NCBI RefSeq assembly: GCF_036365525.1
Contig: NC_090387.1
Coordinates: 76,693,300-76,757,299, forward strand
Source of the DNA: Heterodontus francisci
Taxonomy: Eukaryota
Length of the DNA stretch: 64,000 nucleotides
Direction of reading: 5' to 3'
The position numbers were made by a program, and so were the translations under genes. The notes below the pieces were generated by a model. That model was not told where the DNA came from and did no database searches. It saw only the letters and a program-made list of their open reading frames with translations. Each line of letters starts with the position of its first letter. The first letter of the stretch is position 1. Below, one piece after another: positions 1 to 64,000 of this stretch.

Positions 1-1260
1 TTCAGTGATGATAAAGGAATATTGGTATATGTCGAGCTCCGAATGGTGTGTAACTCGGAGGGAAACTTGGAGGCGATAGTGTTCTTCTGAAACTGCTGAC
101 TTTTTCCTTCTAGGTAGTGGCGGTGTTACTGAAGAAGCATTGGAGAATTGCTGCAGTGAATTCTATGGATAGTATGTAATGCAGCCAAGGTGCACTGCTG
201 TGGAGGGGTGAATATTTAGACCAATGGATTAAGTGCTGTTCAAGCAAACTGTTGTGTCCTGGAGTGTGTCGAGCTTCTTGAGTGTTGTTGCCGCTGCACC
301 TGACTAGGCAAGTGGAAGTTTTCCATCACACTCCTAACTTGTACCTTTAGGTGGTGCTGACACTTTGGGGAGTCGTATGTTGAGCCACTCATTGCAAAGT
401 GTTTAGTTTATGACGTTCTCTGGTGGCCACAGCAATTATATGGCTTTTCCAGTTCAGGTTCTGGTCACTGGTTACTCCCAGGACAATGATGACGTGGGAT
501 TTGACGATGGTATCCCATTAACTGTTTAGGGGAACTGGCTAGGCTTTCTTTTTGTTGGAGATGGTGATTGCCTGGTTCTTGTGTGGCATGAAGCTTGTAA
601 ATTATCAGTCTCTCTTGGATATTGTGCAGGTGTTGCATGTGCAGGGATGAACTACAGCTGAAGAACTGTGAGTACAACTGAATGCTGAGCATTTATTGGC
701 AAACAGTCCCATTGATGACCTTATGAGGCGGCACAGCGGCGCAGTGGTTAGCACCGCAGCCTCACAGCACCAGCGACCCAGGTTCAATTCTGGGTACTGC
801 CTGTGTGGAGTTTGCAAGTTCTCCCTGTGTCTGCGTGGGTTTCCTCCGGGTGCTCCGGTTTCCTCCCACATGCCAAAAACTTGCCGGTTGATAGGTAAAT
901 TGACCATTAGAAATTGCCTCGAGTATAGGTAGGTGGTAGGGAAATATAGGGACAGGTGGGGATGTGGTAGGAATATGGAATTAGTGTAGGATTAGTATAA
1001 ATGGGTGGTTGATGGTCGGCACAGACTCGGTGGGCCGAAGGGCCTGTTTCAGCGCTGTATCTCTAAACTAAACATGATGGAGAGAGGTAGAGTAGCTGAA
1101 GATAGCTGTGCCTAGAATAATGCCTCAAGGAACTCCTGCAGCGATGTCTTGGGACTGAGATAATTAGCTTCCAACAGGCAACTTCCTGCCAGTCATGACT
1201 CCAGCCACTGGAAAGATTTCCCTTGATACCTATTGACTTCAGTTTTGTTTTGTGAGCTTG
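1..1260 (-). mobile_element. Decayed CR1-group LINE fragment (family B), interrupted by a V-SINE
   Basis: Visible similarity to the minus-strand LINE pieces at 41.6-42.3 kb and 33.7-34.4 kb; no intact ORF. Confidence 0.6.
727..1073 (+). mobile_element. V-SINE (HE1-like), full length
   Basis: tRNA-like head (GGCGCAGTGG A box, GGTTCAATTC B box), V core GGGTTTCCTCCGGGTGCTCCGGTTTCCTCCCAC, CR1-type tail GGGCCGAAGGGCCTGTTTC, (CTAAA)n end. Confidence 0.9.
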
Positions 1261-2850
1261 GACAGATGTAGAATTGTGTAAGTGTTTAGGGAGGGAGTTT
1301 CTGACAGCAGGTTGAAGCAGTTAAAGTGTTGCCCCTAGTGCTAGCACAAAGGCCAGACATATACATCGTTCAGTCAGAAGACTGATGGGTATCGGAGGCG
1401 ATACAAGGTTGGAGGAGTTTGCAAAGGTACAGTGGGTGAGCTTATGAAGGGGTTCGAGGATAACAAATGTTTGAAATCAATTCTTTGGGAGTAACGGGCC
1501 TATGCCTTGCTGAGCCATCGTCCTTACTCCTCTTCACGTCCCATTGAGGATGGGGAATGCAGGAGGTTGTGTATGCAGGCTGGACAGGGCTTAGAGTAGG
1601 AAGTGGAAAAGTAGCTGAGTTTGAAAAATAATGAGTTTATGGAATGATGTGGATGGGAGGCGGTTGAAGAAGATGTTGAAGAAATGGAATCTAGTTGCAA
1701 CGAAATTGTAACAAATGATTCTGGGAGCAGTGAGAATGAGGTAGTAGAAATATCAATCCGCAGAAAAAACAAGTCAACCATCTTGTTGATACAATGTTTG
1801 CAGCTGTGCGTGAAACAGAAGATGCAGATTTTCCACTGGCTGATTTGATTTGGGTGATTGGCCAGGGAGCGGCTGTAATTCGTGGCACTGGAACAAGGTC
1901 TATGATTTAAGTCTTCCCAGTTCAACTGAAGGAAATATTGGCACAACCATGGCTTAACATCAGGCAGGCACTTTGACAGCGTACATGTAGCTGTGGGGTA
2001 CTGTGAAGCGATGGAGAGATATCCAGATCTGACCCTTTACCTGCATATCATCCCAGTGAGTAGCAACGTCTAGGTAAGCAAATTGAAGGGAAACGAGGTG
2101 TGGAAGGTGAGAATAAGTGCCTTGGAGCGTAAAGAGAGGTTAGAGATAGAGTTCTAGCAAAAGAGAATATTCGGGTAAGTCATGACTTTTCTTTTTAGGA
2201 ATTTTTTTTTCAAAGAAGTGGTGAAAAAGAAAGCTGCTATTAATAACCTGCCCAAGAGTATGGGTCAGAAAAGGAAACTGAGTGCTCAAGAGGTTGTTGG
2301 GATCGATGGAGGGAGCGGGATATTAGCGTCATTTAAGAGATTGGGTTAGAGAGGCTTGAGATGAGATAACAGAGAAACTACATAGTGGTGGGTGACAGGG
2401 GGCACGGTCTGCGGAAGGCCGGATATAACAGTAGCAGAGGCAAGTGTATAAAATCAATCTTAGAGGTGAAGAAATCCATGTATTCGCACTTGTTGAAAGA
2501 GTGGGCGTTGTATGAGGTATAGTGTCTCTGTGAAATGGTGGCGAATTCACAGGGAAACTATGCCCATTAAACTCAAGACACACGGTACCATACAAACCGA
2601 ATTCTTTCACCTAGGCGCTGAGCTCCACTCAACTCTCCATCATTTCTCAGAGACACTGCTCAGCCAACACCTCACCCTTTCACCGAGAAACTGTACTCCA
2701 TCCAATGCCTCACTGTTTCACTGAGACTGTGCTCCAACTCTTTTACTTCATATGACACTTCTCTCCTCATTAATCCAACTTGCAGACATCTCCTCCTCCA
2801 ATTAAATTAAGATGTCACTACTCTTCCAATTCCTCTTTCAAGCTGGAGGT
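1261..2850. mobile_element. Very old LINE (probably L2-like) remnants
   Basis: Purine-skewed degenerate sequence resembling antisense L2; no motif intact. Confidence 0.3.
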
Positions 2851-3305
2851 GACAGGGCAAGTTGATCAGGCAGGAAAAAAGTGTGTAGTAGACCTGGCTT
2901 TGTAAATCCCAATAGCTGCTGGTACTAAGGACAGAAATGATCGTCCCGGTGTATGGTGGAACGCGTTTGGAGGCAGAGGGGTCCTACCTGTCCTGACTTT
3001 TTTTGCCAGTAAAACCCTTATTGGTTCCCCAACACTGACGGTTGTCATATATATGCATTGCGAAACGAGCGCCTTCTGTAGGTAGAGGCTATCAGTGGGG
3101 ATAAAATCTTTGTGTTAAATTTGGCTGGGGGCGTTTTAAACTTCCAAACTCAAATTTCCAGAGTTTTTCAGCGTTTTGTAAAACCGTTTCCACCTAATTT
3201 GAAGCACACCATCTGAGGTATAACTTGACTGTGGGCGGAAGGTGCATTTTAATAGTGCCCAGGTATCCCGCTGAATTTCCTACCATTCACGCAGCATCTA
3301 CAACA

Positions 3306-3361
3306 ATGAATAGATGGCCCTTCGTTTTCTTCCATTCTCCTTTTTGCAGATTAACAACACG
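3306..3361 (+). pseudogene. Possible decayed leader exon of IgSF pseudogene A
   Basis: ATG then MNRWPFVFF, continuing as ILLFAD after a 1-nt shift; no intact GT donor. Confidence 0.2.
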
Positions 3362-3692
3362 GAGGAGAGTCCATCCTCTTCAAAGCAGGTTGTGGCTGCA
3401 GGTCAGACTGATCTCAATTTGTAATATAATACAGATTAGCCAGCAGATATCGCTGTGTCACTCAGTACCACTAAAAGTTGGAGTATTTACTATCTCCGAT
3501 CACAAATTGTACTAATCTGTTCATTTCATTACTGCCATTCGTCTACCATGGTTTACTGCAAACGTTAATTGTCCAACAGGTACAGTACATTTTAGTGTGC
3601 GGCACTTCGATTTGAATTCAAATAAAATCCTTACTGCTCTTGAGCTGCAAGTGAACTTGCAGTTCATGTACTGAGCTGGTCCTATGGATACC

Positions 3693-5711
3693 TTTCTTTC
3701 TTTCTTTCTTTGGCCTCCTTGTCTCGAGAGACAATGGGTAAGCGCCTGGAGGTGGTCAGTGGTTTGTGGAGCAGCGCCTGGAGTGGCTATAAAAGCCAAT
3801 TCTAGAGTGACAGGCTCTTCCACAGGTGTTGCAGAAAAATTTGTTTGTCGGGGCTGTTACACAGTTGGCTCTCCCTTTGTGCTTCTGTCTTTTTTCCTGC
3901 CAACTGCTAAGACTCTTCGACTAGCCACACTTTAGCCCCGCCTTTATGGCTGCCTGCCAGCTCTGGCGATCACTGGCGATCGCTGGCAGCTGACTCCCAC
4001 GACTTGTGATCAATGTCACCGGACTTCATGTTGCGTTTGCAGACGTCTTTAAAGCAGAGACATGGACAGCCGGTGGGTCTGATACCACTGGCGAGCACGC
4101 TGTACAATGTGTCTTTGGGGTTCCTGCCATCTTCCATGCGGCTCACATGGCCAAGCCATCTCAAGCGCCGCTGACTCAGTCGTGTGTATAAGCTGGGGAT
4201 CTTGGCCGCCTCGAGGACTTCTGTGTTGGAGATACGGTCCTGCCACCTGATGCCAAGTATTCTCCGGAGGCAACGAAGATGGAATAAATTGAGACATCGC
4301 TCTTGGCTGACATACATTGTCCAGGCCTCGCTGCCATAAGAGCAAGGTACTGAGGACACAGGCTTGATACACTCGGACTTTTGTGTTCCGTGTCAGTGCG
4401 CCATTTTCCCACACTCTCTTGGCCAGTCTGGACATAGCAGTGGAAGCCTTTCCCATGCGCTTGTTAATTTCTGCATCTAGAGACAGGTTACTGGTGATAG
4501 TTGAGCCTAGGTAGGTGAACTCTTGAACCATTTCCAGAGCGTGGTCACCGATATTGATGGATGGAGCATTTCTGACGTCCTGTCCCATGATGTTCATTTT
4601 CTTGAGGCTGATGGTGAGGCCAAATTCGTTGCAGGCAGCCGCAAACCTGTCGATGAGACTCTGCAGACACTCTTCAGTGTGAGATGTTAAAGCAGCATCG
4701 TCAGCAAAGAGGAGTTCCCTGATGAGGACTTTCCGTACTTTGGTCTTCGCTCTTAGATGGGCAGGGTTGAACAACCTGCCACCTGATCTTATGTGGAGGA
4801 AAATTCCTTCTTCTGAAGACTTGAACGCATGTGAGAGCAGCAGGGAGAAGAAAACCCCAAACAGTGTCGGTGCGAGAACCCAGCCCCATTTCACGCCACT
4901 CAGGATAGGAAAGGGGTCTGATAAGGTGCCGCGATGCTGAATTGTGCCTTTCATATTGTCATGGAATGAGGTGATGATACTTAGTAACTTTGGTCGACAT
5001 CCGATCTTTTCTAGTAGTCTGAAGAGACCACGTCTGCTGACGAGGTCAAAGGCTTTGGTGAAATCAATGAAAGCAATGTAGAGAGGCATCTGTTGTTCGT
5101 GGCATTTCTCCTGTATCTGACGAAGGGAGAACAGCATGTCAATGGTCGATCTCTCTGCACGAAAGCCACACTGTGCCAGAAGCTTGGCCAGCTTCTGGAG
5201 CCTGTTTAAGGCGACTCGAGCAAAGACTTTCCCCACTATGCTGAGCAGGGAGATTTCACGGTAGTTGTTGCAGTCACCACGGTCACCTTTGTTTTTATAG
5301 AGGGTGATGATATTGGCATCGCACATGTCCTGAGGTACTGCTCCCTCGTCCCAGCACAGGCAAAGCAGTTCATGTAGTGCTGAGAGTATAGCAGGCTTGG
5401 CACTCTTGATTATTTCAGGGGTAATGCTGTCCTTCCCAGGGGCTTTTCCGCTGGCTAGAGAATCAATGGCATCACTGAGTTCCGATTTTGTTGGCTGTAC
5501 GTCCAGCTCATCCATGACTGGTAGAGGCTGGGCTGCATTGAGGGCAGTCTCAGTGACAACATTCTCCCTGGAGTAAAGTTCTAGGTAGTGCTCAACCCAG
5601 CGGTCCATTTGCTTGCGTTGTGCAGTTCTAGGTAGTGCTCAACCCAGCGGTCCATTTGCTTGCGTTGTGCAGTTCTAGGTAGTGCTCAACCCAGCGGTCC
5701 ATTTGCTTGCG
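3693..5711 (-). mobile_element. 5'-truncated RTE LINE
   Basis: RT ORF 4049-5608 (QCGFR, FIDFTKAFD, LFADD) with a frameshift near 4340; (GAAA)n tail; 10-bp TSD TATGGATACC at 3683-3692 and 5712-5721. Confidence 0.95.
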
Positions 5712-5712
5712 T
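5577..5712. repeat. 47-bp tandem triplication at the RTE 5' truncation point
   Basis: Units start at 5577, 5624 and 5671: AGTTCTAGGTAGTGCTCAACCCAGCGGTCCATTTGCTTGCGT(TGTGC). Confidence 0.95.
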
Positions 5713-6131
5713 ATGGATACCAGCTCATTAAAAACCCTGCTCCTTGACCCCGTTATATCAGACACATGTCACCGCAACTCATTAATTAAACTGTGAACCC
5801 GCGTGTTTCACTGGGATCACCCACATACTTATTCAGGGGAAGTCCCCAATTTGATTTTAAATTTCGACTATGTTTGGGAACTTTGTGCTTCAACGCATTA
5901 CTGCTCTGATGGTTATCACTGTAGACTTGTTATTACTGTATATCCTTCTCCGCTTATTAATATAAAAACATTGTAAGTAGCTTTCTGAATCTGTGCCGTA
6001 AAACTGAATTTGACTGAACCAATTTCATTGTTTTCTTTTTGTATGTATAACTATTATTTAAATTCCCTCTCTAACGTTATTTCGCTCTCCTATGCGTTGT
6101 CAATGGCCGCTGTTTGTATTTATTGGCTCAG

Positions 6132-6433
6132 AGCTGCTTGTGATACTTCTGTGCAAGTGCGGCAAGTCCCCGAACGCGTAACCGCCATCAAAGGTTACCT
6201 TCTATTGCACTTTTCCCCTCTTCCAAAATATCCTAGAAGTGAACATTTTCTGGTGGAAACATGATGACAGTAGATTGCTGGTAGCAGAATCAAACGAAAG
6301 AAAACCGTTTCGGGTCAAAAAGGGGAACGGTTCTTTCCAGCTCCTCGATGTAACTATGGCACCTATTTCTGTAAGGTGACATTTCAAAACAAAGTGATTG
6401 GAAACGGGATCGGATCGCTGCTCATTGCGCATG
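6132..6433 (+). pseudogene. Ig V-set exon (VJ-type) of IgSF receptor pseudogene A
   Basis: With two frameshifts: AACDTSVQVRQVPERVTAIKG/TFYCTFPLFQNILEVNIFWWKH...GSFQLLDVT/GTYFCKVTFQNKVIGNGIGSLLIAH. Has B-strand Cys, C-strand Trp, YFC, GxG motif and a phase-1 GTAAGT donor at 6434. Confidence 0.85.
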
Positions 6434-8319
6434 GTAAGTGGGATTGTAGGGAGAAGATGAGTGAAAAGGGACCGCCTCTCTGCACGTGAGAGGAGAATTG
6501 GAGTGCAATGGGTCTGGATCAGAGTTTGTAATTGCGATTGTAGCGGAGAGCAAAAGCGAAATGAGAGTGGTTCGCACTTTATTATATAGAATGTGATTTT
6601 AGATGGAATATTGTTGCAAACAATTGCAAATTACTATAGTATAAAGCGAGAGTACTTTGGATCTTTAATATACTAAGTTACTGCGAATCCCAGGTACATA
6701 TCTGCTTTTTAAAATATCTGTTGTGGAAGATCGTTAGCAGTGCCTTTATGGAAACGTTTAGACAACAAAATATGATGAGAAATAGTGAAGCGTAATTGAT
6801 ATTTTATTAATTTAATCAAGGTTTTTCCTTGACGTTATTGGACTAATGCCAACGTCTGTGGAGAATATTTCATGCTGAAGATCATTCACAGACAGTCACT
6901 AGTTAAAATGTATTTAGTACTGGGAATCAACTCGACTGCAATTATCTGCAACACTTCCGGGACCGCAGATACTACCTTAACTGATAACGTTCCTTGTCAA
7001 CCTTTCCATTTAAAAATAATGTTCCAGTTTTTGTTTCCAAACACACGCCCCTTCTCAAATCAGAGAATATATCATCTCGGTGCCAAAGATTAACGTTCCT
7101 TATTATAGGTTCCATCCTTAATACCAGCAAGGAATCACGCACCATCATCCCCAGAATAACCCTTCTTCCAGTTTATAGCATCTGAACAAACATTTCTCAT
7201 AGTTTAATTAGAAATACTAACCCCACGCATTTTAAATGCTGGTATTTTTCACTATGCATCGAATGCTAGGTTTGACACTTCTCATTGTTCTTTATTGACG
7301 GCCGCTTTTATGACTAAATTGAAAGTGTACGTGCATTGCAGAAACTGGTTTGAGACATTTAGGTTCCAACAGGTGTGAAAGGGACTGATCAGATCCTGTG
7401 TGCGATTTTGGCGGAGACCAAGAGTGAAATAAGAGTGGTTCACACTTTATTATGCAGAGCTTGATTTTTTTAGAAGGAATACTGTTGTCAACAATTACAA
7501 ATTCCAGTACCAAAACGCGAGGATTTTTGAATCTTCAGTATTGTGAACATTGAGAACATTTCTGTTGTTGAAAATGTTTAGAGTATAAAATCGCTAGCGT
7601 TGTCTTATGGAATATGAAGGGAGAATAATGCAAAATATGCGATAAGGCAGAATCCTGATTAAATTCCCGACCGCGAAGAATCATGGTCAGAGCTCTCTCC
7701 AAATAAGTAATTTGAGAGCAGGGGTGAGACAGCACCAATCCCTGAACATTTAAACTGAGGCCAGGTAGGTTTAAGAAGTGTTTAGGCGAATTGTCCTGGA
7801 GTTGCAGTCCCTGGAATGTCAAACTAAAGCCCGTGAGAGGACGAATTCCAGGAAGTTCACTTCCCAAGAATCGAGAATGATATCGCTCTGACTCCTTTGA
7901 ACTGCAAAGTCGGTGCGAAGCACAAAGTTCCGTAAATTTGTAGTATACTGTTCTGGCTACGGATCCCAACATTCGTTTTGTTTTAAGATTAAAGATGCCT
8001 TGGCAATTACCAGTTCCGACTCCCTTTCCAAGTCTCCCAGCTCAAGTTATATTCCCTTCATTGTATTCTTGCTGTGGCTATTTTCACCCAGCATACAATA
8101 CTTAACATATTCACTATTAAATGTAAGTTGCCGTTTGTCTCATTATACAGCTGACCGACTATAACACGTGAGCCCCATTCTCACTTCCCACACTCCTTAT
8201 TTTTGGTTTCTTTTATTTACAGTTAGTTGGCACTCCTGCCCAGTGACTGTGCCTGCTTTGTAAATACGTGGTAAAAGATTAAGTTGGAATAGGAAGAGAG
8301 GACGGGTTAACAATTTAAA

Positions 8320-8740
8320 GTAAAAGAACCAGATGGCGGAATGAGGAAAATTTGTTTTAAAGCAGCGTATTGTTCTGATCCAGAGCACACTTCCTGAAAG
8401 GGTGGAAGAAGCAGATTCAATGGTAACTTTCAAAAGGGAATTGGAAATGTACTTGTAACTGATCCTCTATTCAAGACAGAGATGGATAGATTTTTAGATA
8501 GTAAGGATATCAAGGGATATGGGGAGAGTGCGGGAAAATGGCGAAGATCAGCCATAATCTAGTTGAATGGCGGAGCAGGCTCGAGGGGCCGAATGGTCTA
8601 TTCCTGCTCCGATTTCCTCTGTTCCTGAAGAAAGAATGCCGGGCTGTGGGGGCAATGGGCCTAACTGGATAGCTCTTGCAAAGCGGCGAAACAGACAAAA
8701 GGGGTCAAATAGCCTCTTTCTGTGCTGAAAGATTTTAAGA
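8320..8740 (+). mobile_element. Old CR1 3' fragments
   Basis: CR1 3'UTR motifs such as GGAGCAGGCTCGAGGGGCCGAATGG. Confidence 0.7.
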
Positions 8741-9205
8741 TTTGTCGAAATGAAATTTGTCTACAGATTTTTTAAACGATGAATGTGTTTAGCATTTTCT
8801 CTCCCAGTTTAAAATTTAAAACAGTGTAAAGTTTCTGAAAGTTTTGTTTTTAATGAGTGCCCCGATTACACAACAAAGACAAAAACACCTATATAAAGCA
8901 AGGGAACCATGTCCTGAAATTTGGATAATTTTCCTGTATACGATGATAGAAAGGATTCAAGACCTTGCTGAGGGAACGGGGTGCACGAAACGTTCTTTGT
9001 ATTTTTACAGTCTGCCAATTCGTTAGAGTATTTAACGTATATTTGCAAGAGACGGACGTGTTTCGATGTTAGGTAACGGACTATATGAAAAAAGGTTTGG
9101 AAGATATTAATTTATAAAATAAAAAAAACATTAAAATATTTTCGATAAATAATGGTGAAAGCTATCTGAAGATATATTCAACCACAGAATGGAATGGAAT
9201 GTAAG

Positions 9206-9946
9206 ATTTGGAATGAGAGATTTGGGTGTTCAGGTCCATTTTCCCTGAAGGTGGCGACGCAGGTCAACAGAGTGGTCAAGAAGGCAGACGGCATGCTTTC
9301 CTTCATCGGACGGGGTATTGAGTAGAAGAGTTGTTACAGTTGTATAGTTGTTACAGTCATGTTACAGTTGTATAGGACTTTGGTTCGGCCACATTTGGAA
9401 TACTGCGTGGAGTTCTGGTCGCCACATTACCAAAAGGATGTGGATGCTTTGGAGAGGGTGCAGAGGAGGTTCACCAGGATGTTGCCTGGTATGGAGGGTG
9501 CTAGCTATGAAGAGAGGTTGAGTAGATTAGGATTATTTTCATTAGAAAGACGGAGGTTGAGGGGGGACCTGATTGAGGTGTACAAAATCATGAGAGGTAT
9601 GGACAGGTTGGATAGCAAGAAGCTTTTTCCCAGAGTGGGGGATTCAATTACTAGGGGACACGAGTTCAAAGTGAAAGGGGAAAAGTTTAGGGGGGATATG
9701 CGTGGAAAGTTCTTTAGGCAGAGGGTGGTGGGTGCCTGGAACGCGTTGCCAGCGGAGGTGGTAGACGCGGGCACGATAGCGTCTTTTAAGATGTATCTAG
9801 ACAGATACATGAATGGGCAGGAAGTAAAGAGATACAGACCCTTAGAAAATAGGCGACAGGTTTAGATAGAGGATCTGGATCGGCGCAGGCTTGGAGGGCC
9901 GAAGGGCCTGTTCCTGTGCTGTAATTTTCTTTGTTCTTTGTTCTTT
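9206..9946 (+). mobile_element. 5'-truncated CR1 LINE
   Basis: ORF 9359-9865 LYRTLVRPHLEYC..WSP..LERRRLRGDLI; (TTCTTTG)n tail. Confidence 0.95.
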
Positions 9947-9982
9947 GTAAGTCAGAGTAATGTTATGTGAAATCTCCATCAG

Positions 9983-10155
9983 CTTCCCCAACTCCGCGAA
10001 AGATGTTCTCCTCAGTACCTAAAGATTTTTTATCTACTTCTCTATTACTTGTGTGTAAAATGGCTGAATTTTATCCGAAGAAAATTTCCATTACTTGGTA
10101 TAAGAATGATGAGATTCTGATTGTCACACGTACTATGAAACAACAGAACAACAGA
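9983..10155 (+). pseudogene. Ig C1-set exon, 5' half (pseudogene A)
   Basis: Acceptor CATCAG| in phase 1; ASPTPRKMFS...LLLVCKMAEFYPKKISITWYKND...KQQN matches the C1 signature LxC..xFYPxxIxxxW. Confidence 0.85.
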
Positions 10156-10159
10156 ATAG

Positions 10160-10200
10160 TGTGCAGGTGATGGTGTAGTGGTAATGTCATTGGATTAGTA
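10160..10200 (+). mobile_element. tRNA-derived head fragment (family B type), split by the CR1 and resuming at ~18657-18699
   Basis: GGTGTAGTGGTAATGTCATTGGATTAGTA ... CTCTGGGGATATGGG matches the head at 29085-29160 (-). Confidence 0.55.
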
Positions 10201-10385
10201 AGACTCGGAGGGCGGAGTTCCAGAGCAGTGAGTAAATAAAAAAACTTACCTCGGGGATTTCGGAGCAGACTCGTAGGGCGGAGTTCCAGAGCGGTGAGTA
10301 TAAAAAACTTACCTCGGGGATTCTCGGAGCAGATCGGTGAGCGGAGTTCCAGAGCGGTGAGTGAACAGAGTAAGTTACCTCGGGT
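10201..10385 (+). repeat. Three ~63-66 bp tandem monomers at the CR1 5' end
   Basis: Units start at ~10201, 10267 and 10330: AGACTCG.AGGGCGGAGTTCCAGAGC.GTGAGT...ACTTACCTCGGG. Confidence 0.85.
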
Positions 10386-10566
10386 GGGAAAAAAAACTGA
10401 AAAAGTGACGTTCCAGGAAAGCTGTGACCTGATTGGCTGGTAGGGAATCTGCACCGAATTTGAAAATAAAACTGATAAAAATTGATTAAAACACTAATTA
10501 ACTAATTAATAAGTAGAGTAACTGTAGTTAGACAGCATTTAATATTTATTGTAGAAATCTAGCACT

Positions 10567-10835
10567 CCCCTTCTTCTTTGGCCTCCTTATCTCGAGAGAC
10601 AATGGATACGCGCCTGGAGGTGGTCAGTGGTTTGTGAAGCAGCGCCTGGAGTGGCTGTAAAGGCCAATTCTGGAGTGACAGGCTCTTCCACAGGTGCTGC
10701 AGAGAAATTTGTTTGTCGGGGCTGTTGCACAGTTGGCTCTCCCCTTGCGCCTCTGTCTTTTTTCCTGCCAACTACTAAGTCTCTTCGACTCGCCACATTT
10801 TAGCCCTGTCTTTATGGCTGCCCACCAGCTCTGTC
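10567..10835 (-). mobile_element. RTE 3'-end fragment
   Basis: Near-identical to 10990-11248; (GAA)n tail. Confidence 0.95.
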
Positions 10836-10971
10836 TTACATGTTAATTGTACATTAATTATGTTTAATTATACACAAGTGGTGGGCATTAACTGGGCATT
10901 CACTTGAGCTCCCTCTAAATAGGCACAAACTAAAACTATGGTTACTGGGTTAGCAAGTGTATGCTTGTAAT

Positions 10972-13900
10972 GTTTTCTTTTCTTTTCTTCTTTTGGGCCT
11001 CCTTATCTCGAGAGACAATGGATACGCGCCTGGAGGTGGTCAGTGGTTTGTGAAGCAGCGCCTGGAGTGGCTATAAAGGCCTATTCTGGAGTGACAGGCT
11101 CTTCCACAGGTGCTGCAGAGAAATTTGTTTGTCGGGGCTGTTGCACAGTTGGCTCTCCCCTTGCGCCTCTGTCTTTTTTCCTGCCAACTACTAAGTCTCT
11201 TCGACTCGCCACAATTTAGCCTTGTCTTTATGGCTGCCCGCCAGCTCTGGCGAATGCTGGCAACTGACTCCCACGACTTGTGATCAATGTCACACGATTT
11301 CATGTCGCGTTTGCAGACGTCTTTATAGCGGAGACATGGACGGCCGGTGGGTCTGATACCAGTGGCGAGCTCGCTGTACAATGTGTCTTTGGGGATCCTG
11401 CCATCTTCCATGCGGCTCACATGGCCAAGCCATCTCAAGCGCCGCTGACTCAGTAGTGTGTATAAGCTGGGGGTGTTGGCCGCTTCAAGGACTTCTGTGT
11501 TGGAGATATAGTCCTGCCACCTGATGCCAAGTATTCTCCGAAGGCAGCGAAGATGGAATGAATTGAGACGTCGCTCTTGGCTGGCATACATTGTCCAGGC
11601 CTCGCTGCCGTAGAGCAAGGTACTGAGGACACAGGCCTGATACACTCGGAGTTTTGTGTTCCGTGTCAGTGCGCCATTTTCCCACACTCTCTTGTCCAGT
11701 CTGGACATAGCAGTGGAAGCCTTACCCATGCGCTTGTTGATTTCTGCATCTAGAGACAGGTTACTGGTGATAGTTGAGCCTAGGTAGGTGAACTCTTGAA
11801 CCATTTCCAGAGCGTGGTCGCCAATATTGATGGATGGAGCATTTCTGACGTCCTGCCCCATGATGTTCGTTTTCTTGAGGCTGATGGTTAGGCCAAATTC
11901 ATTGCAGGCAGACGCAAACCTGTCGATGAGACTCTGCAGGCACTCTTCAGTGTGAGATGCTAAAGCAGCATCATCAGCAAAGAGGAGTTCTCTGATGAGG
12001 ACTTTCCGTACTTTGGACTTCGCTCTTAGACGGGCAAGGTTGAACAACCTGCCCCCTGATCTTGTGTGGAGGAAAATTCCTTCTTCAGAGGATTTGAACG
12101 CATGTGAAAGCAGCAGGGAGAAGAAAATCCCAAAAAGTGTGGGTGCGAGAACACAGCCCTGTTTCACACCACTCAGGATAGGAAAGGGCTCTGATGAGGA
12201 GCCACCATGTTGAATTGTGCCTTTCATATTGTCATGGAATGAGGTGATGATACTTAGTAACTTTGGTCGACATCCGATCTTTTCTAGTAGTCTGAAGAGA
12301 CCACGTCTGCTGACGAGGTCAAAGGCTTTGGTGAAATCAATGAAAGCAATGTAGAGAGGCATCTGTTGTTCGTGGCATTTCTCCTGTATCTGACGAAGGG
12401 AGAACAGCATGTCAATGGTCGATCTCTCTGCACGAAAGCCACACTGTGCCTCAGGGTAGACGCGCTCGGCCAGCTTCTGGAGCCTGTTCAGAGAGACTCG
12501 AGCAAAGACTTTCCCCACTATGCTGAGCAGGGAGATTCCACGGTAGTTGTTGCAGTCACCGCGGTCACCTTTGTTTTTATAGAGGGTGATGATGTTGGCA
12601 TCGCGCATGTCCTGGGGTACTGCTCCCTCGTCCCAGCACAGGCATAGCAGTTCATGTAGTGCTGAGAGTATAGCAGGCTTGGCACTCTTGATTATTTCAG
12701 GGGTAATGCTGTCCTTCCCAGGGGCTTTTCTGCTGGCTAGGGAATCAATGGCATCACTGAGTTCCGATTTGGTTGGCTGTATGTCCAGCTCATCCATGAC
12801 TGGTAGAGGCTGGGCTGCATTGAGGGCAGTCTCAGTGACAGCATTCTCCCTGGAGTACAGTTCTAGGTAGTGCTCAACCCAGCAGTCCATCTGTTTGCGT
12901 TGGTCAGTGATTATGTCCCCCGATTTAGATTTGAGGGGGGCGATCTTCTTGATGGTTGGCCCAAGAGCTCTCTTCATGCCATCATACATTCCTCTGATGT
13001 TTCTGGTGTCTGAGGCCAGCTGAATATGACTGCATAGGTGTTGCCAGTAGTCGTTTGCGCAACGCCTAGCTGTTCTTTGTGCAGTACTTCTGGCTGCTTT
13101 AAGTGCTGCGGATGTTAAATCGCTGTGGGCTTTCTTGTAGTTCAACAGTGCAATGCGCTTAGCGACTATGACAGGTTCCAGCTCTTCATTATGAGATTGA
13201 AACCAGTCTGCATTTCTCTTCGCACTTTTGCCGTAGGTGGTCAAAGCTGACTCATAGATGGCGTCTCTGATGTGGGCCCACTTGGTCTCAGCATCCCCTG
13301 TGGGAGTGTTTTGAAGGGCTGTTACAAGTGAATTTAGAAATTTTTGTAACAGCTGTGGGTGAGAAATTCTGCTCGTGTTGATGCGCGGGTGGCCCTTCTG
13401 CTTGGAATGATGCAACTTCTTTGGTCTGAGTCTAACCTTGCTGCACACCAGGGAGTGGTCGGTGTCGCAGTCCGCACTGTGGAAGCTGCGTGTGATTTGA
13501 ACACTGTTTAAGGCGGCTCGCCTTGTGACAATGAGGTCTAGCTGGTGCCAACGACGTGATCTTGGGTGCCTCCATGAAACCTGGTGACAGGGTTTAGTGT
13601 GAAAGAACGAGTTGGTGATGCAGAGGTTATGATAGGTACACAACTCAAGCAGTCTCTGCCCGTTCTCATTCATCCTTCCAACGCCATAGCGCCCAAGGCA
13701 GGAGGGCCATGAGTCATGGTCGGCCCCAACCCTGGCATTAAAGTCCCCCAGCAGGAATAGGTGTTCGGTGTTGGGGATGCTGCTAATGATGTTATGGAGT
13801 TGTTCATAGAACTGGTCTTTAGCTTCAGGTGGGGAGCAGAGTGTTGGAGCATAGATGCTGAGTAGGTGTACTGGACCAGAGGTGGTGAGCAGTCGGATGG

Positions 13901-14769
13901 ACAGTATGCGTTCCGAGCCATTTGAGGGAGGCTCTATAATGCTGAGCAAAGAGTTTCTGATGGCGAAGCCCACTCCATGCTGTCTTGGTTCTTCAGGATC
14001 CCTGCCCTGCCAGAAGAAGGTGTAGTCTTGCTCTGCTAGAGAGCCACTCGTGGGGAGGCGAGTCTCCTGAAGTGCTGCAATGTCCACATTGAATCTACTG
14101 AGCTCGTTGTTAATGATGGTGGTCTTCCGAGAATCGTTGATTTGTGTAAGGTCTTCCGACAGGCCAGGACACATAGTTCTGACGTTCCAGCTTGCAAAGC
14201 GAAGGGCTGGTACCTTCTTTCCTTTTTTCATGTTGTTTGATGTGGTGTATCAGTCCACCATTCGGGCAATGACCCTGAGCTCCAAGCACCCATTGAAGCA
14301 GGCAGACTGTGGCGGGACAGAACCTTATTGACCCGGGGCTGCCCGGTTTGAGGCGGGCGGTAGCTGTCCAGTGAGGTGCAATGACCTCTCCCACCGACAA
14401 AGGCAACCCGTGGCGCCCAGTTTCTATGCCAATTTATCTGGACTTATAACCCGTAACTGCTGCCTTCCGTGTTGTTTTAGTCGCTGTGAGGCAACTATGG
14501 AGTGACCTCTCCATGGCGCATGCCTGGGCAAATTTATGGAGGTTGAGAGTTGCCCAGTCATCAAAACCCCCCTCTCGGCCTTTCTGGTGGGGTCCAAAGG
14601 AGTGCAGGACACGACGTTTGGCACCAGTATGGCTGCAGGAACTGCCGGAAACATGCCAAAGGTGACACATGACCGCCTACGGGGTTCCGCTCCGGATTTT
14701 CTGTTAGGGTTTACTCCCTTAGCCTTGGTCTCTCCCGAGATGCCCACAAGGCAGTGGGCACCTATCAAG
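10972..14769 (-). mobile_element. Full-length RTE LINE
   Basis: ~540-bp 5'UTR, single ORF, short 3'UTR, purine-rich tail. Confidence 0.95.
11040..14231 (-). CDS. RTE ORF: AP endonuclease, reverse transcriptase and C-terminal C2H2-like finger (1063 aa, uninterrupted)
   Basis: APE motifs WNVRT, LQETR, IYAP, GDFNA, TDH; RT motifs QCGFR, DFTKAFD, GVKQG, FADD, YLGS; C-terminal CSTC..HSRIGLYSH. Confidence 0.95.
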   Translation of the reverse strand: MKKGKKVPALRFASWNVRTMCPGLSEDLTQINDSRKTTIINNELSRFNVDIAALQETRLPTSGSLAEQDYTFFWQGRDPEEPRQHGVGFAIRNSLLSIIEPPSNGSERILSIRLLTTSGPVHLLSIYAPTLCSPPEAKDQFYEQLHNIISSIPNTEHLFLLGDFNARVGADHDSWPSCLGRYGVGRMNENGQRLLELCTYHNLCITNSFFHTKPCHQVSWRHPRSRRWHQLDLIVTRRAALNSVQITRSFHSADCDTDHSLVCSKVRLRPKKLHHSKQKGHPRINTSRISHPQLLQKFLNSLVTALQNTPTGDAETKWAHIRDAIYESALTTYGKSAKRNADWFQSHNEELEPVIVAKRIALLNYKKAHSDLTSAALKAARSTAQRTARRCANDYWQHLCSHIQLASDTRNIRGMYDGMKRALGPTIKKIAPLKSKSGDIITDQRKQMDCWVEHYLELYSRENAVTETALNAAQPLPVMDELDIQPTKSELSDAIDSLASRKAPGKDSITPEIIKSAKPAILSALHELLCLCWDEGAVPQDMRDANIITLYKNKGDRGDCNNYRGISLLSIVGKVFARVSLNRLQKLAERVYPEAQCGFRAERSTIDMLFSLRQIQEKCHEQQMPLYIAFIDFTKAFDLVSRRGLFRLLEKIGCRPKLLSIITSFHDNMKGTIQHGGSSSEPFPILSGVKQGCVLAPTLFGIFFSLLLSHAFKSSEEGIFLHTRSGGRLFNLARLRAKSKVRKVLIRELLFADDAALASHTEECLQSLIDRFASACNEFGLTISLKKTNIMGQDVRNAPSINIGDHALEMVQEFTYLGSTITSNLSLDAEINKRMGKASTAMSRLDKRVWENGALTRNTKLRVYQACVLSTLLYGSEAWTMYASQERRLNSFHLRCLRRILGIRWQDYISNTEVLEAANTPSLYTLLSQRRLRWLGHVSRMEDGRIPKDTLYSELATGIRPTGRPCLRYKDVCKRDMKSCDIDHKSWESVASIRQSWRAAIKTRLNCGESKRLSSWQEKRQRRKGRANCATAPTNKFLCSTCGRACHSRIGLYSHSRRCFTNH

Positions 14770-14863
14770 GCACTAGGGACCACATAGTTAAGTGTATCAT
14801 AATTTAGTAAGGATTTAATAAGTATTTATTTATTTTATATTAATTAACTAATTAGTGCTAGAA

Positions 14864-15645
14864 ATGACAGTTAGAGGGGTCAAGTGCTTCACCTGTGAGA
14901 TGTGGGAGGTCCGTGACGCTTCCAGCATTCCGGGCGACTACATCTGCAGGAAGTGTACCCAGTTGCAGCTCCTCACAGACCGCATGGATCGGTTGGAGCA
15001 GCAACTGGATGCACTTAGGAGCATGCAGGTGGCGGAAAGCATCATAGACAGGAGTTTTAGAGAAGTGGTTTCACCCAAGGTGCAGGCAGATAGATGTGTG
15101 ACCGCTAGAAGCAGCAGGCAGTCAGTGCAGGAATCCCCTGTGGCTATCCCCCTCTCTAACAAGTATATCGTTTTGGATACTGTTGGGGGGGATGGCCTAT
15201 CAGGGGAAAACAGCAGCAGCCAGAGCAGTGGCACCACGGCTGGCACTATTGTTCAGCAGGAAGGGACAAAGTGCAGAAGAGCAATAGTTATAGGGGACTC
15301 TATAGTCAGGGGCACAAATAGGCGCTCCTGTGGACGTGAAAGGGACTCCAGGAAGGTATGTTGCCTCCCTGGTGCCAGGGTCAAAGATGTCTCTGAACGG
15401 ACAGAAAGCATTCTGAAGGGGGTGGATGAACAGCCAAAGGTTGTGGTACACATCGGTACCAATGACATAGGCAGGAAGAGTGATAAGCAGCTGGTGAAGA
15501 AGGGAGGGTTTCAGATATCTGGACCATTGGGCTCTCTTCAGGGACAGATGGGACCTGTACAAGGAGGACGGGTTGCATCTAAAATGGAAGGGCACTATAT
15601 CCTGGCTGCAAGGTTTGCTAGCGTCACTCAGGAGGGTTTAAACTA
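14864..15645 (+). pseudogene. CR1 ORF1 (zinc finger, coiled coil, SGNH esterase-like), damaged in its 3' part
   Basis: CFTC..CRKC, IGDSIVRG, CLPGA, HIGTND. Confidence 0.85.
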
Positions 15646-15646
15646 A

Positions 15647-18570
15647 TGTGGCAGGGGGATGAGAACCAGAGCAGTCGGACAGCTCGTGAAATAAATGAGG
15701 AGGACATAGTAAATAAGGCCAGTAGGACTAAGAGGAAGAGCATGCAGGGAGATGTTGCTGAGCACAGCGGGACTGGTGGTCTGAAGTGCATTTGTTTCAA
15801 TGCGAAAAGTAGAACAGGTAAGGCAGATGAACTTAGAGCTTGGATTAGTACTTGGAAATATGATGTTGTTGCTATTACAGAGACTTGTTTGAGGGAAGGG
15901 CAGGATTGGCAGCTAAATGTTCCAGGCTTTAGACGCTTCAGGCGGGATAGAGGGGGATGTAAAAGGGGTGGGGGAGTTGCATTACTGGTTAAGGAGAATA
16001 TCACAGCTGTACTGCGGGAGGACACCTCAGAGGGGTCGTGCAGCGAGGCAACATGGGAGGAGCTCAGGAATAGGAAGGGTGCAGTCGCGATGTTGGGGGG
16101 TTACTGCAGGCCTCCCAACAGCCAGCGGGAGGTAGAGGAGCAGATATGTAGACAGATTTTGGAAAGATGTAAAGGTAACAGGGTTGTAGTGGTGGGTGAT
16201 TTTAAATTCCCCAATATTGACTGGGACTCACTTAGTGCTAGGGGCTTGGATGGGGCAGAATTTGTGAGGAGCATCCAGGAGGGCTTCTTGAAACAGTATG
16301 TAGATAGTCCAACTAGGGATGGGGCCATTCTGGACCTGGTATTGGGGAATGAGCCCTGCCAGGTGGTCAAAGTTTCAGTCGGAGAGCATTTCGGGAGCAG
16401 TGACCATAATTCCTTAAGTTTTAAGGTACTTGTGGATAAGGATAAGAGTAGTCCTCGGGTGAAGATGCTAAATTGGGGGAAGGCTAATTATAACAATATT
16501 AGGCAGGAACTGAAGAATTTAGATTGTTTGGGGGTAAATCAACATCTGACATGTGCGAGTCTTTCAAACGTCAGCTGATTAGAATCCAGGACCACCATGT
16601 TCCTGTGAGGAAGAAAGACAAGTTTGGCAAGTTTCGGGAACCTTGGATAACACAGGATATTGTGAGCCTAGTCAAAAAGAAAAAGGAAGCATTTGTAAGG
16701 GCTGGAAGGCTAGGAACAGATGAAGCACTTGAGGAATATAAAGACAGTAGGAAGGAACTTAAGCAAGGAGTTAGGAGGGCTAAAAGGGGTTATGAGAATC
16801 ATTGGCAAACAGGATTAAGGAAAATCCCAAGGCTTTTTATACATATATAAAGAGCAAGAGGGTAACCAGGGAAAGGGTTGGCCCACTCAAGGACAGAGAT
16901 GGGAATCTATGCGTGGAGCCAGATGAAATGGGCGAGGTGCTAAATGAGTACTTTGCATCAGTATTGACCAAGGAGAATGACTTGGTGGATGATAAGCCGA
17001 GGGAAGAGAGTGCAGATAGTCTCAGTCATCTCATTATCAACAAGGAGGAGATGTTGGGTGTCTTGCAAAGCATTAAGGTAGATCAGTCCCCAGGGCCTGA
17101 TGGGATCTACCCTAGAATACTGAGGGAGGCAAGGGAGGAAATTGCTGGGGCCTTGACAGAAATCTTTGCATCCTCATTGGCTACAGGTGAGGTCCCAGAG
17201 GACTGGAGAATAGCCAATGTTGTTCCTTTGTTTAAGAAGGGAGGTAAGGATAATCCAGGAAATTATAGGCCAGTGAGCCTTACGTCAGTGGTAGGGAAAT
17301 TATTAGAGAGGATTCTTCAGGACAGGATTTACTCCCATTTGGAAACAAACGAACTTATTCGCGAGAGGCAGCATGGTTTTGTGAAGGGGAGGTCGTGTCT
17401 TAATTTGATTGAGTTTTTTGAGGAAGTGACGAAAATGATTGATGAGGGAAGGGCGGTGGATGTTGTCTATATGGACTTTAATAAAGCCTTTGACAAGGTC
17501 CCGCATGGCAGACTGGTGCAAAAGGTGAAGTCACACGGGATCAGAGGTGAGCTGGCAAGATGGATACAGAACTGGCTCAGTCACAGAAGACAGAGGGTAA
17601 CAGTGGATGGGTGTTTTTCTGAATGGAGGGATGTGACTAGTGGTGTTCCGCAGGGATCAGTGCTGGGACTTTTGCTGTTTGTAGTATATATAAATGATTT
17701 GGAGGAAAATGTAGCTGGTCTGATTAGTAAGTTTGCGGATGACACAAAGGTTGGTGGAGTTGTGGATAATGATGAGGATTGTCAGAGGATACAGCAGGAT
17801 ATAGATCGGTTGGAGACTTGGGCGGAGAAATGGCAGATGGAGTTTAATCCGGACAAATGTGAGGTAATGCATTTTGGAAGGTCTAATGCAGGTGGGAGGT
17901 ATACAGTAAATGGCAGAACTCTTGGGAGTATTGACAGGCAGAGAGATCTGGGCGTACAGGTCCACAGGTCACTGAAAGTGGCAACACAGGTGGATAAGGT
18001 AGTCAAGAAGGCATACGGCATGCTTGCCTTCATCGGTCGGGGCATAGAGTATAAAAATTGGCAAGTCATGTTGCAGCTGTACAGAACCTTAGTTAGGCCA
18101 CACTTAGAATATTGTGTGCAATTCTGGTCGCCACACTACCAGAAGGACGTGGAGGCTTTGGAGAGGGTACAGAGGAGGTTTCCCAGGATGTTGCCTGGTC
18201 TGGAGAGCATTAGCTATGAGGAGAGGTTGGAAAAACTCTGATTGTTTTCACTGGAATGACGGAGGTGGAGGGGCGACATGATAGAGGTTTACAGAGTTAT
18301 GAGCGGCATGTACAGAGTGGATAGTCAGAAGCTTTTTCCCAGGGTGGAAGAGTCAGTTACTGGGGGACATAGGTTTAAGGTGCGAGGGGCAAAGTTTAGA
18401 GGGATGTGCGAGGCAAGTTTTTTATAAACAGGGTGGTGAGTGCCTGGAACTTGCTGCCAGGGGAGGTGGTGGAAGCAGATATGCTAGCGACGTTTAAGAG
18501 ACATCTTGACAAATATATGAATAGGAAGGGAATAGAGGGATATGGGTCCCGGAAGTGCAGAAGGTGTTAG
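15647..18570 (+). pseudogene. CR1 ORF2 (APE-RT), frameshifted
   Basis: Pieces 15646-16578, 16524-16850 and 16802-18241; motifs AITET, SDH, PGPDG, QHGF, GVPQG, FADD. Confidence 0.95.
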
Positions 18571-18699
18571 TTTAGGCAGGCATCAATTCGGCGCAGGCTT
18601 GGAGGGCCAGATGGCCTGTTCCTGTGCTGTACTGTTCTTTGTTCTTTGTTCTTTGTTTAGGCATATTCTCTGGGGATATGGGCTTGGTTGCCACCATAA

Positions 18700-19035
18700 G
18701 GGGCGGCGCAGTGGTTAGTACCCTCACAACTCAAGCAACCCGGGTTCGGTTCTGGGTACTGCCTGTGTGGAGTTTGCAAGTTCTTTCCGTGACTTTTTGG
18801 GTTTCCTTTGGGTGCTCCAGTTTCCTCCCACATGCCAAAGACTTGTGGGTTGAAAGGTAAATTGGCCATTGTAATTTGCCCCTAGTGTAGGTAGGTGGTA
18901 TACGAATTGAGGAAAGGTGCGGATGTGTGAGGCAAATGCGATTAATGTAGGATTAATATAAATGGGTGGTTGATGGTCAGCGTGGACATGTTGGGCCGAA
19001 GGGCCTGTTTCGGTGCTGTATCTCTCTATAACTCC
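18700..19035 (+). mobile_element. V-SINE (older copy)
   Basis: Same layout as 727-1073, more diverged. Confidence 0.85.
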
Positions 19036-19174
19036 AATGGACTTTATGAAGTCTACAGCAATTTTGTAGAGACCAAGCCTGCCCAGATTGGGACTGTTTA
19101 CACCTGTCTAGTATCTGACATCTCTCTTCTACTGCCAGCCTTAGTTTTTTCGATAAATGTTAAAATAATCACAA
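19036..19174 (+). pseudogene. Ig C1-set exon, 3' half (pseudogene A)
   Basis: NGLYEVYSNFVETKPAQIGTVYTCLVSDISLLLPA contains the C1 F-strand YxCxV motif; candidate phase-1 GT donor at 19175. Confidence 0.8.
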
Positions 19175-19303
19175 GTACAGCAAATTGCTTTAAATCGTTA
19201 GCTCGTATTTACAAATTATGTGTTCTTGCTGGACAAGAATTCAAAATTCACCCATGATAGAGTATGAAGAAAGGCTGTTGTTGATGATTTTTTAACAAAA
19301 GTT

Positions 19304-22300
19304 CTTCTTCTTCTTCTTCCTCTTCTTCTTCTTTGACTTCCTTGATTCGAGAGACAATGGGTAAGTGCTTAGAGGTGGTCAGTGGTTTGTGGAGCCGCGC
19401 CTGCAGTGGCTATAAAGGCCAATTCTAGGGTGACAGACTCTTCCACAGGCGCTGCAGATAAAATTGGTTGTCGGGGCTGTTACACAGTTGGCTCTCTCGT
19501 TGCACTTCGGTCTTTTTTCCGGCCAACTGTTCAGTCTCTTCAACTCACCACTCTTTAGCCCCGCCTTTATGGCTGTCTGTCAGCTCTGGCGATCACTGGC
19601 AACTGACTCCCACGACTTGTGATCAATGTCACAGGACTTCATGTCGCGTTTGCAGACATCTTTAAAGCGGAGACATGGACGGCCGGTGGGTCTGATACCA
19701 GTGACGAGCTCGCTCTACAATGCGTCCTTGGGGATCCTGCCATCTTCCATGTGGCTCACATGACCAAGCCATCTCAAGCGTCGCTGGCTCAATAGGGTGT
19801 ATATGCTGGGGATGTTGGCTGCCTCGAGGACTTCTGTGTTGGAGATATGGTCCTGCCACCTGATGCCAAGGATTCTCCGATGGAATGAGTTGAGACATCG
19901 CTCTTGGCTGACATACATTGTCCAGGCCTCGCTGCTGTAGGGCAAGGTACTGTGGACATAGGCTTGAAACACTCGGACTTTTGTGTTCTGTGTCAGTGCG
20001 CTATTTTCCATCATCCTCTTGGCCAGTCTGGACATAGCGGCGGACGCCTTTCCCATGTGCTTGTTGATTTCTGCATTGAGAGACAGGTTACTGGTGATAG
20101 TTGAGCCTAGGTAGGTGAATTCTTGAACTACTTCGAGAGCGTGGTCGCCGATATTGATGGATGGAGCATTTCTGAACTCCTGTCCCATGATGTTTGTTTT
20201 CTTGAGGTTGATGGATAAGCCAAATTCATTGCAGGCAGCCGCAATCTTGTCGATGTGTGTCTGCAGACACTTTTCTGTGTGGGATGTTAATGCAGCATCG
20301 TCAGCAAAGAGGAGTTCTTTGATGAGGACTTTCTGTACTTTGGTCTTTGCTCTAAGACGGGCAAGGTTGAACAACCTGCCATTTGATCTTGTGTGGAGGA
20401 AAATTCCTTCTTCTGAAGACTTGAATGCATGTGAGAACAGCAGTGAGAAAACGATCCGAAACAGTGTCGGTGCGAGAACACAGCCCTCTTTCATGCCACT
20501 CAGGATAGGAAAGAGGTCTGATGAGGCACTGCTATGCTGAATTGTGCCTTTCATATTGTCATGCAATGAGGTGATGATACTTCGTAGCTTTGGTGGATAT
20601 CCAGTCTTTGCTAGTAGTCTGAAGAGACCACGTCTCCTGACGAGGTCAAAGGCTTTGGTGAGATCAATGAAAGCAACATAGAGGGGCATCTGTTGTTCAC
20701 AGCATTTCTCCTGTAGCTGGCAAAGGGAGAACAGCATGTCAATGGTGGATCTCCCTGCTTGAAAGCCACACTGTGCCTCAGGGTAGACTCGCTCAGCCAG
20801 CTTCTGGAGTCTGTTTAAAATGACTTGAGTGAAGACTTTCCCCACTATGCTGAGCAGGGAGATTCCACAGTAGTTGTTGCAGTCTCACCGTGCTCACCCT
20901 TGTTCTTATAGAGGGTGATGATATTGGCATCACGCATGTCCTGTGCTACTGCTCCCTCATCCCAGCACAGGCAAAGTAGGACATGGAGTGCTGACAGCAT
21001 AGTAGGCTTGGCACTCTTGATTATTTCAGGGGTAATGCCATCCTTTCCAGGGGCTTTTCCACTGGCTAGAGAATCAGTGGCATCACTGAGTTCCGATTTT
21101 GTTGGCTGTTTGTCCAACTCATCCATGACTGGCAGAGACTGGGCTGAATTGAGGGCAGTATCAGTGACAACATTTTCCCTGGAGTACAGTTCTAGGTAGT
21201 GCTCCACCCAGTGGTCCATTTGCTTGCGTTGGTCAGTGATCAAGTCCCCCGATTTAGACTTGGGCGGGGGCGGGGGGTGGTGGGGGGGTGGCGATCTTCT
21301 TGATGGTTGGCCCAAAAGCTCTCTCAATGCCATCATACATTCCTCTGATGTTTCCAGTGTCGGAGGCCAGCTGAATACGACTGCATAGGTGATGCCAGTA
21401 GTCATTTGCACAGCGCCTGGCTGTTCCCTGTGCAGCGCTTCGGGCTACTTTACGTGCTATGGATGTTAACTCGCTGGGGGCTTTCTTGTAGTTGAACAGT
21501 GCAGTTAGCGGCTATGACAGGTTCCAGCTCTTCAAAGTGAGATTGAAAGCAGTCCGCAGTCTGCTTCTCACGTTTGCCAAAGGTGGTCATTGCTGAGTCA
21601 TAGATGGCGTCTCTGATGTGGGCCCACTTCATCTCTGCATCCCCTGCAGGAGTGTTTTGAAGGGCTTTTTCAAGTGAATTTAGAAACTTATGTAATAGCT
21701 GTGGATAAGTAATTCTGTTAGTGTTGATGCACAGGCGGCCCTTCTACTTGGAGTGATGTAGTTTCTTTGGTTTGAGTCTAACTTTGCTGCCCACCAGGGA
21801 GTGGTCAGTGTTGCAGTCCACACTGTGGAAGCTGCGTGTGATTTGGACACTGTTTATAGAGGCTTGCCTTGTGATGAGGTCCAGCTGGTGCCAACGATGT
21901 GATCTTGGGTGTCTCCATGAAACCTGGTGACAGTGTTTAGAATGAAAGAACGAGTCCTGCTCTGCACTCCTTTGGACCCCACTAGGAAGGCTGAGAGGGG
22001 TTTTTTGATGCTTGGGCAACTCACAACCTCCATACATTCTGCCCAGGCATGCGCCATGGAGCGGTCACTCCATAGTCGCCTCACAACATAGTCGACCAAA
22101 ACAACATGGAAGGCAGCAGTTATGGGTTATAAGTCCAGCTCAATTGGCGTAGAGATTGGGCACCACGGGTTGCCTTTGTCAGTGGGAGAGGTCATCGCAT
22201 CGCACTGGACAGCTACCACCCACCTCAAACCGGGCAGCCCCCGGTCAGTAAGGTTCTATCCCACCAAAGTCCAGCTGCTTCAATGGGTGCTTGGAGCTCA

Positions 22301-22968
22301 GGGTCATTGCCCGACAAGTGGACTGTAACACCACACCAAACAGCACGACAAAAAAAAAAGGAAAGAAGGTACCAGCCCTTCGTTTTGCAAGCTGCAACGT
22401 CAGAACTATGTGTCCTGGCCTGTCGGAAGACCTTACACAAATCAACAACTCTCGGAAGACCACCATCATTAACAATGAGCTCAGTAGACTCAATGTGGAC
22501 ATTGCAGCACTTCAGGAGACACGCCTCCCTGTGAACAGATCTCTAAGAGAGCAAAACTACACCTTCTACTGGCAGTGTAGGGATCCTGAAGAACCAACAC
22601 AGCATGGAGTGGGCTTCGCCATCAGAAACTCTTTGCTCAGCATGATAGAGCCACCTTCAAATGGCTCGGAGTGCATGCTGTCCATCTGACTACTCACCGA
22701 CTATGGTCCAGTCCACCTACTCAGCATCTATGCTCCAACACTCTGCTCCCCACCTGAAGATAAAGACAAGTTCCAGGAGGAACTCCGTAATACCATTAGT
22801 AGCATTCCCAATACCAAACATTTGTTCCTGCTGGGGGACTTTAACGCCAGGGTTGGGGCCAACTATGACTCTTGGCCCTCCTGCCTTGGGACTATGGCAT
22901 TGGAAGAATAAATGAGAATGGACAGAAACTGCTTGAGTCGTGTACCTATCACAACCCCTGCGTCACCA
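19304..22968 (-). mobile_element. RTE LINE with 5' inversion (19304-21955 minus, 21956-22968 plus)
   Basis: Broken RT/APE ORFs; inverted 5'UTR plus N-terminus (KKGKKVPALRFAS); TSD CAAAAGTT at 19296-19303 and 22967-22974. Confidence 0.92.
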
Positions 22969-22999
22969 AAAGTTATGTAACTGCAAATATAAATGACAA

Positions 23000-23500
23000 A
23001 TTAAATATCATGCTGGAAATGTAAATTGTTGAATATTAGATGCAAATGCATAAGGTAAGGATACAGGCACGCTTGGAAAAGAACTTGGAACTTAATAGTA
23101 GAGTTGCTTCCTTCATTGTCTACGCAAGGAGGGGGAACAATTGATAAACTGAATGGACATATAGCCAGATCATTGGAGTGCAAATATGCAGAGATTGTAC
23201 TGATGCTTCATAATTGTCTGGTCAAACCACACTTGGGCTACTCTGTACAATTGTGATCAACATTCCACAAAATAAAATGCACTTGCATTGGGTGCAGAAC
23301 AGAGTATAAAGGATGATTTCAGATATTAAAGAAAGGTTAGAAGAGCCCAAGCTGTAGGTTTGGGAGAGGGGAAATGTTCCGTATAGATAAGGTAAATTCA
23401 AAATATTGCTTAGAGTTAATTTAGGCTAGTGGGGCCAGGTTACATTAGAGTAAATTGGTAAACATTGATATTTACTCAAAGCGTGATAAAGATTTAGATA
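23000..23500 (+). mobile_element. Very old CR1 fragment (target of the Penelope insertion; continues at ~25250)
   Basis: Degenerate GTCAAACCACACTTGG.CTAC (VRPHLEY-like). Confidence 0.45.
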
Positions 23501-23596
23501 AAAGCAAAATACTGCGGATGCTGGAAATCTGAAACAAAAACAAGAAATGCTGGATTCACTCAGCAGGTCTGGCAGCATCTGTGGAAAGAGAAGCAG

Positions 23597-23633
23597 AGTT
23601 AACGTTTCGGGTCAGTGACCCTTCTTCGGAACT
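23597..23633 (-). ncRNA. Minimal type I hammerhead ribozyme (pLTR)
   Basis: Reverse complement reads AGUU-CCGAAGA-A-GGGUC-ACU-GACCC-GAAAC-GUU-AACU. Confidence 0.8.
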
Positions 23634-24227
23634 GACAAATATTAGAAAAGTCACAGATTATAAACAAGTGAGGTGGGGGTTGGGCAAGAGATAACAAAGG
23701 AGAAGGTGCAGATTGGACCAGGCCACATAGCTGACCAAAAGGTCACGGAGCAAAGGCAAACAATATGTTAATGGTGTGTTGAAAGACAAAGCATTAGTAC
23801 AGATTAGGTGTGAATATACTGAATATTGAACATCAGCAAGTGCAAACCTGAAGAAAAACAACCTGAAAAAAACAGTGGGTAAGCAAACTGAACAAACTAA
23901 GATGAAATGAAATAAATGCAAAAAAAGATTGTAAAAAATGTAAAAAGGAATGCAAAAAAAAGGAAGAAAAAATAACTAAAAATGACTAAAAATGAAAGTA
24001 AAGTGGGGGGCTGTCATGCTCTGAAATTATTGAACTCAATGTTCAGTCCGGCAGGCTGTAGTGTGCCTAATCGGTAGATGAGATGCCGTTCCTCGAGCTT
24101 GCGTTGATGTTCACTGGAACACTGCAGCAATCCCAGGACAGAGATGTGAGCATGAGAGCAGGGGGGAGTGTTGAAATGGCAAGCAACCGGAAGCTCAGGG
24201 TCCTGCTTGCGGACTGAGCGGAGATGT

Positions 24228-24752
24228 CGCATCTTCCCCTCCCTTCCCCTGTCAGCATTCCGAAGGGATCGTTCCCTCCGCGACACCCTGGTCCACTCCT
24301 CCATTACCCCCACCACCTCGTCCCCATCCCAGGGCACCTTCCCTTGCAATCGCAGGAGGTGTAATACCTGCCCATTTACCTCCTCTCTCCTCACTATCCC
24401 AGGCCCCAAACACTCCTTTCAGGTGAAGCAGCGATTTACTTGTACTTCTTTCAATGTAGTATACTGTATTCGCTGCTCACAGTGTGGTCTCCTCTACATT
24501 GGGGAGACCAAGCGCAGACTGGGTGACCGCTTTGCGGAACATCTCCGCTCAGTCCGCAAGCAGGACCCTGAGCTTCCGGTTGCTTGCCATTTCAACAGTC
24601 CCCCCTGCTCTCATGCTCACATCTCTGTCCTGGGATTGCTGCAGTGTTCCAGTGAACATCAACGCAAGCTCGAGGAACAGCATCTCATCTACCGATTAGG
24701 CACACTACAGCCTGCCGGACTGAACATTGAGTTCAATAATTTCAGAGCATGA
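24228..24752 (+). pseudogene. Penelope ORF C-terminus: Cys linker and GIY-YIG endonuclease (5'-truncated)
   Basis: CNRRRCNTC, NVVYCIRCSQCGLLYIGETKRRLGDRFAEH, GLN. Confidence 0.93.
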
Positions 24753-25132
24753 CAGCCCCCCACTTTACTTTCATTTTTAGTCATTTTTAGTTATTTTTTC
24801 TTCCTTTTTTTTGCATTCCTTTTTACATTTTTTACAATCTTTTTTTGCATTTATTTCATTTCATCTTAGTTTGTTCAGTTTGCTTACCCACTGTTTTTTT
24901 CAGGTTGTTTTTCTTCAGGTTTGCACTTGCTGATGTTCAATATTCAGTATATTCACACCTAATCTGTACTAATGCTTTGTCTTTCAACACACCATTAACA
25001 TATTGTTTGCCTTTGCTCCGTGACCTTTTGGTCAGCTATGTGGCCTGGTCCAATCTGCACCTTCTCCTTTGTTATCTCTTGCCCAACCCCCACCTCACTT
25101 GTTTATAATCTGTGACTTTTCTAATATTTGTC

Positions 25133-25169
25133 AGTTCCGAAGAAGGGTCACTGACCCGAAACGTTAACT
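25133..25169 (+). ncRNA. Minimal type I hammerhead ribozyme (pLTR)
   Basis: AGTTCCGAAGAAGGGTCACTGACCCGAAACGTTAACT. Confidence 0.8.
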
Positions 25170-25909
25170 CTGCTTCTCTTTCCACAGATGCTGCCAGACC
25201 TGCTGAGTGAATCCAGCATTTCTTGTTTTTGATAAAGATTTAGATAATCTGCAAAAGTTCAAATGCAAGAGGACGTTAGGCTGGATCAGCTAGGACTGTG
25301 AAAGAATGAGTCATAATCTTTTCTTGTCCTTAACGATTATGGGATTTTTTTGGCACTAGTTCCGTCATATTAAACCATTCATTTAAATTATATGATTTGA
25401 ACCGTAAATTTTATATGGAAATTGGGAGCAGCGGTAGGCCCCAAATTACAAAGAAGCTCAAAACTCTCCTTAACTGCAACAGGGATGTGAAGGACCAGAC
25501 TGTCTTTTTCTCATCCTGACTTTCTAATATTCCTGTGTACTATTTTGTTTCACGTTCATGTAAGCATTCTTTATATCTGATGAATATTAAACATTTCGTA
25601 TGTCTACAACGTGCTGGTGGGGAACCTGGCTAGCAAGGATCTCATGGATTGTGAGGCATGTGTGTTATTTTTATAAGCATTATACTGCAATAAATTAACT
25701 TGCACTATGACCATTGCTACCCGGTCCCGTTGTTTTCTCAATTGACACAGAAAATAAAATCATATTAGGATTTGAAAGGTGTTCAGGCAAATCGCAGCTG
25801 ATTTTACCAGTAGAAAGCTAATGGAATTTAAGTTTTTGTAAATCACAAAATATATACAATATACATATATATATATATATACATATATATATATTATACA
25901 TAGGCATAT

Positions 25910-26230
25910 ATTAAGAAGTATTGTAGTTGGTATAGACCAGATTTATTAGGGTGCAACCTGGTAAAAGAAAATACAAATGTCAAGACAGACATGGAAAACT
26001 GAGTTTTTTTTGTTTTATAACCATCAAATTGCAAGGTGCTATGATAGAAATATTTAAAATTATGAAAGCCTGTGACTGTTTAGATAGAACCCGATTTTTT
26101 TCAGTAATAATGCACTCAAGAATGAGAGGCCATAAGTTATAAAGTTAAATACCAGAGATTTAGAACAGAGAGCAGGATAAATTTCTCTATGCAGAGTTGT
26201 GATGTTGTGGGATTCATTTCCAGTGTTAGT
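25910..26230 (+). mobile_element. Old CR1 3' fragment
   Basis: LQGAMIEIFKIMK..D.LD...F...RMRGHKL. Confidence 0.6.
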
Positions 26231-29160
26231 TGTTAATTGTCCACCACCATACACGGCTGGATGTGGCAGGACAGCAGAGCTCAGATCTGATCCATTGGTT
26301 ATTGGATTGCTTAGCTCTGTTTATCGCAAGCTGTTTTCACAGTTTGGCACACAAGTAGTTCTGGGTTGTAGCATCACTAGGTTGATACCTTATTTTGAGG
26401 TATGCCTGGTGCTGCTCCTAGCATGCCCTCATGCACTCTTCATTGAACCAGGGTTGGTCTCCTGGCTTGATGGTAACTGTAGAGTTGGGGATATTCCAGG
26501 CCATGAGGTTACCGATTGTGGTTGAATACAATTCTGCTGCTGCTGATGGCCCACAGCGCCTCATGGATGCCCAGTTTTGCACTGCTAGATCTGTTCGAAA
26601 TCTAGTGCCACACAATATAATGGAGGGTGTTCTCAATGTAAAGGCAGGACATCGTCTCCCCAAGGACTGTATGGGGCGAAAGCCGGCACAGGCTACTGAG
26701 TTGGATGATCAGCCATGATCATAATGAATGGGGGAGCAAGCTCAGAGGGCCGAATGGCCTACTCCTGCTCCTACTTTCTATGTCCATGTTTCTATGTCAT
26801 GGACAGATGCCTCTGTGGCAGGCAGATTCGTAACTACGAGGTCAAGTATATTTTTCCCTCAGCACCTTCCACATACACAGTCTCGCAGCTATGTCTTTTA
26901 GGACTCGGCCAGTAGTGGTGCTACCGAGCCACTCTTGGTGATGGACATTGAAGTCCCCCACCCAGAGTACATTCTGCACCCTTGCCACCCTCAGTGCATC
27001 CTCCAAGTGGTGTTCAACATGGAGGAATACTGATTCATCAGGTGAAGGAGGGCTCTAGGTGGTAATCAGCAGGAGGTATCCTTGCCTATGTTTGACCTGA
27101 TGCCAGGAGACTTCATGGTCTCGAGAGTCAATTTGGAGGGCAACTCCCTCTCCCCTGTATACTACTGTGCCATCACTTCTGCTAGTGGGACAGGACAGAC
27201 TCAGGGATGGTGATGGCAGTGTTTGGGACATTGTCTGTCAGCTATGTTTCCATGAGAATTATTGTGAGTATTATTATGTCAGGCTACTGCCTGACAGGAG
27301 GTAGAGAGAAAACAGGAAATTATAGACCAGTCAGCCTGACGTCAGTAGTGGGGGAAATTCTAGAGTCCGTTATCAAAGATTTTATAGTAGCGCACTTGGA
27401 GAACAGTGGTAGAATCGGACAGAGTCAGCATGGATTTACGAAAGGGAAATCATGTTTGACAAATCTACTAGAATTCTTCGAGGATGTAACTCATAGAGTT
27501 GATGAGGGACAGCCAGTGGATGTGGTTTATTTGGACTTTCAGAAGGCTTTCGACAAAGTCCCACATAAGACATTAGCATGTAATATAAAAGTGCATGGGA
27601 TTGGGGGTAGTGTATTGTGATGGATAGAAAATTGCTTGGCAGAAAGGAAACAAAGAGTAGGAATAAACGGGTCTTTTTCCGAATGGCAGGCAGTGACTAG
27701 TGGGGTACCGCAGGGATCGGTGCTGGGAGCCCAGCTATTCACAATATATATTAATGATTTAGATGAGGGAACTAAATGTAATATCTGCAAATTTGCAGAT
27801 GACCCAAAACTGGGTGGGAGGATGAGTTGTGAGGAGGATGCAAAGAGGCTTCAGGGTGATTGGGACTAGTTTAGCGAGTGGGCAAATGCATGGCAGATGC
27901 AGTATAATGTGGATAAATGTGAGGTTATCCACTTTGGTGTCAAAAACAGGAAGGCAGATTATTATCTGAATGGCTATAAACTGAGAGAGGGGAATATGCA
28001 ACGAGACCTGGGTGTTCTCATACACCAGTCGCTGAAGATAAGCATGCAGGTGCAATAGGCAGTAAAAAAGGCAAATGGTATGTTGGCCTTCACAGCGAGA
28101 AGATTCGAGTAGAGCAGCAGGGATGCCTTGCTGCAATTATACAGGGGCTTGGTGAGGCCACACCTGGAATATTGTGTGCAGTTTTGGTCTCCTTATCTGA
28201 GGAAGGGTGTTCTTGCTATAGAGGGAGTGCAGCGAGGGTGTACCAGACTGATTCCTGGGATGGCGGGACTGACGTATGAGGAGAGATTGAGTCGGTTAGG
28301 ATTATATTCGCTGGAGTTCAGAAGAGTGAGGGGGGATCTCATAGAAACCTGTAAAATTCTAACAGAACTTGACAGGACAGATGCAGGAAGGATGTTCCCG
28401 ATGGTGGGTGAGTCCGGAACCAGGGGTCATAGTCTCATGATACAGGGTAAACCTTTTAGGACTGAGATGAGGAGAAATTACTTCATCCAAAGAGTGGTGA
28501 GCCTGTGGAATTCGTTACCACAGAAAACAGTTGAGGCCAAAACATTGTATGTTTTCAAGAAGGAGTTAGATTTAGTTCTTGTGTTTAAAGGGATCAATGG
28601 ATATGGGGGGTGGGGGGAGGGGGGAAGCGGGAGCAGGTTACTGAGTTGGATGATCAGCCATGATCATAATGAACTACGGAGCAGGCTTGAAGGGACAAAT
28701 GTCTTGCTCCTATTTTCTATGTTGACCAGTCTGTGGGACAGCTCTCTCAACTTTAGCAGAAGCACCCAGACGTTAGTAAGGAGACCTTTGCAGGGTTGGG
28801 TTTGCCATTGGGTGTTGATGCCAGGTGATCTATAATGTTTCATTCTTTATTGACTTCGTAGTAGTTAGATATAACTGAGTGGCTTGCTCGACCACTTCAT
28901 AGAGCATTCGATAGTCAACCACATTGCTGTGTGTCTGCAATCACATATAGGCTAGACCAGATAAGGACAGCAGATTTTCTTTCCCTAAAGGACATTAGTG
29001 AACCACATGGCTTTTACAACAATCGACATCATCAGAGTAGCTTTTAACTCCAGACTATTTATGAACTCAAGTTCCATCTTTTGCTGGGATTTGAACCTAT
29101 GCCCCCCAGAGAAATGCTCTGGATTACTAGCTCAATGACAATCCACTACGCCACCACCTC
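26230..29160 (-). mobile_element. Family B LINE 5' part: tRNA-derived head, body and APE region; interrupted by CR1 pieces
   Basis: A box TGGCGTAGTGG and B box GGTTCAAATCC at 29085-29160(-); APE N-terminus (ELSHRLV..Q.PDIIIL) spans the 27295-28720 insertion. Confidence 0.7.
27295..28720 (+). mobile_element. 5'-truncated CR1
   Basis: GNYRPVSLTS, QHGF, GVPQG, FADD, LVRPHLEYC, 3'UTR. Confidence 0.93.
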
Positions 29161-29269
29161 TCCATTGCTGAAGCTATACTGAACCAGCTTGGCTGGGGAT
29201 GTGGCTAGTTCTACAGCACAAGTCTGCAGTACTATTGCTGGAATGTTATCAAGGCCCATAGCCTTTGTA

Positions 29270-30060
29270 GACATCGACAGAATGCTGAAATGAGCAGAAA
29301 CATGGGAGATTGATTTAAAGTGGAGAAGTGTGAAGTGATGCACTTTGGGAGGAATATGGAAAGATCGTACACTAAAAATGGCACGCTTTTGGTAAGTATA
29401 GATGAGCAGGGAGACCAGATACTCCTTAAAGGTGGCACCACAAGTTGATAAGGTGATTAAGAAAGCATTTTGGTACCTTGTGTTTATATTTAGAGGCAGA
29501 GAACATAAAAAGCAAAGAAACTTTGCTGGAACTTTATAAATCATTGGTTAGGCCTCAGCTGAAATATTATGGACAATTCTGAACAGTACACTTCAGGAAA
29601 GATGTAAATGCCTTATAAATGGCATCGAGAATGTTTACCAGGATGTTACCAAGGATGAAGGACTTCAGTTATGATGGGAGGCTGGAAAAGTTAGGACTGT
29701 TCTCCTTGGGACAGGGAAGGTTAAGAGGTGACTGATGCGAAGTTTTCAAGATGATGAGAAGTTTTGATTGTGTAGATAGAGCAAAAACTATTCCATCTGG
29801 CAAGTGTGTCAATAACCAGAGGCCATAGATCTAAAGTCATTGGCAAAAATTCCAGAAGGAAAAGTGGAGAAGTTCCTTCACTCTGAGAGTTGTTGAAATC
29901 TGAAACCCTCTACCTGAAAAGGTAGTGGAAGTTGACTCCCTAAGTAAGTAATTTTGAAAGTGAGTTAGACTGGTTCTTGAGAATGAGGAACTTATACTTC
30001 CTTTTTAAAGAGTAAGTACAAGCATGGCTGGACCAAGGGGCCACTTTCTGTGCTCTAAGT
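29270..30060 (+). mobile_element. Old CR1 3' fragment
   Basis: Degenerate RT C-terminus and 3'UTR. Confidence 0.75.
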
Positions 30061-30069
30061 TTAAAAATA

Positions 30070-30900
30070 AATGATATAGGAGCAGGGGTAGGTCAAATGG
30101 CTCATTGAGCCTGCTCCACCATTCAATAATATCGTGGCAGAACTTTAACATCAGATCCCCTTTCCTGCCCGATCCCATATCCTCTGATTCTTTTCATGCC
30201 AAAAATATCTAACACCAAAACTGTACACAATACCCAAGGTGTGTTTTCTACAAAGACTGATATATTTGCAGTAAAACCTCCCCATTCTTTTACGTTAACA
30301 CCTTTGAAATAAAGGCTAACGTATCAATTTCGTTCCTAATTGCTTGCTGTTGCTGTATGTGAACTATCTGTGATTCATGTACAAGGACCCCCAAATCATT
30401 CTGAATACCAACATATACTAGTTTCTTGCCTTTTAAGATATTCTGCTTTTCCATTTCTCCTACCCAAAATAGATAATTTCACAATTTTCCCCATTATATT
30501 AAATCTGTCACCTACGTGCCCAATCAGCTAACCAGTCTATATAGCTCCTTCTATCTGTCTGTGTGCTCCTCACTGCTTATTTTCCCACCTAGCTTTGTAT
30601 CGTCAGCAAATTTGGATATATTCTACTTGAGTCCCTCATCCAAGTCGTTAATATAAGTAATAAAAAGCTGAGAACCAAGCACTGATACTTGCAGCAAGCC
30701 ACTAGTTACACCTTGCCATCTTGAAAATGACCTGTTTGTTCCTACTCTCTGTTTTCTGTCCGTTCACCATTCCCCAATCCATGCTAATATATTATCCACA
30801 ATCCCATGAACTACAATCTTGTGTAACAACCTCTTATCTGGCACCCTTTGAATGCCTTCTGAATATCCAAACATACAACACCTACTGGTTTCCCCTTTTC
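30070..30900 (-). mobile_element. Old CR1 fragment
   Basis: Antisense CR1 3'UTR and FADD region (GTCAGCAAATTT). Confidence 0.7.
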
Positions 30901-32640
30901 TGGCGATCTGGAGTGTCAATCAAATAATTTACTTTACCAATTTTTCTCACCACTTTATATGGACCACTTGAACCGTGCTTTCAGCGGTTCACCCTGTAAC
31001 ACCTCATCCCCTGGTTGAAATGTTCAGGTCTTGACGTGCTTGTTTGACCATTTCTCGTTGGTTGTTTGGGAAGCTTGCAAGTGTTCCTGAGCCACATTGT
31101 AGGCTCTTGTGCGCCATTCCCAGAACACAGATGCATAATCTAACACAGAAGATTCTTTCTTCTGTTCGAAAATCCTTTCTTTACTTAGTTTTAGAGGACC
31201 TCTTATCTCATGTCCATAAACTAGTTCAAAAGCACTAAATCTGGTAAACTCATTATGTGAATCCCTAAGAAATAAAATAAATTCTAGCCCTTTATCACAA
31301 TCATGGGGATATTTATGACAGTTTGCCCTGCTCATCGTTTTGAGGGTCTGATGGTACCTTTCTAAAGCTCCTTGTATCTGTGAGTGGTATGTTGAAGACT
31401 AACTGTGTTATACCCCAAATACCCATAAATAACTGACACATTTTAGACATAAAATTGGACATTGATCCAACTGAATCTCAATCGGTAATCCATATCTTGT
31501 GAAGAACTGGGTTAACTTCTCCACCACTACCTGAGCAGAAATTGTTCTCAAGGGAATGGCCTTTGGCAACCGAGTAGCCATATGCATGTTAGTGAGTATA
31601 TATTGGTGTCCCACCTTTGTTTTCGATACAGGTCCTACGAAGTATACCAACACCCTGCTAAACGGTTCCCCCCAAAACTGGTATGGAAATTAGAGCTGCT
31701 GGATTTATGGCAGGCTGTGGTTTTCCCAGAATCTGGCATATATGGCACGTTTTACAAAACTGCATGACATCTTTGGAAAGATCTGACCAGTAAAAATGTC
31801 GACTTATACATGATTGAGTCTTCCAGAAACCCACAGGTCCTGTTATAGGAATTTCATGTGCTATCCTTAATATTTTTTGGTGATATTTGGGTGGTACCAC
31901 TAACTGATGAATAACCATCCATTATTCATCCGAAAGTCTGTGATGAGGTCTCCACTTCTTCTTCAGAATCCCATTCTTAATATAGTAGCCTTCTGGAACT
32001 CCCTTTGCCTCGGCTTCAGTTAGAGACGATTGTACCACTTTATTTAACTCTGGATCAGCTTGCTGAGCCTGAATCAGAGAAGATTTATTGAACATTTCCT
32101 TTGGATTATCCAAATCCCCAAGAAAGTTCCAAATATTTGGCTATCTGTCTGTGGAGCAAATTTTACCTCCAACAATGGAATTTGTTTAACCATTACTTGG
32201 GTCACTACACACGAAGGAAAAATTCCTGGAACCTTTTCCTACAACTGTTCTGTCTCTTTAACTTCACTTGGTTTTTCCATGACTACTGGAGAAGCTAGTA
32301 CCTTCGCTCTGGTCAAATCATTCCCCAGGAGTAGGCCAACTCTATCTACAGGCAAACTATAGACAACTCCTACAGTTACTGTTCCAGACACTAGGTTGCA
32401 CTCCAGATTCACCCGATACAAAGGTACGGGTATATACACCACACCAATACCATTCACTAAAACCTTGGCATTCATGGTGCTCTCTAGTGGAAAAGTTATG
32501 ACATTCCGCAGCAAAAGGGTTTGGGTGGTTCCTGTATAACTATAGGTTTACCTGCCTCACTTGAGGGATAAGAAATTACTTTTCCTTTTGATAAGAATTA
32601 CCTATAACTCTCAAGTATCTTATTCATGTCCCTTGCACTC
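30900..32640 (-). mobile_element. Gypsy LTR retrotransposon internal remnant (protease region followed by integrase)
   Basis: LLLGNDL; integrase Zn finger AH..FYW..CKTCHIC; core GP..KT..G.QYILT, AIPLR, GLPIEIQLDQ, FELVYGHEIRGPL. Confidence 0.88.
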
Positions 32641-32659
32641 ACAGTGGTTTTTGTAGTTA

Positions 32660-33490
32660 TATAGACAGGATGGCAGAATGGGTGGACACATGGCAGATGA
32701 CATTTAATGCAGAGAAGTGTGAAGTGATACATTTTGGTAGGAAGAACGTGAAGAGAAGCAATATAAAATAAAGGATACAATTCTAAAGGAGTTGGAGGAG
32801 CAGAGGGACTTGGGGGTATATGTGCACAAATTGTTGAAGGTGGCAGGACAGGTTGAGAAAGTGGTTAATAAGGCATATGGGATCCTGGGCTTAATAAATT
32901 AGAGGCATAGAGTACAAAAGCCAGGAAGTTATGTTGAACCCTTATAAAACACTGATTCAGCATCAATGGAGCATTGTATGCAATTCTGGGCACCACACTT
33001 TAGGAAGGATTTGAAGGCATTAGAGAGGGTGCAGAAAAGGTTTACTAGAATGGTTCCAGGGATGAGGGATTCAATTACGTGGATAGATTGGAGAAGCTAG
33101 GGCTGATATCCTTAAAGAAGGTTGAGAGGAGATTTGTTAGAGATGTTCATAGTCATGAGTAGATACGGCGAAACTGTTCCCATTGGCAGAAGGGTCGAAG
33201 ACCAGAGGACCCCAATTTGAGTTGAATGGCAAAAGAGCCAAAGGCGGCATATGCAAAAGCTTTTTTAGGCAGGCAGTAGTTAGGATTTGGAATGCCTGAG
33301 AGTGTGGTGCAGGCAGGTTCAATCATTGTTTTTACAAAGGAATTGGATAACTATCTGAATAGCAAAAGGTTGCTGGGCGACAGGGAAGGGGCAGGGAAGT
33401 GGGGCTAGCTGAGTTGTTTTTGCAGAGAACAGGCACGGACATGACGGACCGAATGGATTCTTTCTGTGCTGTAACCATTCTATAATTCTA
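32660..33490 (+). mobile_element. CR1 3' fragment
   Basis: WQM.FN.EKCEV.HFG, 3'UTR. Confidence 0.85.
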
Positions 33491-33659
33491 CACCACCAGA
33501 TGGCTAAGCATTGAACAAGATAATTTTAAACGAAAACATTAAATATAGATGAAAATCTAAAAGGAACTCATCTGCTCCAATCAACTATTTCTCTGCTTCA
33601 TACTTGCCTTAATTTTGCTACTTAGCTGCCAATCTATATTTATAACATATGTAGGTAAT

Positions 33660-35100
33660 GCCATTGCATGTCCAATGGAGGTAGTTAGATTCTCTCTTGT
33701 TGGAGATGGTCATTGTCTGGCACTGTGTGGCGTAAATGTTACTTGCCACTTATTAGCCCAAGCCTGAATGTTGTTCAGGTTTTGCTGCATATGGACACAG
33801 GCTACTTCTTTACCTGAGGAGCTGCGAATGAAACTGAACATGGTGCAATCATCAGTGAGCACCCCTACTTCAAAACTCATAGAATTACATAGAATTTACA
33901 GCACAGAAGCAGGCCGTTCATTGCAACCAGCCCATGCAGGCGTTTGTACTCTACTCGTGCCTCCTCCCATCCTTCCTCATCTAAATCTATCAGCATAGCC
34001 CTCTATTACATTCTAACTCAAATGCTGTCTAACTTCCCCTTAAATGCATCTTTACCATTTGCCTCAACCACTCCCTGTGCTATTTCATCTGAATTCCCGA
34101 CTAGATTGCTTGGCAACTATTGTGAGTCTCCCAGGAAATCAACCCCCCCCCCCCTCCATTTTTTATTGTTCTTTATATATCACTTTATTTATTCAACATT
34201 CTGTGTTTAATATGTAATTGGTTGTAAAGATACCTTCTGTTAACTTGATGGAGGGAAGGTCATTTATGAAGCAGCTGAAGTTGTTTGGGGTTAGGACACT
34301 ACCCTGATGTTCTGGGGTTGAGATGATTGGATTCCATCATACCTTTGTGCTAGATATGACTTCAGCCAGTGGACAGTTTCCCCTTGATTCCCATTGACTT
34401 CAATTTTACTAGGTCAAATGCTGCCTTGATAGCAAGACTAATCACACTCATCTCACCTCTGGAATTTATCTCTTTTGTCCATGTTTGGGCCAAGGCTACA
34501 ATGAGATCATGAGCTGTGGTCCTGGTGGAATCCAAACTGAGCATTGCTGAGCACGTTATCGGTGAGTAAGTGCCGCCTGAAAGCACTATCGACGACAGGT
34601 TCTCCCAATCCCCGGACAAACACAGCAAGTGGTTGCTCACATCATTCCCTCATTTTGCTGATATTGAAGTGTAGACTGATGTGAGGGTAATTGGCTGAAT
34701 TGGATTTGTCCTGTTTTTTGTGGACAGGCCATACCACTTTGTTGGGTTGATGGCCAGTGTTGTAGCTGGACTGAAACAGTTTTGCTAGAGACGTGACTAG
34801 TTCTGGAGCACAAGCCTTTAGCATTACATCCAGGATGCTATGGGGAACCATAGCCCTTTTCTGTATCCAGCGTGTTCAACCGTTTCTTGATATCATGTGG
34901 ATTGAATCGAAATGGCTAAAGATATTGTGATACGGGGGATTCCAAGAGGAGTAAAGTGGTTTCATACGCTTCAGCCTTGACTTTTGCACTGACGTACTGG
35001 GCTCCGCTATCATTGAGGACGGGGTTATTTGTGGAGCTCAACAATATTTGGGAGACTTCCTTTTTGTCATGGCTTTTTTATCTGTTGTCGCCGTGTAGGA
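33660..35100 (-). mobile_element. Family B LINE RT fragments
   Basis: LKACAPEL..LAKLFQ, ANY..ISL, IKAAFD. Confidence 0.75.
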
Positions 35101-35641
35101 ATGCTTCTGTGATATTGGTAACGCTCGGAAAAAAGCCTATGTGATCCCAGCGAATTAAAATCGCTGGGCACTGTCGTGGTGAAGTGATGGTGGAACCTCT
35201 AAAAACATTGAGGTAAAATTTTCCCGGGTTCTCCCGATCCCCGGACAAACACAGCAAGTGGTTGCTCACATCATTTGTCCAGGGCGTCTGTCAATCTTCT
35301 GGTGAAGTTAAAGTGGGAGACAGAAATTTCGATCTCTTTATAATCAGAATGCCTGTAATTCTTAGCTGCTTCACAAGTAGGGATGTAAACTCTCATCTGG
35401 TGCAACAAATGTAATGAAAAGAACACCATTTCCTCCCGCTAAATTCGAGCAAAGCAAAGGATGATTCATTAGTGCACCCCCAGTCTATTGAAATAAATCG
35501 TAACACTGCTGTGGTAATGTTTGCCCTTGCTTGCATCAAAAATGGCACTGTGTTGTAGGGTATTCCCAAGCGCAGAGGCACCTGCAGTAAATATCATAAT
35601 GTTTAAATGTTATTTGAGTAAGTAGATTAATATAATCCTAG

Positions 35642-35644
<3 letters not shown>

Positions 35645-35675
<31 letters not shown>
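35645..35675. repeat. (TA)n microsatellite
   Basis: Direct reading. Confidence 0.95.
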
Positions 35676-35676
<1 letters not shown>

Positions 35677-35690
35677 TCTCATATATAAGT

Positions 35691-36201
35691 TGAAAGTATA
35701 GCTACATATTGGTACAAGATGGAGTATTGACCCGAGGCATTGTGGGACAAGTTACTTAGCTTGCAGTTTGAGCTTGGTACAGCATAGCACAGACACCGAG
35801 AGGGCCCCTCTTATCAGTGTAACTGCAGACTGCACGGCACCCTCAGGAATGCAGGCCCAATTAAAAGTGACAGTTGGGAGATTCAAGGATAATTGATGGG
35901 GCCTGTGATCATCAATGGTGATCAGTTGGCTTGCACGAGTTGATCACGTAGCCACATGATGCCTAATGAGTAATCTAATTGGTAATATGTGTAATGTATG
36001 TAATCAATAACCGTTATGATTGGACCATGTCCAGCCGGGATGGGCTGAGTAACTGTATATCTGTTGTGGATTTTCCTTTGTTCGGTGGAGAGGCATCTGG
36101 ACAGCCCAGTGACCTGCTCCCCGCTGGCTGACGTAATAAACTGTTTGACATTGGAGCAGACCTGAGTGTCAAGTGATTCTTCTTGATTCATTCCCGCTAA
36201 C
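35691..36201 (+). mobile_element. Probable solo LTR
   Basis: TG...CA ends, TATA-like TGTATAT, AATAAA at ~36135 about 65 bp from the end; TSD not found. Confidence 0.4.
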
Positions 36202-37283
36202 ACACTGCAACCTGTACAAAACAATCTTCTCACGGAATGCCTATTGTTTTCCTTGTAAGAGAGCAGGCTTTGTAACATCTTTCAGCTGCTACAAAAAGGC
36301 AGTTACGATTTCCATTGACTAAACGTGAACAAGGTCCCAGAAGATTTACTAGTATTTATAACATATGAAAATTGATACATGGATTGCATGTTCTTTTTAA
36401 ACTGCTATTAAAAATTCCTGTCAAATCCTCATGTTAGACTGTCAACAGGTCTGTATGACCCTTCCCCTGTAATGTTCTCCCGTGTTGCCAGCAGAGGATA
36501 TTGGAGTAGAGTTTCCAAAATTACTTCAATCACTGACCTGTAGTACCGACTTGTAAAATCATCACGTGGTCCTGTAGTATGTGTTCCCCACAACTCACTC
36601 AAGCAATTAAAAAACACCTATAATTGTTTCCACTTATTAAAACTTCTGATTTCAAACAAATATAAAAAAAGAAAAGCACACATTTCGTGATATTATTACA
36701 CTGAAACTTTGAATTGTCTTTTGTGTTCTTTAATGTGGTCATTAAAAAATCACTTGAATGCCTCAATCTATCCCAGAAGCCAAGCTTCGATTTCATATTT
36801 TTGTACAGAGCTGTAATTGTCTTAGTTGAAGCAGATTCTGAGGATGTGCAGTTATCTAATTTCTTCGGATGCTTTAGTACCATTCAGATAACAGTTGTGG
36901 TGAAATGCTTCATTAACCTTAAGCAGTTTTTCTCAGTTGTTTATCACAATTATTTACAGGAAAGCTGGGGACAAACCTCATAAGTTTTATTCAAATAACT
37001 TTTATTCTAAACATTTACGCCATAACAATTTGTGCGTTTCTAAGTGGGAGAGACAGAAAGAGAAAAATTACAACACACTGATTAAACATCTATCGAAGCC
37101 TTTGTTCTGCGTTATATAAACTTCAGCGAGTAGATTGAGCTGAGCAACAACTGTTTGCAGGTCTTAACTTCTGTGAAGTTTTTTTTTAAAAGGGGTTGAA
37201 TTTTGAAGCAATCATAAAACCTGTAAGCATCTGATCTGTGCTTTTAGACAGAAGATTAAATATTCTCTGAACTTTATGCAAAT

Positions 37284-37584
37284 CACAGTGGCGCAGTGGT
37301 TAGCACCGCAGACTCACAGCTCCAGTGACCCGGGTTGGGTTTGGGTACTGCCTGTGCGGGGTTTGCAAGTCCTCCCTGTGATCTCGTTTACTCCCACAGC
37401 CAAAAACTTGCAGGTTGATAGGTAAATTGGCCATTGTAAATTGCCCCTAGTGTAGGCAGGTGGTAGGGGAATGGTGGGGATGTGGTAGAGAATATTGGAT
37501 TAATGTAGGATTAGTATACATGGGTGGTTGTTGGTCGGCCCAGACTCGAAGGGCCTGTTTCAGTGCTGTATCTCTCTATGACTC
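37284..37584 (+). mobile_element. V-SINE with internal deletion
   Basis: Same family as 727-1073. Confidence 0.85.
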
Positions 37585-37769
37585 ATAGAGTGAAAGGCAG
37601 AGATAGATATCTACAGGGAGAGGTAGAAAGACAGACAGATTTTTTTCTCGCTGTAGAGTTAAAACTGCAATCAGCAACTTACTTCCCAACCATGTCAATA
37701 CACCTCACACCTGGAAGGAAATAGGACAGAGAAACAGAATTTGCGAGGGCGAAGGAGAAAGAGAGAGTC

Positions 37770-38486
37770 TGACTGGAATTTTCCGCCCCCCCCCCACCCC
37801 CCCCACAGAGAGCGGGTTGGTGGCGGGGGCCGGGGGTGGAGGGCAGGGGGTGGTGGGGCAGGGGCGGTGGCGTAAAATGAAGTGGGAAGCTCGCGGTGGG
37901 GGTGGGGGGACAATTAAGTGCCTCCGTCTGTCACCAAGGGGATTTTACTCTTGGCCGGTCGGGTGGCCCAGGCCTGAGAAAAGACACCTGACAAAAACAG
38001 GTGGCTTTCTGACAGTCTGGGGGATGGGGGGTGGGGGGTGGGGGGGGGGGGGGTGGTGGTGCTCATGACCAGGCACCCTGTGTCCAACGGAGGCCACAGA
38101 TGCTCCAGTTACCCATAATGCCCAACTGCCCCCCCACCTCCCAATCGACTACCCTTACCAGGGCATGACCGATCACCCCCAGCAAGGTCCCAAAAACTTA
38201 CATTTTCCCAGCACATCCTTCCTCTCCTTGTTGATGCTGAGTTGCAGTCGCAGCAGTGGCCACTGCTCCCGGTGGCATAGCTGGGACTATGAGCTGCCAG
38301 CCCGCTGATTGGCCAGCAGCTCCATTAGGTTCTTACCTCAATGAGGTGGAAGTCCTGCCTCAGATCAATTAAAGGCCTGGGGACCAAAAAATGCTGTCTG
38401 GTTCCCCGGGCCAGGAGGAGGTGGGTTCACCACCAACCTTTCAGTCAGTGGACAGTTCCCATCCGATGAGGGTAAAATTCAGCCCG
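37770..38486. mobile_element. Possible non-autonomous TIR element, GC-rich with G runs
   Basis: Imperfect terminal inverted repeats GACTGGAATTTTCC / GGTAAAATTCAGCCC, within a GA/GT-rich tract. Confidence 0.4.
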
Positions 38487-38891
38487 CTGTGTGTGTGCAC
38501 GAGCGAAGGCGAGGGAGACAAAGAGAAACAAAAGAGAGTGTGGGACAAAATCAGAGAGAAATAGCGGCATGAGGACTACAGATACAGATATAAGAGATCA
38601 TATTTTCTGACATGTGCTGTGCAAAACAATGGGAAATTGACCAATTCGTGTAAAATTGTAAAGCTTTGGTAAGACTGCAACATACCCAGTTGATTGAAAT
38701 CAATGGGTAATATTGTAAAAGTAACAGTAACACTTGTTATCTTCCAATTCCTCCAATGGAGGGCACTGCATTCTAATAAAACAGTTGTGAAAGAACTTGT
38801 ATAATACTGCGGATGCTGGAAATCTGAAACAAAAACAAGAAATGCTGGATTCACTCAGCAGGTCTGGCAGCATCTGTGGAAAGAGAAGCAG

Positions 38892-38928
38892 AGTTAACGT
38901 TTCGGGTCAGTGACCCTTCTTCGGAACT
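38892..38928 (-). ncRNA. Minimal hammerhead ribozyme, array copy 1
   Basis: Identical to 23597-23633. Confidence 0.8.
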
Positions 38929-39136
38929 GACAAATATTAGAAAAGTCACAGATTATAAAATCCCGTCGGAGAGAAGAGCAGAACTTCTTCAAGGTAGGCA
39001 TTCCTGGAAGAGAAGTGGCAGTGAATTAAACACTAAAATAAAAGCAAAATACTGCGGATGCTGGAAATCTGAAACAAAAACAAGAAATGCTGGATTCACT
39101 CAGCAGGTCTGGCAGCATCTGTGGAAAGAGAAGCAG

Positions 39137-39173
39137 AGTTAACGTTTCGGGTCAGTGACCCTTCTTCGGAACT
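39137..39173 (-). ncRNA. Minimal hammerhead ribozyme, array copy 2
   Basis: 245 bp from copy 1. Confidence 0.8.
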
Positions 39174-39514
39174 GACAAATATTAGAAAAGTCACAGATTA
39201 TAAAATCCCGTCGGAGAGAAGAGCAGAACTTCTTCAAGGTAGGCATTCCTGGAAGAGAAGTGGCAGTGAATTAAACACTAAAATAAAAGCAAAATACTGC
39301 GGATGCTGGAAATCTGAAACAAAAACAAGAAACAAAGACAAGAGTGAATCCAGCATTTCTTGTTTTTGTTTCAGATTTCCAGCATCCGCAGTATTTTGCT
39401 TTTATTTTAGTGTTTAATTCACTGCCACTTCTCTTCCAGGAATGCCTACCTTGAAGAAGTTCTGCTCTTCTCTCCGACGGGATTTTATAATCTGTGACTT
39501 TTCTAATATTTGTC

Positions 39515-39551
39515 AGTTCCGAAGAAGGGTCACTGACCCGAAACGTTAACT
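39515..39551 (+). ncRNA. Minimal hammerhead ribozyme, array copy 3
   Basis: Identical to 25133-25169. Confidence 0.8.
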
Positions 39552-39759
39552 CTGCTTCTCTTTCCACAGATGCTGCCAGACCTGCTGAGTGAATCCAGCA
39601 TTTCTTGTTTTTGTTTCAGATTTCCAGCATCCGCAGTATTTTGCTTTTATTTTAGTGTTTAATTCACTGCCACTTCTCTTCCAGGAATGCCTACCTTGAA
39701 GAAGTTCTGCTCTTCTCTCCGACGGGATTTTATAATCTGTGACTTTTCTAATATTTGTC

Positions 39760-39796
39760 AGTTCCGAAGAAGGGTCACTGACCCGAAACGTTAACT
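39760..39796 (+). ncRNA. Minimal hammerhead ribozyme, array copy 4
   Basis: 245 bp from copy 3. Confidence 0.8.
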
Positions 39797-39885
39797 CTGC
39801 TTCTCTTTCCACAGATGCTGCCAGACCTGCTGAGTGAATCCAGCATTTCTTGTTTTTGTGTGTGAAAGAACTTGTGCTGTTTCTA

Positions 39886-40020
39886 TAATAAAAGCAAAAT
39901 CCAGCAGATGCTGGAAATCTGAAATAAAAACAGAAAGTACTGGAAATACTCAGTAGGTCAGGCAGCATCTGTGGAGGGAGATGAGTTAATATTTCAGGTC
40001 TGCGACCTTTCATCAGAGCC
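39886..40020 (-). mobile_element. Older solo Penelope pLTR with a canonical-core hammerhead (39983-40019)
   Basis: Reverse complement reads CUGAUGA-A-AGGUC-GCA-GACCU-GAAAUAUUAACUC. Confidence 0.75.
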
Positions 40021-40817
40021 CTGATCAGCTCTTGGAAAATACTGTGGAATTCGGAAGTTATGCTTCCAAGGATAAATAACACTAGATATCTGCCAGTTAA
40101 AATTCATTCAAATACAAATTACAGTTACTTTATAAAGTAACATTTTGGGATACAGAATGTGGGTAACTTGAGTCATGACGTGTGTTACCTATAGCATGCT
40201 TGGGAGGAATAGGTGACTTTGGACCTATGGTTCCCAAAGCTGTCCACCATGTGGTTTTCCTTACGTTAGGACTGTTCTGAACTGCTTGATAGAGACTGAT
40301 TGCCATGATTAGTCAACAACTCCATTATCATGGTTTCATGCAACTACCAGGATATAGAAGGTGGATTAGATGGACCGTCTTCTGTTCATCCAACAATTCC
40401 TACATTCCTATCTAAATAATCAATTAAGTCGTAGGATTGACATCTAATACCAATTGATTGAAATTCATGTAACATTTGAATTTTTCTTTATTTCATATAT
40501 CTTGTAGATATAAATATTGCCTCCTCCAATTACCGAATCCCTCACATTGTGGTGGGTTCACTGGCAATCTTAACGCTGCTACTGATCCTTGCTGATCATG
40601 TGATATTACGTAGTTGTACAGGTAAGACTCACTGTTTTGCTTATGTACATATATACACTAATCAAATAAAAAAAAAAGCTTAGAAAGGGGAACTAGATGT
40701 TATTTATCAGAGACAGATGTCCTCGTATCATTAGAATTGTGGAAATGGATGGGATTTTTCAAATAAATCTCAGACGGAAATCAATGCTGCAGAGCTGGTA
40801 GATGCAAGTTATTCTGT

Positions 40818-41570
40818 TGTTACAGACAGGTAGAAAGGGGTGCTGGTGGTTCCCACTGTTCATCTCCCAAATGACCGCACATGTGTTTTGTTAAAAATGT
40901 TTCATTAGCTCCTGACAATCTTTCAGGTGTAAAACAGAAAAATGACAGGTTTTAACGTAGGTTAAAAACAGACGACTATTTATTTTTACACAATTCCCAA
41001 AATGGTTGCAACCTCACACATACATTCACTCATACACATACACAAGAATAGATAGACAGAGAAAAAAAGAATTGGAAAGTTTAAAGTCCAAAGTGAGGTA
41101 AGTGATCGTGGTTTACAGTAAACCTGTTGAATCTTCTTAGGTGGAAAGTCATTCTAAATGTGCAGGCCTGGATGTTTGTAGTCTTGAACTTGTTGAGGTG
41201 TTGTAGAGTTCTTGTAATTACAATTAAGCACAAAGCTGGAGGTATGAACATTATTACCTTCGCAGATGGGAGTCTTAAAGTCACTTTTGTGATATCTCTC
41301 CTGTAGTGGTTGTTCAGTTACTCTTCAGCGGGGTTCTTTTTGTTTGGCTGGATATCTTGCACAGCCTTTGTCTGGACTGGTTTCAGAAGGTGTTGGCTTA
41401 ATCTCCCCAACTCCCGCCCCCCCCCCCCCCATCTCTCTCTCTTTAAGGTGAAAAAAACCCATCACATTGGAGTCTCTTTTGGGAGACACAGGGCCCGCTC
41501 CCCTGGTGTGATCACACAACGGGCCAGGAAATTATAACGATGTCTATCGATTGATGATTTTAAAATTCAT
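40818..41570. mobile_element. Gypsy-type LTR (may resume at ~45456-45586)
   Basis: Starts TGTTACA; first 60 bp resemble the reverse complement of 47240-47295; TGTAACA at 45580-45586. Confidence 0.5.
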
Positions 41571-42399
41571 TCATTGGCTATGGGCATCACCTGGTTAGGC
41601 CAGCGTTTATTGCCCATCACTAATTGCCCTTGAGATAGTGGTGGTGAGATGCCTTCTTGAACTGCTGCACTCCATTGTGGGGTAGGTGCATCCACAGTGC
41701 TGTTAGGAAGGGAGTTCCAGGATTTTCACCCAGTGACAGTGAAGGAACGGTGATATAGTTCCAAGTCAGTATGGCGTGTGGCTTGGAGGGCAACTTGCAG
41801 GTGGTGGTGCTCCCATGCATTTGCTGCCCTTGTCCTTCTAGGTGGTAGAGGTCACGGGTTTGGAAGGTGCTGTCTAAGGAGCTTAGCTGCCTTGTTGCAG
41901 TGTATCTTGTAGATGGTATGCACTGCTGCCACTGTGCGCCAGTTGTGGAGGGAGTGAATGTTTGTGGATGGGGTGCCAATCAAGCGGGCTGCTTTGTCCT
42001 GGATGGTGTTGATCTTCTTAAGTGTTGTTGGAGCTGCACCCATCTAGGCAAGAGGACACTATTCCCTCACACTCCTGACTTGTGCCTTGTAGATGGTGGA
42101 CAGGCTTTGGGGAGTCAGGAGGTGAATTCCTCGCCGCATGATTCCAAGCCTTTGACCTGCTCTTCTAACCTGGGTATTTATATAGCTACTCCAGTTCAGT
42201 TTCTGGTCAATGGTAAACCCCAGGATGTTGACAGTGGAGATTCAGCGATCGTAATGCCATTGAATCTCAAGGGGAGAGGGTTAGATTCTCTCTTGTTGGA
42301 AATGGTCAGTGCCTGACACTTGTGTGGCACGAATGTTACATATATATATATATGTGTGTGTGTGTATGTGTGTGTATCTATATATACACATACACATAT

Positions 42400-43870
42400 A
42401 AAGCAGGGCACTTAGAAAAATTGAAGGTAATCAGGCAGAGTCAACATGGTTTTGTTAAAGGGAAATCATGTTTAACCAATTTATTGGAGTTCTTTGTGGA
42501 TGAAAGGGAAACCGGTGGATGTATTGTACTTAGATTTCTAGAAGGCATTTGACAAGGTGCCACATCAAAGGTTGTTGCAAATAAATAAAAGCTCATGGTG
42601 TACAGGATAACATATTGGCATGGAAGAAGATTGGCTAGCTAACAGGAAACAGAGAGTAGGCATAAATGGATCATTTTTTCTGGTTGGCAAGATGTAACAA
42701 GTGGTGTGCCACAGGCATCTGAGCTGGGGCCTCACCTTTTTGCAATTTATATACACGACATGGAAGAAGGGACCAAAGGTATAGTTGCTAAATTTGTTGA
42801 TGGCACAAACATAGGCAGGAAATTATGTTGTGAAGAGGACATAAGGAAGCTGCAAAGGGAGATAGATAGTTAAGTGAGTGGGCAAAAATCTGGCAGCTGG
42901 CGTATAATGTGGGAAAATGTGAAGTTGTCCATTTTGGCAGGAAGAATAGCAAAGAAGCTTATTATCTAAATGATGAGAGATTGCAGAGCTTTGAAATGCA
43001 GAGGGATCTGGGTGTCCTAGTGCATGAATCACAAAAGGTGAGTATGCAGGTACAGCACGCAATTAGGAAAGCTATTAGAATGTTATTATAATAAAAGCAA
43101 AATACTGCGGATGCTGGAAATCTGAAATAAAAACAAGAAATGCTGGAATCACTCAGCAGGTCTGGCAGCATCTGTGGAAAGAGAAGCAGAGTTAACGTTT
43201 CGGGTCAGTGACCCTTCTTCGGATATTAGAATGTTATTGTTTATCGTGAGGGGAATTGAATGCAAAAGTAGGGAGGTTATGCTTCAGCTATAGAGGACAT
43301 TGGTGAGACAACATCTGGAGTACTGTGTGCAGTATTGGTCTCCTTATTTAAGGAAGGATGTAAATGCAGTTGGAAGCAGTTCAAAGAAGGTTTATTAGAC
43401 TGACACTTAGAGTAGGCAGGCTATCTTATGAGGAAAGATTGGATAAGCTAGGCTTTTATCCACTGGAATTTAGATGAGTAAGGGGCGACTTGATTGAAAC
43501 ATATAACATCCTGAGGGGTCTTGACGGGGTGGATGTAGAAAGGATGTTTGCCCTTGTGGGAGAATCTAGAACCGAGATCACCATTTAAAAATAAGGGGTC
43601 CCCTATTTAAGACAGAGATGAGGAGAACTTCTTTTCTCTCAGATTATCATGAGTCTTTGGCCCCCTCTTCCTCAAAAGGTGGTTGAAGTAGAGTCTTTGA
43701 ATATGTTTTAATCAGAGTTGGATAGATTCTTGATTAACAAGGGGATGAAAGGCTATCAGGGGTGGGTGGTAATGTGGAGAAATCAGTTCAGCCATGAACT
43801 TATTGAGTGGCGGAGCAGGCTTGAAGAGCTGAATGGCCTACTCCTGCTCATTATTAGTCTGTTCGTATGT
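42400..43870 (+). mobile_element. 5'-truncated CR1
   Basis: QHGFVKGKSCLTNLLEFF, CEVVHFG, 3'UTR. Confidence 0.9.
43088..43223 (-). mobile_element. 136-bp solo Penelope pLTR with hammerhead core (43190-43223)
   Basis: 15-bp TSD TATTAGAATGTTATT at 43073-43087 and 43224-43238. Confidence 0.9.
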
Positions 43871-44309
43871 ACTCGGTCAAATGTTGCCTTGATGTCAAGG
43901 GCAGTCACTCTCACCTCACCTCTTGAGTTCAGCTCTTTTGTCGATGTTTGAATCAAGGCTGTAATGGGGTCAGGAGCTGAGTGGCCCTGATGGAACTCGA
44001 ACTGACCATCAGTGAGCTGGTTATTGCTAAGCAAGTGCTGCTTGATAGCGCTGTCGACGATAGCTTTTATCACTTTACTGATGATTGAGAGTAGACTGAT
44101 GAGGCGGTAATTGGCCAGGTTGGACTTGTTCTGCTTTTTGTGTACAGAACATACCTGGGCAATTTTCCATATTGCTGGGTAGATGCCAGTGTTGTAGCTG
44201 TACTGGAACAGCTTGTCTACGGCCACAGAAAGTTCTGAAGCACAGGTCTTCAGTCCTATTACTGGAATATTGCCTGGACCCATAGCCTTTGCAGTATCCA
44301 GTACATTAT

Positions 44310-44656
44310 GGGCGGCACAGTGGCGCAGTGATTAGCACCGCAGCCTCACAGCTCCAGCGACCCGGATTCAATTCTGGGTACTGCCTGTGTGGAGTTTGCA
44401 AGTTCTCCCAGTGTCTGCGTGGGTTTCCTCCGGGTGCTCCGGTTTCCTCCCACATGCCAAAGACTTGCAGGTTGATAGGTTAATTGGCCATTATAAATTG
44501 CCCCCAGTATAGGTAGGTGATAGGGAAATATAGGGACAGGTGGGGTTGTGGTAGGAATATGGGATTAGTGTAGGATTAGTAGAAATGGGTGGTTAATGGT
44601 CAGCACAGACTCGGTGGGCCGAAGGGCCTGTTTCAGTGCTGTATCTCTAAACTAAA
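44310..44656 (+). mobile_element. V-SINE, full length
   Basis: Family match; possible TSD ACATT. Confidence 0.9.
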
Positions 44657-46453
44657 ACATTCAGTCGTTTCTTGATATCATGTGGAGTGAATCGAATTGG
44701 CAGAAGTTTGGCATCTGTAATGCTGGTGACTTCAGGAGGAGGCCATGATGGATCATCAACTCGACACTCTGGCTGTAGATTGTTGCAAATGCTTCAGCCT
44801 TATCCTTTGCACTGATGTGCTGGGCTCCCCCATGGTTGAGGACGGGGATATTTGTAAAGCCACCTCATGCAGTTTGTTGTTTAATTGTCCACGACTGAAT
44901 GTGGCAGGACTGTAGAGCTTAGTTCTGATCCGTTGATTATGGGCTCACTTAGCTCTGTCTATCGCACGCTGCTTATGCAAGTTGGCATGCAAGAAATCCT
45001 GTGTTGTAGCTTCCCCAGGGTGGCACCTCATTTTGAGGTATGCCTGGTGCTGCTCCTGGCATGCCCTCCTGCAATCTTCATTGAACCAGGCTTCGTCTCC
45101 CAGCTTGATGGTAATGGTAGAGTGAGGCATATGCCGGGCATTGAGGTTACAGATTGTAGTTGAGTATAATTCTGCTGTTGCTAATGGCCCGCAGCGCCTC
45201 ATGGATGCCCAGTTTTGCATTGCTAGATCTGTTTGAAATCTATCCCATTTAGCATGGTGGTAGTGCCACACAACATGATGGAGGGTATCCTACCAATACT
45301 GCCATGGACAGATGGATCTGCGGCAGGCAGATTGCTGAGGACGAGGTCAAGTATATTTTTCCTTCCTATTAGTTCCCTCACCACCTGCCGCAGACCCAGA
45401 CTGGCAGCTATGTCTTTTAGGACTCGGCCAGCTCGGTCAGTAGTGGTGCTACTGTCTTTATGGGGAGCATTCTGTTCACACAGTGCTATTTCACACCTAT
45501 TCAATTTTGGTTGGGCTGTGAGTCCATCTGACTCCAGAATTCTTTGTTCGTTCATTCATGTTGATAACAGTCATTAATATGTAACAGTGCTCCTTTCAAT
45601 TTTAAAGGGATTGGTCCCAGAACTGCTTCAAATGAGGTGAATGATTTCGGTCTTTTCAGACAGGTTTGTTGATTTCGAGTACAGGAGGGGTCATGTGAGC
45701 CCTACTCCATTTCGATTGTGGTGCAAGTGACCATGTTCGTGTGGTTTTGTTTGACAGTTGACTTTTTAAATTCATAATTCTTTCACTTCATCATTTATTT
45801 CACTGCAACTCTTTCCATTCTTGACACTGTTGGCTCTACGGCACATTCAAGTGGGAAAAAGCGATGCTCTAATGGTATGACAGAACTCTGCTCGCTGTCC
45901 AGCTAAAATTGTTAACTCAATGCTCGTGAAAATTAACTGGCTCTTTACCAAAATCAGAAATCTCCAAAAGGAAGTCGGAAAGTTCTGTAAGTTTACTTTG
46001 TTATAGTCGTAGTTTAACTGCATGAGTCATGAAGCCAAAGTCCCTTAAGTTTTCCTGAGCTTCAAAGTTGCTTGCTGGAATGTGAAACTCTAATATTTCT
46101 GGAAGATAAGGTGTGTATAGATGTAAAGAAACGTTTCAAACTTCACTTATAATTTTTTTCGTCTTTATAAGGAACTAAATAACCAATTCAATCACTGTTG
46201 ATATCTAACCAGAATATGAGCACTGGTGAACCGAGCTTTACCAATGTGGAGAATCAGGCATATTTAGGAAAATCTCCACTTTGCCTGACCAGGGAACAAT
46301 GTATAGCCAGCAGTATCATAGGTCTTTATTGTTTTTAGTTATTTTTTTTTCCTATATGTGTACCTGCAGTTTATGAGTAACCTATTAGCTCTCATTTCAG
46401 TTACCTGTCTGCTGGTCACCAGTTAGTTGTTTCACTTAGCAAGTTCTATTTCC

Positions 46454-47295
46454 TGTTACTTGGCTATGCCGTGCATGGAAAGAGCCATGATGAAATAAAC
46501 AATGGAATGGAACAATTATGAATTTTTAAAAAAGACAACTGCAAACAATAACACAAGAACATGGACACATATACAATCAAGATGGAGTAGCAGTCATGTG
46601 ATCAAACGTCACAGGATGTCCATGGTTCTTGTATTGTGGCCTATTGTGTGGTTACAACAGGGGAGAGGGCCATGCACATCCTAACTGAAGCTAATGTGAG
46701 AGATTTTGTTACCTTAAAGGGTAGCTCTTTGGAGAGAGAGGGGACAGATCAAGCCAGCATCAGAAAGCCTGTGAGAAGGATCCAGCAATAGAGAAGAACC
46801 CAGCTGACCAAGAACAGCCACCACAGCAGAGACATTACACGGTAACTTTGGCACTCATCATCTTTAAGGTAACAAACTACACACCACTAGCTTCAGGCTG
46901 TACTACAGCCACTAGACCTCTACGATACCTCTGCAAATTCAAGGCTGCGAATAATCAGGCCTGCAAATTAAAAAAAAACGTTTCATCATGAGAAAACTCA
47001 ATCCTCTGTAAACCATGGACACTTACCTCACTTGGGATTTTAAACTGCCTTTTACTCCTTTCTCTCTAGATATCTATTCTTTGTGGGTGAATCTGTGTGT
47101 GAGTGCAGTTGTGATCATTCCAGGATTTGTTTAAAAATAATTATTTTTGTACCTACAAGAAAACCTACCACTTGTCTGCTTGTTTGCCCTTAAAGGCACT
47201 CGAGCTAAAGCATCATTTTTTACAAAACATGATTGCAATCAGATGGGAGAGGAACAGTGGGAACCACACACACTTCATTACCACCTGTCCATAAC
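46454..47295. mobile_element. Probable solo Gypsy LTR (left boundary uncertain)
   Basis: Ends CATAACA; related to the 40818 LTR in the opposite orientation. Confidence 0.45.
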
Positions 47296-47798
47296 AGCTA
47301 AAAATATGTTTTGTTTAATATTGACAAGCAGTTTTATCCCTTTTAAAAATTTTCCTATATCATTCAGAGGTACGGCTAATTCAGATTAGAATTAATCAGA
47401 AACAGGTAAGTTGTGTATAAAAGTTGCCTACAGGTGTTCGGCAATTTGAGACGAGGCAAAGTTCAGATTGTATCCACATTTCACCTTCCTGAAAACATGC
47501 ACGGGATCAACCCCTTTCATAAAGCATATGGATCAGAAATACAAAATAGAAACCCAAACCAGTAGTTAAGTGCTAACTGTGCTTATTTGGCTTATACCAA
47601 ATTTGTAACATTGTAATTTGCTGGCAAGCATGGGACTGATAATTAAGTTGTATGTGTATGTGCCACATCAGATGCACACAAGAGGTAGAATCAGAGAGAT
47701 ACAATGTAGTAAGATTTTTAAAATCCTCCCAATTTAAAAAAGCTTTAAGTCTGAACATTGCCTTGTGTGGTATTCAAATTCTCTGAAAATGTGCATAT

Positions 47799-48925
47799 TG
47801 TTACAACCAGGTAAGAAATGTGTCTCAGGGTCTGTTAATATCTTCACCTGATCTTATTGTAGCAGGGTTTAATTTTAAACACACTGTGTTTTGAGCTCCC
47901 CCTTTGTGAATCCTTGTTCACAGCTTTCTAATTATAAGGCAAAGAAATGAGCACACCAGGTTTTTTTTAGGTTTAAAGAAGAAAAATGAAATTTATTAAA
48001 CTTAACTCTAATATGGTTCACACCTACGGATATATGACATGCCCACGTTAGTATGCACATGCGATACATACATGAAATAGGGACAGAAGAGAGAAGAAAA
48101 ATAAGATGGAGAGGTTTGAGGCAATTTCAGAAGAGTTTCCTGTTTACTGTGCTGTGTTGCCAGCTCACAGTAGAGTCCTTGATTGTAGACAGCTGTTACT
48201 TTTCGTTGGCAACCTTAAACCTTGCTCATGGTAGGAGACTTTTCTCAGTGTTCCTATGTCTTCAATGGTTTCCGATGCTGGTGTGAGCGAGATAAGAGCA
48301 GACAGGAGAGAGATATTCTCAAAACAGCAGCCTGGAGCTTTCTGATTTCAAACACTGTTTTCTCGAATTTAAACTCTCAGTTCAAACCTCTGCCACAGCC
48401 TGTTAGTCATGTGACTAAAACTGGTCTGATCACTTCTTCTGCGTATTGCGGTTAGCACCGCAGCCTCACAGCTCCAGCGACCCAGGTTCAATTCTGGGTA
48501 CTGCCTGTGTGGAGTTTGCAAGTTCTCCCTGTGTCTGCGTGGGTTTCCTCCGGGTGCTCCGGTTTCCTCCCACATGCCAAAAGACTTGCAGGTTGATAGG
48601 TAAATTGGCCATTAGCAATTGTCCCTAGTATAGTTAGGTGGTAGGGAAATATAGGGACAGGTGGGGATGTGGTAGGAATATGGAATTAGTGTAGGATTAG
48701 TATAAATGGGTGGTTGATGGTCGGCACAGACTCGGTGGGCCGATGGGCCTGTTTCAGTGCTGTATCTCTAAACTAAACTAAACTAAACGACTGGGTCCCC
48801 ATTGTTCCAACACTGTCTGTTACTATGCAAATGACTTTCCAGTCAGGGGCTTGCAATTTTAAATTTTAATGCTCATGTGATGAAATAATATGTGCCTCAG
48901 TCTTGGGGTTTGCCTGGCTGTGTCA
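47799..48925. mobile_element. Solo Gypsy-type LTR containing a V-SINE
   Basis: Inverted ends TGTTACAACCAGG / CCTGGCTGTGTCA. Confidence 0.55.
48449..48788 (+). mobile_element. V-SINE
   Basis: Family match; (CTAAA)n tail. Confidence 0.9.
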
Positions 48926-49079
48926 AATTCCTTGTCCACTATTTTATTGCAGACATCAACTTATTTAAAGTAAATTCGTTAATGTCTGTTAAAACAGCTG
49001 ATTCAAAAAATTGATTTGAATATATATGCATTTCTTTTACAACATAATTTCAAGGACCTTGTTCAAGGATATACAAATG

Positions 49080-50530
49080 ATCAGGAATGAGCCTAAAGCC
49101 ACCATTTTCGGACCTGCAAAGTGCCCAGTCTACCTCAAATTACCCTGGAATGGTAAGGTATCTCAAAAATTTTGGCAACGGGTGAAGCTAGCCGTTTCAT
49201 GCTGCTACTATGTCTTTAGTTATGTTGTGAGATAGCAGCTTTGGAACTCAACGCGATTATCCAAATGTTCTCTCTTTCCTATTTTAGTGATTTCACAAAC
49301 CCATTTCAAACAGATCATCCATTTGCCTTCTCTAAAAGAGGGAAGAGGCAAATTGAAGATAATACCAAAATTTGAGTATTGCTGAAAAAAGGGACATACT
49401 GACGAAGCTTTTCGTCTCACACTCATCAGGACAGATGCAAGAATGCCAAATTGCAAAGGAAGCAACAATTTATACTGCATAACAAAATGGTACTGATTGG
49501 TTTGCAAGTCAACTCTGATTGGTCGAGGCATTGCCATGCAAAATGCACCAGGGAACTACTGTCCTCCACACTTTTGTTCAATTCAAAAAAGGCACAATGC
49601 CTGGACATGTAGCCTTTTCTTGCAGCGCACAGGTTCCTACCTATGAACAGATGTAGCTTCTAGCAAGTGAAAGTAAACTACATTTCGAGTCTGACTGACA
49701 ATTTTAAATTGGCTGTTAGTGCAATTCTTAGCATGCTCGGGATTGTTCAGTAAGTGCTGTCCAATCACAGAATCACATCCAACATTAGAATTGTATTCTG
49801 AGTTTTGCAAGTACAGGCTGCTTGATTACAGTCAGTACTCTGCCTATTGCGAGCAGCTGAAGGGATCTGCTGTTTGATACGATCCGCCAGTCATTGGGAC
49901 ATATGGCCTATGTACCTGGCATTGCACTGGTGCTGGAACTCATACACCACATTACTCATTTGTGTGGTAGCCAAAACCTCTTTTTAGCTTGAAGGCAACA
50001 TCCTGTTAGTGGAAAATGCCACTTGTGTTGTTATTGCATAGTAGCAACATGAAACGGCTAGCTTCACCTGTTGCCAAAATTTTTGAGATACCTTACCATT
50101 CCAGGGTAATTTAAGGTAGACTGGGCACTTTGCAGGTCCGAAAATGGTGGCTTTAGGCTCATTCCTGATGCATGGTACACAACGAGCAACGATTTGATCG
50201 AGGTAGCTGTTATTCTACAGGATAGTTTTGATGCACCCTACTTTGGAGTCAAGCTTGCACGGTGAGCAAATGGCTCAGGGTCTATTTATGAAATTGTCGA
50301 TAGGGTCAATCTAGTAGCACGTGGAGCTGTAGGAATCCCAACGCGTGTATTGACCAGTGAAGGTCGGCTTGTGGTAGATCGTAGTAGAGACCCTATTAGC
50401 AGATTTCTCCACCAGTACGTTCAGGAAAGGGAGCTCATTAGACTGCTTCATTTCAAAGGTGAATTTGAACGTGAGACGGAGTGCATTAAGGTGTTAAGGC
50501 AATTCTTACGTATAGCTACAGATTCAAATG
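49080..50530 (-). mobile_element. Decayed Penelope-like element of a second family (Poseidon-like)
   Basis: Minus strand reads FTFEM..NELPFL, YHKPTFTGQY..WDS, VYLKLPW.G, NVVYEFQ.QC.ARYIG; inverted 133-bp copy at 49080-49212 vs 50037-50169. Confidence 0.85.
49399..49434 (-). ncRNA. Minimal hammerhead ribozyme of the second Penelope family
   Basis: Reverse complement reads CUGUC-CUGAUGA-GU-GUGAG-AC-GAAA-AGCUUC-GUCAG. Confidence 0.7.
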
Positions 50531-51058
50531 TAGCAAACAAATCATTTGTGTAATGTTCCTTTTTTCAGTAATACTCTCGTTCTGTACTACCAGGTGATTA
50601 TTTCAATACCAAAATTGTTCTCACAGAGTTACCTCTGGGTGTATCAGTACAAACCATATTTATGGATAGGGTTGGATGTTTCTAATGGCTTTACGTGCCA
50701 GTAATGACCGTATATCAGGTAAAATTATAATCCTGGCCACGCTCGAAGTGACAGCTAAGGTGGATCCTGCATTATCCAAATACTACCCAATTTTCTGGAC
50801 CCTATTTGAACCAGCGATAAAGCCACACCACTTTAAAAAATCAAAGTACATCTATTCTTGCCTACATGGCTGAGAGTACATTTACTCACTTTACCCTAAT
50901 CATATTGAATTGAAATATTGGACAGATCGTCAGCTGTGAGTTCTCAAATTCACTGCTAGGTAGGAAATCCTTGTGGGGTGTGGGGGGAGGAGATTTTTAA
51001 AAATCGCTTACAATACTTGAAATTAATTTTGGACGATTTGAAATTAGAAAATCCCTCG

Positions 51059-51119
51059 ATGCCCTTTCCAACGCGGATATTTCTTATTATTCTTCTGACC
51101 ATTTATCACTGGAGAGATG
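51059..51119 (+). pseudogene. Leader (signal peptide) exon, possibly of IgSF pseudogene B
   Basis: MPFPTRIFLIILLTIYHWRD plus 1 nt, phase-1 donor GTAAGG. Confidence 0.5.
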
Positions 51120-51606
51120 GTAAGGAGGCAAAAACTGGACTTAGCAACGAAAAGGAAAAAAAAGCTTGGATTCGCATTCTTGATTCAGAAACTCAGCTAG
51201 AAGGGGCACCAGCGTGAATGGGTTTCAGTTATGTTGGCCCTCACAATCGCAAAGGCGACATCCCATATAGGCTGCTCGGGTGAGCTGGTAGAGGGAGACC
51301 GGCATCCGTGGCTTTCTAACCTAACAACTCTCCACCTTTGAAAGAGCAGTGGAGGGCACCGAGGTGACAAAAATCAGAATCAAATATCTGAAGACCACCA
51401 GCACCAACACGTTTAAATAGGTTAGTTTCTTTGGCGAGATGAAAAACCAGTGGCAGCAAACTTAATCGTCTCCTGGTTGGTAAGCCCATACTAAATACCC
51501 ACTGGAAAATGCAGTCTACAATTATATCTTTCTAAACAGTAGTTATAGTTCAAACTGAACTTGCGAGACTTTTAATTGTACTATCCATCATACAACTTTT
51601 AAATTA

Positions 51607-51942
51607 AATTAGATTAGATTAGAGATACAGCACTGAAACAGGCCCTTCGGCCCACCGAGTCTGTGCCGAACATCAACCACCCATTTATACTAATCCTACA
51701 CTAATCCCCACCTGTCCCTATATTTCCCTACCACCTACCTATACTAGTGACAATTTATAATGGCCAATTTACCTATCAACCTGCAAGTCTTTTGGCTTGT
51801 GGGAGGAAACCGGAGCACCCGGAGAAAACCCACGCAGACACAGGGAGAACTTGCAAACTCCACACAGGCAGTACCCGGAATCGAACCCGGGTCCCTGGAG
51901 CTGTGAGGCCGCGGTGCTAACCACTGCGCCACTGCGCCGCCC
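51607..51942 (-). mobile_element. V-SINE
   Basis: Reverse-complement family match. Confidence 0.9.
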
Positions 51943-53514
51943 AGGTCAGGTAATGAAGGAAATTGCAAATATATATCTGGGGTGGATTTTTTTCACTCTG
52001 TACACGCAGGTTTAATCCAAAGAAAGTAAACAAGTAGCGGAGGGGTGATGATTTTTTTAATATAGTTCATGTAATGAACAACTGATGAGGAGTGAACTTC
52101 TGCTATTGCCTCTGAACATTAACTGAATATCTCAAGGACATTAACGTGCGTACCCCGGTGATGCCTAAAATCTGCAGCATTTAAGCAATAATTGTGCATT
52201 CATGGAACATGATTATTGCCAGATATATATTTAAATGCTATTTCAGTTAAGTCTCATTCCAAGTTCATCTTCATGACAGCTCGTATCTCATCTTATGTTG
52301 TTTCTCTCACACTATCTTCTGCACCGCAACTATCTTACCTAGAATAGAGATGCCTCAATGAAAAGGACTAGCTTCAACTACTGCGTGCTAACCTTAATGT
52401 GATGTTAAAATTCATTAATTGTCGAAAAATAAAGCGGATGCTTTCATATTTATCCCAGCCTGACAAACCATTTGTAAAAATAGCGACACTATTCAAAAAC
52501 CTGACCTAACGTGCACCATATACTCATTGGACTAGCTTCGCGAGATCGATATTGAGATGTGTCTCAGGTCCTAATTTCATCTTTGGGCCTGGGAACTACG
52601 TTCGGATGGTTTTCTAAATTGCGTACATTCCGGTAAACGCACAAATTAGGAAATAACCAGATGGGAAAAAATGACAAATTTTAACAAAACATTTAAACAG
52701 CACGAATAACGTAAAAATAAAAAATAGGAACAGCTGGTGTGGCGATTCTGTGTTAAAATAATCAGTCTAGCTTAATCTTTCACTGCTAACATTAGGCCAA
52801 TGATTGCTGCTATCTTTTTTTCAGATATTGCAAAATAAACAAACGAGCTTGCACAATAATGTTTAAATTTATCTCATTCAACCTGCTAAAATGCCAGACC
52901 GAGTGTTTCGTAATGTTATTAAAACGGCTGTGCGGCTGCGATAGGCGAGTTACGGTCCTCTCAATTTAACCATATACTCAAGTTATTTATGCTCAGGAAG
53001 CTTCAGTTGCATGACTACATGTGTTAATACTAAGTCACTCAATAACATTCAATACCAAAATATGCCGTATATAATGCGATAAATAATCCCTATGTCAAAT
53101 GGTAATAATCACAATAAAAAAATAGGTGAACTGGGATTGGTCCGCGGTGCTCGCGCAAGCACATTGGCAAGAGGAAAGGCTCGCACGGACTGGACGCGAG
53201 ATTATGTAACCCACAGAACACCAAGGTGCTGCTTTCTGTATGCAGAATTGCAATCAGTACCACAGTGGAGTGGTTTATGTTGTATCCAACGAACATGAGT
53301 ACAAATTCCAGCATAGAAGATTGAGAATTTGGATTTAGTTTAAAAAGAAAATCCCATGAAATAAAGTGCATATAATTGCAAAAATAATATTCAGTTAAAT
53401 TTCTTTATAATACGACTGAACGTGTGCAAAGCTAGTATCAGTAAAAATTACCACGAAGTTATTGGACTGTATTAAAAATCAAACTTTTCACTAATAGATT
53501 AATAATGAACTTAC

Positions 53515-53660
53515 TTTTAGGGAAGTGAATCTGCCATCTGGCCTGTATGTGACTCCACTTCCATACCAATGTGGTTGAATACTGAATGGCCTAGCAATCC
53601 ACTCAATTATAACAAACCTTCAAGGCGAAGGGTCGCCACCATCACCTTCTTATGGCAAAG
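53515..53660 (+). mobile_element. Family B-related SINE fragment (5' body fused to the LINE 3' tail)
   Basis: Matches the reverse complement of ~28875-28990, then the tail seen at 56550-56590. Confidence 0.5.
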
Positions 53661-54569
53661 GAATGAGCCCAAAACTACTTGCAAAATAGAGGTGAAAACC
53701 TGTTCTGTGCAAGCGACTAATCACCCATTCTGAGCTCCATTGTGCTACCTCTGCAATTACTCTCTCTCAGATCTCCTAATTCAGAAGACACCAAGGACGA
53801 GGGCTTGTACAAAATAAGTGAACAAAACATCATAAGTAACCAATCTGCAACAATACAGATATGTAGAGGATGGGTTTAATGGCAGCATTTATGTACACAG
53901 AACATACTTATGTAAATCAAACTGACGGGGATATTTGAGCGGAGGATCGTGTTCGTGGGATACTCAAAGGCTATGGTAGATACTGCAATCATTTACCAGA
54001 AGCCAACAGATCAGCGTCTGTGAATTCAGGTAGATCTGGGCGCTATGATCAGGCAATCGGATGCGAGGTTTCTCCTCAACGCCGAAAAAAACGTTTATGA
54101 GAAAAAAAAAACATGTGGTAATAGAGATGACGTAGGTCAGTCCGACAGTTCACCATCACAGCTGAAGTCCAGCATGTTGTTACATTTACACAGCCATAGG
54201 TTAGACAAACAAACTCCTTTTTATAGTAGAATTTGAATCGCTGGATTTTAACACATGCACTAAAGCTCATTGAAATGTTCGACCCAATCGGTTAGCATAA
54301 TGATGCACCGGCGTGCAATACACACTCAGGAAGCTTTTCTTTTTACACTATGATCAGAGTATGCTGCAGGCAAATGCAGAACCACATCCATCAGGAAAAT
54401 CAACAGTGCTTTATTGTCACAGGAACAGAAAGGGGCACTCACAGCCTGGAGTTTCCTCTGCATTTGCGCCCAGACAGAAGTGTAATCTGGAACATTGGAA
54501 CAAAATTACGCCATTTTGGCTCTCGAACCTGTTTCGCTTTTCGTTGAGATCATTGCTGCTCTGCGATCC

Positions 54570-55800
54570 AACTCCATGCACTCGTATGCCCAATATACCT
54601 TAATACCTTTGGTTACCAAAAAGCTGCCAATCTTAGATTTAAACTTAACAATTGATCTACAATCAAACGACATTTGCACGAGAGTACCAAGCTTCTACTA
54701 CGGGTTAGTCCTAAGTTTTAGTCTCTTCCCCCAAGTCCTAGAATCCCCAGCCGGCAGAAATAATATCTCTCGATCGACCCTATCTGGTCCCCTTAATATC
54801 TTGAAACTTCGATCAAATCACACCTTAACCATTTACGTTCCAGGGAATACAATCCAATTTTGTGTAGTCTCTTTTAGTAATTTAACCCTTGGAGTCTAGG
54901 TATCATTCTAATAAATTTGCACTGCACTCCCTCTAAGGTCAATATATACTGCCTAAGTACTTATAGTATTGCAGGTTTAGTCCAACTAGGGACTTGCATA
55001 GCTGTAGCATGACTTTACCACCACGCACACCCTCCACACCCCCCCCCCCACCCTACCCCGCGCCACCCCTTTATTCTATTCCTCTAGATATAAAGGCCAC
55101 CATTCCATTATCCTTTTTGAATGTTTTCTGTACTTGTTCATGACACTTTAATGATCAACGTACCTGGAACCCCCAAGTCCCTTTGGATCTCCATTGTTTC
55201 TAGCTTTTCACCATTTAGAAAGTACTCTGTTCTATCCTTTTTAGGTCCAAAGTGGATGACCTCACACTTGCCTGCATTGACATCCATTTAGCACAGTTCT
55301 GTCCATTCACTTAATCTATTAATATCTCTTCGTAATTTTATGCTTCCATCTACACTGCTTACAAATCTTTGTGTCATCGGCAAATTTGGATCTTTGCATT
55401 CTATCTCATCATCTAGGTTTTTCATAAATAAAGTGAATAATTAAGGCTCCAATACAGATCCTTGTGGGACACCTTTTGTCATAACCTGCCAATCAGGGTA
55501 CCTGCCCATGATCCCTATTCACTGTGCTCTGACCTCCAGCCAAATTCCTAAGCAGGTCAATAATTTGCCTTCAATTCCATCAGCTTCAACTTAAGGTAAC
55601 AGTCTCTTCTGAAAGACTTTATGAAATGCCTTCCGGAATTCCATATAAATAACAAACATAGACATCCCCCTGTGCACTACTTTAGTCACCTCTTCAAAAA
55701 TGCTACTATGTTCGTCAGGTATGACTTCCCGCTTATAAATCCATGCATCTCTGTTAGATCAGCTGAAAATGTTCAAGTGTTCAGTCACTCTATCCTCCAC
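54570..55800 (-). mobile_element. Old CR1 fragment
   Basis: Antisense RT motifs (TCATCGGCAAATTT, GATCCTTGTGGGACACC). Confidence 0.75.
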
Positions 55801-56630
55801 TAGTTGGAGTCAAAGGAAGATGGTTGTGGTTGTTGGAAATCAATCATATCAGTCCCAGGAAATTACTGCAGGAATTCCTCAGTGTAGTGGTCTAGGCCCA
55901 ACCATCTTCAGCTGCTTCATTAATGACCTTCCCTCCTTCAAAACGTCATAAGTGGAGATGTTTTCTGATGATTACACAATGTTCAGCACCATTTGCAACT
56001 CCTCAGATACTGAAGCCGTCCATCTCAATATGCAGCAAGACCTGGACAACATTCAGGCTTGGGCTGATAAGTGGCAAGTTACATTTGCACCACACAAGTG
56101 CCAGGAAATGACCATCTCCAACAAGAGAGAATCCAATCATCTTCCCTTGACATTCAAAGGCAACACCATCGCTGATTCCCCCATTATCAATATTCTGGGA
56201 GTTACCACTGATCAGAAACTTAACTGGCCCAGCCATATAAATGCTTTGGCTGCAAGAGCAGTCAGGGTACTCTCCAATTGCCTGGATGAGATCAGTTTCA
56301 ACAACATTCAAGAATCTCGACACCATCCAGGACAAAGCAACCTGCTTGATTGGCATTCCCTCCACCAGCTTAAACTTTGACTGCCTCCACCACCAACACA
56401 CAGTGGCAGCAGTGTATACCATCTACAAGTGGCACTGTAGCAACTCACCAAGCCTCCTTTGACAGCATCTTCCAAAGCCGTGACCTCGACAACCCGGAGT
56501 GACAAAGGCAGAAGATGCTTGGGAACACAACCACCATGGACTGTAGCGGTTCAAGAAGGTGACTCATCACCACTTTTTGAAAGGCAATAATTGCTCGCCT
56601 AACCAATGACATCCACATCCATGAAAGGAA
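55800..56630 (+). mobile_element. Family B LINE 3' fragment
   Basis: GIPQ.S.LGPTIFSCFINDL, FSDD, WQVTFAPHKC, 3' tail. Confidence 0.85.
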
Positions 56631-57416
56631 AAAAAAGTTAGAGACCCTAGTCATTTCCCGACAGCAGATATTTGGATAATTATTGTATAATTCCCCGGCT
56701 TCCCTCTCTCACCTTTCATTAATGGTTCTGTAGCACATTAAAAGTTTTATTTTCCAAAATGTCCACTGATCTTCTGTCTTTTTACCCATTAACAGTTTTG
56801 CCCAGATTACTTTGGAAAATGGCGATCTGGTAGTTTTACCGTCACCATTACTGAAACTAGTTTTTCATTGCAGATGTATAAACCAAATTTGAAATCTGCA
56901 GCTGCCGCACAGGATTTACCACATGTGTCTGGATCATTATTAGGCCAGGCCTCTTCATTACGAATCCAGTAACATAACCACTGTGCTATCGTTACCTTTG
57001 CACCTAAACGAATTACGTGTTTTAAAAAATCATGGCTCTTTGGAGCAAGTGAGTTAAACGTAGAACGACAAGACAGTCGAGTGTGGTAGATATTTTAATT
57101 GTGTGTGTTAAGCCCTGAATCTGAACTACTCTCTGCCCACAATATTTGTCTCCTCTCATATAGGAGTATCTTTCAAAATGCATTTAGGATCTCTGCAGCA
57201 GTTCCGAATATTGTAGATTTTTACCGTATAATTAGAATGTCACTAATACACAATTACCAGAAATAATCTAATTCCATTCGGCCAGATTTGCTCACGAAAT
57301 TAAGTATTGTTGAAATCCAATTGATTCTAGCATTGGCTTAAGAAAAATATTGTATGTCAATATTAAATGCCATTAACTGACTGAACCAGAATTGATTTTC
57401 GTTTCTGTAAAACAAG

Positions 57417-57760
57417 CTGAGGCATGAGAATCGCGGGACGGGGGGATAGTGCTAAGACAGGATACAACAGTAATAACACTGAGGTGCTACTAAGGCAGTC
57501 GAAACTATGAGGCGTGCACTTGGTCTACGCACTTACAGTACAATAAACAAAGCCTGTAGGACAGAGTCTGAGGCTTAAAAGCTTAGAAGTGGGGTAAGCA
57601 CCTCAATACGAGGCCTCAGCAAAAGTGTGCCTACTTGTACTGCAGCTCAAGGTAGCCGAATAGTATAAGAACGAGACCAGTTTCCACTAAAATTTAGAGA
57701 GCTCTTGTGGACAGTCGGACGTCCTACTACTGTAACCGTGACCCAAAAAGGTTACAGGTT
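57417..57760 (+). pseudogene. Possible heavily decayed Ig V-set exon
   Basis: Fragments VLRQ..VITL, KPVGQSLRL, APQYE, SFH.NLESS.GQSDV/YYC; several stops and shifts are required. Confidence 0.3.
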
Positions 57761-57961
57761 CCATCAGCCTGAACGAGACAGTTGTATTAACTGTTCACCA
57801 TTTAACATAATACTGTGGAACAGCTGTATGATAACAATACTCTTATTAGTCAATGGATATTCAAGCTTGTTTAAAACTACAAGGGCCTATGGTTACTGTT
57901 GCGACTGTAATCACGGGAAATCCGCTAACAAACATTTAAACACGTGACACGCTAGATCATC

Positions 57962-58065
57962 GTTCTGATGAAAGGTCACACACCTGGAATGTTAACTCCG
58001 CTTCTCTCTCAACAGATATTCGTTGACCTTCTGAGTATTTCCAGCACTTTCTGCTTTTATTTCAC
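57962..58065 (+). mobile_element. Decayed Penelope pLTR with a broken hammerhead
   Basis: GTTCTGATGAAAGGTCACACACCTGGAATGTTAACTC followed by a pLTR-like tail. Confidence 0.7.
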
Positions 58066-58659
58066 CCTAGATCATGTGCCTTACAAACCCTTGGTGCTTG
58101 GTGATTCCTGGCAGCTTATGGCCGTTTTAATGCGCGCATTTGTGCATATCTTTGCTGGGAATCGTTTGCAGAGTTGTGTTTGTTCATTTCACAACTCCAT
58201 AATCGTCGATCAAAGTTCTGGTGCTAACAGAATTCCTCACAAGTCATGCATATTCTTTCCGTCTTTTATGACATTATTCGTTTGATTCGTTTTCGTGTTC
58301 TTTTAATATGGTTTTGTTTTGACTGATATTTGGATATATTTGCACACCATTTTCCATTTAAGTAAATGAAAAGGAAAATCAAGCTGAGTGCATAACAAGC
58401 TGTCGTTTCATCTGTCGCCCATTTTCCCGCGACTGCACCAGATGAATTTGTACACCTTGAGTTTTGACTCCAATTTAACACAGGGTCTGGTAGAAATTAC
58501 GACAGTTCTGGGATGACGTGACATTGGAAATGTCAACGAGTTTGGGAGCATTGAAAAAAGGTCTCAAGATCGCATGGTGTGGTCAGAAATTCTGAGAAGG
58601 GGAACCGTAAGGTCCAACAGGGCGGAAGCAGAGGTTTAGGAGCACTGGCATAAACACGC

Positions 58660-59710
58660 CCATAAGAACATAACAAATGAGAGCAGCAGTAGGCCATTCA
58701 GCCCCTCCAGCCTTCTTTGTCATTCAATAAGACTATGGCTAATCTGATTTTGGCCTCAGCGCTACTTTCCTGTCTGTTCCCATAACCCTTCAGTCCCTTG
58801 TAGTTCAAGAATTTGTCTATCTCAGCCTTGAATATATTCAGTGGCTCAGCCTCCACAGCTCTCTGGGTAGACAATTCCAAAGATTCATTATCCTCTGAGA
58901 GAAGAAATTCTTCCTCATCTCTGTCTTAAATAGGAGACCCCTTATTCTGAAACTATGCCCCCTAGTCCCAGATTCACCCATGAAGGAGTTTGGAGTTTGC
59001 AAGTTCTCCCTGTGTCAGCGTGGGTTTTCTCCGGGTGCTCCGGTTTCCTCCCACATGCCAAAGACTTGCAGGTTGATGGGTAAATTGGCCATTAAAAATT
59101 GCCCCAAGAAGAGGTAGGTGGTAGGTGGGGATGTGGTAGGAATATGGAATTAGTGTAGGATTAGTATAAATGGGTGGTTGATGGTAGGCACTGACTCGGT
59201 GGGCCAAAGGACCTGTTTCAGTGCTGTATCTCTAAATAAAAACTAAAAACAGGGATACATCATCTCAGCATCTACCCTGTAAAGTCCGGTCAGAATCTTA
59301 TATGTTTCACTAAGATCACCTCTCATTCTTCAAAATTCCAATGAGTATAGGCCCAACGTGTTCAACCTTTCCTAATGAAGCAGCTCATTCATAGAACATA
59401 GAACATAGAAAAATACAGCACAGAACAGGCCCTTCGGCCCACGATGTTGTGCCGATCCTTTGTCCTCTGTCAAGGACAATTTAATCTATACCCCATCATT
59501 CTCCTTTATCCATATACCTATCTAAAAGCCGTTTGAAAGTCCCTATCATCTCAGGAATCAACTTAGACTTTCTTCTTTGAACTGCCTCTAATGCAAATAT
59601 ATCCCTCCTTACATAAGGAGACTAAAACTGTATGCACTACTCTAGGGGTGGTCTCACCAAAGTCCTGTGCAATGGTAGCAAGACTTCCCTACTTTTATAC
59701 GTCATCCCCG
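58660..59710 (-). mobile_element. CR1 3' fragments with a nested V-SINE and a second CR1 tail (59390-59545)
   Basis: Antisense 3'UTR; (CATAGAA)n. Confidence 0.8.
58991..59250 (+). mobile_element. 5'-truncated V-SINE
   Basis: Family match. Confidence 0.88.
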
Positions 59711-59860
59711 CATTGGGAAGGCGACAAAACCAGATTCAATTCAAAATCATGCAGGTTACCGCACTGTGTCAGAACTGCGATTGATAAAACATGGTTTACT
59801 CAGTTTCTATATTTACTACTTTAAATTATACATTTTGGTGTCTAGCTATGTCTTGATTTT

Positions 59861-60195
59861 TTTTATTTATTTAGAGACACAGCAGTGAAACAGGCCCTCC
59901 GGCCCACCGAGTCTGTGCCGACCATCAACCACCCATTTATACTAATTCTATATTCCTACCACATGCCCACCTGTCCCTATATTTTCCTACCACCTACCTA
60001 TACTAGGGGAAATTTATAATGGCCAATTTACCTGTCAAACTGCAAGTCTTTGGCATGTGGGAGGAAACCGGAGCACCCGGTGGAAACCCACGCAGACACA
60101 GGGAGAACTTGCAAACTCCACACAGGCAGTACCCGGAATTGAACTCCGGTCGCTGGAGCTGTGAGGCTGCGGTGCTAACCACTGCGCCACTGTGT
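59861..60195 (-). mobile_element. V-SINE
   Basis: Reverse-complement family match. Confidence 0.9.
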
Positions 60196-61028
60196 CTTAC
60201 TTCTAAAGGAATGTCTTGTTGCTTAAAGTTGAACACATTAGTTTGACGATGTGCCCTTTGGAAAAAAAATTGAGAGAATAGAATGACTTTTCGGCATATT
60301 CTCAGTTCCAAGATGCTGCAGTTGGGCAATTGTTAACCCACGCTATGGCGTCCTGGCAAAATAACTGTGCAAGTCTGTTCCATTGGAAAATTCCTTCTGG
60401 TTATGAAACCTGCCTTCCTGCTATAGCCTCAAGTTAGAAGCCTTGGAAGTGCAGTCTGTTACAACCTATTTCCTGAATCCGCAGCCATATGCTTAACGTC
60501 GCTCAGACATAATTTGTATTACAGAATCTGCAACCACCTTCACTTTACCAAATTCATACCGAATATGGCGAGCAATTACCTTACCCCTTTGCTCAGAACG
60601 TCGTTGATTTTTGTATTTCTTCTGGAGATAATTTACTCATGTACATATTATTCTACAACCCATTTGCCTCCATATACTAAATGCACGAAATAATTTCCAC
60701 TGAAATACAATGAGATTTAGTTAATCTGTCTCATTTTTTCTTTCTCTGTTTCATCTCCAAGCTGTGGCTAATGCAATTTACCAAATTTTGAAAGTATTTT
60801 AAAGTAAACACTGTGCTGTGTTTAAGTGGAAACTACAACTGAAGATGTATAATTCAAAGCCTAACACCGAATCAGAACAGAAAATAGAACACAGTTGAAA
60901 CGAATATAATCTGATGTTGATGATATACAGATGGATTTGCGGCGATGATGTGCGGAAACATTACAAATCAGAACAATGTGTGCCAGTTGTGCTCATTTTC
61001 TTCATTTTCCCAATTCTCTATTCTGCAG

Positions 61029-61359
61029 CTGACTCTCTCCACTCAAGATTGTCTCCAAGCCACCCAAGGTCAATTTATCTGCATCTGCGACACTTGTATA
61101 TGAAGTTACCCGAGCGGTTTCGCCCTCACTTGGTATAAAAATTACATCGCAATGGAAACTTGGGGGAGGGGGTGGGGGGGGGGGGGGGGGGGGTGGCGGT
61201 GTGGGGTGGAGAAATATAACCAGGAGCCGGCTGAGGGGCTGCCTGAAGTTTCTAGCTCATTGGAAGAAACGCAGTCTTTCCCTAGAGGGGCTGTTTACAT
61301 ATATTTGGTAGCTCGTGTTACCGTCATTGTCACCCATTCTGCTACCAATTCCAACGCAG
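61029..61359 (+). pseudogene. Ig C1-set exon of IgSF pseudogene B
   Basis: Strong acceptor TTCTCTATTCTGCAG|; with shifts reads PLKIVSKPPKVNLSASATLVYE/YPSGFALTWYKN...EGLPEVSSSLEETQSFPRGAVYIYLVAR; collinear with the 9983/19036 exon, both Cys now Tyr. Confidence 0.75.
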
Positions 61360-61659
61360 TGCGTGGTCAACAGGCTAATATTTATGTAATCAGCTACCGT
61401 AAAATTTTGAAAGTGTCGCTTTAAGAAAACTCCTGTGAAATACCAACATAATCAAAAATTCATGCTTTAATGTAGACCATAATTGACACGAACAATTTGC
61501 GTAACCCGGAATTATTACTCTCCGCTCAAACACAACGTTTGAAATTCTTGGCTTGTCTCTCTCAAATCTATATTTTATCTTCGTATCCTTGTTTCCCGCT
61601 GAGCTCAATCGGCATTTGACTCCAGGAATAACTGGTACCCTTGAACTCGTCTCAAGATA

Positions 61660-62720
61660 TGAGTTTACAGTTTAAGAGGAAGAGCACTTAAGGAGGAGAA
61701 ATATGAAATATTAGATGGGATAAACATAGTGACGGAAGAAATATTAGGATGCTTAGCATCCTTGAAAGGCGATAAATCACCAGGCCTGGACGAAATGTAT
61801 CCCAGGCCGCTAAGAGAAGCAAGGGAAGAAATAGTGGACGCTTTGACCATCATTTTCCAAATATCTCTGGCTATTGGCATAGTGCCAGAGGACCGGAGGA
61901 CGGCTTACATTGTGCCGTTATTGAAAAAGGGAAGCAGGGATAGTCCCAATAATTACAGGTCGGTCAGTGTTGGGAACATTTTTGGAAAAATAATCTGAGA
62001 GACAGTATAAATCGACATTTAGAAAGCAGGGGTCAGTCAAAGACCGTCAGCATTAATTTGATAAGGGAAGGTCATGGCTGACTAACTTGAATTCATTTAG
62101 GAGGACTTAACAAAGAGGGTCGATGAGGTAACGCGTTTGATGCAGCCTACTTTTGACAAGTCATATGGCAGACTGACCAGAACAATAAAAGTTCATTGGA
62201 TCCAAGGGAAAGTGGTAAAAATATGGATCCAAATTGGTTCAGTGGCAGGAAACAAAAGAAAATGGTCGACAGAAGTTTTTGTGACTGGAAGGTTATTTCC
62301 AGTACGGTTAAGCAGGGCTCAGTACTGGGCCAATTCCGTTTTTAAATATAGATCAGTGATTTAGACTCAAATGTAGGGAACATGAGTAAAAAAGCTTGCA
62401 GATGATACAAAAAGTGGCCGTCTGGTTGATAGTGAGCAAGGAAATTGTAAACTGCAGGAAGATATCAATGGACTGGCTAGGTTGGTAGAAATATGGCAAA
62501 TGGAATTCAATCCAGAGAGTGTAAGGTACTGCATTTGGGGAAGGCAAACAAGGCAGGGGCGTACCGACAAATGGTAGAATTCTGAGAAATATAGAGGAAC
62601 GAAGGGGCCTTGGAGTGCATGAAAATAGCAAGACTGGTAGATAAGCTGGTTAAAGAAGGCATGCAGAATACTTTCCTTTATTGGCTGAGGCATAGAATAT
62701 AGGAGTCGGGAGGTTAAGCT
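61660..62720 (+). mobile_element. Old CR1 RT fragment
   Basis: KSPGLDEMYPR, NYRSVS, LADD. Confidence 0.85.
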
Positions 62721-64000
62721 AGGCGTTTTGTAAATATATTAAAGACAAGAGGACAACTAGTTTAAGAGTAGTGCCCATTATGTACCAACGTGACAATCTG
62801 TGCGTGGAGCTGGAGGATGTAGGTGAGGTTTTAAATGATTACGTTTCATCTGTGTTCACTATGGAGAAGGACAACGTAGGTGTAGAGATCAGGGAGAGGG
62901 ATAGTAATATATTCGAACAAATTAGAATTGAAAGGGAGGAGGTATTATTGGTTTTAGCGGGCATAAAAGTGGATAAATCCCCAGTCCCAGATGAGATGTA
63001 TCACAGGCTGTTATGTGAGGCAAAGGAGGAGAGAAGCGCGGCTCAGACACACATTTTCAAATCCTCTCTGGCCAAAGGAGAGGTGCCAGACGACTGGAGG
63101 ACAGTGAATATGGTACCATTATTCAAGAAGGGTTGCAGGGATAAACCAGGTAATTACAGGCTGGTGAATCTAACATCAGTGGTAGGAAAACTATTGGAAA
63201 AAAATCTGAGGGACAGGATTAATCTCCAGTTGGAGAGGCAGGGATTAATCAAGGATAGTCAGCATGGATGTGTCAGGGGGAGATCGTGTCTAACAAACTT
63301 GATTGAACTTTTTAGAGGAGGTGAATAGACGTGCAGATGAGGGTAAAGCAGTTGATGTAGTCTGCATGGACTTCAGTAAGGCTTTTGACAAGGTCCTGCA
63401 GGGGAGATTGGTTAGGAAGGTAAAAGCGCATGGGATCAAGGGCAATTTGGCAAATTGGATCCAAAACTGACTTGTGGCAGGAGGCCAGGTGATGGTCGGG
63501 GGTTGTTTTTGTGAATGGAAGCCTGTGATCAGTGGTATACCACAGGGATCCGTGCTGGGACACTTGCAGTTTGTAGTGTACATTAATGATTTAGACATGA
63601 ATATAGGAGGTATGATCAGTAAGTTTGCAGATGAGACAAACATTGATGGTGTCGTAAATAGTGAGGAGGACGATGCAGATGGGCTGGGGATGTGCAGAGC
63701 AGTGGCAAATGGAACTTAATCCTGAGAGGTGTGAGATGATGCAATTTGGGAGAATTAACAAGGTAAGGGAATATACAATGGGTGGTAGGACCCGAGGATG
63801 TACAGAGGCTCAGAGGGATCTTGGTGTACTTGTCCATGCATCACTGAAGGCAGCAGCACAGATAGATAAGGTGGTAAGGAAGGCATATGGAATACTGGCC
63901 TTTATTAGCATTGAATATAAGAATTGGGAGGTTATGATGGAGCTGTGTAAAATGCTAGTACTGTGTACAGTTCTACTGTGTACAGCACACTATAGAAAGA
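62720..64000 (+). mobile_element. CR1 RT fragment (runs off the window)
   Basis: GNYRLVNLTS, QHG, GIPQGSVLG, FADE. Confidence 0.9.

What the first reader, a model, noticed from the sequence alone, without database searches (positions are those of the whole stretch)
9983..19174. Ig C1 exon split by a ~8.9 kb nest of elements
Seen: ...WYKND...KQQN (ends ~10155) and NGLYEV...YTCLVS (starts 19036) join into one complete C1-set domain with phase-1 ends. Between them are a tRNA-head fragment plus V-SINE, into which a full-length CR1 inserted, into whose 5'UTR an RTE composite inserted (GCACT at 10562 and 14770). This gives the insertion order and explains why ORF callers miss the gene.
Basis: partly seen in the sequence, partly recalled or inferred. 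Interest (0 to 1): 0.7.

Follow-up and report, generated by a model that had tools for sequence, protein, structure and literature searches.

The report
Dead immune gene split by retrotransposons
One exon of a broken, likely dead copy of a shark-type immune-receptor gene is split by 8.9 kb of jumping-gene DNA stacked in three layers, and the youngest layer carries a piece of another chromosome that it likely picked up by read-through; a clean but mostly ordinary fossil record.

Summary
Window 9983-10149 and 19033-19174 are two halves of one C1-set exon: together they score 104 bits on a profile of 14 intact paralogues, apart 51 and 41. It holds a SINE head plus V-SINE, a CR1 inside the head, and an RTE inside the CR1 5' UTR; 19 of 19 other CR1 copies are uninterrupted there. 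Divergence agrees with that order (about 9%, 4%, 1%). Corrections: the gene is a pseudogene, since its V exon has two frameshifts and stops; it is not an antibody gene but one of 45 or more V(J)-C1-TM receptor genes on this contig; the RTE lacks about 616 nt of 5' UTR; the CR1 is broken. New here: the RTE composite is one of five dispersed copies carrying the same 400-nt tag. The donor locus lies on another contig and lacks the full RTE. All five end at a second RTE tail, which fits 3' transduction under strict 3'-end recognition. Real, well resolved, modest interest.

The parts
6134..6433 (+). V(J-like) exon of the same gene, 300 nt, phase 1-1, broken by 8-nt and 10-nt deletions; stops at 6262-6267
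   Evidence: tblastn, DNA alignment to 4 paralogous V exons, coordinates, same letters in read contigs
9983..10149 (+). C1-set exon, 5' half, with phase-1 acceptor
   Evidence: Pfam C1-set E 1.8e-6; paralogue profile positions 1-56
10150..10163 (+). short filler at the 5' junction, partly repeating the exon bases just before it
   Evidence: sequence; origin inferred
10164..10201 (+). 5' part of the head of a dispersed SINE family (SacSINE1-like by recall, not tested)
   Evidence: 40 other matches in the genome; alignment with 24 copies
10201..18657 (+). CR1-type LINE: 5' monomer array, esterase-like ORF1 from 14864 with a 138-nt deletion at 15487, frameshifted EN/RT ORF2, (TTCTTTG)n tail; about 10 nt of the SINE head lost at the site, no duplication
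   Evidence: Pfam; 19 copies; ORF map; head alignment
10562..10566 (+). target-site duplication GCACT, left copy (right copy 14770-14774)
   Evidence: 19 of 19 CR1 copies uninterrupted at this site
10567..10833 (-). outer RTE 3' fragment with tail; part of the carried tag
   Evidence: 97% to the inner 3' end; has its own 10-nt duplication at the donor locus L045/L082
10834..10973 (-). 140-nt spacer, a piece of an older dispersed repeat; part of the carried tag
   Evidence: 85% family hits; the repeat runs on uninterrupted at the donor
10974..14758 (-). RTE-type LINE, single open frame of 1063 aa from the first Met (14231-11040), lacking about 616 nt of 5' UTR
   Evidence: Pfam EN and RT; family copies; clade name from architecture and recall
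14759..14769 (.). 11-nt filler at the RTE 5' junction
   Evidence: not matched by family copies
18658..18697 (+). rest of the SINE head, after the CR1; the SINE's remaining 300 nt or so are absent
18698..19029 (+). V-SINE, complete from 5' end to tail
   Evidence: V core compared by eye with a published alignment
19030..19032 (+). likely 3-nt target duplication AAC (left copy 10147-10149); overlaps the tail repeat, so the edge is unsure by a few bases
19033..19174 (+). C1-set exon, 3' half, with second Cys; weak phase-1 donor
40508..40621 (+). transmembrane-like exon, 114 nt, phase 1-1, canonical splice sites; likely of the same gene
   Evidence: hydrophobicity scan, splice sites and weak profile score 8.3 bits, E 0.73

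Best explanation
This is a likely dead copy of a tandemly repeated V(J)-C1-transmembrane immune-receptor gene whose C1 exon is interrupted by 8,883 nt of nested retroposons. Shown: the halves belong to one exon; the CR1 interrupts a SINE head; the RTE composite interrupts the CR1 5' UTR with a 5-nt duplication; the V exon has frameshifts and stops; the composite has four sister copies and a donor locus on contig C9. Inferred: (1) a V-SINE was reverse-transcribed into the exon and the enzyme switched to another SINE's RNA, adding its 90-nt head in one event (about 65%); (2) a CR1 later landed in that head with loss of about 10 nt; (3) an RTE that once sat at the C9 site, absent from this assembly, was read through into 140 nt of flank and an earlier RTE 3' fragment, whose tail primed insertion; one 5'-truncated product landed in the CR1 (about 70%). 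Once the gene was dead such insertions would be neutral and pile up. Which lesion killed the gene first is not known.
For: Split exon. Pseudogene: V exon deletions and stops; one contig of 2,754 nt in each of 2 DNA runs covers 5900-8436 with no difference, and one bridges 9925-10194 (same sample as the assembly may be). Best database relatives are only 41-44% identical over about 200 aa and 55% over the V piece. RTE in CR1: 19 of 19 empty sites. CR1 in SINE head: both head pieces align in order with family copies, 22 of 24 of which run on for 260 nt or more. Age order by mismatches to the closest copy held: V-SINE 9.3% (median 14.2%, 42 loci), CR1 4.1% (median 5.2%, 18 loci), RTE 0.9-1.5% (11 loci with 1.7-kb alignments). 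Transduction: spacer-tail junction in 4 of 40 scored loci, a fifth copy truncated in the spacer; 5 of 5 end at the outer tail and each sister has its own duplication of 7-13 nt; at the donor the fragment has its own duplication and the spacer repeat runs on across the junction as in 13 of 14 family copies; the donor carries the majority base at all 14 variable sites.
Against: No orthologue with an empty site was found, so the exon edge is inferred from paralogues at 36-52% identity. The source RTE is not at the donor site in this assembly; its former presence is inferred. The loci used for divergence were picked by similarity to the query, so the figures are not family means. A V-SINE inserted in the same SINE family with the rest of the SINE kept also exists (L159), so the one-step chimera is not the only route. 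The transmembrane exon lies 21 kb away and scores weakly; no leader or cytoplasmic exon was found. Genome searches scored only 40 of up to 3,584 candidates, so copy numbers are lower bounds.
Confidence: 0.87

Rival explanations
1. The insert is spliced out as a new intron and the gene still makes a protein, with the V exon skipped.
For: A donor-like CAG|GTGATG at 10166 and an AG at 19057-19058 would join in frame; neither half has a stop; the V exon is phase-symmetric; the transmembrane exon has good splice sites.
Against: The acceptor has no pyrimidine tract; the join would drop the conserved E-strand motif; the V exon has two frameshifts and stops; the His after the second Cys is replaced and the exon's own donor is weak.
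Confidence: 0.03
2. The outer layer arose in two steps: a whole SINE inserted in the exon, then a V-SINE replaced its 3' part by insertion with deletion.
For: V-SINEs do insert into this SINE family (L159); the CR1 insertion here also deleted target bases.
Against: The deletion would have to end exactly at the exon edge, since the exon keeps its paralogue length; a second head-plus-V-SINE locus without remainder exists (L105, 1 of 24 heads). This rival changes one step only; the confidence is for that step.
Confidence: 0.3
3. The RTE composite arose by a template switch between a transcript of the C9 locus and an RTE RNA, and a full-length product (such as the copy on C4) then served as master.
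For: No RTE stands at the C9 junction in this assembly; the C4 copy is full length with its own duplication.
Against: The inner RTE keeps its whole tail at the junction, as a genomic insertion would; the daughters form a star around the donor sequence and share no variant with the C4 copy; sources absent from the reference are documented for human L1 (PMC9311842, passages). The confidence is for this step only.
Confidence: 0.28
4. The halves belong to different genes or were joined by misassembly.
For: The region is a tandem cluster full of repeats; each half is only 36-52% identical to any paralogue.
Against: The halves abut on the profile without gap or overlap, neither has a second half elsewhere, every inner layer closes properly, and a read contig bridges the left junction.
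Confidence: 0.03

Closest known systems
Nested retroposon insertions in a pseudogene (TE nesting as a clock; e.g. PMC2672092, search listing only)
   Same: Younger elements split older ones; empty sites and divergence give the order.
   Different: Here the outermost target is a coding exon, and three layers are resolved with junctions.
3' transduction by human L1 and SVA (PMC8232201 and PMC9311842, passages)
   Same: Flanking DNA copied to other chromosomes, 5'-truncated daughters with own duplications, a traceable donor, a source that may be missing from the reference.
   Different: The carrier is an RTE-type LINE without poly(A); all five copies end at a second RTE tail. My searches listed no report of this for RTE; subscription journals are mostly not searched.
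Joined-VJ immunoglobulin-superfamily receptors: SIRP, NITR, NKp30, PRARP (PMC11599192, one passage); UrIg and UrIg2 (PMC12227049, parts 1-3 of 8)
   Same: V and J-like strand in one exon, followed by a C1-set domain.
   Different: One V, one C1, a transmembrane exon and, in intact relatives, tyrosine motifs in the tail; UrIg has three C1 and is secreted, UrIg2 nine C1; SIRP has two C1 (recalled). Database names for the relatives are automatic and disagree.
V-SINE (HE1 of sharks) and SacSINE1 (PMC3747384, PMC5499810, PMC6887750, passages)
   Same: V core matches a published V-SINE alignment by eye; the head family is a SINE of about 400 nt common in this genome.
   Different: No consensus of HE1 or SacSINE1 was aligned; those names are leads.

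Membership tests
Ig C1-set domain | Scores above the Pfam C1-set cut-off | tested here: met
   Left half 28.6 bits, cut-off 21; intact paralogue 41.4 bits. The joined peptide was scored on a paralogue profile, not on Pfam.
Ig C1-set domain | B-strand Cys, C-strand Trp and F-strand Cys at family spacing | tested here: met
   No gap against 14 paralogues with the 10149|19033 join
Rearranging Ig/TCR genes | V and J as separate segments | tested here: not met
   V and J-like strand lie in one exon here and in paralogues
UrIg/UrIg2 | VJ followed by three or more C1 domains | tested here: not met
   One C1 per gene in the 264-kb region and in P0001; definition from PMC12227049
SIRP family | Orthology by phylogeny or synteny with tetrapod SIRP; V-C1-C1 layout (recalled) | not tested
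   Only automatic names and a distant PDB hit, E 4.6e-15, ranked among antibody chains
Functional gene | Open frame through V and C1 | tested here: not met
   Stops at 6262-6267 and the insert
CR1 LINE | Esterase-type ORF1 plus EN/RT ORF2, microsatellite tail | tested here: met
   GDSL-like hit weak (E 0.005, below cut-off), EN and RT strong; esterase ORF1 typical of vertebrate CR1 and some L2 (PMC13343379, passages)
CR1 LINE | RT phylogeny placing it in CR1 and not L2 | not tested
   No reference set on hand
RTE clade LINE | Single ORF with EN and RT, short-repeat tail, target duplications | tested here: met
RTE clade LINE | RT phylogeny | not tested
   Clade name rests on architecture and recall
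3' transduction | Same tag in dispersed copies, each with a duplication enclosing element plus tag, and a donor locus with the tag in native context | tested here: met
3' transduction | Source element directly upstream of the tag at the donor | tested here: not met
   Absent in this assembly; whether another allele has it stayed open
V-SINE | Conserved V core | tested here: met
   By eye against Ac1 and MER6 rows in the supplement of PMC6887750
V-SINE / SacSINE1 | tRNA-derived head | tested here: inconclusive
   No ARAGORN or Rfam hit; decayed SINE heads often fail these

The most novel reading that the evidence does not exclude
An RTE-type LINE can carry flanking DNA to new chromosomes only when read-through ends in a second copy of its own 3' end, which restores the signal its reverse transcriptase needs. 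This locus and its four sisters would be a natural record of that route, launched from a source allele on contig C9 that was never fixed or has been lost. Such double-tailed tags would let one trace source elements in shark genomes as is done for human L1.
Probability: 0.55. Interest if true: 0.5.

Novelty: new member of a known kind. Interest (0 to 1): 0.32.

Why it matters
The locus itself is a pseudogene with stacked insertions, expected in a 6-Gb repeat-rich genome. It is useful in two small ways. It orders three retroposon waves in this lineage with tested junctions. And it exposes a traceable RTE transduction family whose copies all end in a second RTE tail, a testable hint of how LINEs with strict 3'-end recognition can still move host DNA. 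The host family, 45 or more non-rearranging V(J)-C1 receptor genes on one contig with relatives in sharks, rays and a chimaera, may matter more to immunologists than this dead copy.

Tried and rejected
Orthologue search: the left half found no protein (weak evidence); the V piece found 12 proteins, best 55%; a tree of 39 rows (9 of 48 homologues and all short ones left out for lacking V plus C1 cover, plus the pseudogene) gave no supported sister. Expression: no RNA holder listed; two runs guessed to be RNA gave no cover of the V exon or the C1 half; this is no evidence either way. Second allele at the donor: contigs of 4 runs of one sample break at 6078/6081 of L082, at the junction, which fits a repeat-caused branch as well as an insertion allele; no verdict. 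A second copy of the donor's unique flank was not found. A recurrent head-plus-V-SINE element with this exact junction: none among 39 other scored matches. tRNA and Rfam scans: nothing. Leader and cytoplasmic exons: none above noise in the window. My tyrosine-motif count (31 of 48) includes false hits in the C1 domain and is not used. RNA folds of the two RTE 3' ends were run without controls and are not used. Earlier findings: three look-ups returned nothing. Papers not held: PMC6761025, PMC10530332, PMC4594805; supplement of PMC5499810 not readable; these may already name the gene family or give the SacSINE1 consensus.
Full report
Observation. The left piece starts after a phase-1 acceptor at 9983 and hits Pfam C1-set positions 4-43 (E 1.8e-6). 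The right piece has no Pfam hit alone. Searched against the own genome, the left half found 19 other loci and the right half 40, all on contig C17; for 16 of the 19 the two hits are adjacent. I built a profile from 14 intact paralogous exons (18 loci tried; 4 did not pass the motif filter) and scored 25 trial joins in a script: the best score 104.4 bits, the halves alone 51.3 and 41.0, intact paralogues 106-155 by leave-one-out. The joins that keep paralogue length imply an insert of 8,883 nt; 10149|19033 with a duplicated AAC is the simplest. The V-SINE tail repeat resembles the target bases there, so the edge is unsure by a few bases.

The gene. Relatives are V-C1-transmembrane proteins of about 270-420 aa; 48 were found, named from sharks, rays and a chimaera, with automatic and inconsistent names such as SIRP-like, tapasin-like or B7-H6-like. 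Several carry two to four tyrosine motifs in the tail (for example P0001, P0004, P0008, P0019). One such protein matches at least 46 C1-like and 40 V-like exons on C17 (my count; 121 of 411 candidates scored). In the window, a V exon lies at 6134-6433 and a transmembrane-like exon at 40508-40621. The V exon holds the V and J-like strand together, as in paralogues, so this is not a rearranging antibody gene. It lacks 8 and 10 nt relative to four paralogues and reads into stops at 6262-6267. Short-read contigs of two DNA runs show the same letters over 5900-8436, so an assembly slip is unlikely, though the runs may be the assembly's own sample. The gene is thus broken twice over. Its pieces are 41-44% identical to the best database proteins and have no supported sister in a tree: an old paralogue with no known intact counterpart.

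Outer layer. 10164-10201 and 18658-18697 align in order with the head of a dispersed SINE family; 22 of 24 copies examined run on for 260 nt or more. About 10 nt are missing where the CR1 sits, with no duplication. After the head comes a complete V-SINE (18698-19029); its core matches a published V-SINE alignment by eye (PMC6887750 supplement). The rest of the first SINE is absent. As the exon resumes at full length, a single insertion with a template switch is the simplest reading. One other locus has the same form (L105) and one has a V-SINE inserted with the remainder kept (L159), so a two-step route remains possible. The name SacSINE1 for the head family is recalled, not tested.

Middle layer. 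The CR1 runs from 10201 to 18657, with three 5' monomers, an esterase-like ORF1 and an EN/RT ORF2. It has a 138-nt deletion at 15487 against the 19 copies compared (138-146 nt) and ORF2 is in pieces. It is near full length but dead.

Inner layer. GCACT flanks a 4,203-nt insert; 19 of 19 CR1 copies are uninterrupted at this site. The insert is a minus-strand RTE-type LINE with an open frame of 1063 aa, then 140 nt of spacer, then a second 260-nt RTE 3' end. Family copies extend about 616 nt further at the 5' end, so this copy is truncated in its UTR. The spacer-tail junction occurs at three other loci (C2, C4, C16; 4 of 40 scored) and a fifth copy is cut within the spacer (C11). They are 97.5-98.4% identical to the window, each has its own duplication, and all five end at the outer tail. 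At C9 the short fragment has its own 10-nt duplication and the spacer repeat continues across the junction as in 13 of 14 family copies; no full RTE is there. This is the donor, and it carries the majority base at all 14 variable sites.

Mechanism. 3' transduction is well known for human L1 and SVA, including sources absent from the reference (PMC8232201, PMC9311842; passages). Several LINE clades are thought to need their own 3' end for reverse transcription, and RTE and CR1 dominate the SINE/LINE pairs that suggest this (PMC3747384, passages). A read-through transcript ending in a second RTE 3' end would meet that need, which explains why all five copies stop there. The source is inferred, not seen; a template switch followed by a composite master is the rival. 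Three paper searches listed no RTE case; the library lacks most subscription journals.

Order and age. Nesting gives SINE head before CR1 before RTE. Mismatches to the closest copies held agree: V-SINE 9.3%, CR1 4.1%, RTE 0.9-1.5%. These are relative; I give no dates. Whether the insert or the V deletions came first cannot be told without an orthologue.

Against and open. No empty site of the exon in another species; expression untested; clade names of the LINEs not tested by phylogeny; a splice rescue is possible in frame but has a poor acceptor and would not mend the V exon. Searches for a named description of the receptor family gave papers on UrIg, UrIg2 and joined-VJ genes (PMC12227049 parts 1-3 of 8; PMC10751288 and PMC11599192 passages), none of which in the text I saw describes this cluster; three relevant papers were not held. 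PMC5499810, PMC6887750 and PMC13343379 were seen as passages, 10.1101/2024.04.29.591526 as abstract only.

Verdict. Observation confirmed with small corrections; interpretation partly supported. A real pseudogene with three resolved layers, and a traceable transduction family as the one mildly new element. Interest 0.32.

Noticed in passing
G000:C17, about 71.0, 76.1-77.1, 88.4-90.3 and 92.55 Mb: At least 46 C1-like and 40 V-like exons of one non-rearranging V(J)-C1-transmembrane receptor family, many with open frames; relatives in sharks, rays and a chimaera carry only automatic names. I found no paper naming it, but three relevant papers were not held.
   Followed up: partly
window 61030-61355 (+): A second broken C1 exon of the same family, with frameshifts and a long G run; no V exon found for it.
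   Followed up: partly
L081 (G000:C4, near 82,566,500): Full-length sister of the RTE composite with its own target duplication, but a broken reading frame.
   Followed up: partly
window 11040-14231 (-): The RTE frame is fully open, and the family has many copies about 99% alike (1,501 candidates, 40 scored): a young, perhaps still active family.
   Followed up: partly
window 23513-25253 and 38803-39859: Long, nearly perfect inverted repeats (715 nt at 99%; 504 nt at 100%), the second built of 245-nt tandem units.
   Followed up: no
window 3693-5626 and 19314-22969: Two more RTE copies in this gene's introns; the second has an inverted 5' part.
   Followed up: no
window 9215-9948: A truncated CR1 ends about 35 nt upstream of the C1 acceptor, where the branch point and pyrimidine tract should lie.
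   Followed up: no
L105 and L159: Other loci where a V-SINE directly follows part of the same SINE head; the remainder is kept in L159 and absent in L105.
   Followed up: partly

What the first reader, a model, noticed from the sequence alone, without database searches (positions are those of the whole stretch)
38786..39875. Retrozyme-like palindromic array of 245-bp hammerhead units derived from a Penelope element
Seen: a single insertion (15-bp TSD) of ~2.2 identical 245-bp units in one orientation and ~2.1 in the other, with four identical hammerheads and no RT or endonuclease coding. Each unit is the pLTR of the Neptune element at 23.5-25.2 kb plus ~80 bp that ends in a polypyrimidine-CAG and ATG (MPTLKKFCSSLRRDF, ATG at 39442), then rejoins the 3'UTR at the microhomology TTTATAATC. 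Known: Penelope minimal hammerheads have a palindromic stem III and act as dimers; non-LTR retrozymes are short tandem hammerhead repeats that yield circular RNAs. Inference: an internal deletion of a pLTR-ORF-pLTR element created a hammerhead-to-hammerhead unit that could self-cleave to 245-nt monomers, circularise and be copied as multimers by the Penelope RT. This would be a retrozyme caught at its origin.
Basis: partly seen in the sequence, partly recalled or inferred. Interest (0 to 1): 0.85.

Follow-up and report, generated by a model that had tools for sequence, protein, structure and literature searches.

The report
Deleted Penelope element inserted as palindromic multimers
A very young, 1.06-kb insertion in a shark genome consists of 245-bp units of an internally deleted Penelope-like (Neptune) retrotransposon, laid down head-to-tail and head-to-head as Penelope elements usually are; it illustrates how "animal retrozymes" derive from these elements, but RNA circles, ribozyme activity and copy number were not shown.

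Summary
A perfect 15-bp target-site duplication (38786-38800 / 39861-39875) flanks 2.16 antisense and 2.11 sense copies of one 245-bp unit. All copies are identical and meet head-to-head across a 9-nt filler. Of the unit, 163 nt match the 3' end of the Neptune copy at 23.5-25.2 kb exactly. The other ~82 nt look like the element's 5' leader and start codon.

- The palindrome-plus-tandem layout is the standard Penelope insertion layout, not a retrozyme feature. The coding Neptune copy 15 kb away has the same layout.
- The hammerhead matches the Penelope minimal type except at core position 4, where it has C instead of the conserved U. Rfam gives no hammerhead hit.
- No arm end lies at the predicted cleavage site. 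The two arms are nearly equal in length, which weakly favours a linear template of fixed length.
- Public runs were available only as contigs. They could not show junction copy number, a unit-length RNA or circles.

That animal retrozymes derive from Penelope terminal repeats was already proposed (NAR 2020; bioRxiv 2026). First-stage notes of this scan report similar Penelope hammerhead insertions elsewhere in this genome.

Verdict: a real, recent, non-autonomous Neptune deletion derivative mobilised by Penelope machinery. It is a new member of a known kind, of moderate interest.

The parts
38786..38800 (.). Left copy of the 15-bp target-site duplication TGTGAAAGAACTTGT
   Evidence: family D5, 100% identical, spacing 1075
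38803..39332 (-). Left arm: 2.16 antisense copies of the 245-bp unit. Its element 3' end reaches 26 nt further into the unit than the right arm's, forming a one-sided 'tail'. Two odd bases AT lie at 38801-38802.
   Evidence: TRF period 245, 2.2 copies, 100% matches
38892..38928 (-). Hammerhead-like motif 1 (minus strand), identical to the motif at 39515-39551; predicted cut between 38896 and 38895
   Evidence: read; mirror image of 39760-39796 (pair I1)
39137..39173 (-). Hammerhead-like motif 2 (minus strand); predicted cut between 39141 and 39140
   Evidence: read; mirror image of 39515-39551 (pair I1)
39333..39341 (.). 9-nt filler CAAAGACAA joining the 5' ends of the two arms
   Evidence: covered by X1 contigs only, depth about 23-35 (table 4)
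39342..39859 (+). Right arm: 2.11 sense copies of the 245-bp unit (39342-39586, 39587-39831, 39832-39859)
   Evidence: TRF period 245, 2.1 copies, 100% matches
39402..39483 (+). About 82 nt found nowhere else in the window: a pyrimidine tract ending in CAG, then ATG (39442) and 14 codons, MPTLKKFCSSLRRD. Taken as the 5' leader and ORF start of the full-length Neptune element. Repeated at 39647-39728.
   Evidence: no other copy in the window; P0047, a 924-aa PLE protein, carries MPTLKSVCS... near its start; P0056 starts MPSLKK; records 11 and 19 (contigs carrying this piece stop matching at 39483/39485 and run on into sequence unlike the unit)
39484..39586 (+). Start of the part identical to the Neptune 3'UTR / terminal repeat. 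The deletion junction lies at 39483|39484 (also 39728|39729, and mirrored at 39204/39205 and 38959/38960).
   Evidence: 163/163 identical to 23502-23664; loose ends at 39484/39485, whose consensus ...CCACCTCACTTG(C) resembles the Neptune 3'UTR just upstream of this point
39515..39551 (+). Hammerhead-like motif 3. Helix I AGUU/AACU; core C3 C4 G5 A6 A7 G8 A9 (39519-39525); extra A 39526; helix II GGGUC-ACU-GACCC (39527-39539); GAA 39540-39542; palindrome ACGU 39543-39546; U17 39547; predicted cut 39547|39548.
   Evidence: read; features compared with PMC4209133; no Rfam hit
39760..39796 (+). Hammerhead-like motif 4, identical to motif 3; predicted cut 39792|39793
39861..39875 (.). Right copy of the 15-bp target-site duplication
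   Evidence: D5
23484..25247 (+). Comparator copy of the autonomous family. A 5'-truncated Neptune copy inserted as a head-to-head palindrome with an 18-bp TSD TGATAAAGATTTAGATAA. The sense arm carries the CX5CxxC linker and the GIY-YIG endonuclease end of the ORF. The antisense arm carries a one-sided ~33-nt tail.
43090..43224 (-). Solo 5'-truncated copy of the same terminal repeat (98% identical) with its own 14-bp TSD ATTAGAATGTTATT. It begins at hammerhead core position C3.

Best explanation
This is one recent retrotransposition event of a non-autonomous, internally deleted Neptune-clade Penelope-like element (PLE).

The unit. The 245-nt unit keeps the terminal repeat, which carries the minimal hammerhead motif. 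It also keeps about 82 nt of 5' leader with the first 14 codons. The RT-EN ORF and most of the 3'UTR are gone.

The template (inferred). All 4.3 copies on both arms share the same deletion junction, so a deleted template RNA existed before this insertion.

The insertion (inferred). A Neptune RT/GIY-YIG endonuclease supplied in trans nicked both target strands 15 bp apart. Each 3'-OH primed a cDNA at a slightly different point near the template's 3' end. That explains the different arm ends and the one-sided tail. Each cDNA ran through two units and stopped at almost the same template position (39342 and 39356). The two cDNA ends were then joined across a 9-nt filler, which gives the head-to-head palindrome.

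The head-to-tail multimers. They come either from RT jumping between RNAs that share terminal redundancy, which is the mechanism thought to make PLE pseudo-LTRs, or from a more-than-unit transcript of a tandem master copy.

Shown here: the anatomy, the identity to the Neptune copy, the TSD, and the same end geometry in the coding copy.

Inferred: twin priming, supply of the enzymes in trans, and a linear template.
For: - Perfect 15-bp TSD and perfectly identical units and arms.
- 163/163 identity to the Neptune copy at 23502-23664.
- That copy encodes the CNRRRCNTC linker and GIY-YIG end of a PLE ORF. It has 7289 phmmer hits at E<=0.001, including 800-920-aa PLE proteins.
- That copy has the same architecture: an 18-bp TSD, about 693-nt inverted arms, and an antisense arm about 33 nt longer at its 3' end.
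- In both insertions the inverted arm contains element sequence that the sense arm lacks. So it cannot be a snap-back copy of the sense arm.
- PMC8557442 describes PLE insertions as partial tandems, often with an adjacent inverted 5'-truncated copy and a 30-40-bp tail at one end. It also describes non-autonomous PLEs that give multicopy head-to-tail insertions.
- PMC4209133 reports pairs of minimal hammerheads 100-700 bp apart on opposite strands.
- The arms are 518 and 530 nt, and their 5' ends lie 14 nt apart.
- No arm end lies at the predicted cleavage site 39547|39548.
- In runs X5 and X11, contigs carrying the 82-nt piece leave the unit at 39483/39485, as expected if normal copies run on into the ORF (records 11 and 19).
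Against: - No second locus with the junction was found, so a family is not demonstrated. The window holds only this array, two JGI metagenome scans were blank and uninformative, and the contig data could not resolve the question.
- No full-length Neptune copy was available, so the origin of the 82-nt piece rests on a short N-terminal resemblance (MPTLK..CS) and on contig behaviour.
- The near-coincidence of the two arm 5' ends has roughly a 1 in 10 chance under random stops, so it only weakly favours a linear template.
- A circular template is not excluded.
Confidence: 0.65

Rival explanations
1. True retrozyme cycle. A transcript with two hammerheads self-cleaves to a 245-nt monomer. A host ligase circularises it, and the Neptune RT copies the circle by rolling-circle reverse transcription. 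That yields the 2.1-2.2-unit multimers on each arm.
For: - Two or more consecutive units each carry a type I minimal hammerhead-like motif with the palindromic ACGU that allows dimeric action (PMC4209133).
- Unit size 245 bp, GC 41.6%, no coding capacity and a TSD longer than 4 bp all fit non-LTR retrozymes (PMC7229834).
- Circular templates were proposed in 2014 to explain PLE head-to-tail tandems (PMC4209133).
- All copies are identical, as expected from a single small template.
Against: - Core position 4 is C, not U. U4C considerably lowers activity in vitro (PMC3088659), and PLE minimal hammerheads are already weak even as dimers or trimers (PMC4209133).
- No Rfam hammerhead hit at E<=10.
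- No arm end lies at the cleavage or ligation site.
- Both arms stop within 14 nt of each other after the same number of rounds, which a circle does not predict.
- The coding, non-tandem Neptune copy shows the same insertion geometry without any small circle.
- The monomer RNA folds no better than shuffles (z = -0.51).
- In the presumed RNA run X5, summed contig depth over the unit-specific 82 nt is 70-88, against up to 1.5 million over the shared repeat. This is weak evidence: the data are contigs and the library type is unknown.
Confidence: 0.2
2. One-off event with no pre-existing deleted template. The RT copied full-length Neptune RNA and made the same internal template switch, from the 3'UTR to the ORF start, in every round.
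For: The junction is seen only in this array within the window. PLE RTs are thought to switch templates readily when they form pseudo-LTRs (PMC8557442).
Against: The identical junction would have to form independently four times, on two separately primed cDNAs.
Confidence: 0.05
3. DNA-level rearrangement after a simple insertion: tandem duplication by slippage or unequal exchange, followed by a fold-back duplication.
For: Li et al. (bioRxiv 10.64898/2026.07.22.740005) propose local amplification as one way in which retrozyme arrays grow.
Against: - The TSD flanks the whole structure.
- There are zero differences among the 4.3 copies.
- The inverted arm holds 26 nt of element sequence that is absent from the sense arm's end.
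- The same geometry occurs in the non-tandem Neptune copy.
Confidence: 0.05
4. Assembly artefact: a chimeric palindromic long read, or a collapsed repeat.
For: Perfect palindromes and perfect tandem copies are classic artefact shapes. PLE structures are known to trouble assemblies (PMC8557442).
Against: - An artefact would not create a perfect 15-bp TSD.
- Read-derived contigs of X1 cover the unique centre filler at single-locus depth (table 4). X1 may be the sample the assembly was made from, so this is not independent.
- A second insertion in the window has the same geometry.
Confidence: 0.04

Closest known systems
Penelope-like element insertions, Neptune clade (Arkhipova 2006; Craig et al. 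2021, PMC8557442)
   Same: - TSD of variable length.
- Head-to-tail partial tandems (pseudo-LTRs).
- An adjacent inverted 5'-truncated copy.
- A one-sided tail of a few tens of bp.
- A minimal hammerhead in the terminal repeat.
- 100% identity to a coding copy 15 kb away.
   Different: There is no RT or EN. The body between the terminal repeats is reduced to about 82 nt, so the 'partial tandem' becomes a run of 245-bp units.
Non-autonomous PLE derivatives, e.g. MRC1 and other non-autonomous Chlamys elements of Chlamydomonas (PMC8557442)
   Same: - Share the 3' end with an autonomous family.
- Produce pseudo-LTRs and multicopy head-to-tail insertions.
- Mobilised in trans.
   Different: - Different PLE clade and host: a vertebrate Neptune element.
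- Carries a hammerhead motif.
- Retains the parent's start codon.
- Copy number is unknown here.
Metazoan non-LTR retrozymes (Cervera & de la Pena 2020, PMC7229834; Li, Clavereau & Pollet 2026, bioRxiv 10.64898/2026.07.22.740005)
   Same: - Short non-coding tandem units in the 170-400 bp range.
- Low GC.
- One type I hammerhead-like motif per unit.
- A long TSD.
- Proposed derivation from PLE terminal repeats.
   Different: - The hammerhead is the PLE minimal type, without loop-loop contacts, and has C at core position 4.
- Only about 2 units per arm.
- Head-to-head palindrome.
- No evidence yet of unit-length linear or circular RNA, or of a multi-copy family.
L1 twin priming (Ostertag & Kazazian 2001; from my own knowledge)
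   Same: Both staggered nicks prime reverse transcription, and the two cDNAs are joined in the middle. This gives an inverted structure inside one TSD.
   Different: L1 twin priming copies different parts of one RNA, which gives an inversion without duplication. Here both cDNAs copy the same region, which gives a true palindrome.

Membership tests
Non-autonomous derivative of a Neptune-clade Penelope-like element | Sequence identity with the terminal (3') part of an autonomous PLE | tested here: met
   163/163 nt identical to 23502-23664
Non-autonomous derivative of a Neptune-clade Penelope-like element | The parent encodes a PLE GIY-YIG endonuclease with the CX2-5CxxC linker of Neptune/Nematis | tested here: met
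   - CNRRRCNTC lies upstream of YIGETKRRLGDRFAEH.
- Pfam GIY-YIG E=2.4e-4, 21.8 bits, just under the 22.6 cutoff.
- phmmer best E=7e-63, with hits to 800-920-aa PLE proteins.
- The RT part is absent from this truncated copy.
Non-autonomous derivative of a Neptune-clade Penelope-like element | PLE insertion signature: TSD, tandem/inverted copies, one-sided tail | tested here: met
   - 15-bp TSD.
- 2.1-2.2-unit tandems.
- 504-nt perfect inverted arms.
- 26-nt longer antisense arm.
- Same signature in the coding copy, as described in PMC8557442.
Non-autonomous derivative of a Neptune-clade Penelope-like element | No RT/EN coding capacity of its own | tested here: met
   The only ORF in a unit starting from the ATG is 35 aa and has no Pfam hit.
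Non-autonomous derivative of a Neptune-clade Penelope-like element | Several independent insertions that share the deletion junction (a family) | tested here: inconclusive
   - The junction occurs only inside this array in the window.
- The contig-only read data could not count it.
- The metagenome scans were blank and uninformative.
PLE minimal hammerhead (Cervera & de la Pena 2014) | Catalytic boxes CUGANGA and GAAA | tested here: not met
   - GAAA is present.
- The first box reads CCGAAGA, with C at position 4 (39520).
- C is the majority state among contigs at least 90% alike in four runs from three organisms; T makes up 11-30% of the depth (table 3).
PLE minimal hammerhead (Cervera & de la Pena 2014) | Extra nucleotide between 9 and 10.1; G10.1-C11.1 pair; palindromic 15.2-16.2; short helix I | tested here: met
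   - Extra A at 39526.
- G39527-C39539 pair.
- ACGU at 39543-39546.
- Helix I AGUU/AACU, 4 bp.
- The older copy at 39883-40030 has A10.1-U11.1 and AUAU, changes that keep both the pair and the palindrome.
PLE minimal hammerhead (Cervera & de la Pena 2014) | Self-cleavage | not testable with these tools
   Needs in vitro transcription of a dimer. No Rfam model matches.
Metazoan non-LTR retrozyme (Cervera & de la Pena 2020) | Tandem non-coding repeats of about 170-400 bp, low GC, TSD longer than 4 bp when present | tested here: met
   245 bp; 41.6% GC; 15-bp TSD
Metazoan non-LTR retrozyme (Cervera & de la Pena 2020) | Canonical type I hammerhead with loop 1-loop 2 tertiary contacts in each unit | tested here: not met
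   The motif is the PLE minimal type, with an open 4-bp helix I and C at position 4. Under the looser definition of Li et al. 2026, minimal models count, but a motif search that requires the catalytic boxes would probably still miss it.
Metazoan non-LTR retrozyme (Cervera & de la Pena 2020) | Expressed as unit-length linear and circular RNAs | tested here: inconclusive
   Only Logan contigs were available, and the RNA label of X5 and X11 is a guess. Depth over the unit-specific 82 nt is low in X5 (70-88). No starts or ends can be read from contigs.

The most novel reading that the evidence does not exclude
The array is one of the first insertions of a newborn vertebrate retrozyme. A 245-nt hammerhead-to-hammerhead RNA, still 100% identical to its Neptune parent and still carrying the parent's start codon, is cleaved despite the C4 core, circularised, and copied as multimers by the Neptune RT. 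This would show the step from autonomous PLE to retrozyme directly. It would also show that retrozyme multimers are laid down by target-primed reverse transcription (a TSD around the whole multimer) and not by local DNA amplification.
Probability: 0.15. Interest if true: 0.7.

Novelty: new member of a known kind. Interest (0 to 1): 0.4.

Why it matters
How animal hammerhead tandem repeats ("non-LTR retrozymes") arise and move is still argued from phylogeny and co-occurrence with Penelope-like elements.

- **Unusually clean specimen.** Every base is assignable. The parent family lies 15 kb away and is 100% identical over the shared part.
- **Multimers arrived by retrotransposition.** A single TSD surrounds several units. 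The multimers therefore arrived in one retrotransposition event with Penelope end geometry, not by later unequal crossing-over.
- **A caution about the ribozyme.** This young, evidently mobile family carries C at a conserved hammerhead core position. Either the ribozyme tolerates it or cleavage is not needed for mobility. That bears on the open question of what Penelope hammerheads are for.

Tried and rejected
- **Rfam.** The whole window at gathering threshold gave nothing. The array at E<=10 gave only spurious miRNA and snoRNA-like hits caused by the long hairpin, and no hammerhead family. Rfam models do not capture PLE minimal hammerheads, because the canonical-core old copy at 39883-40030 also gave no hit.
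- **My own regex scan.** I scanned for C[TC]GANGA...GAAA with a paired helix II. I then read the motif by hand.
- **Sequencing runs and read laying.** All runs were Logan contigs. The shared terminal repeat is so abundant (summed depths in the millions) that the tables are dominated by other copies. Junction copy number, RNA ends and circles could not be read. To avoid handing a long repeat to the tool, I laid only 39200-39650.
- **Junction and 5' piece in JGI metagenome contigs.** There were 0 matches. This is uninformative for a shark.
- **The search of earlier findings by sequence.** It was blank.
- **Full-length Neptune 5' end.** The phmmer search with the 176-aa endonuclease end found only relatives at 68% identity or less. 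The exact parent N-terminus was not recovered, only a resemblance (MPTLK..CS in P0047; MPSLKK in P0056).
- **Splicing as the origin of the junction.** I rejected this. The 3'UTR side ends ...CACTTG|TTTATAATC, with no AG acceptor.
- **Snap-back copying as the origin of the palindrome.** I rejected this. In both insertions the inverted arm holds element sequence absent from the sense arm.
- **Energy of the textbook double-hammerhead dimer.** It could not be evaluated, because that structure cannot be written without crossing pairs.
- **Fold of the 245-nt monomer.** It is unremarkable, z = -0.51.
Full report
**1. What is there**

- A perfect 15-bp direct repeat, TGTGAAAGAACTTGT, lies at 38786-38800 and 39861-39875.
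- Between the two copies lie 530 nt of antisense units (38803-39332; period 245, 2.2 copies, 100% matches), then a 9-nt filler CAAAGACAA (39333-39341), then 518 nt of sense units (39342-39859; 2.1 copies, 100% matches).
- The arms 38829-39332 and 39356-39859 are 504 nt long and 100% complementary.
None is expected by chance.
- The window has no N.
- Contigs of public run X1 cover the unique centre filler at depth about 23-35. Runs from other organisms do not (table 4). So the centre of the palindrome also exists in read-derived data. X1 may be the sample the assembly came from, so this is not independent support.

**2. What the unit is made of**

BLAST of the unit against the window shows that 163 nt are 100% identical to 23502-23664. 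These 163 nt run from 39484 through the unit boundary to about 39401 of the next unit.

The region 23484-25247 is a copy of a Penelope-like element.
- Its sense arm encodes the C-terminal part of the ORF, with a CNRRRCNTC motif (CX5CxxC) upstream of YIGETKRRLGDRFAEH.
- Pfam gives GIY-YIG at E=2.4e-4, just under the curated cutoff.
- phmmer against 1.8 billion representatives gives 7289 hits at E<=0.001, among them 800-920-aa proteins matched at their C-terminal ends.

The remaining ~82 nt (39402-39483) occur nowhere else in the window. They end in a pyrimidine tract and CAG, then ATG at 39442 and 14 codons, MPTLKKFCSSLRRD. Three observations suggest this is the leader and true start of the Neptune ORF.
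- A 924-aa PLE protein, P0047, carries MPTLKSVCSQS 24 residues into its predicted sequence. P0056 starts MPSLKK.
- Many copies of the terminal repeat end near ...GCTTTT (around 39403), just where the 82 nt begin (loose ends at 39403/39404 and the mirrored 39285).
- In runs X5 and X11, contigs that carry the 82-nt piece stop matching at 39483/39485 and run on into unlike sequence (records 11 and 19). Conversely, about 70 X1 contigs match from 39484/39485 onward. Upstream of that point they carry a consensus...CCACCTCACTTG(C), much like the normal Neptune 3'UTR at 25083-25101.

Together this fits an internal deletion from codon 15 to the last ~100 nt of the 3'UTR. Splicing is unlikely, because there is no AG before TTTATAATC.

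**3. The hammerhead**

By hand, the motif at 39515-39551 reads as follows.

| Feature | Sequence and position |
|---|---|
| Helix I | AGUU/AACU, 4 bp |
| Core | C3 C4 G5 A6 A7 G8 A9 (39519-39525) |
| Extra base after A9 | A (39526) |
| Helix II | GGGUC-ACU-GACCC (39527-39539), with a G10.1-C11.1 pair |
| Second box | G12 A13 A14 (39540-39542) |
| Helix III stand-in | palindrome A15.1-C-G-U16.1 (39543-39546) |
| Cleavage | U17 at 39547, cut before A39548 |

Cervera and de la Pena (PMC4209133) list the features that recur in Penelope minimal hammerheads:
- a base between 9 and 10.1
- a G10.1-C11.1 pair
- palindromic 15.2-16.2
- a short helix I

All four are met.

The older, 84%-similar copy at 39883-40030 has CUGAUGA-A-AGGUC...GACCU-GAAAUAUU. 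There the 10.1-11.1 pair has become A-U and the palindrome has become AUAU. Both changes preserve the structure.

One conserved core position departs: position 4 is C, not U.
- It is the family state, not a defect of this array. The Neptune copy and the solo copy at 43090-43224 have it too.
- Among contigs at least 90% alike in four runs from three organisms, T accounts for only 11-30% of the depth at 39520 (table 3).
- C4 and C11.1 both sit in CpGs, so the T variants may be deamination products.
- Perreault et al. (PMC3088659) state that a U4C variant considerably decreases activity in vitro but still permits viroid infectivity. PLE minimal hammerheads are already weak in vitro even as dimers or trimers (PMC4209133).

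Rfam finds no hammerhead here at gathering threshold or at E<=10. It also misses the canonical-core old copy, so this says little. "Four identical hammerheads" should therefore read [quoted passage not shown]. Their activity is open.

**4. The palindrome and the tandem are Penelope hallmarks**

The Neptune copy at 23484-25247 is itself a single insertion with these features:
- an 18-bp TSD, TGATAAAGATTTAGATAA
- a ~1.0-kb sense arm
- a ~0.72-kb antisense arm
- about 693 nt of inverted identity with two internal mismatches

Its antisense arm reaches about 33 nt further into the element's 3' end than the sense arm. In the array the antisense arm reaches 26 nt further.

Craig et al. [quoted passage not shown] They also describe non-autonomous PLEs that give "multicopy head-to-tail insertions". 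PMC4209133 noted pairs of minimal hammerheads 100-700 bp apart on opposite strands. So the layout does not single out a retrozyme. It says that the Penelope machinery made the insertion.

**5. Mechanism**

In both insertions the inverted arm contains element sequence that the sense arm lacks. It therefore cannot be a snap-back copy of the sense arm's cDNA.

The simplest reading is that both staggered nicks primed reverse transcription on template RNA. Priming started at slightly different points in a ~40-nt zone near the RNA's 3' end (the right ends at ...CTTGTTTTTG(T), the left ends at ...GCAGTATT or ...GCTTTT). The two cDNA 3' ends were then joined, in the array across nine extra bases.

All 4.3 units on two separately primed cDNAs carry the identical deletion junction. 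A deleted template therefore existed before this event.

How the multimers arose is not settled. There are three options:
- RT jumping between RNAs with terminal redundancy, the usual explanation for pseudo-LTRs.
- A more-than-unit transcript from a tandem master copy.
- Rolling-circle copying of a 245-nt circle.

Two observations lean, weakly, to a linear template of fixed length.
- Both arms contain the same number of units and stop within 14 nt of each other (39342 and 39356). That has roughly a 1 in 10 chance under random stops.
- None of the four arm ends lies at the predicted cleavage or ligation site. The 5' ends lie 39 and 53 nt short of it.

The 245-nt monomer RNA folds no better than shuffled sequence (-51.6 kcal/mol, z = -0.51).

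**6. What I could not establish**

Every public run offered was held as Logan contigs. I laid four runs on 39200-39650 only, a stretch chosen to avoid handing the tool a long repeat. The terminal repeat is enormously abundant, so the tables mostly reflect other copies. Contigs cannot show RNA ends, strand or level.
- The unit-specific 82 nt are repeated in the DNA run (summed depth about 1e5 in X1). That figure is not a copy number and does not separate full-length Neptune copies from the deletion derivative.
- In the presumed RNA run X5, depth over the 82 nt is only 70-88. The library type is unknown, and small circles would be lost from poly(A) libraries.
- Two metagenome scans were blank, as expected for a shark sequence.

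**7. Comparison with what is known**

[quoted passage not shown] They set these apart from the "atypical minimal" PLE hammerheads.

Li, Clavereau and Pollet (bioRxiv 10.64898/2026.07.22.740005, July 2026) reported the following.
- Vertebrate non-LTR retrozymes, including those of one chondrichthyan, co-occur with PLEs.
- In Xenopus they nest next to PLE pseudo-LTRs in trees.
- The authors concluded that these elements are non-autonomous PLE derivatives.

The circular-template idea for PLE tandems dates from 2014 (PMC4209133).

This locus adds a single, fully resolved example. It is still 100% identical to its parent, retains the parent's start codon, and has one TSD around several units, which points to retrotransposition of multimers and not to local DNA amplification.

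It works like, and is best filed as, a non-autonomous Neptune derivative. It meets the size, composition and tandem criteria of a retrozyme but fails the intact-core criterion. RNA evidence is lacking, so I do not file it as a retrozyme.

Other first-stage notes of this scan report many solo hammerhead-bearing Penelope-end insertions and another Penelope fold-back in the same genome. I verified only the examples in this window.

**8. Verdict**

The array is a real, very recent, Penelope-mobilised deletion derivative and a new member of a known kind. Interest is moderate (0.4). It would rise if the junction proves to be a young multi-copy family with unit-length circular RNA.

Noticed in passing
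window 23484-25247: The two arms of the head-to-head Neptune insertion differ at two internal positions (24168/24598 and 24087/24679). These give S/T and Q/R differences in the endonuclease region. This fits two template RNAs or RT errors. The antisense arm has a ~33-nt tail.
   Followed up: partly
window 43090-43224 (minus strand): A solo 135-bp copy of the same terminal repeat has its own 14-bp TSD ATTAGAATGTTATT. It begins exactly at hammerhead core position C3 (CCGAAGAAGGG...), 29 nt upstream of the predicted cleavage site. Other first-stage notes report many such 'ribozyme-headed' mini-insertions in this genome. A recurrent 5' end at the helix II hairpin would suggest an RT stop and not ribozyme processing.
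   Followed up: partly
window 39883-40030: An older (84%) copy of a related terminal repeat lies in the opposite orientation. Its 3' end is only 7 bp from the array's right TSD. It has a canonical CUGAUGA core, an A10.1-U11.1 pair and an AUAU palindrome, which are compensatory relative to the young family. The proximity may reflect a target preference of the endonuclease, or simply the great abundance of this repeat.
   Followed up: partly
window 39520 and 39539 (and their copies): The non-canonical C4 and C11.1 both sit in CpG dinucleotides. Among related contigs, T replaces them in 11-30% and 26-47% of the depth. Germline CpG deamination would thus turn the family's C4 core into the canonical U4 core after insertion.
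   Followed up: no
window 5037-5063 and 12310-12336: Two identical CTGACGA...GAAA matches from my crude hammerhead regex lie in identical context (cacgtctg...tcaatgaaagca). They probably belong to a duplicated segment and are not ribozymes.
   Followed up: no
window 5577-5712 and 10201-10384: Perfect 47-bp x 2.9 tandem repeat, and an 85%-matching 63-bp x 2.8 tandem repeat.
   Followed up: no
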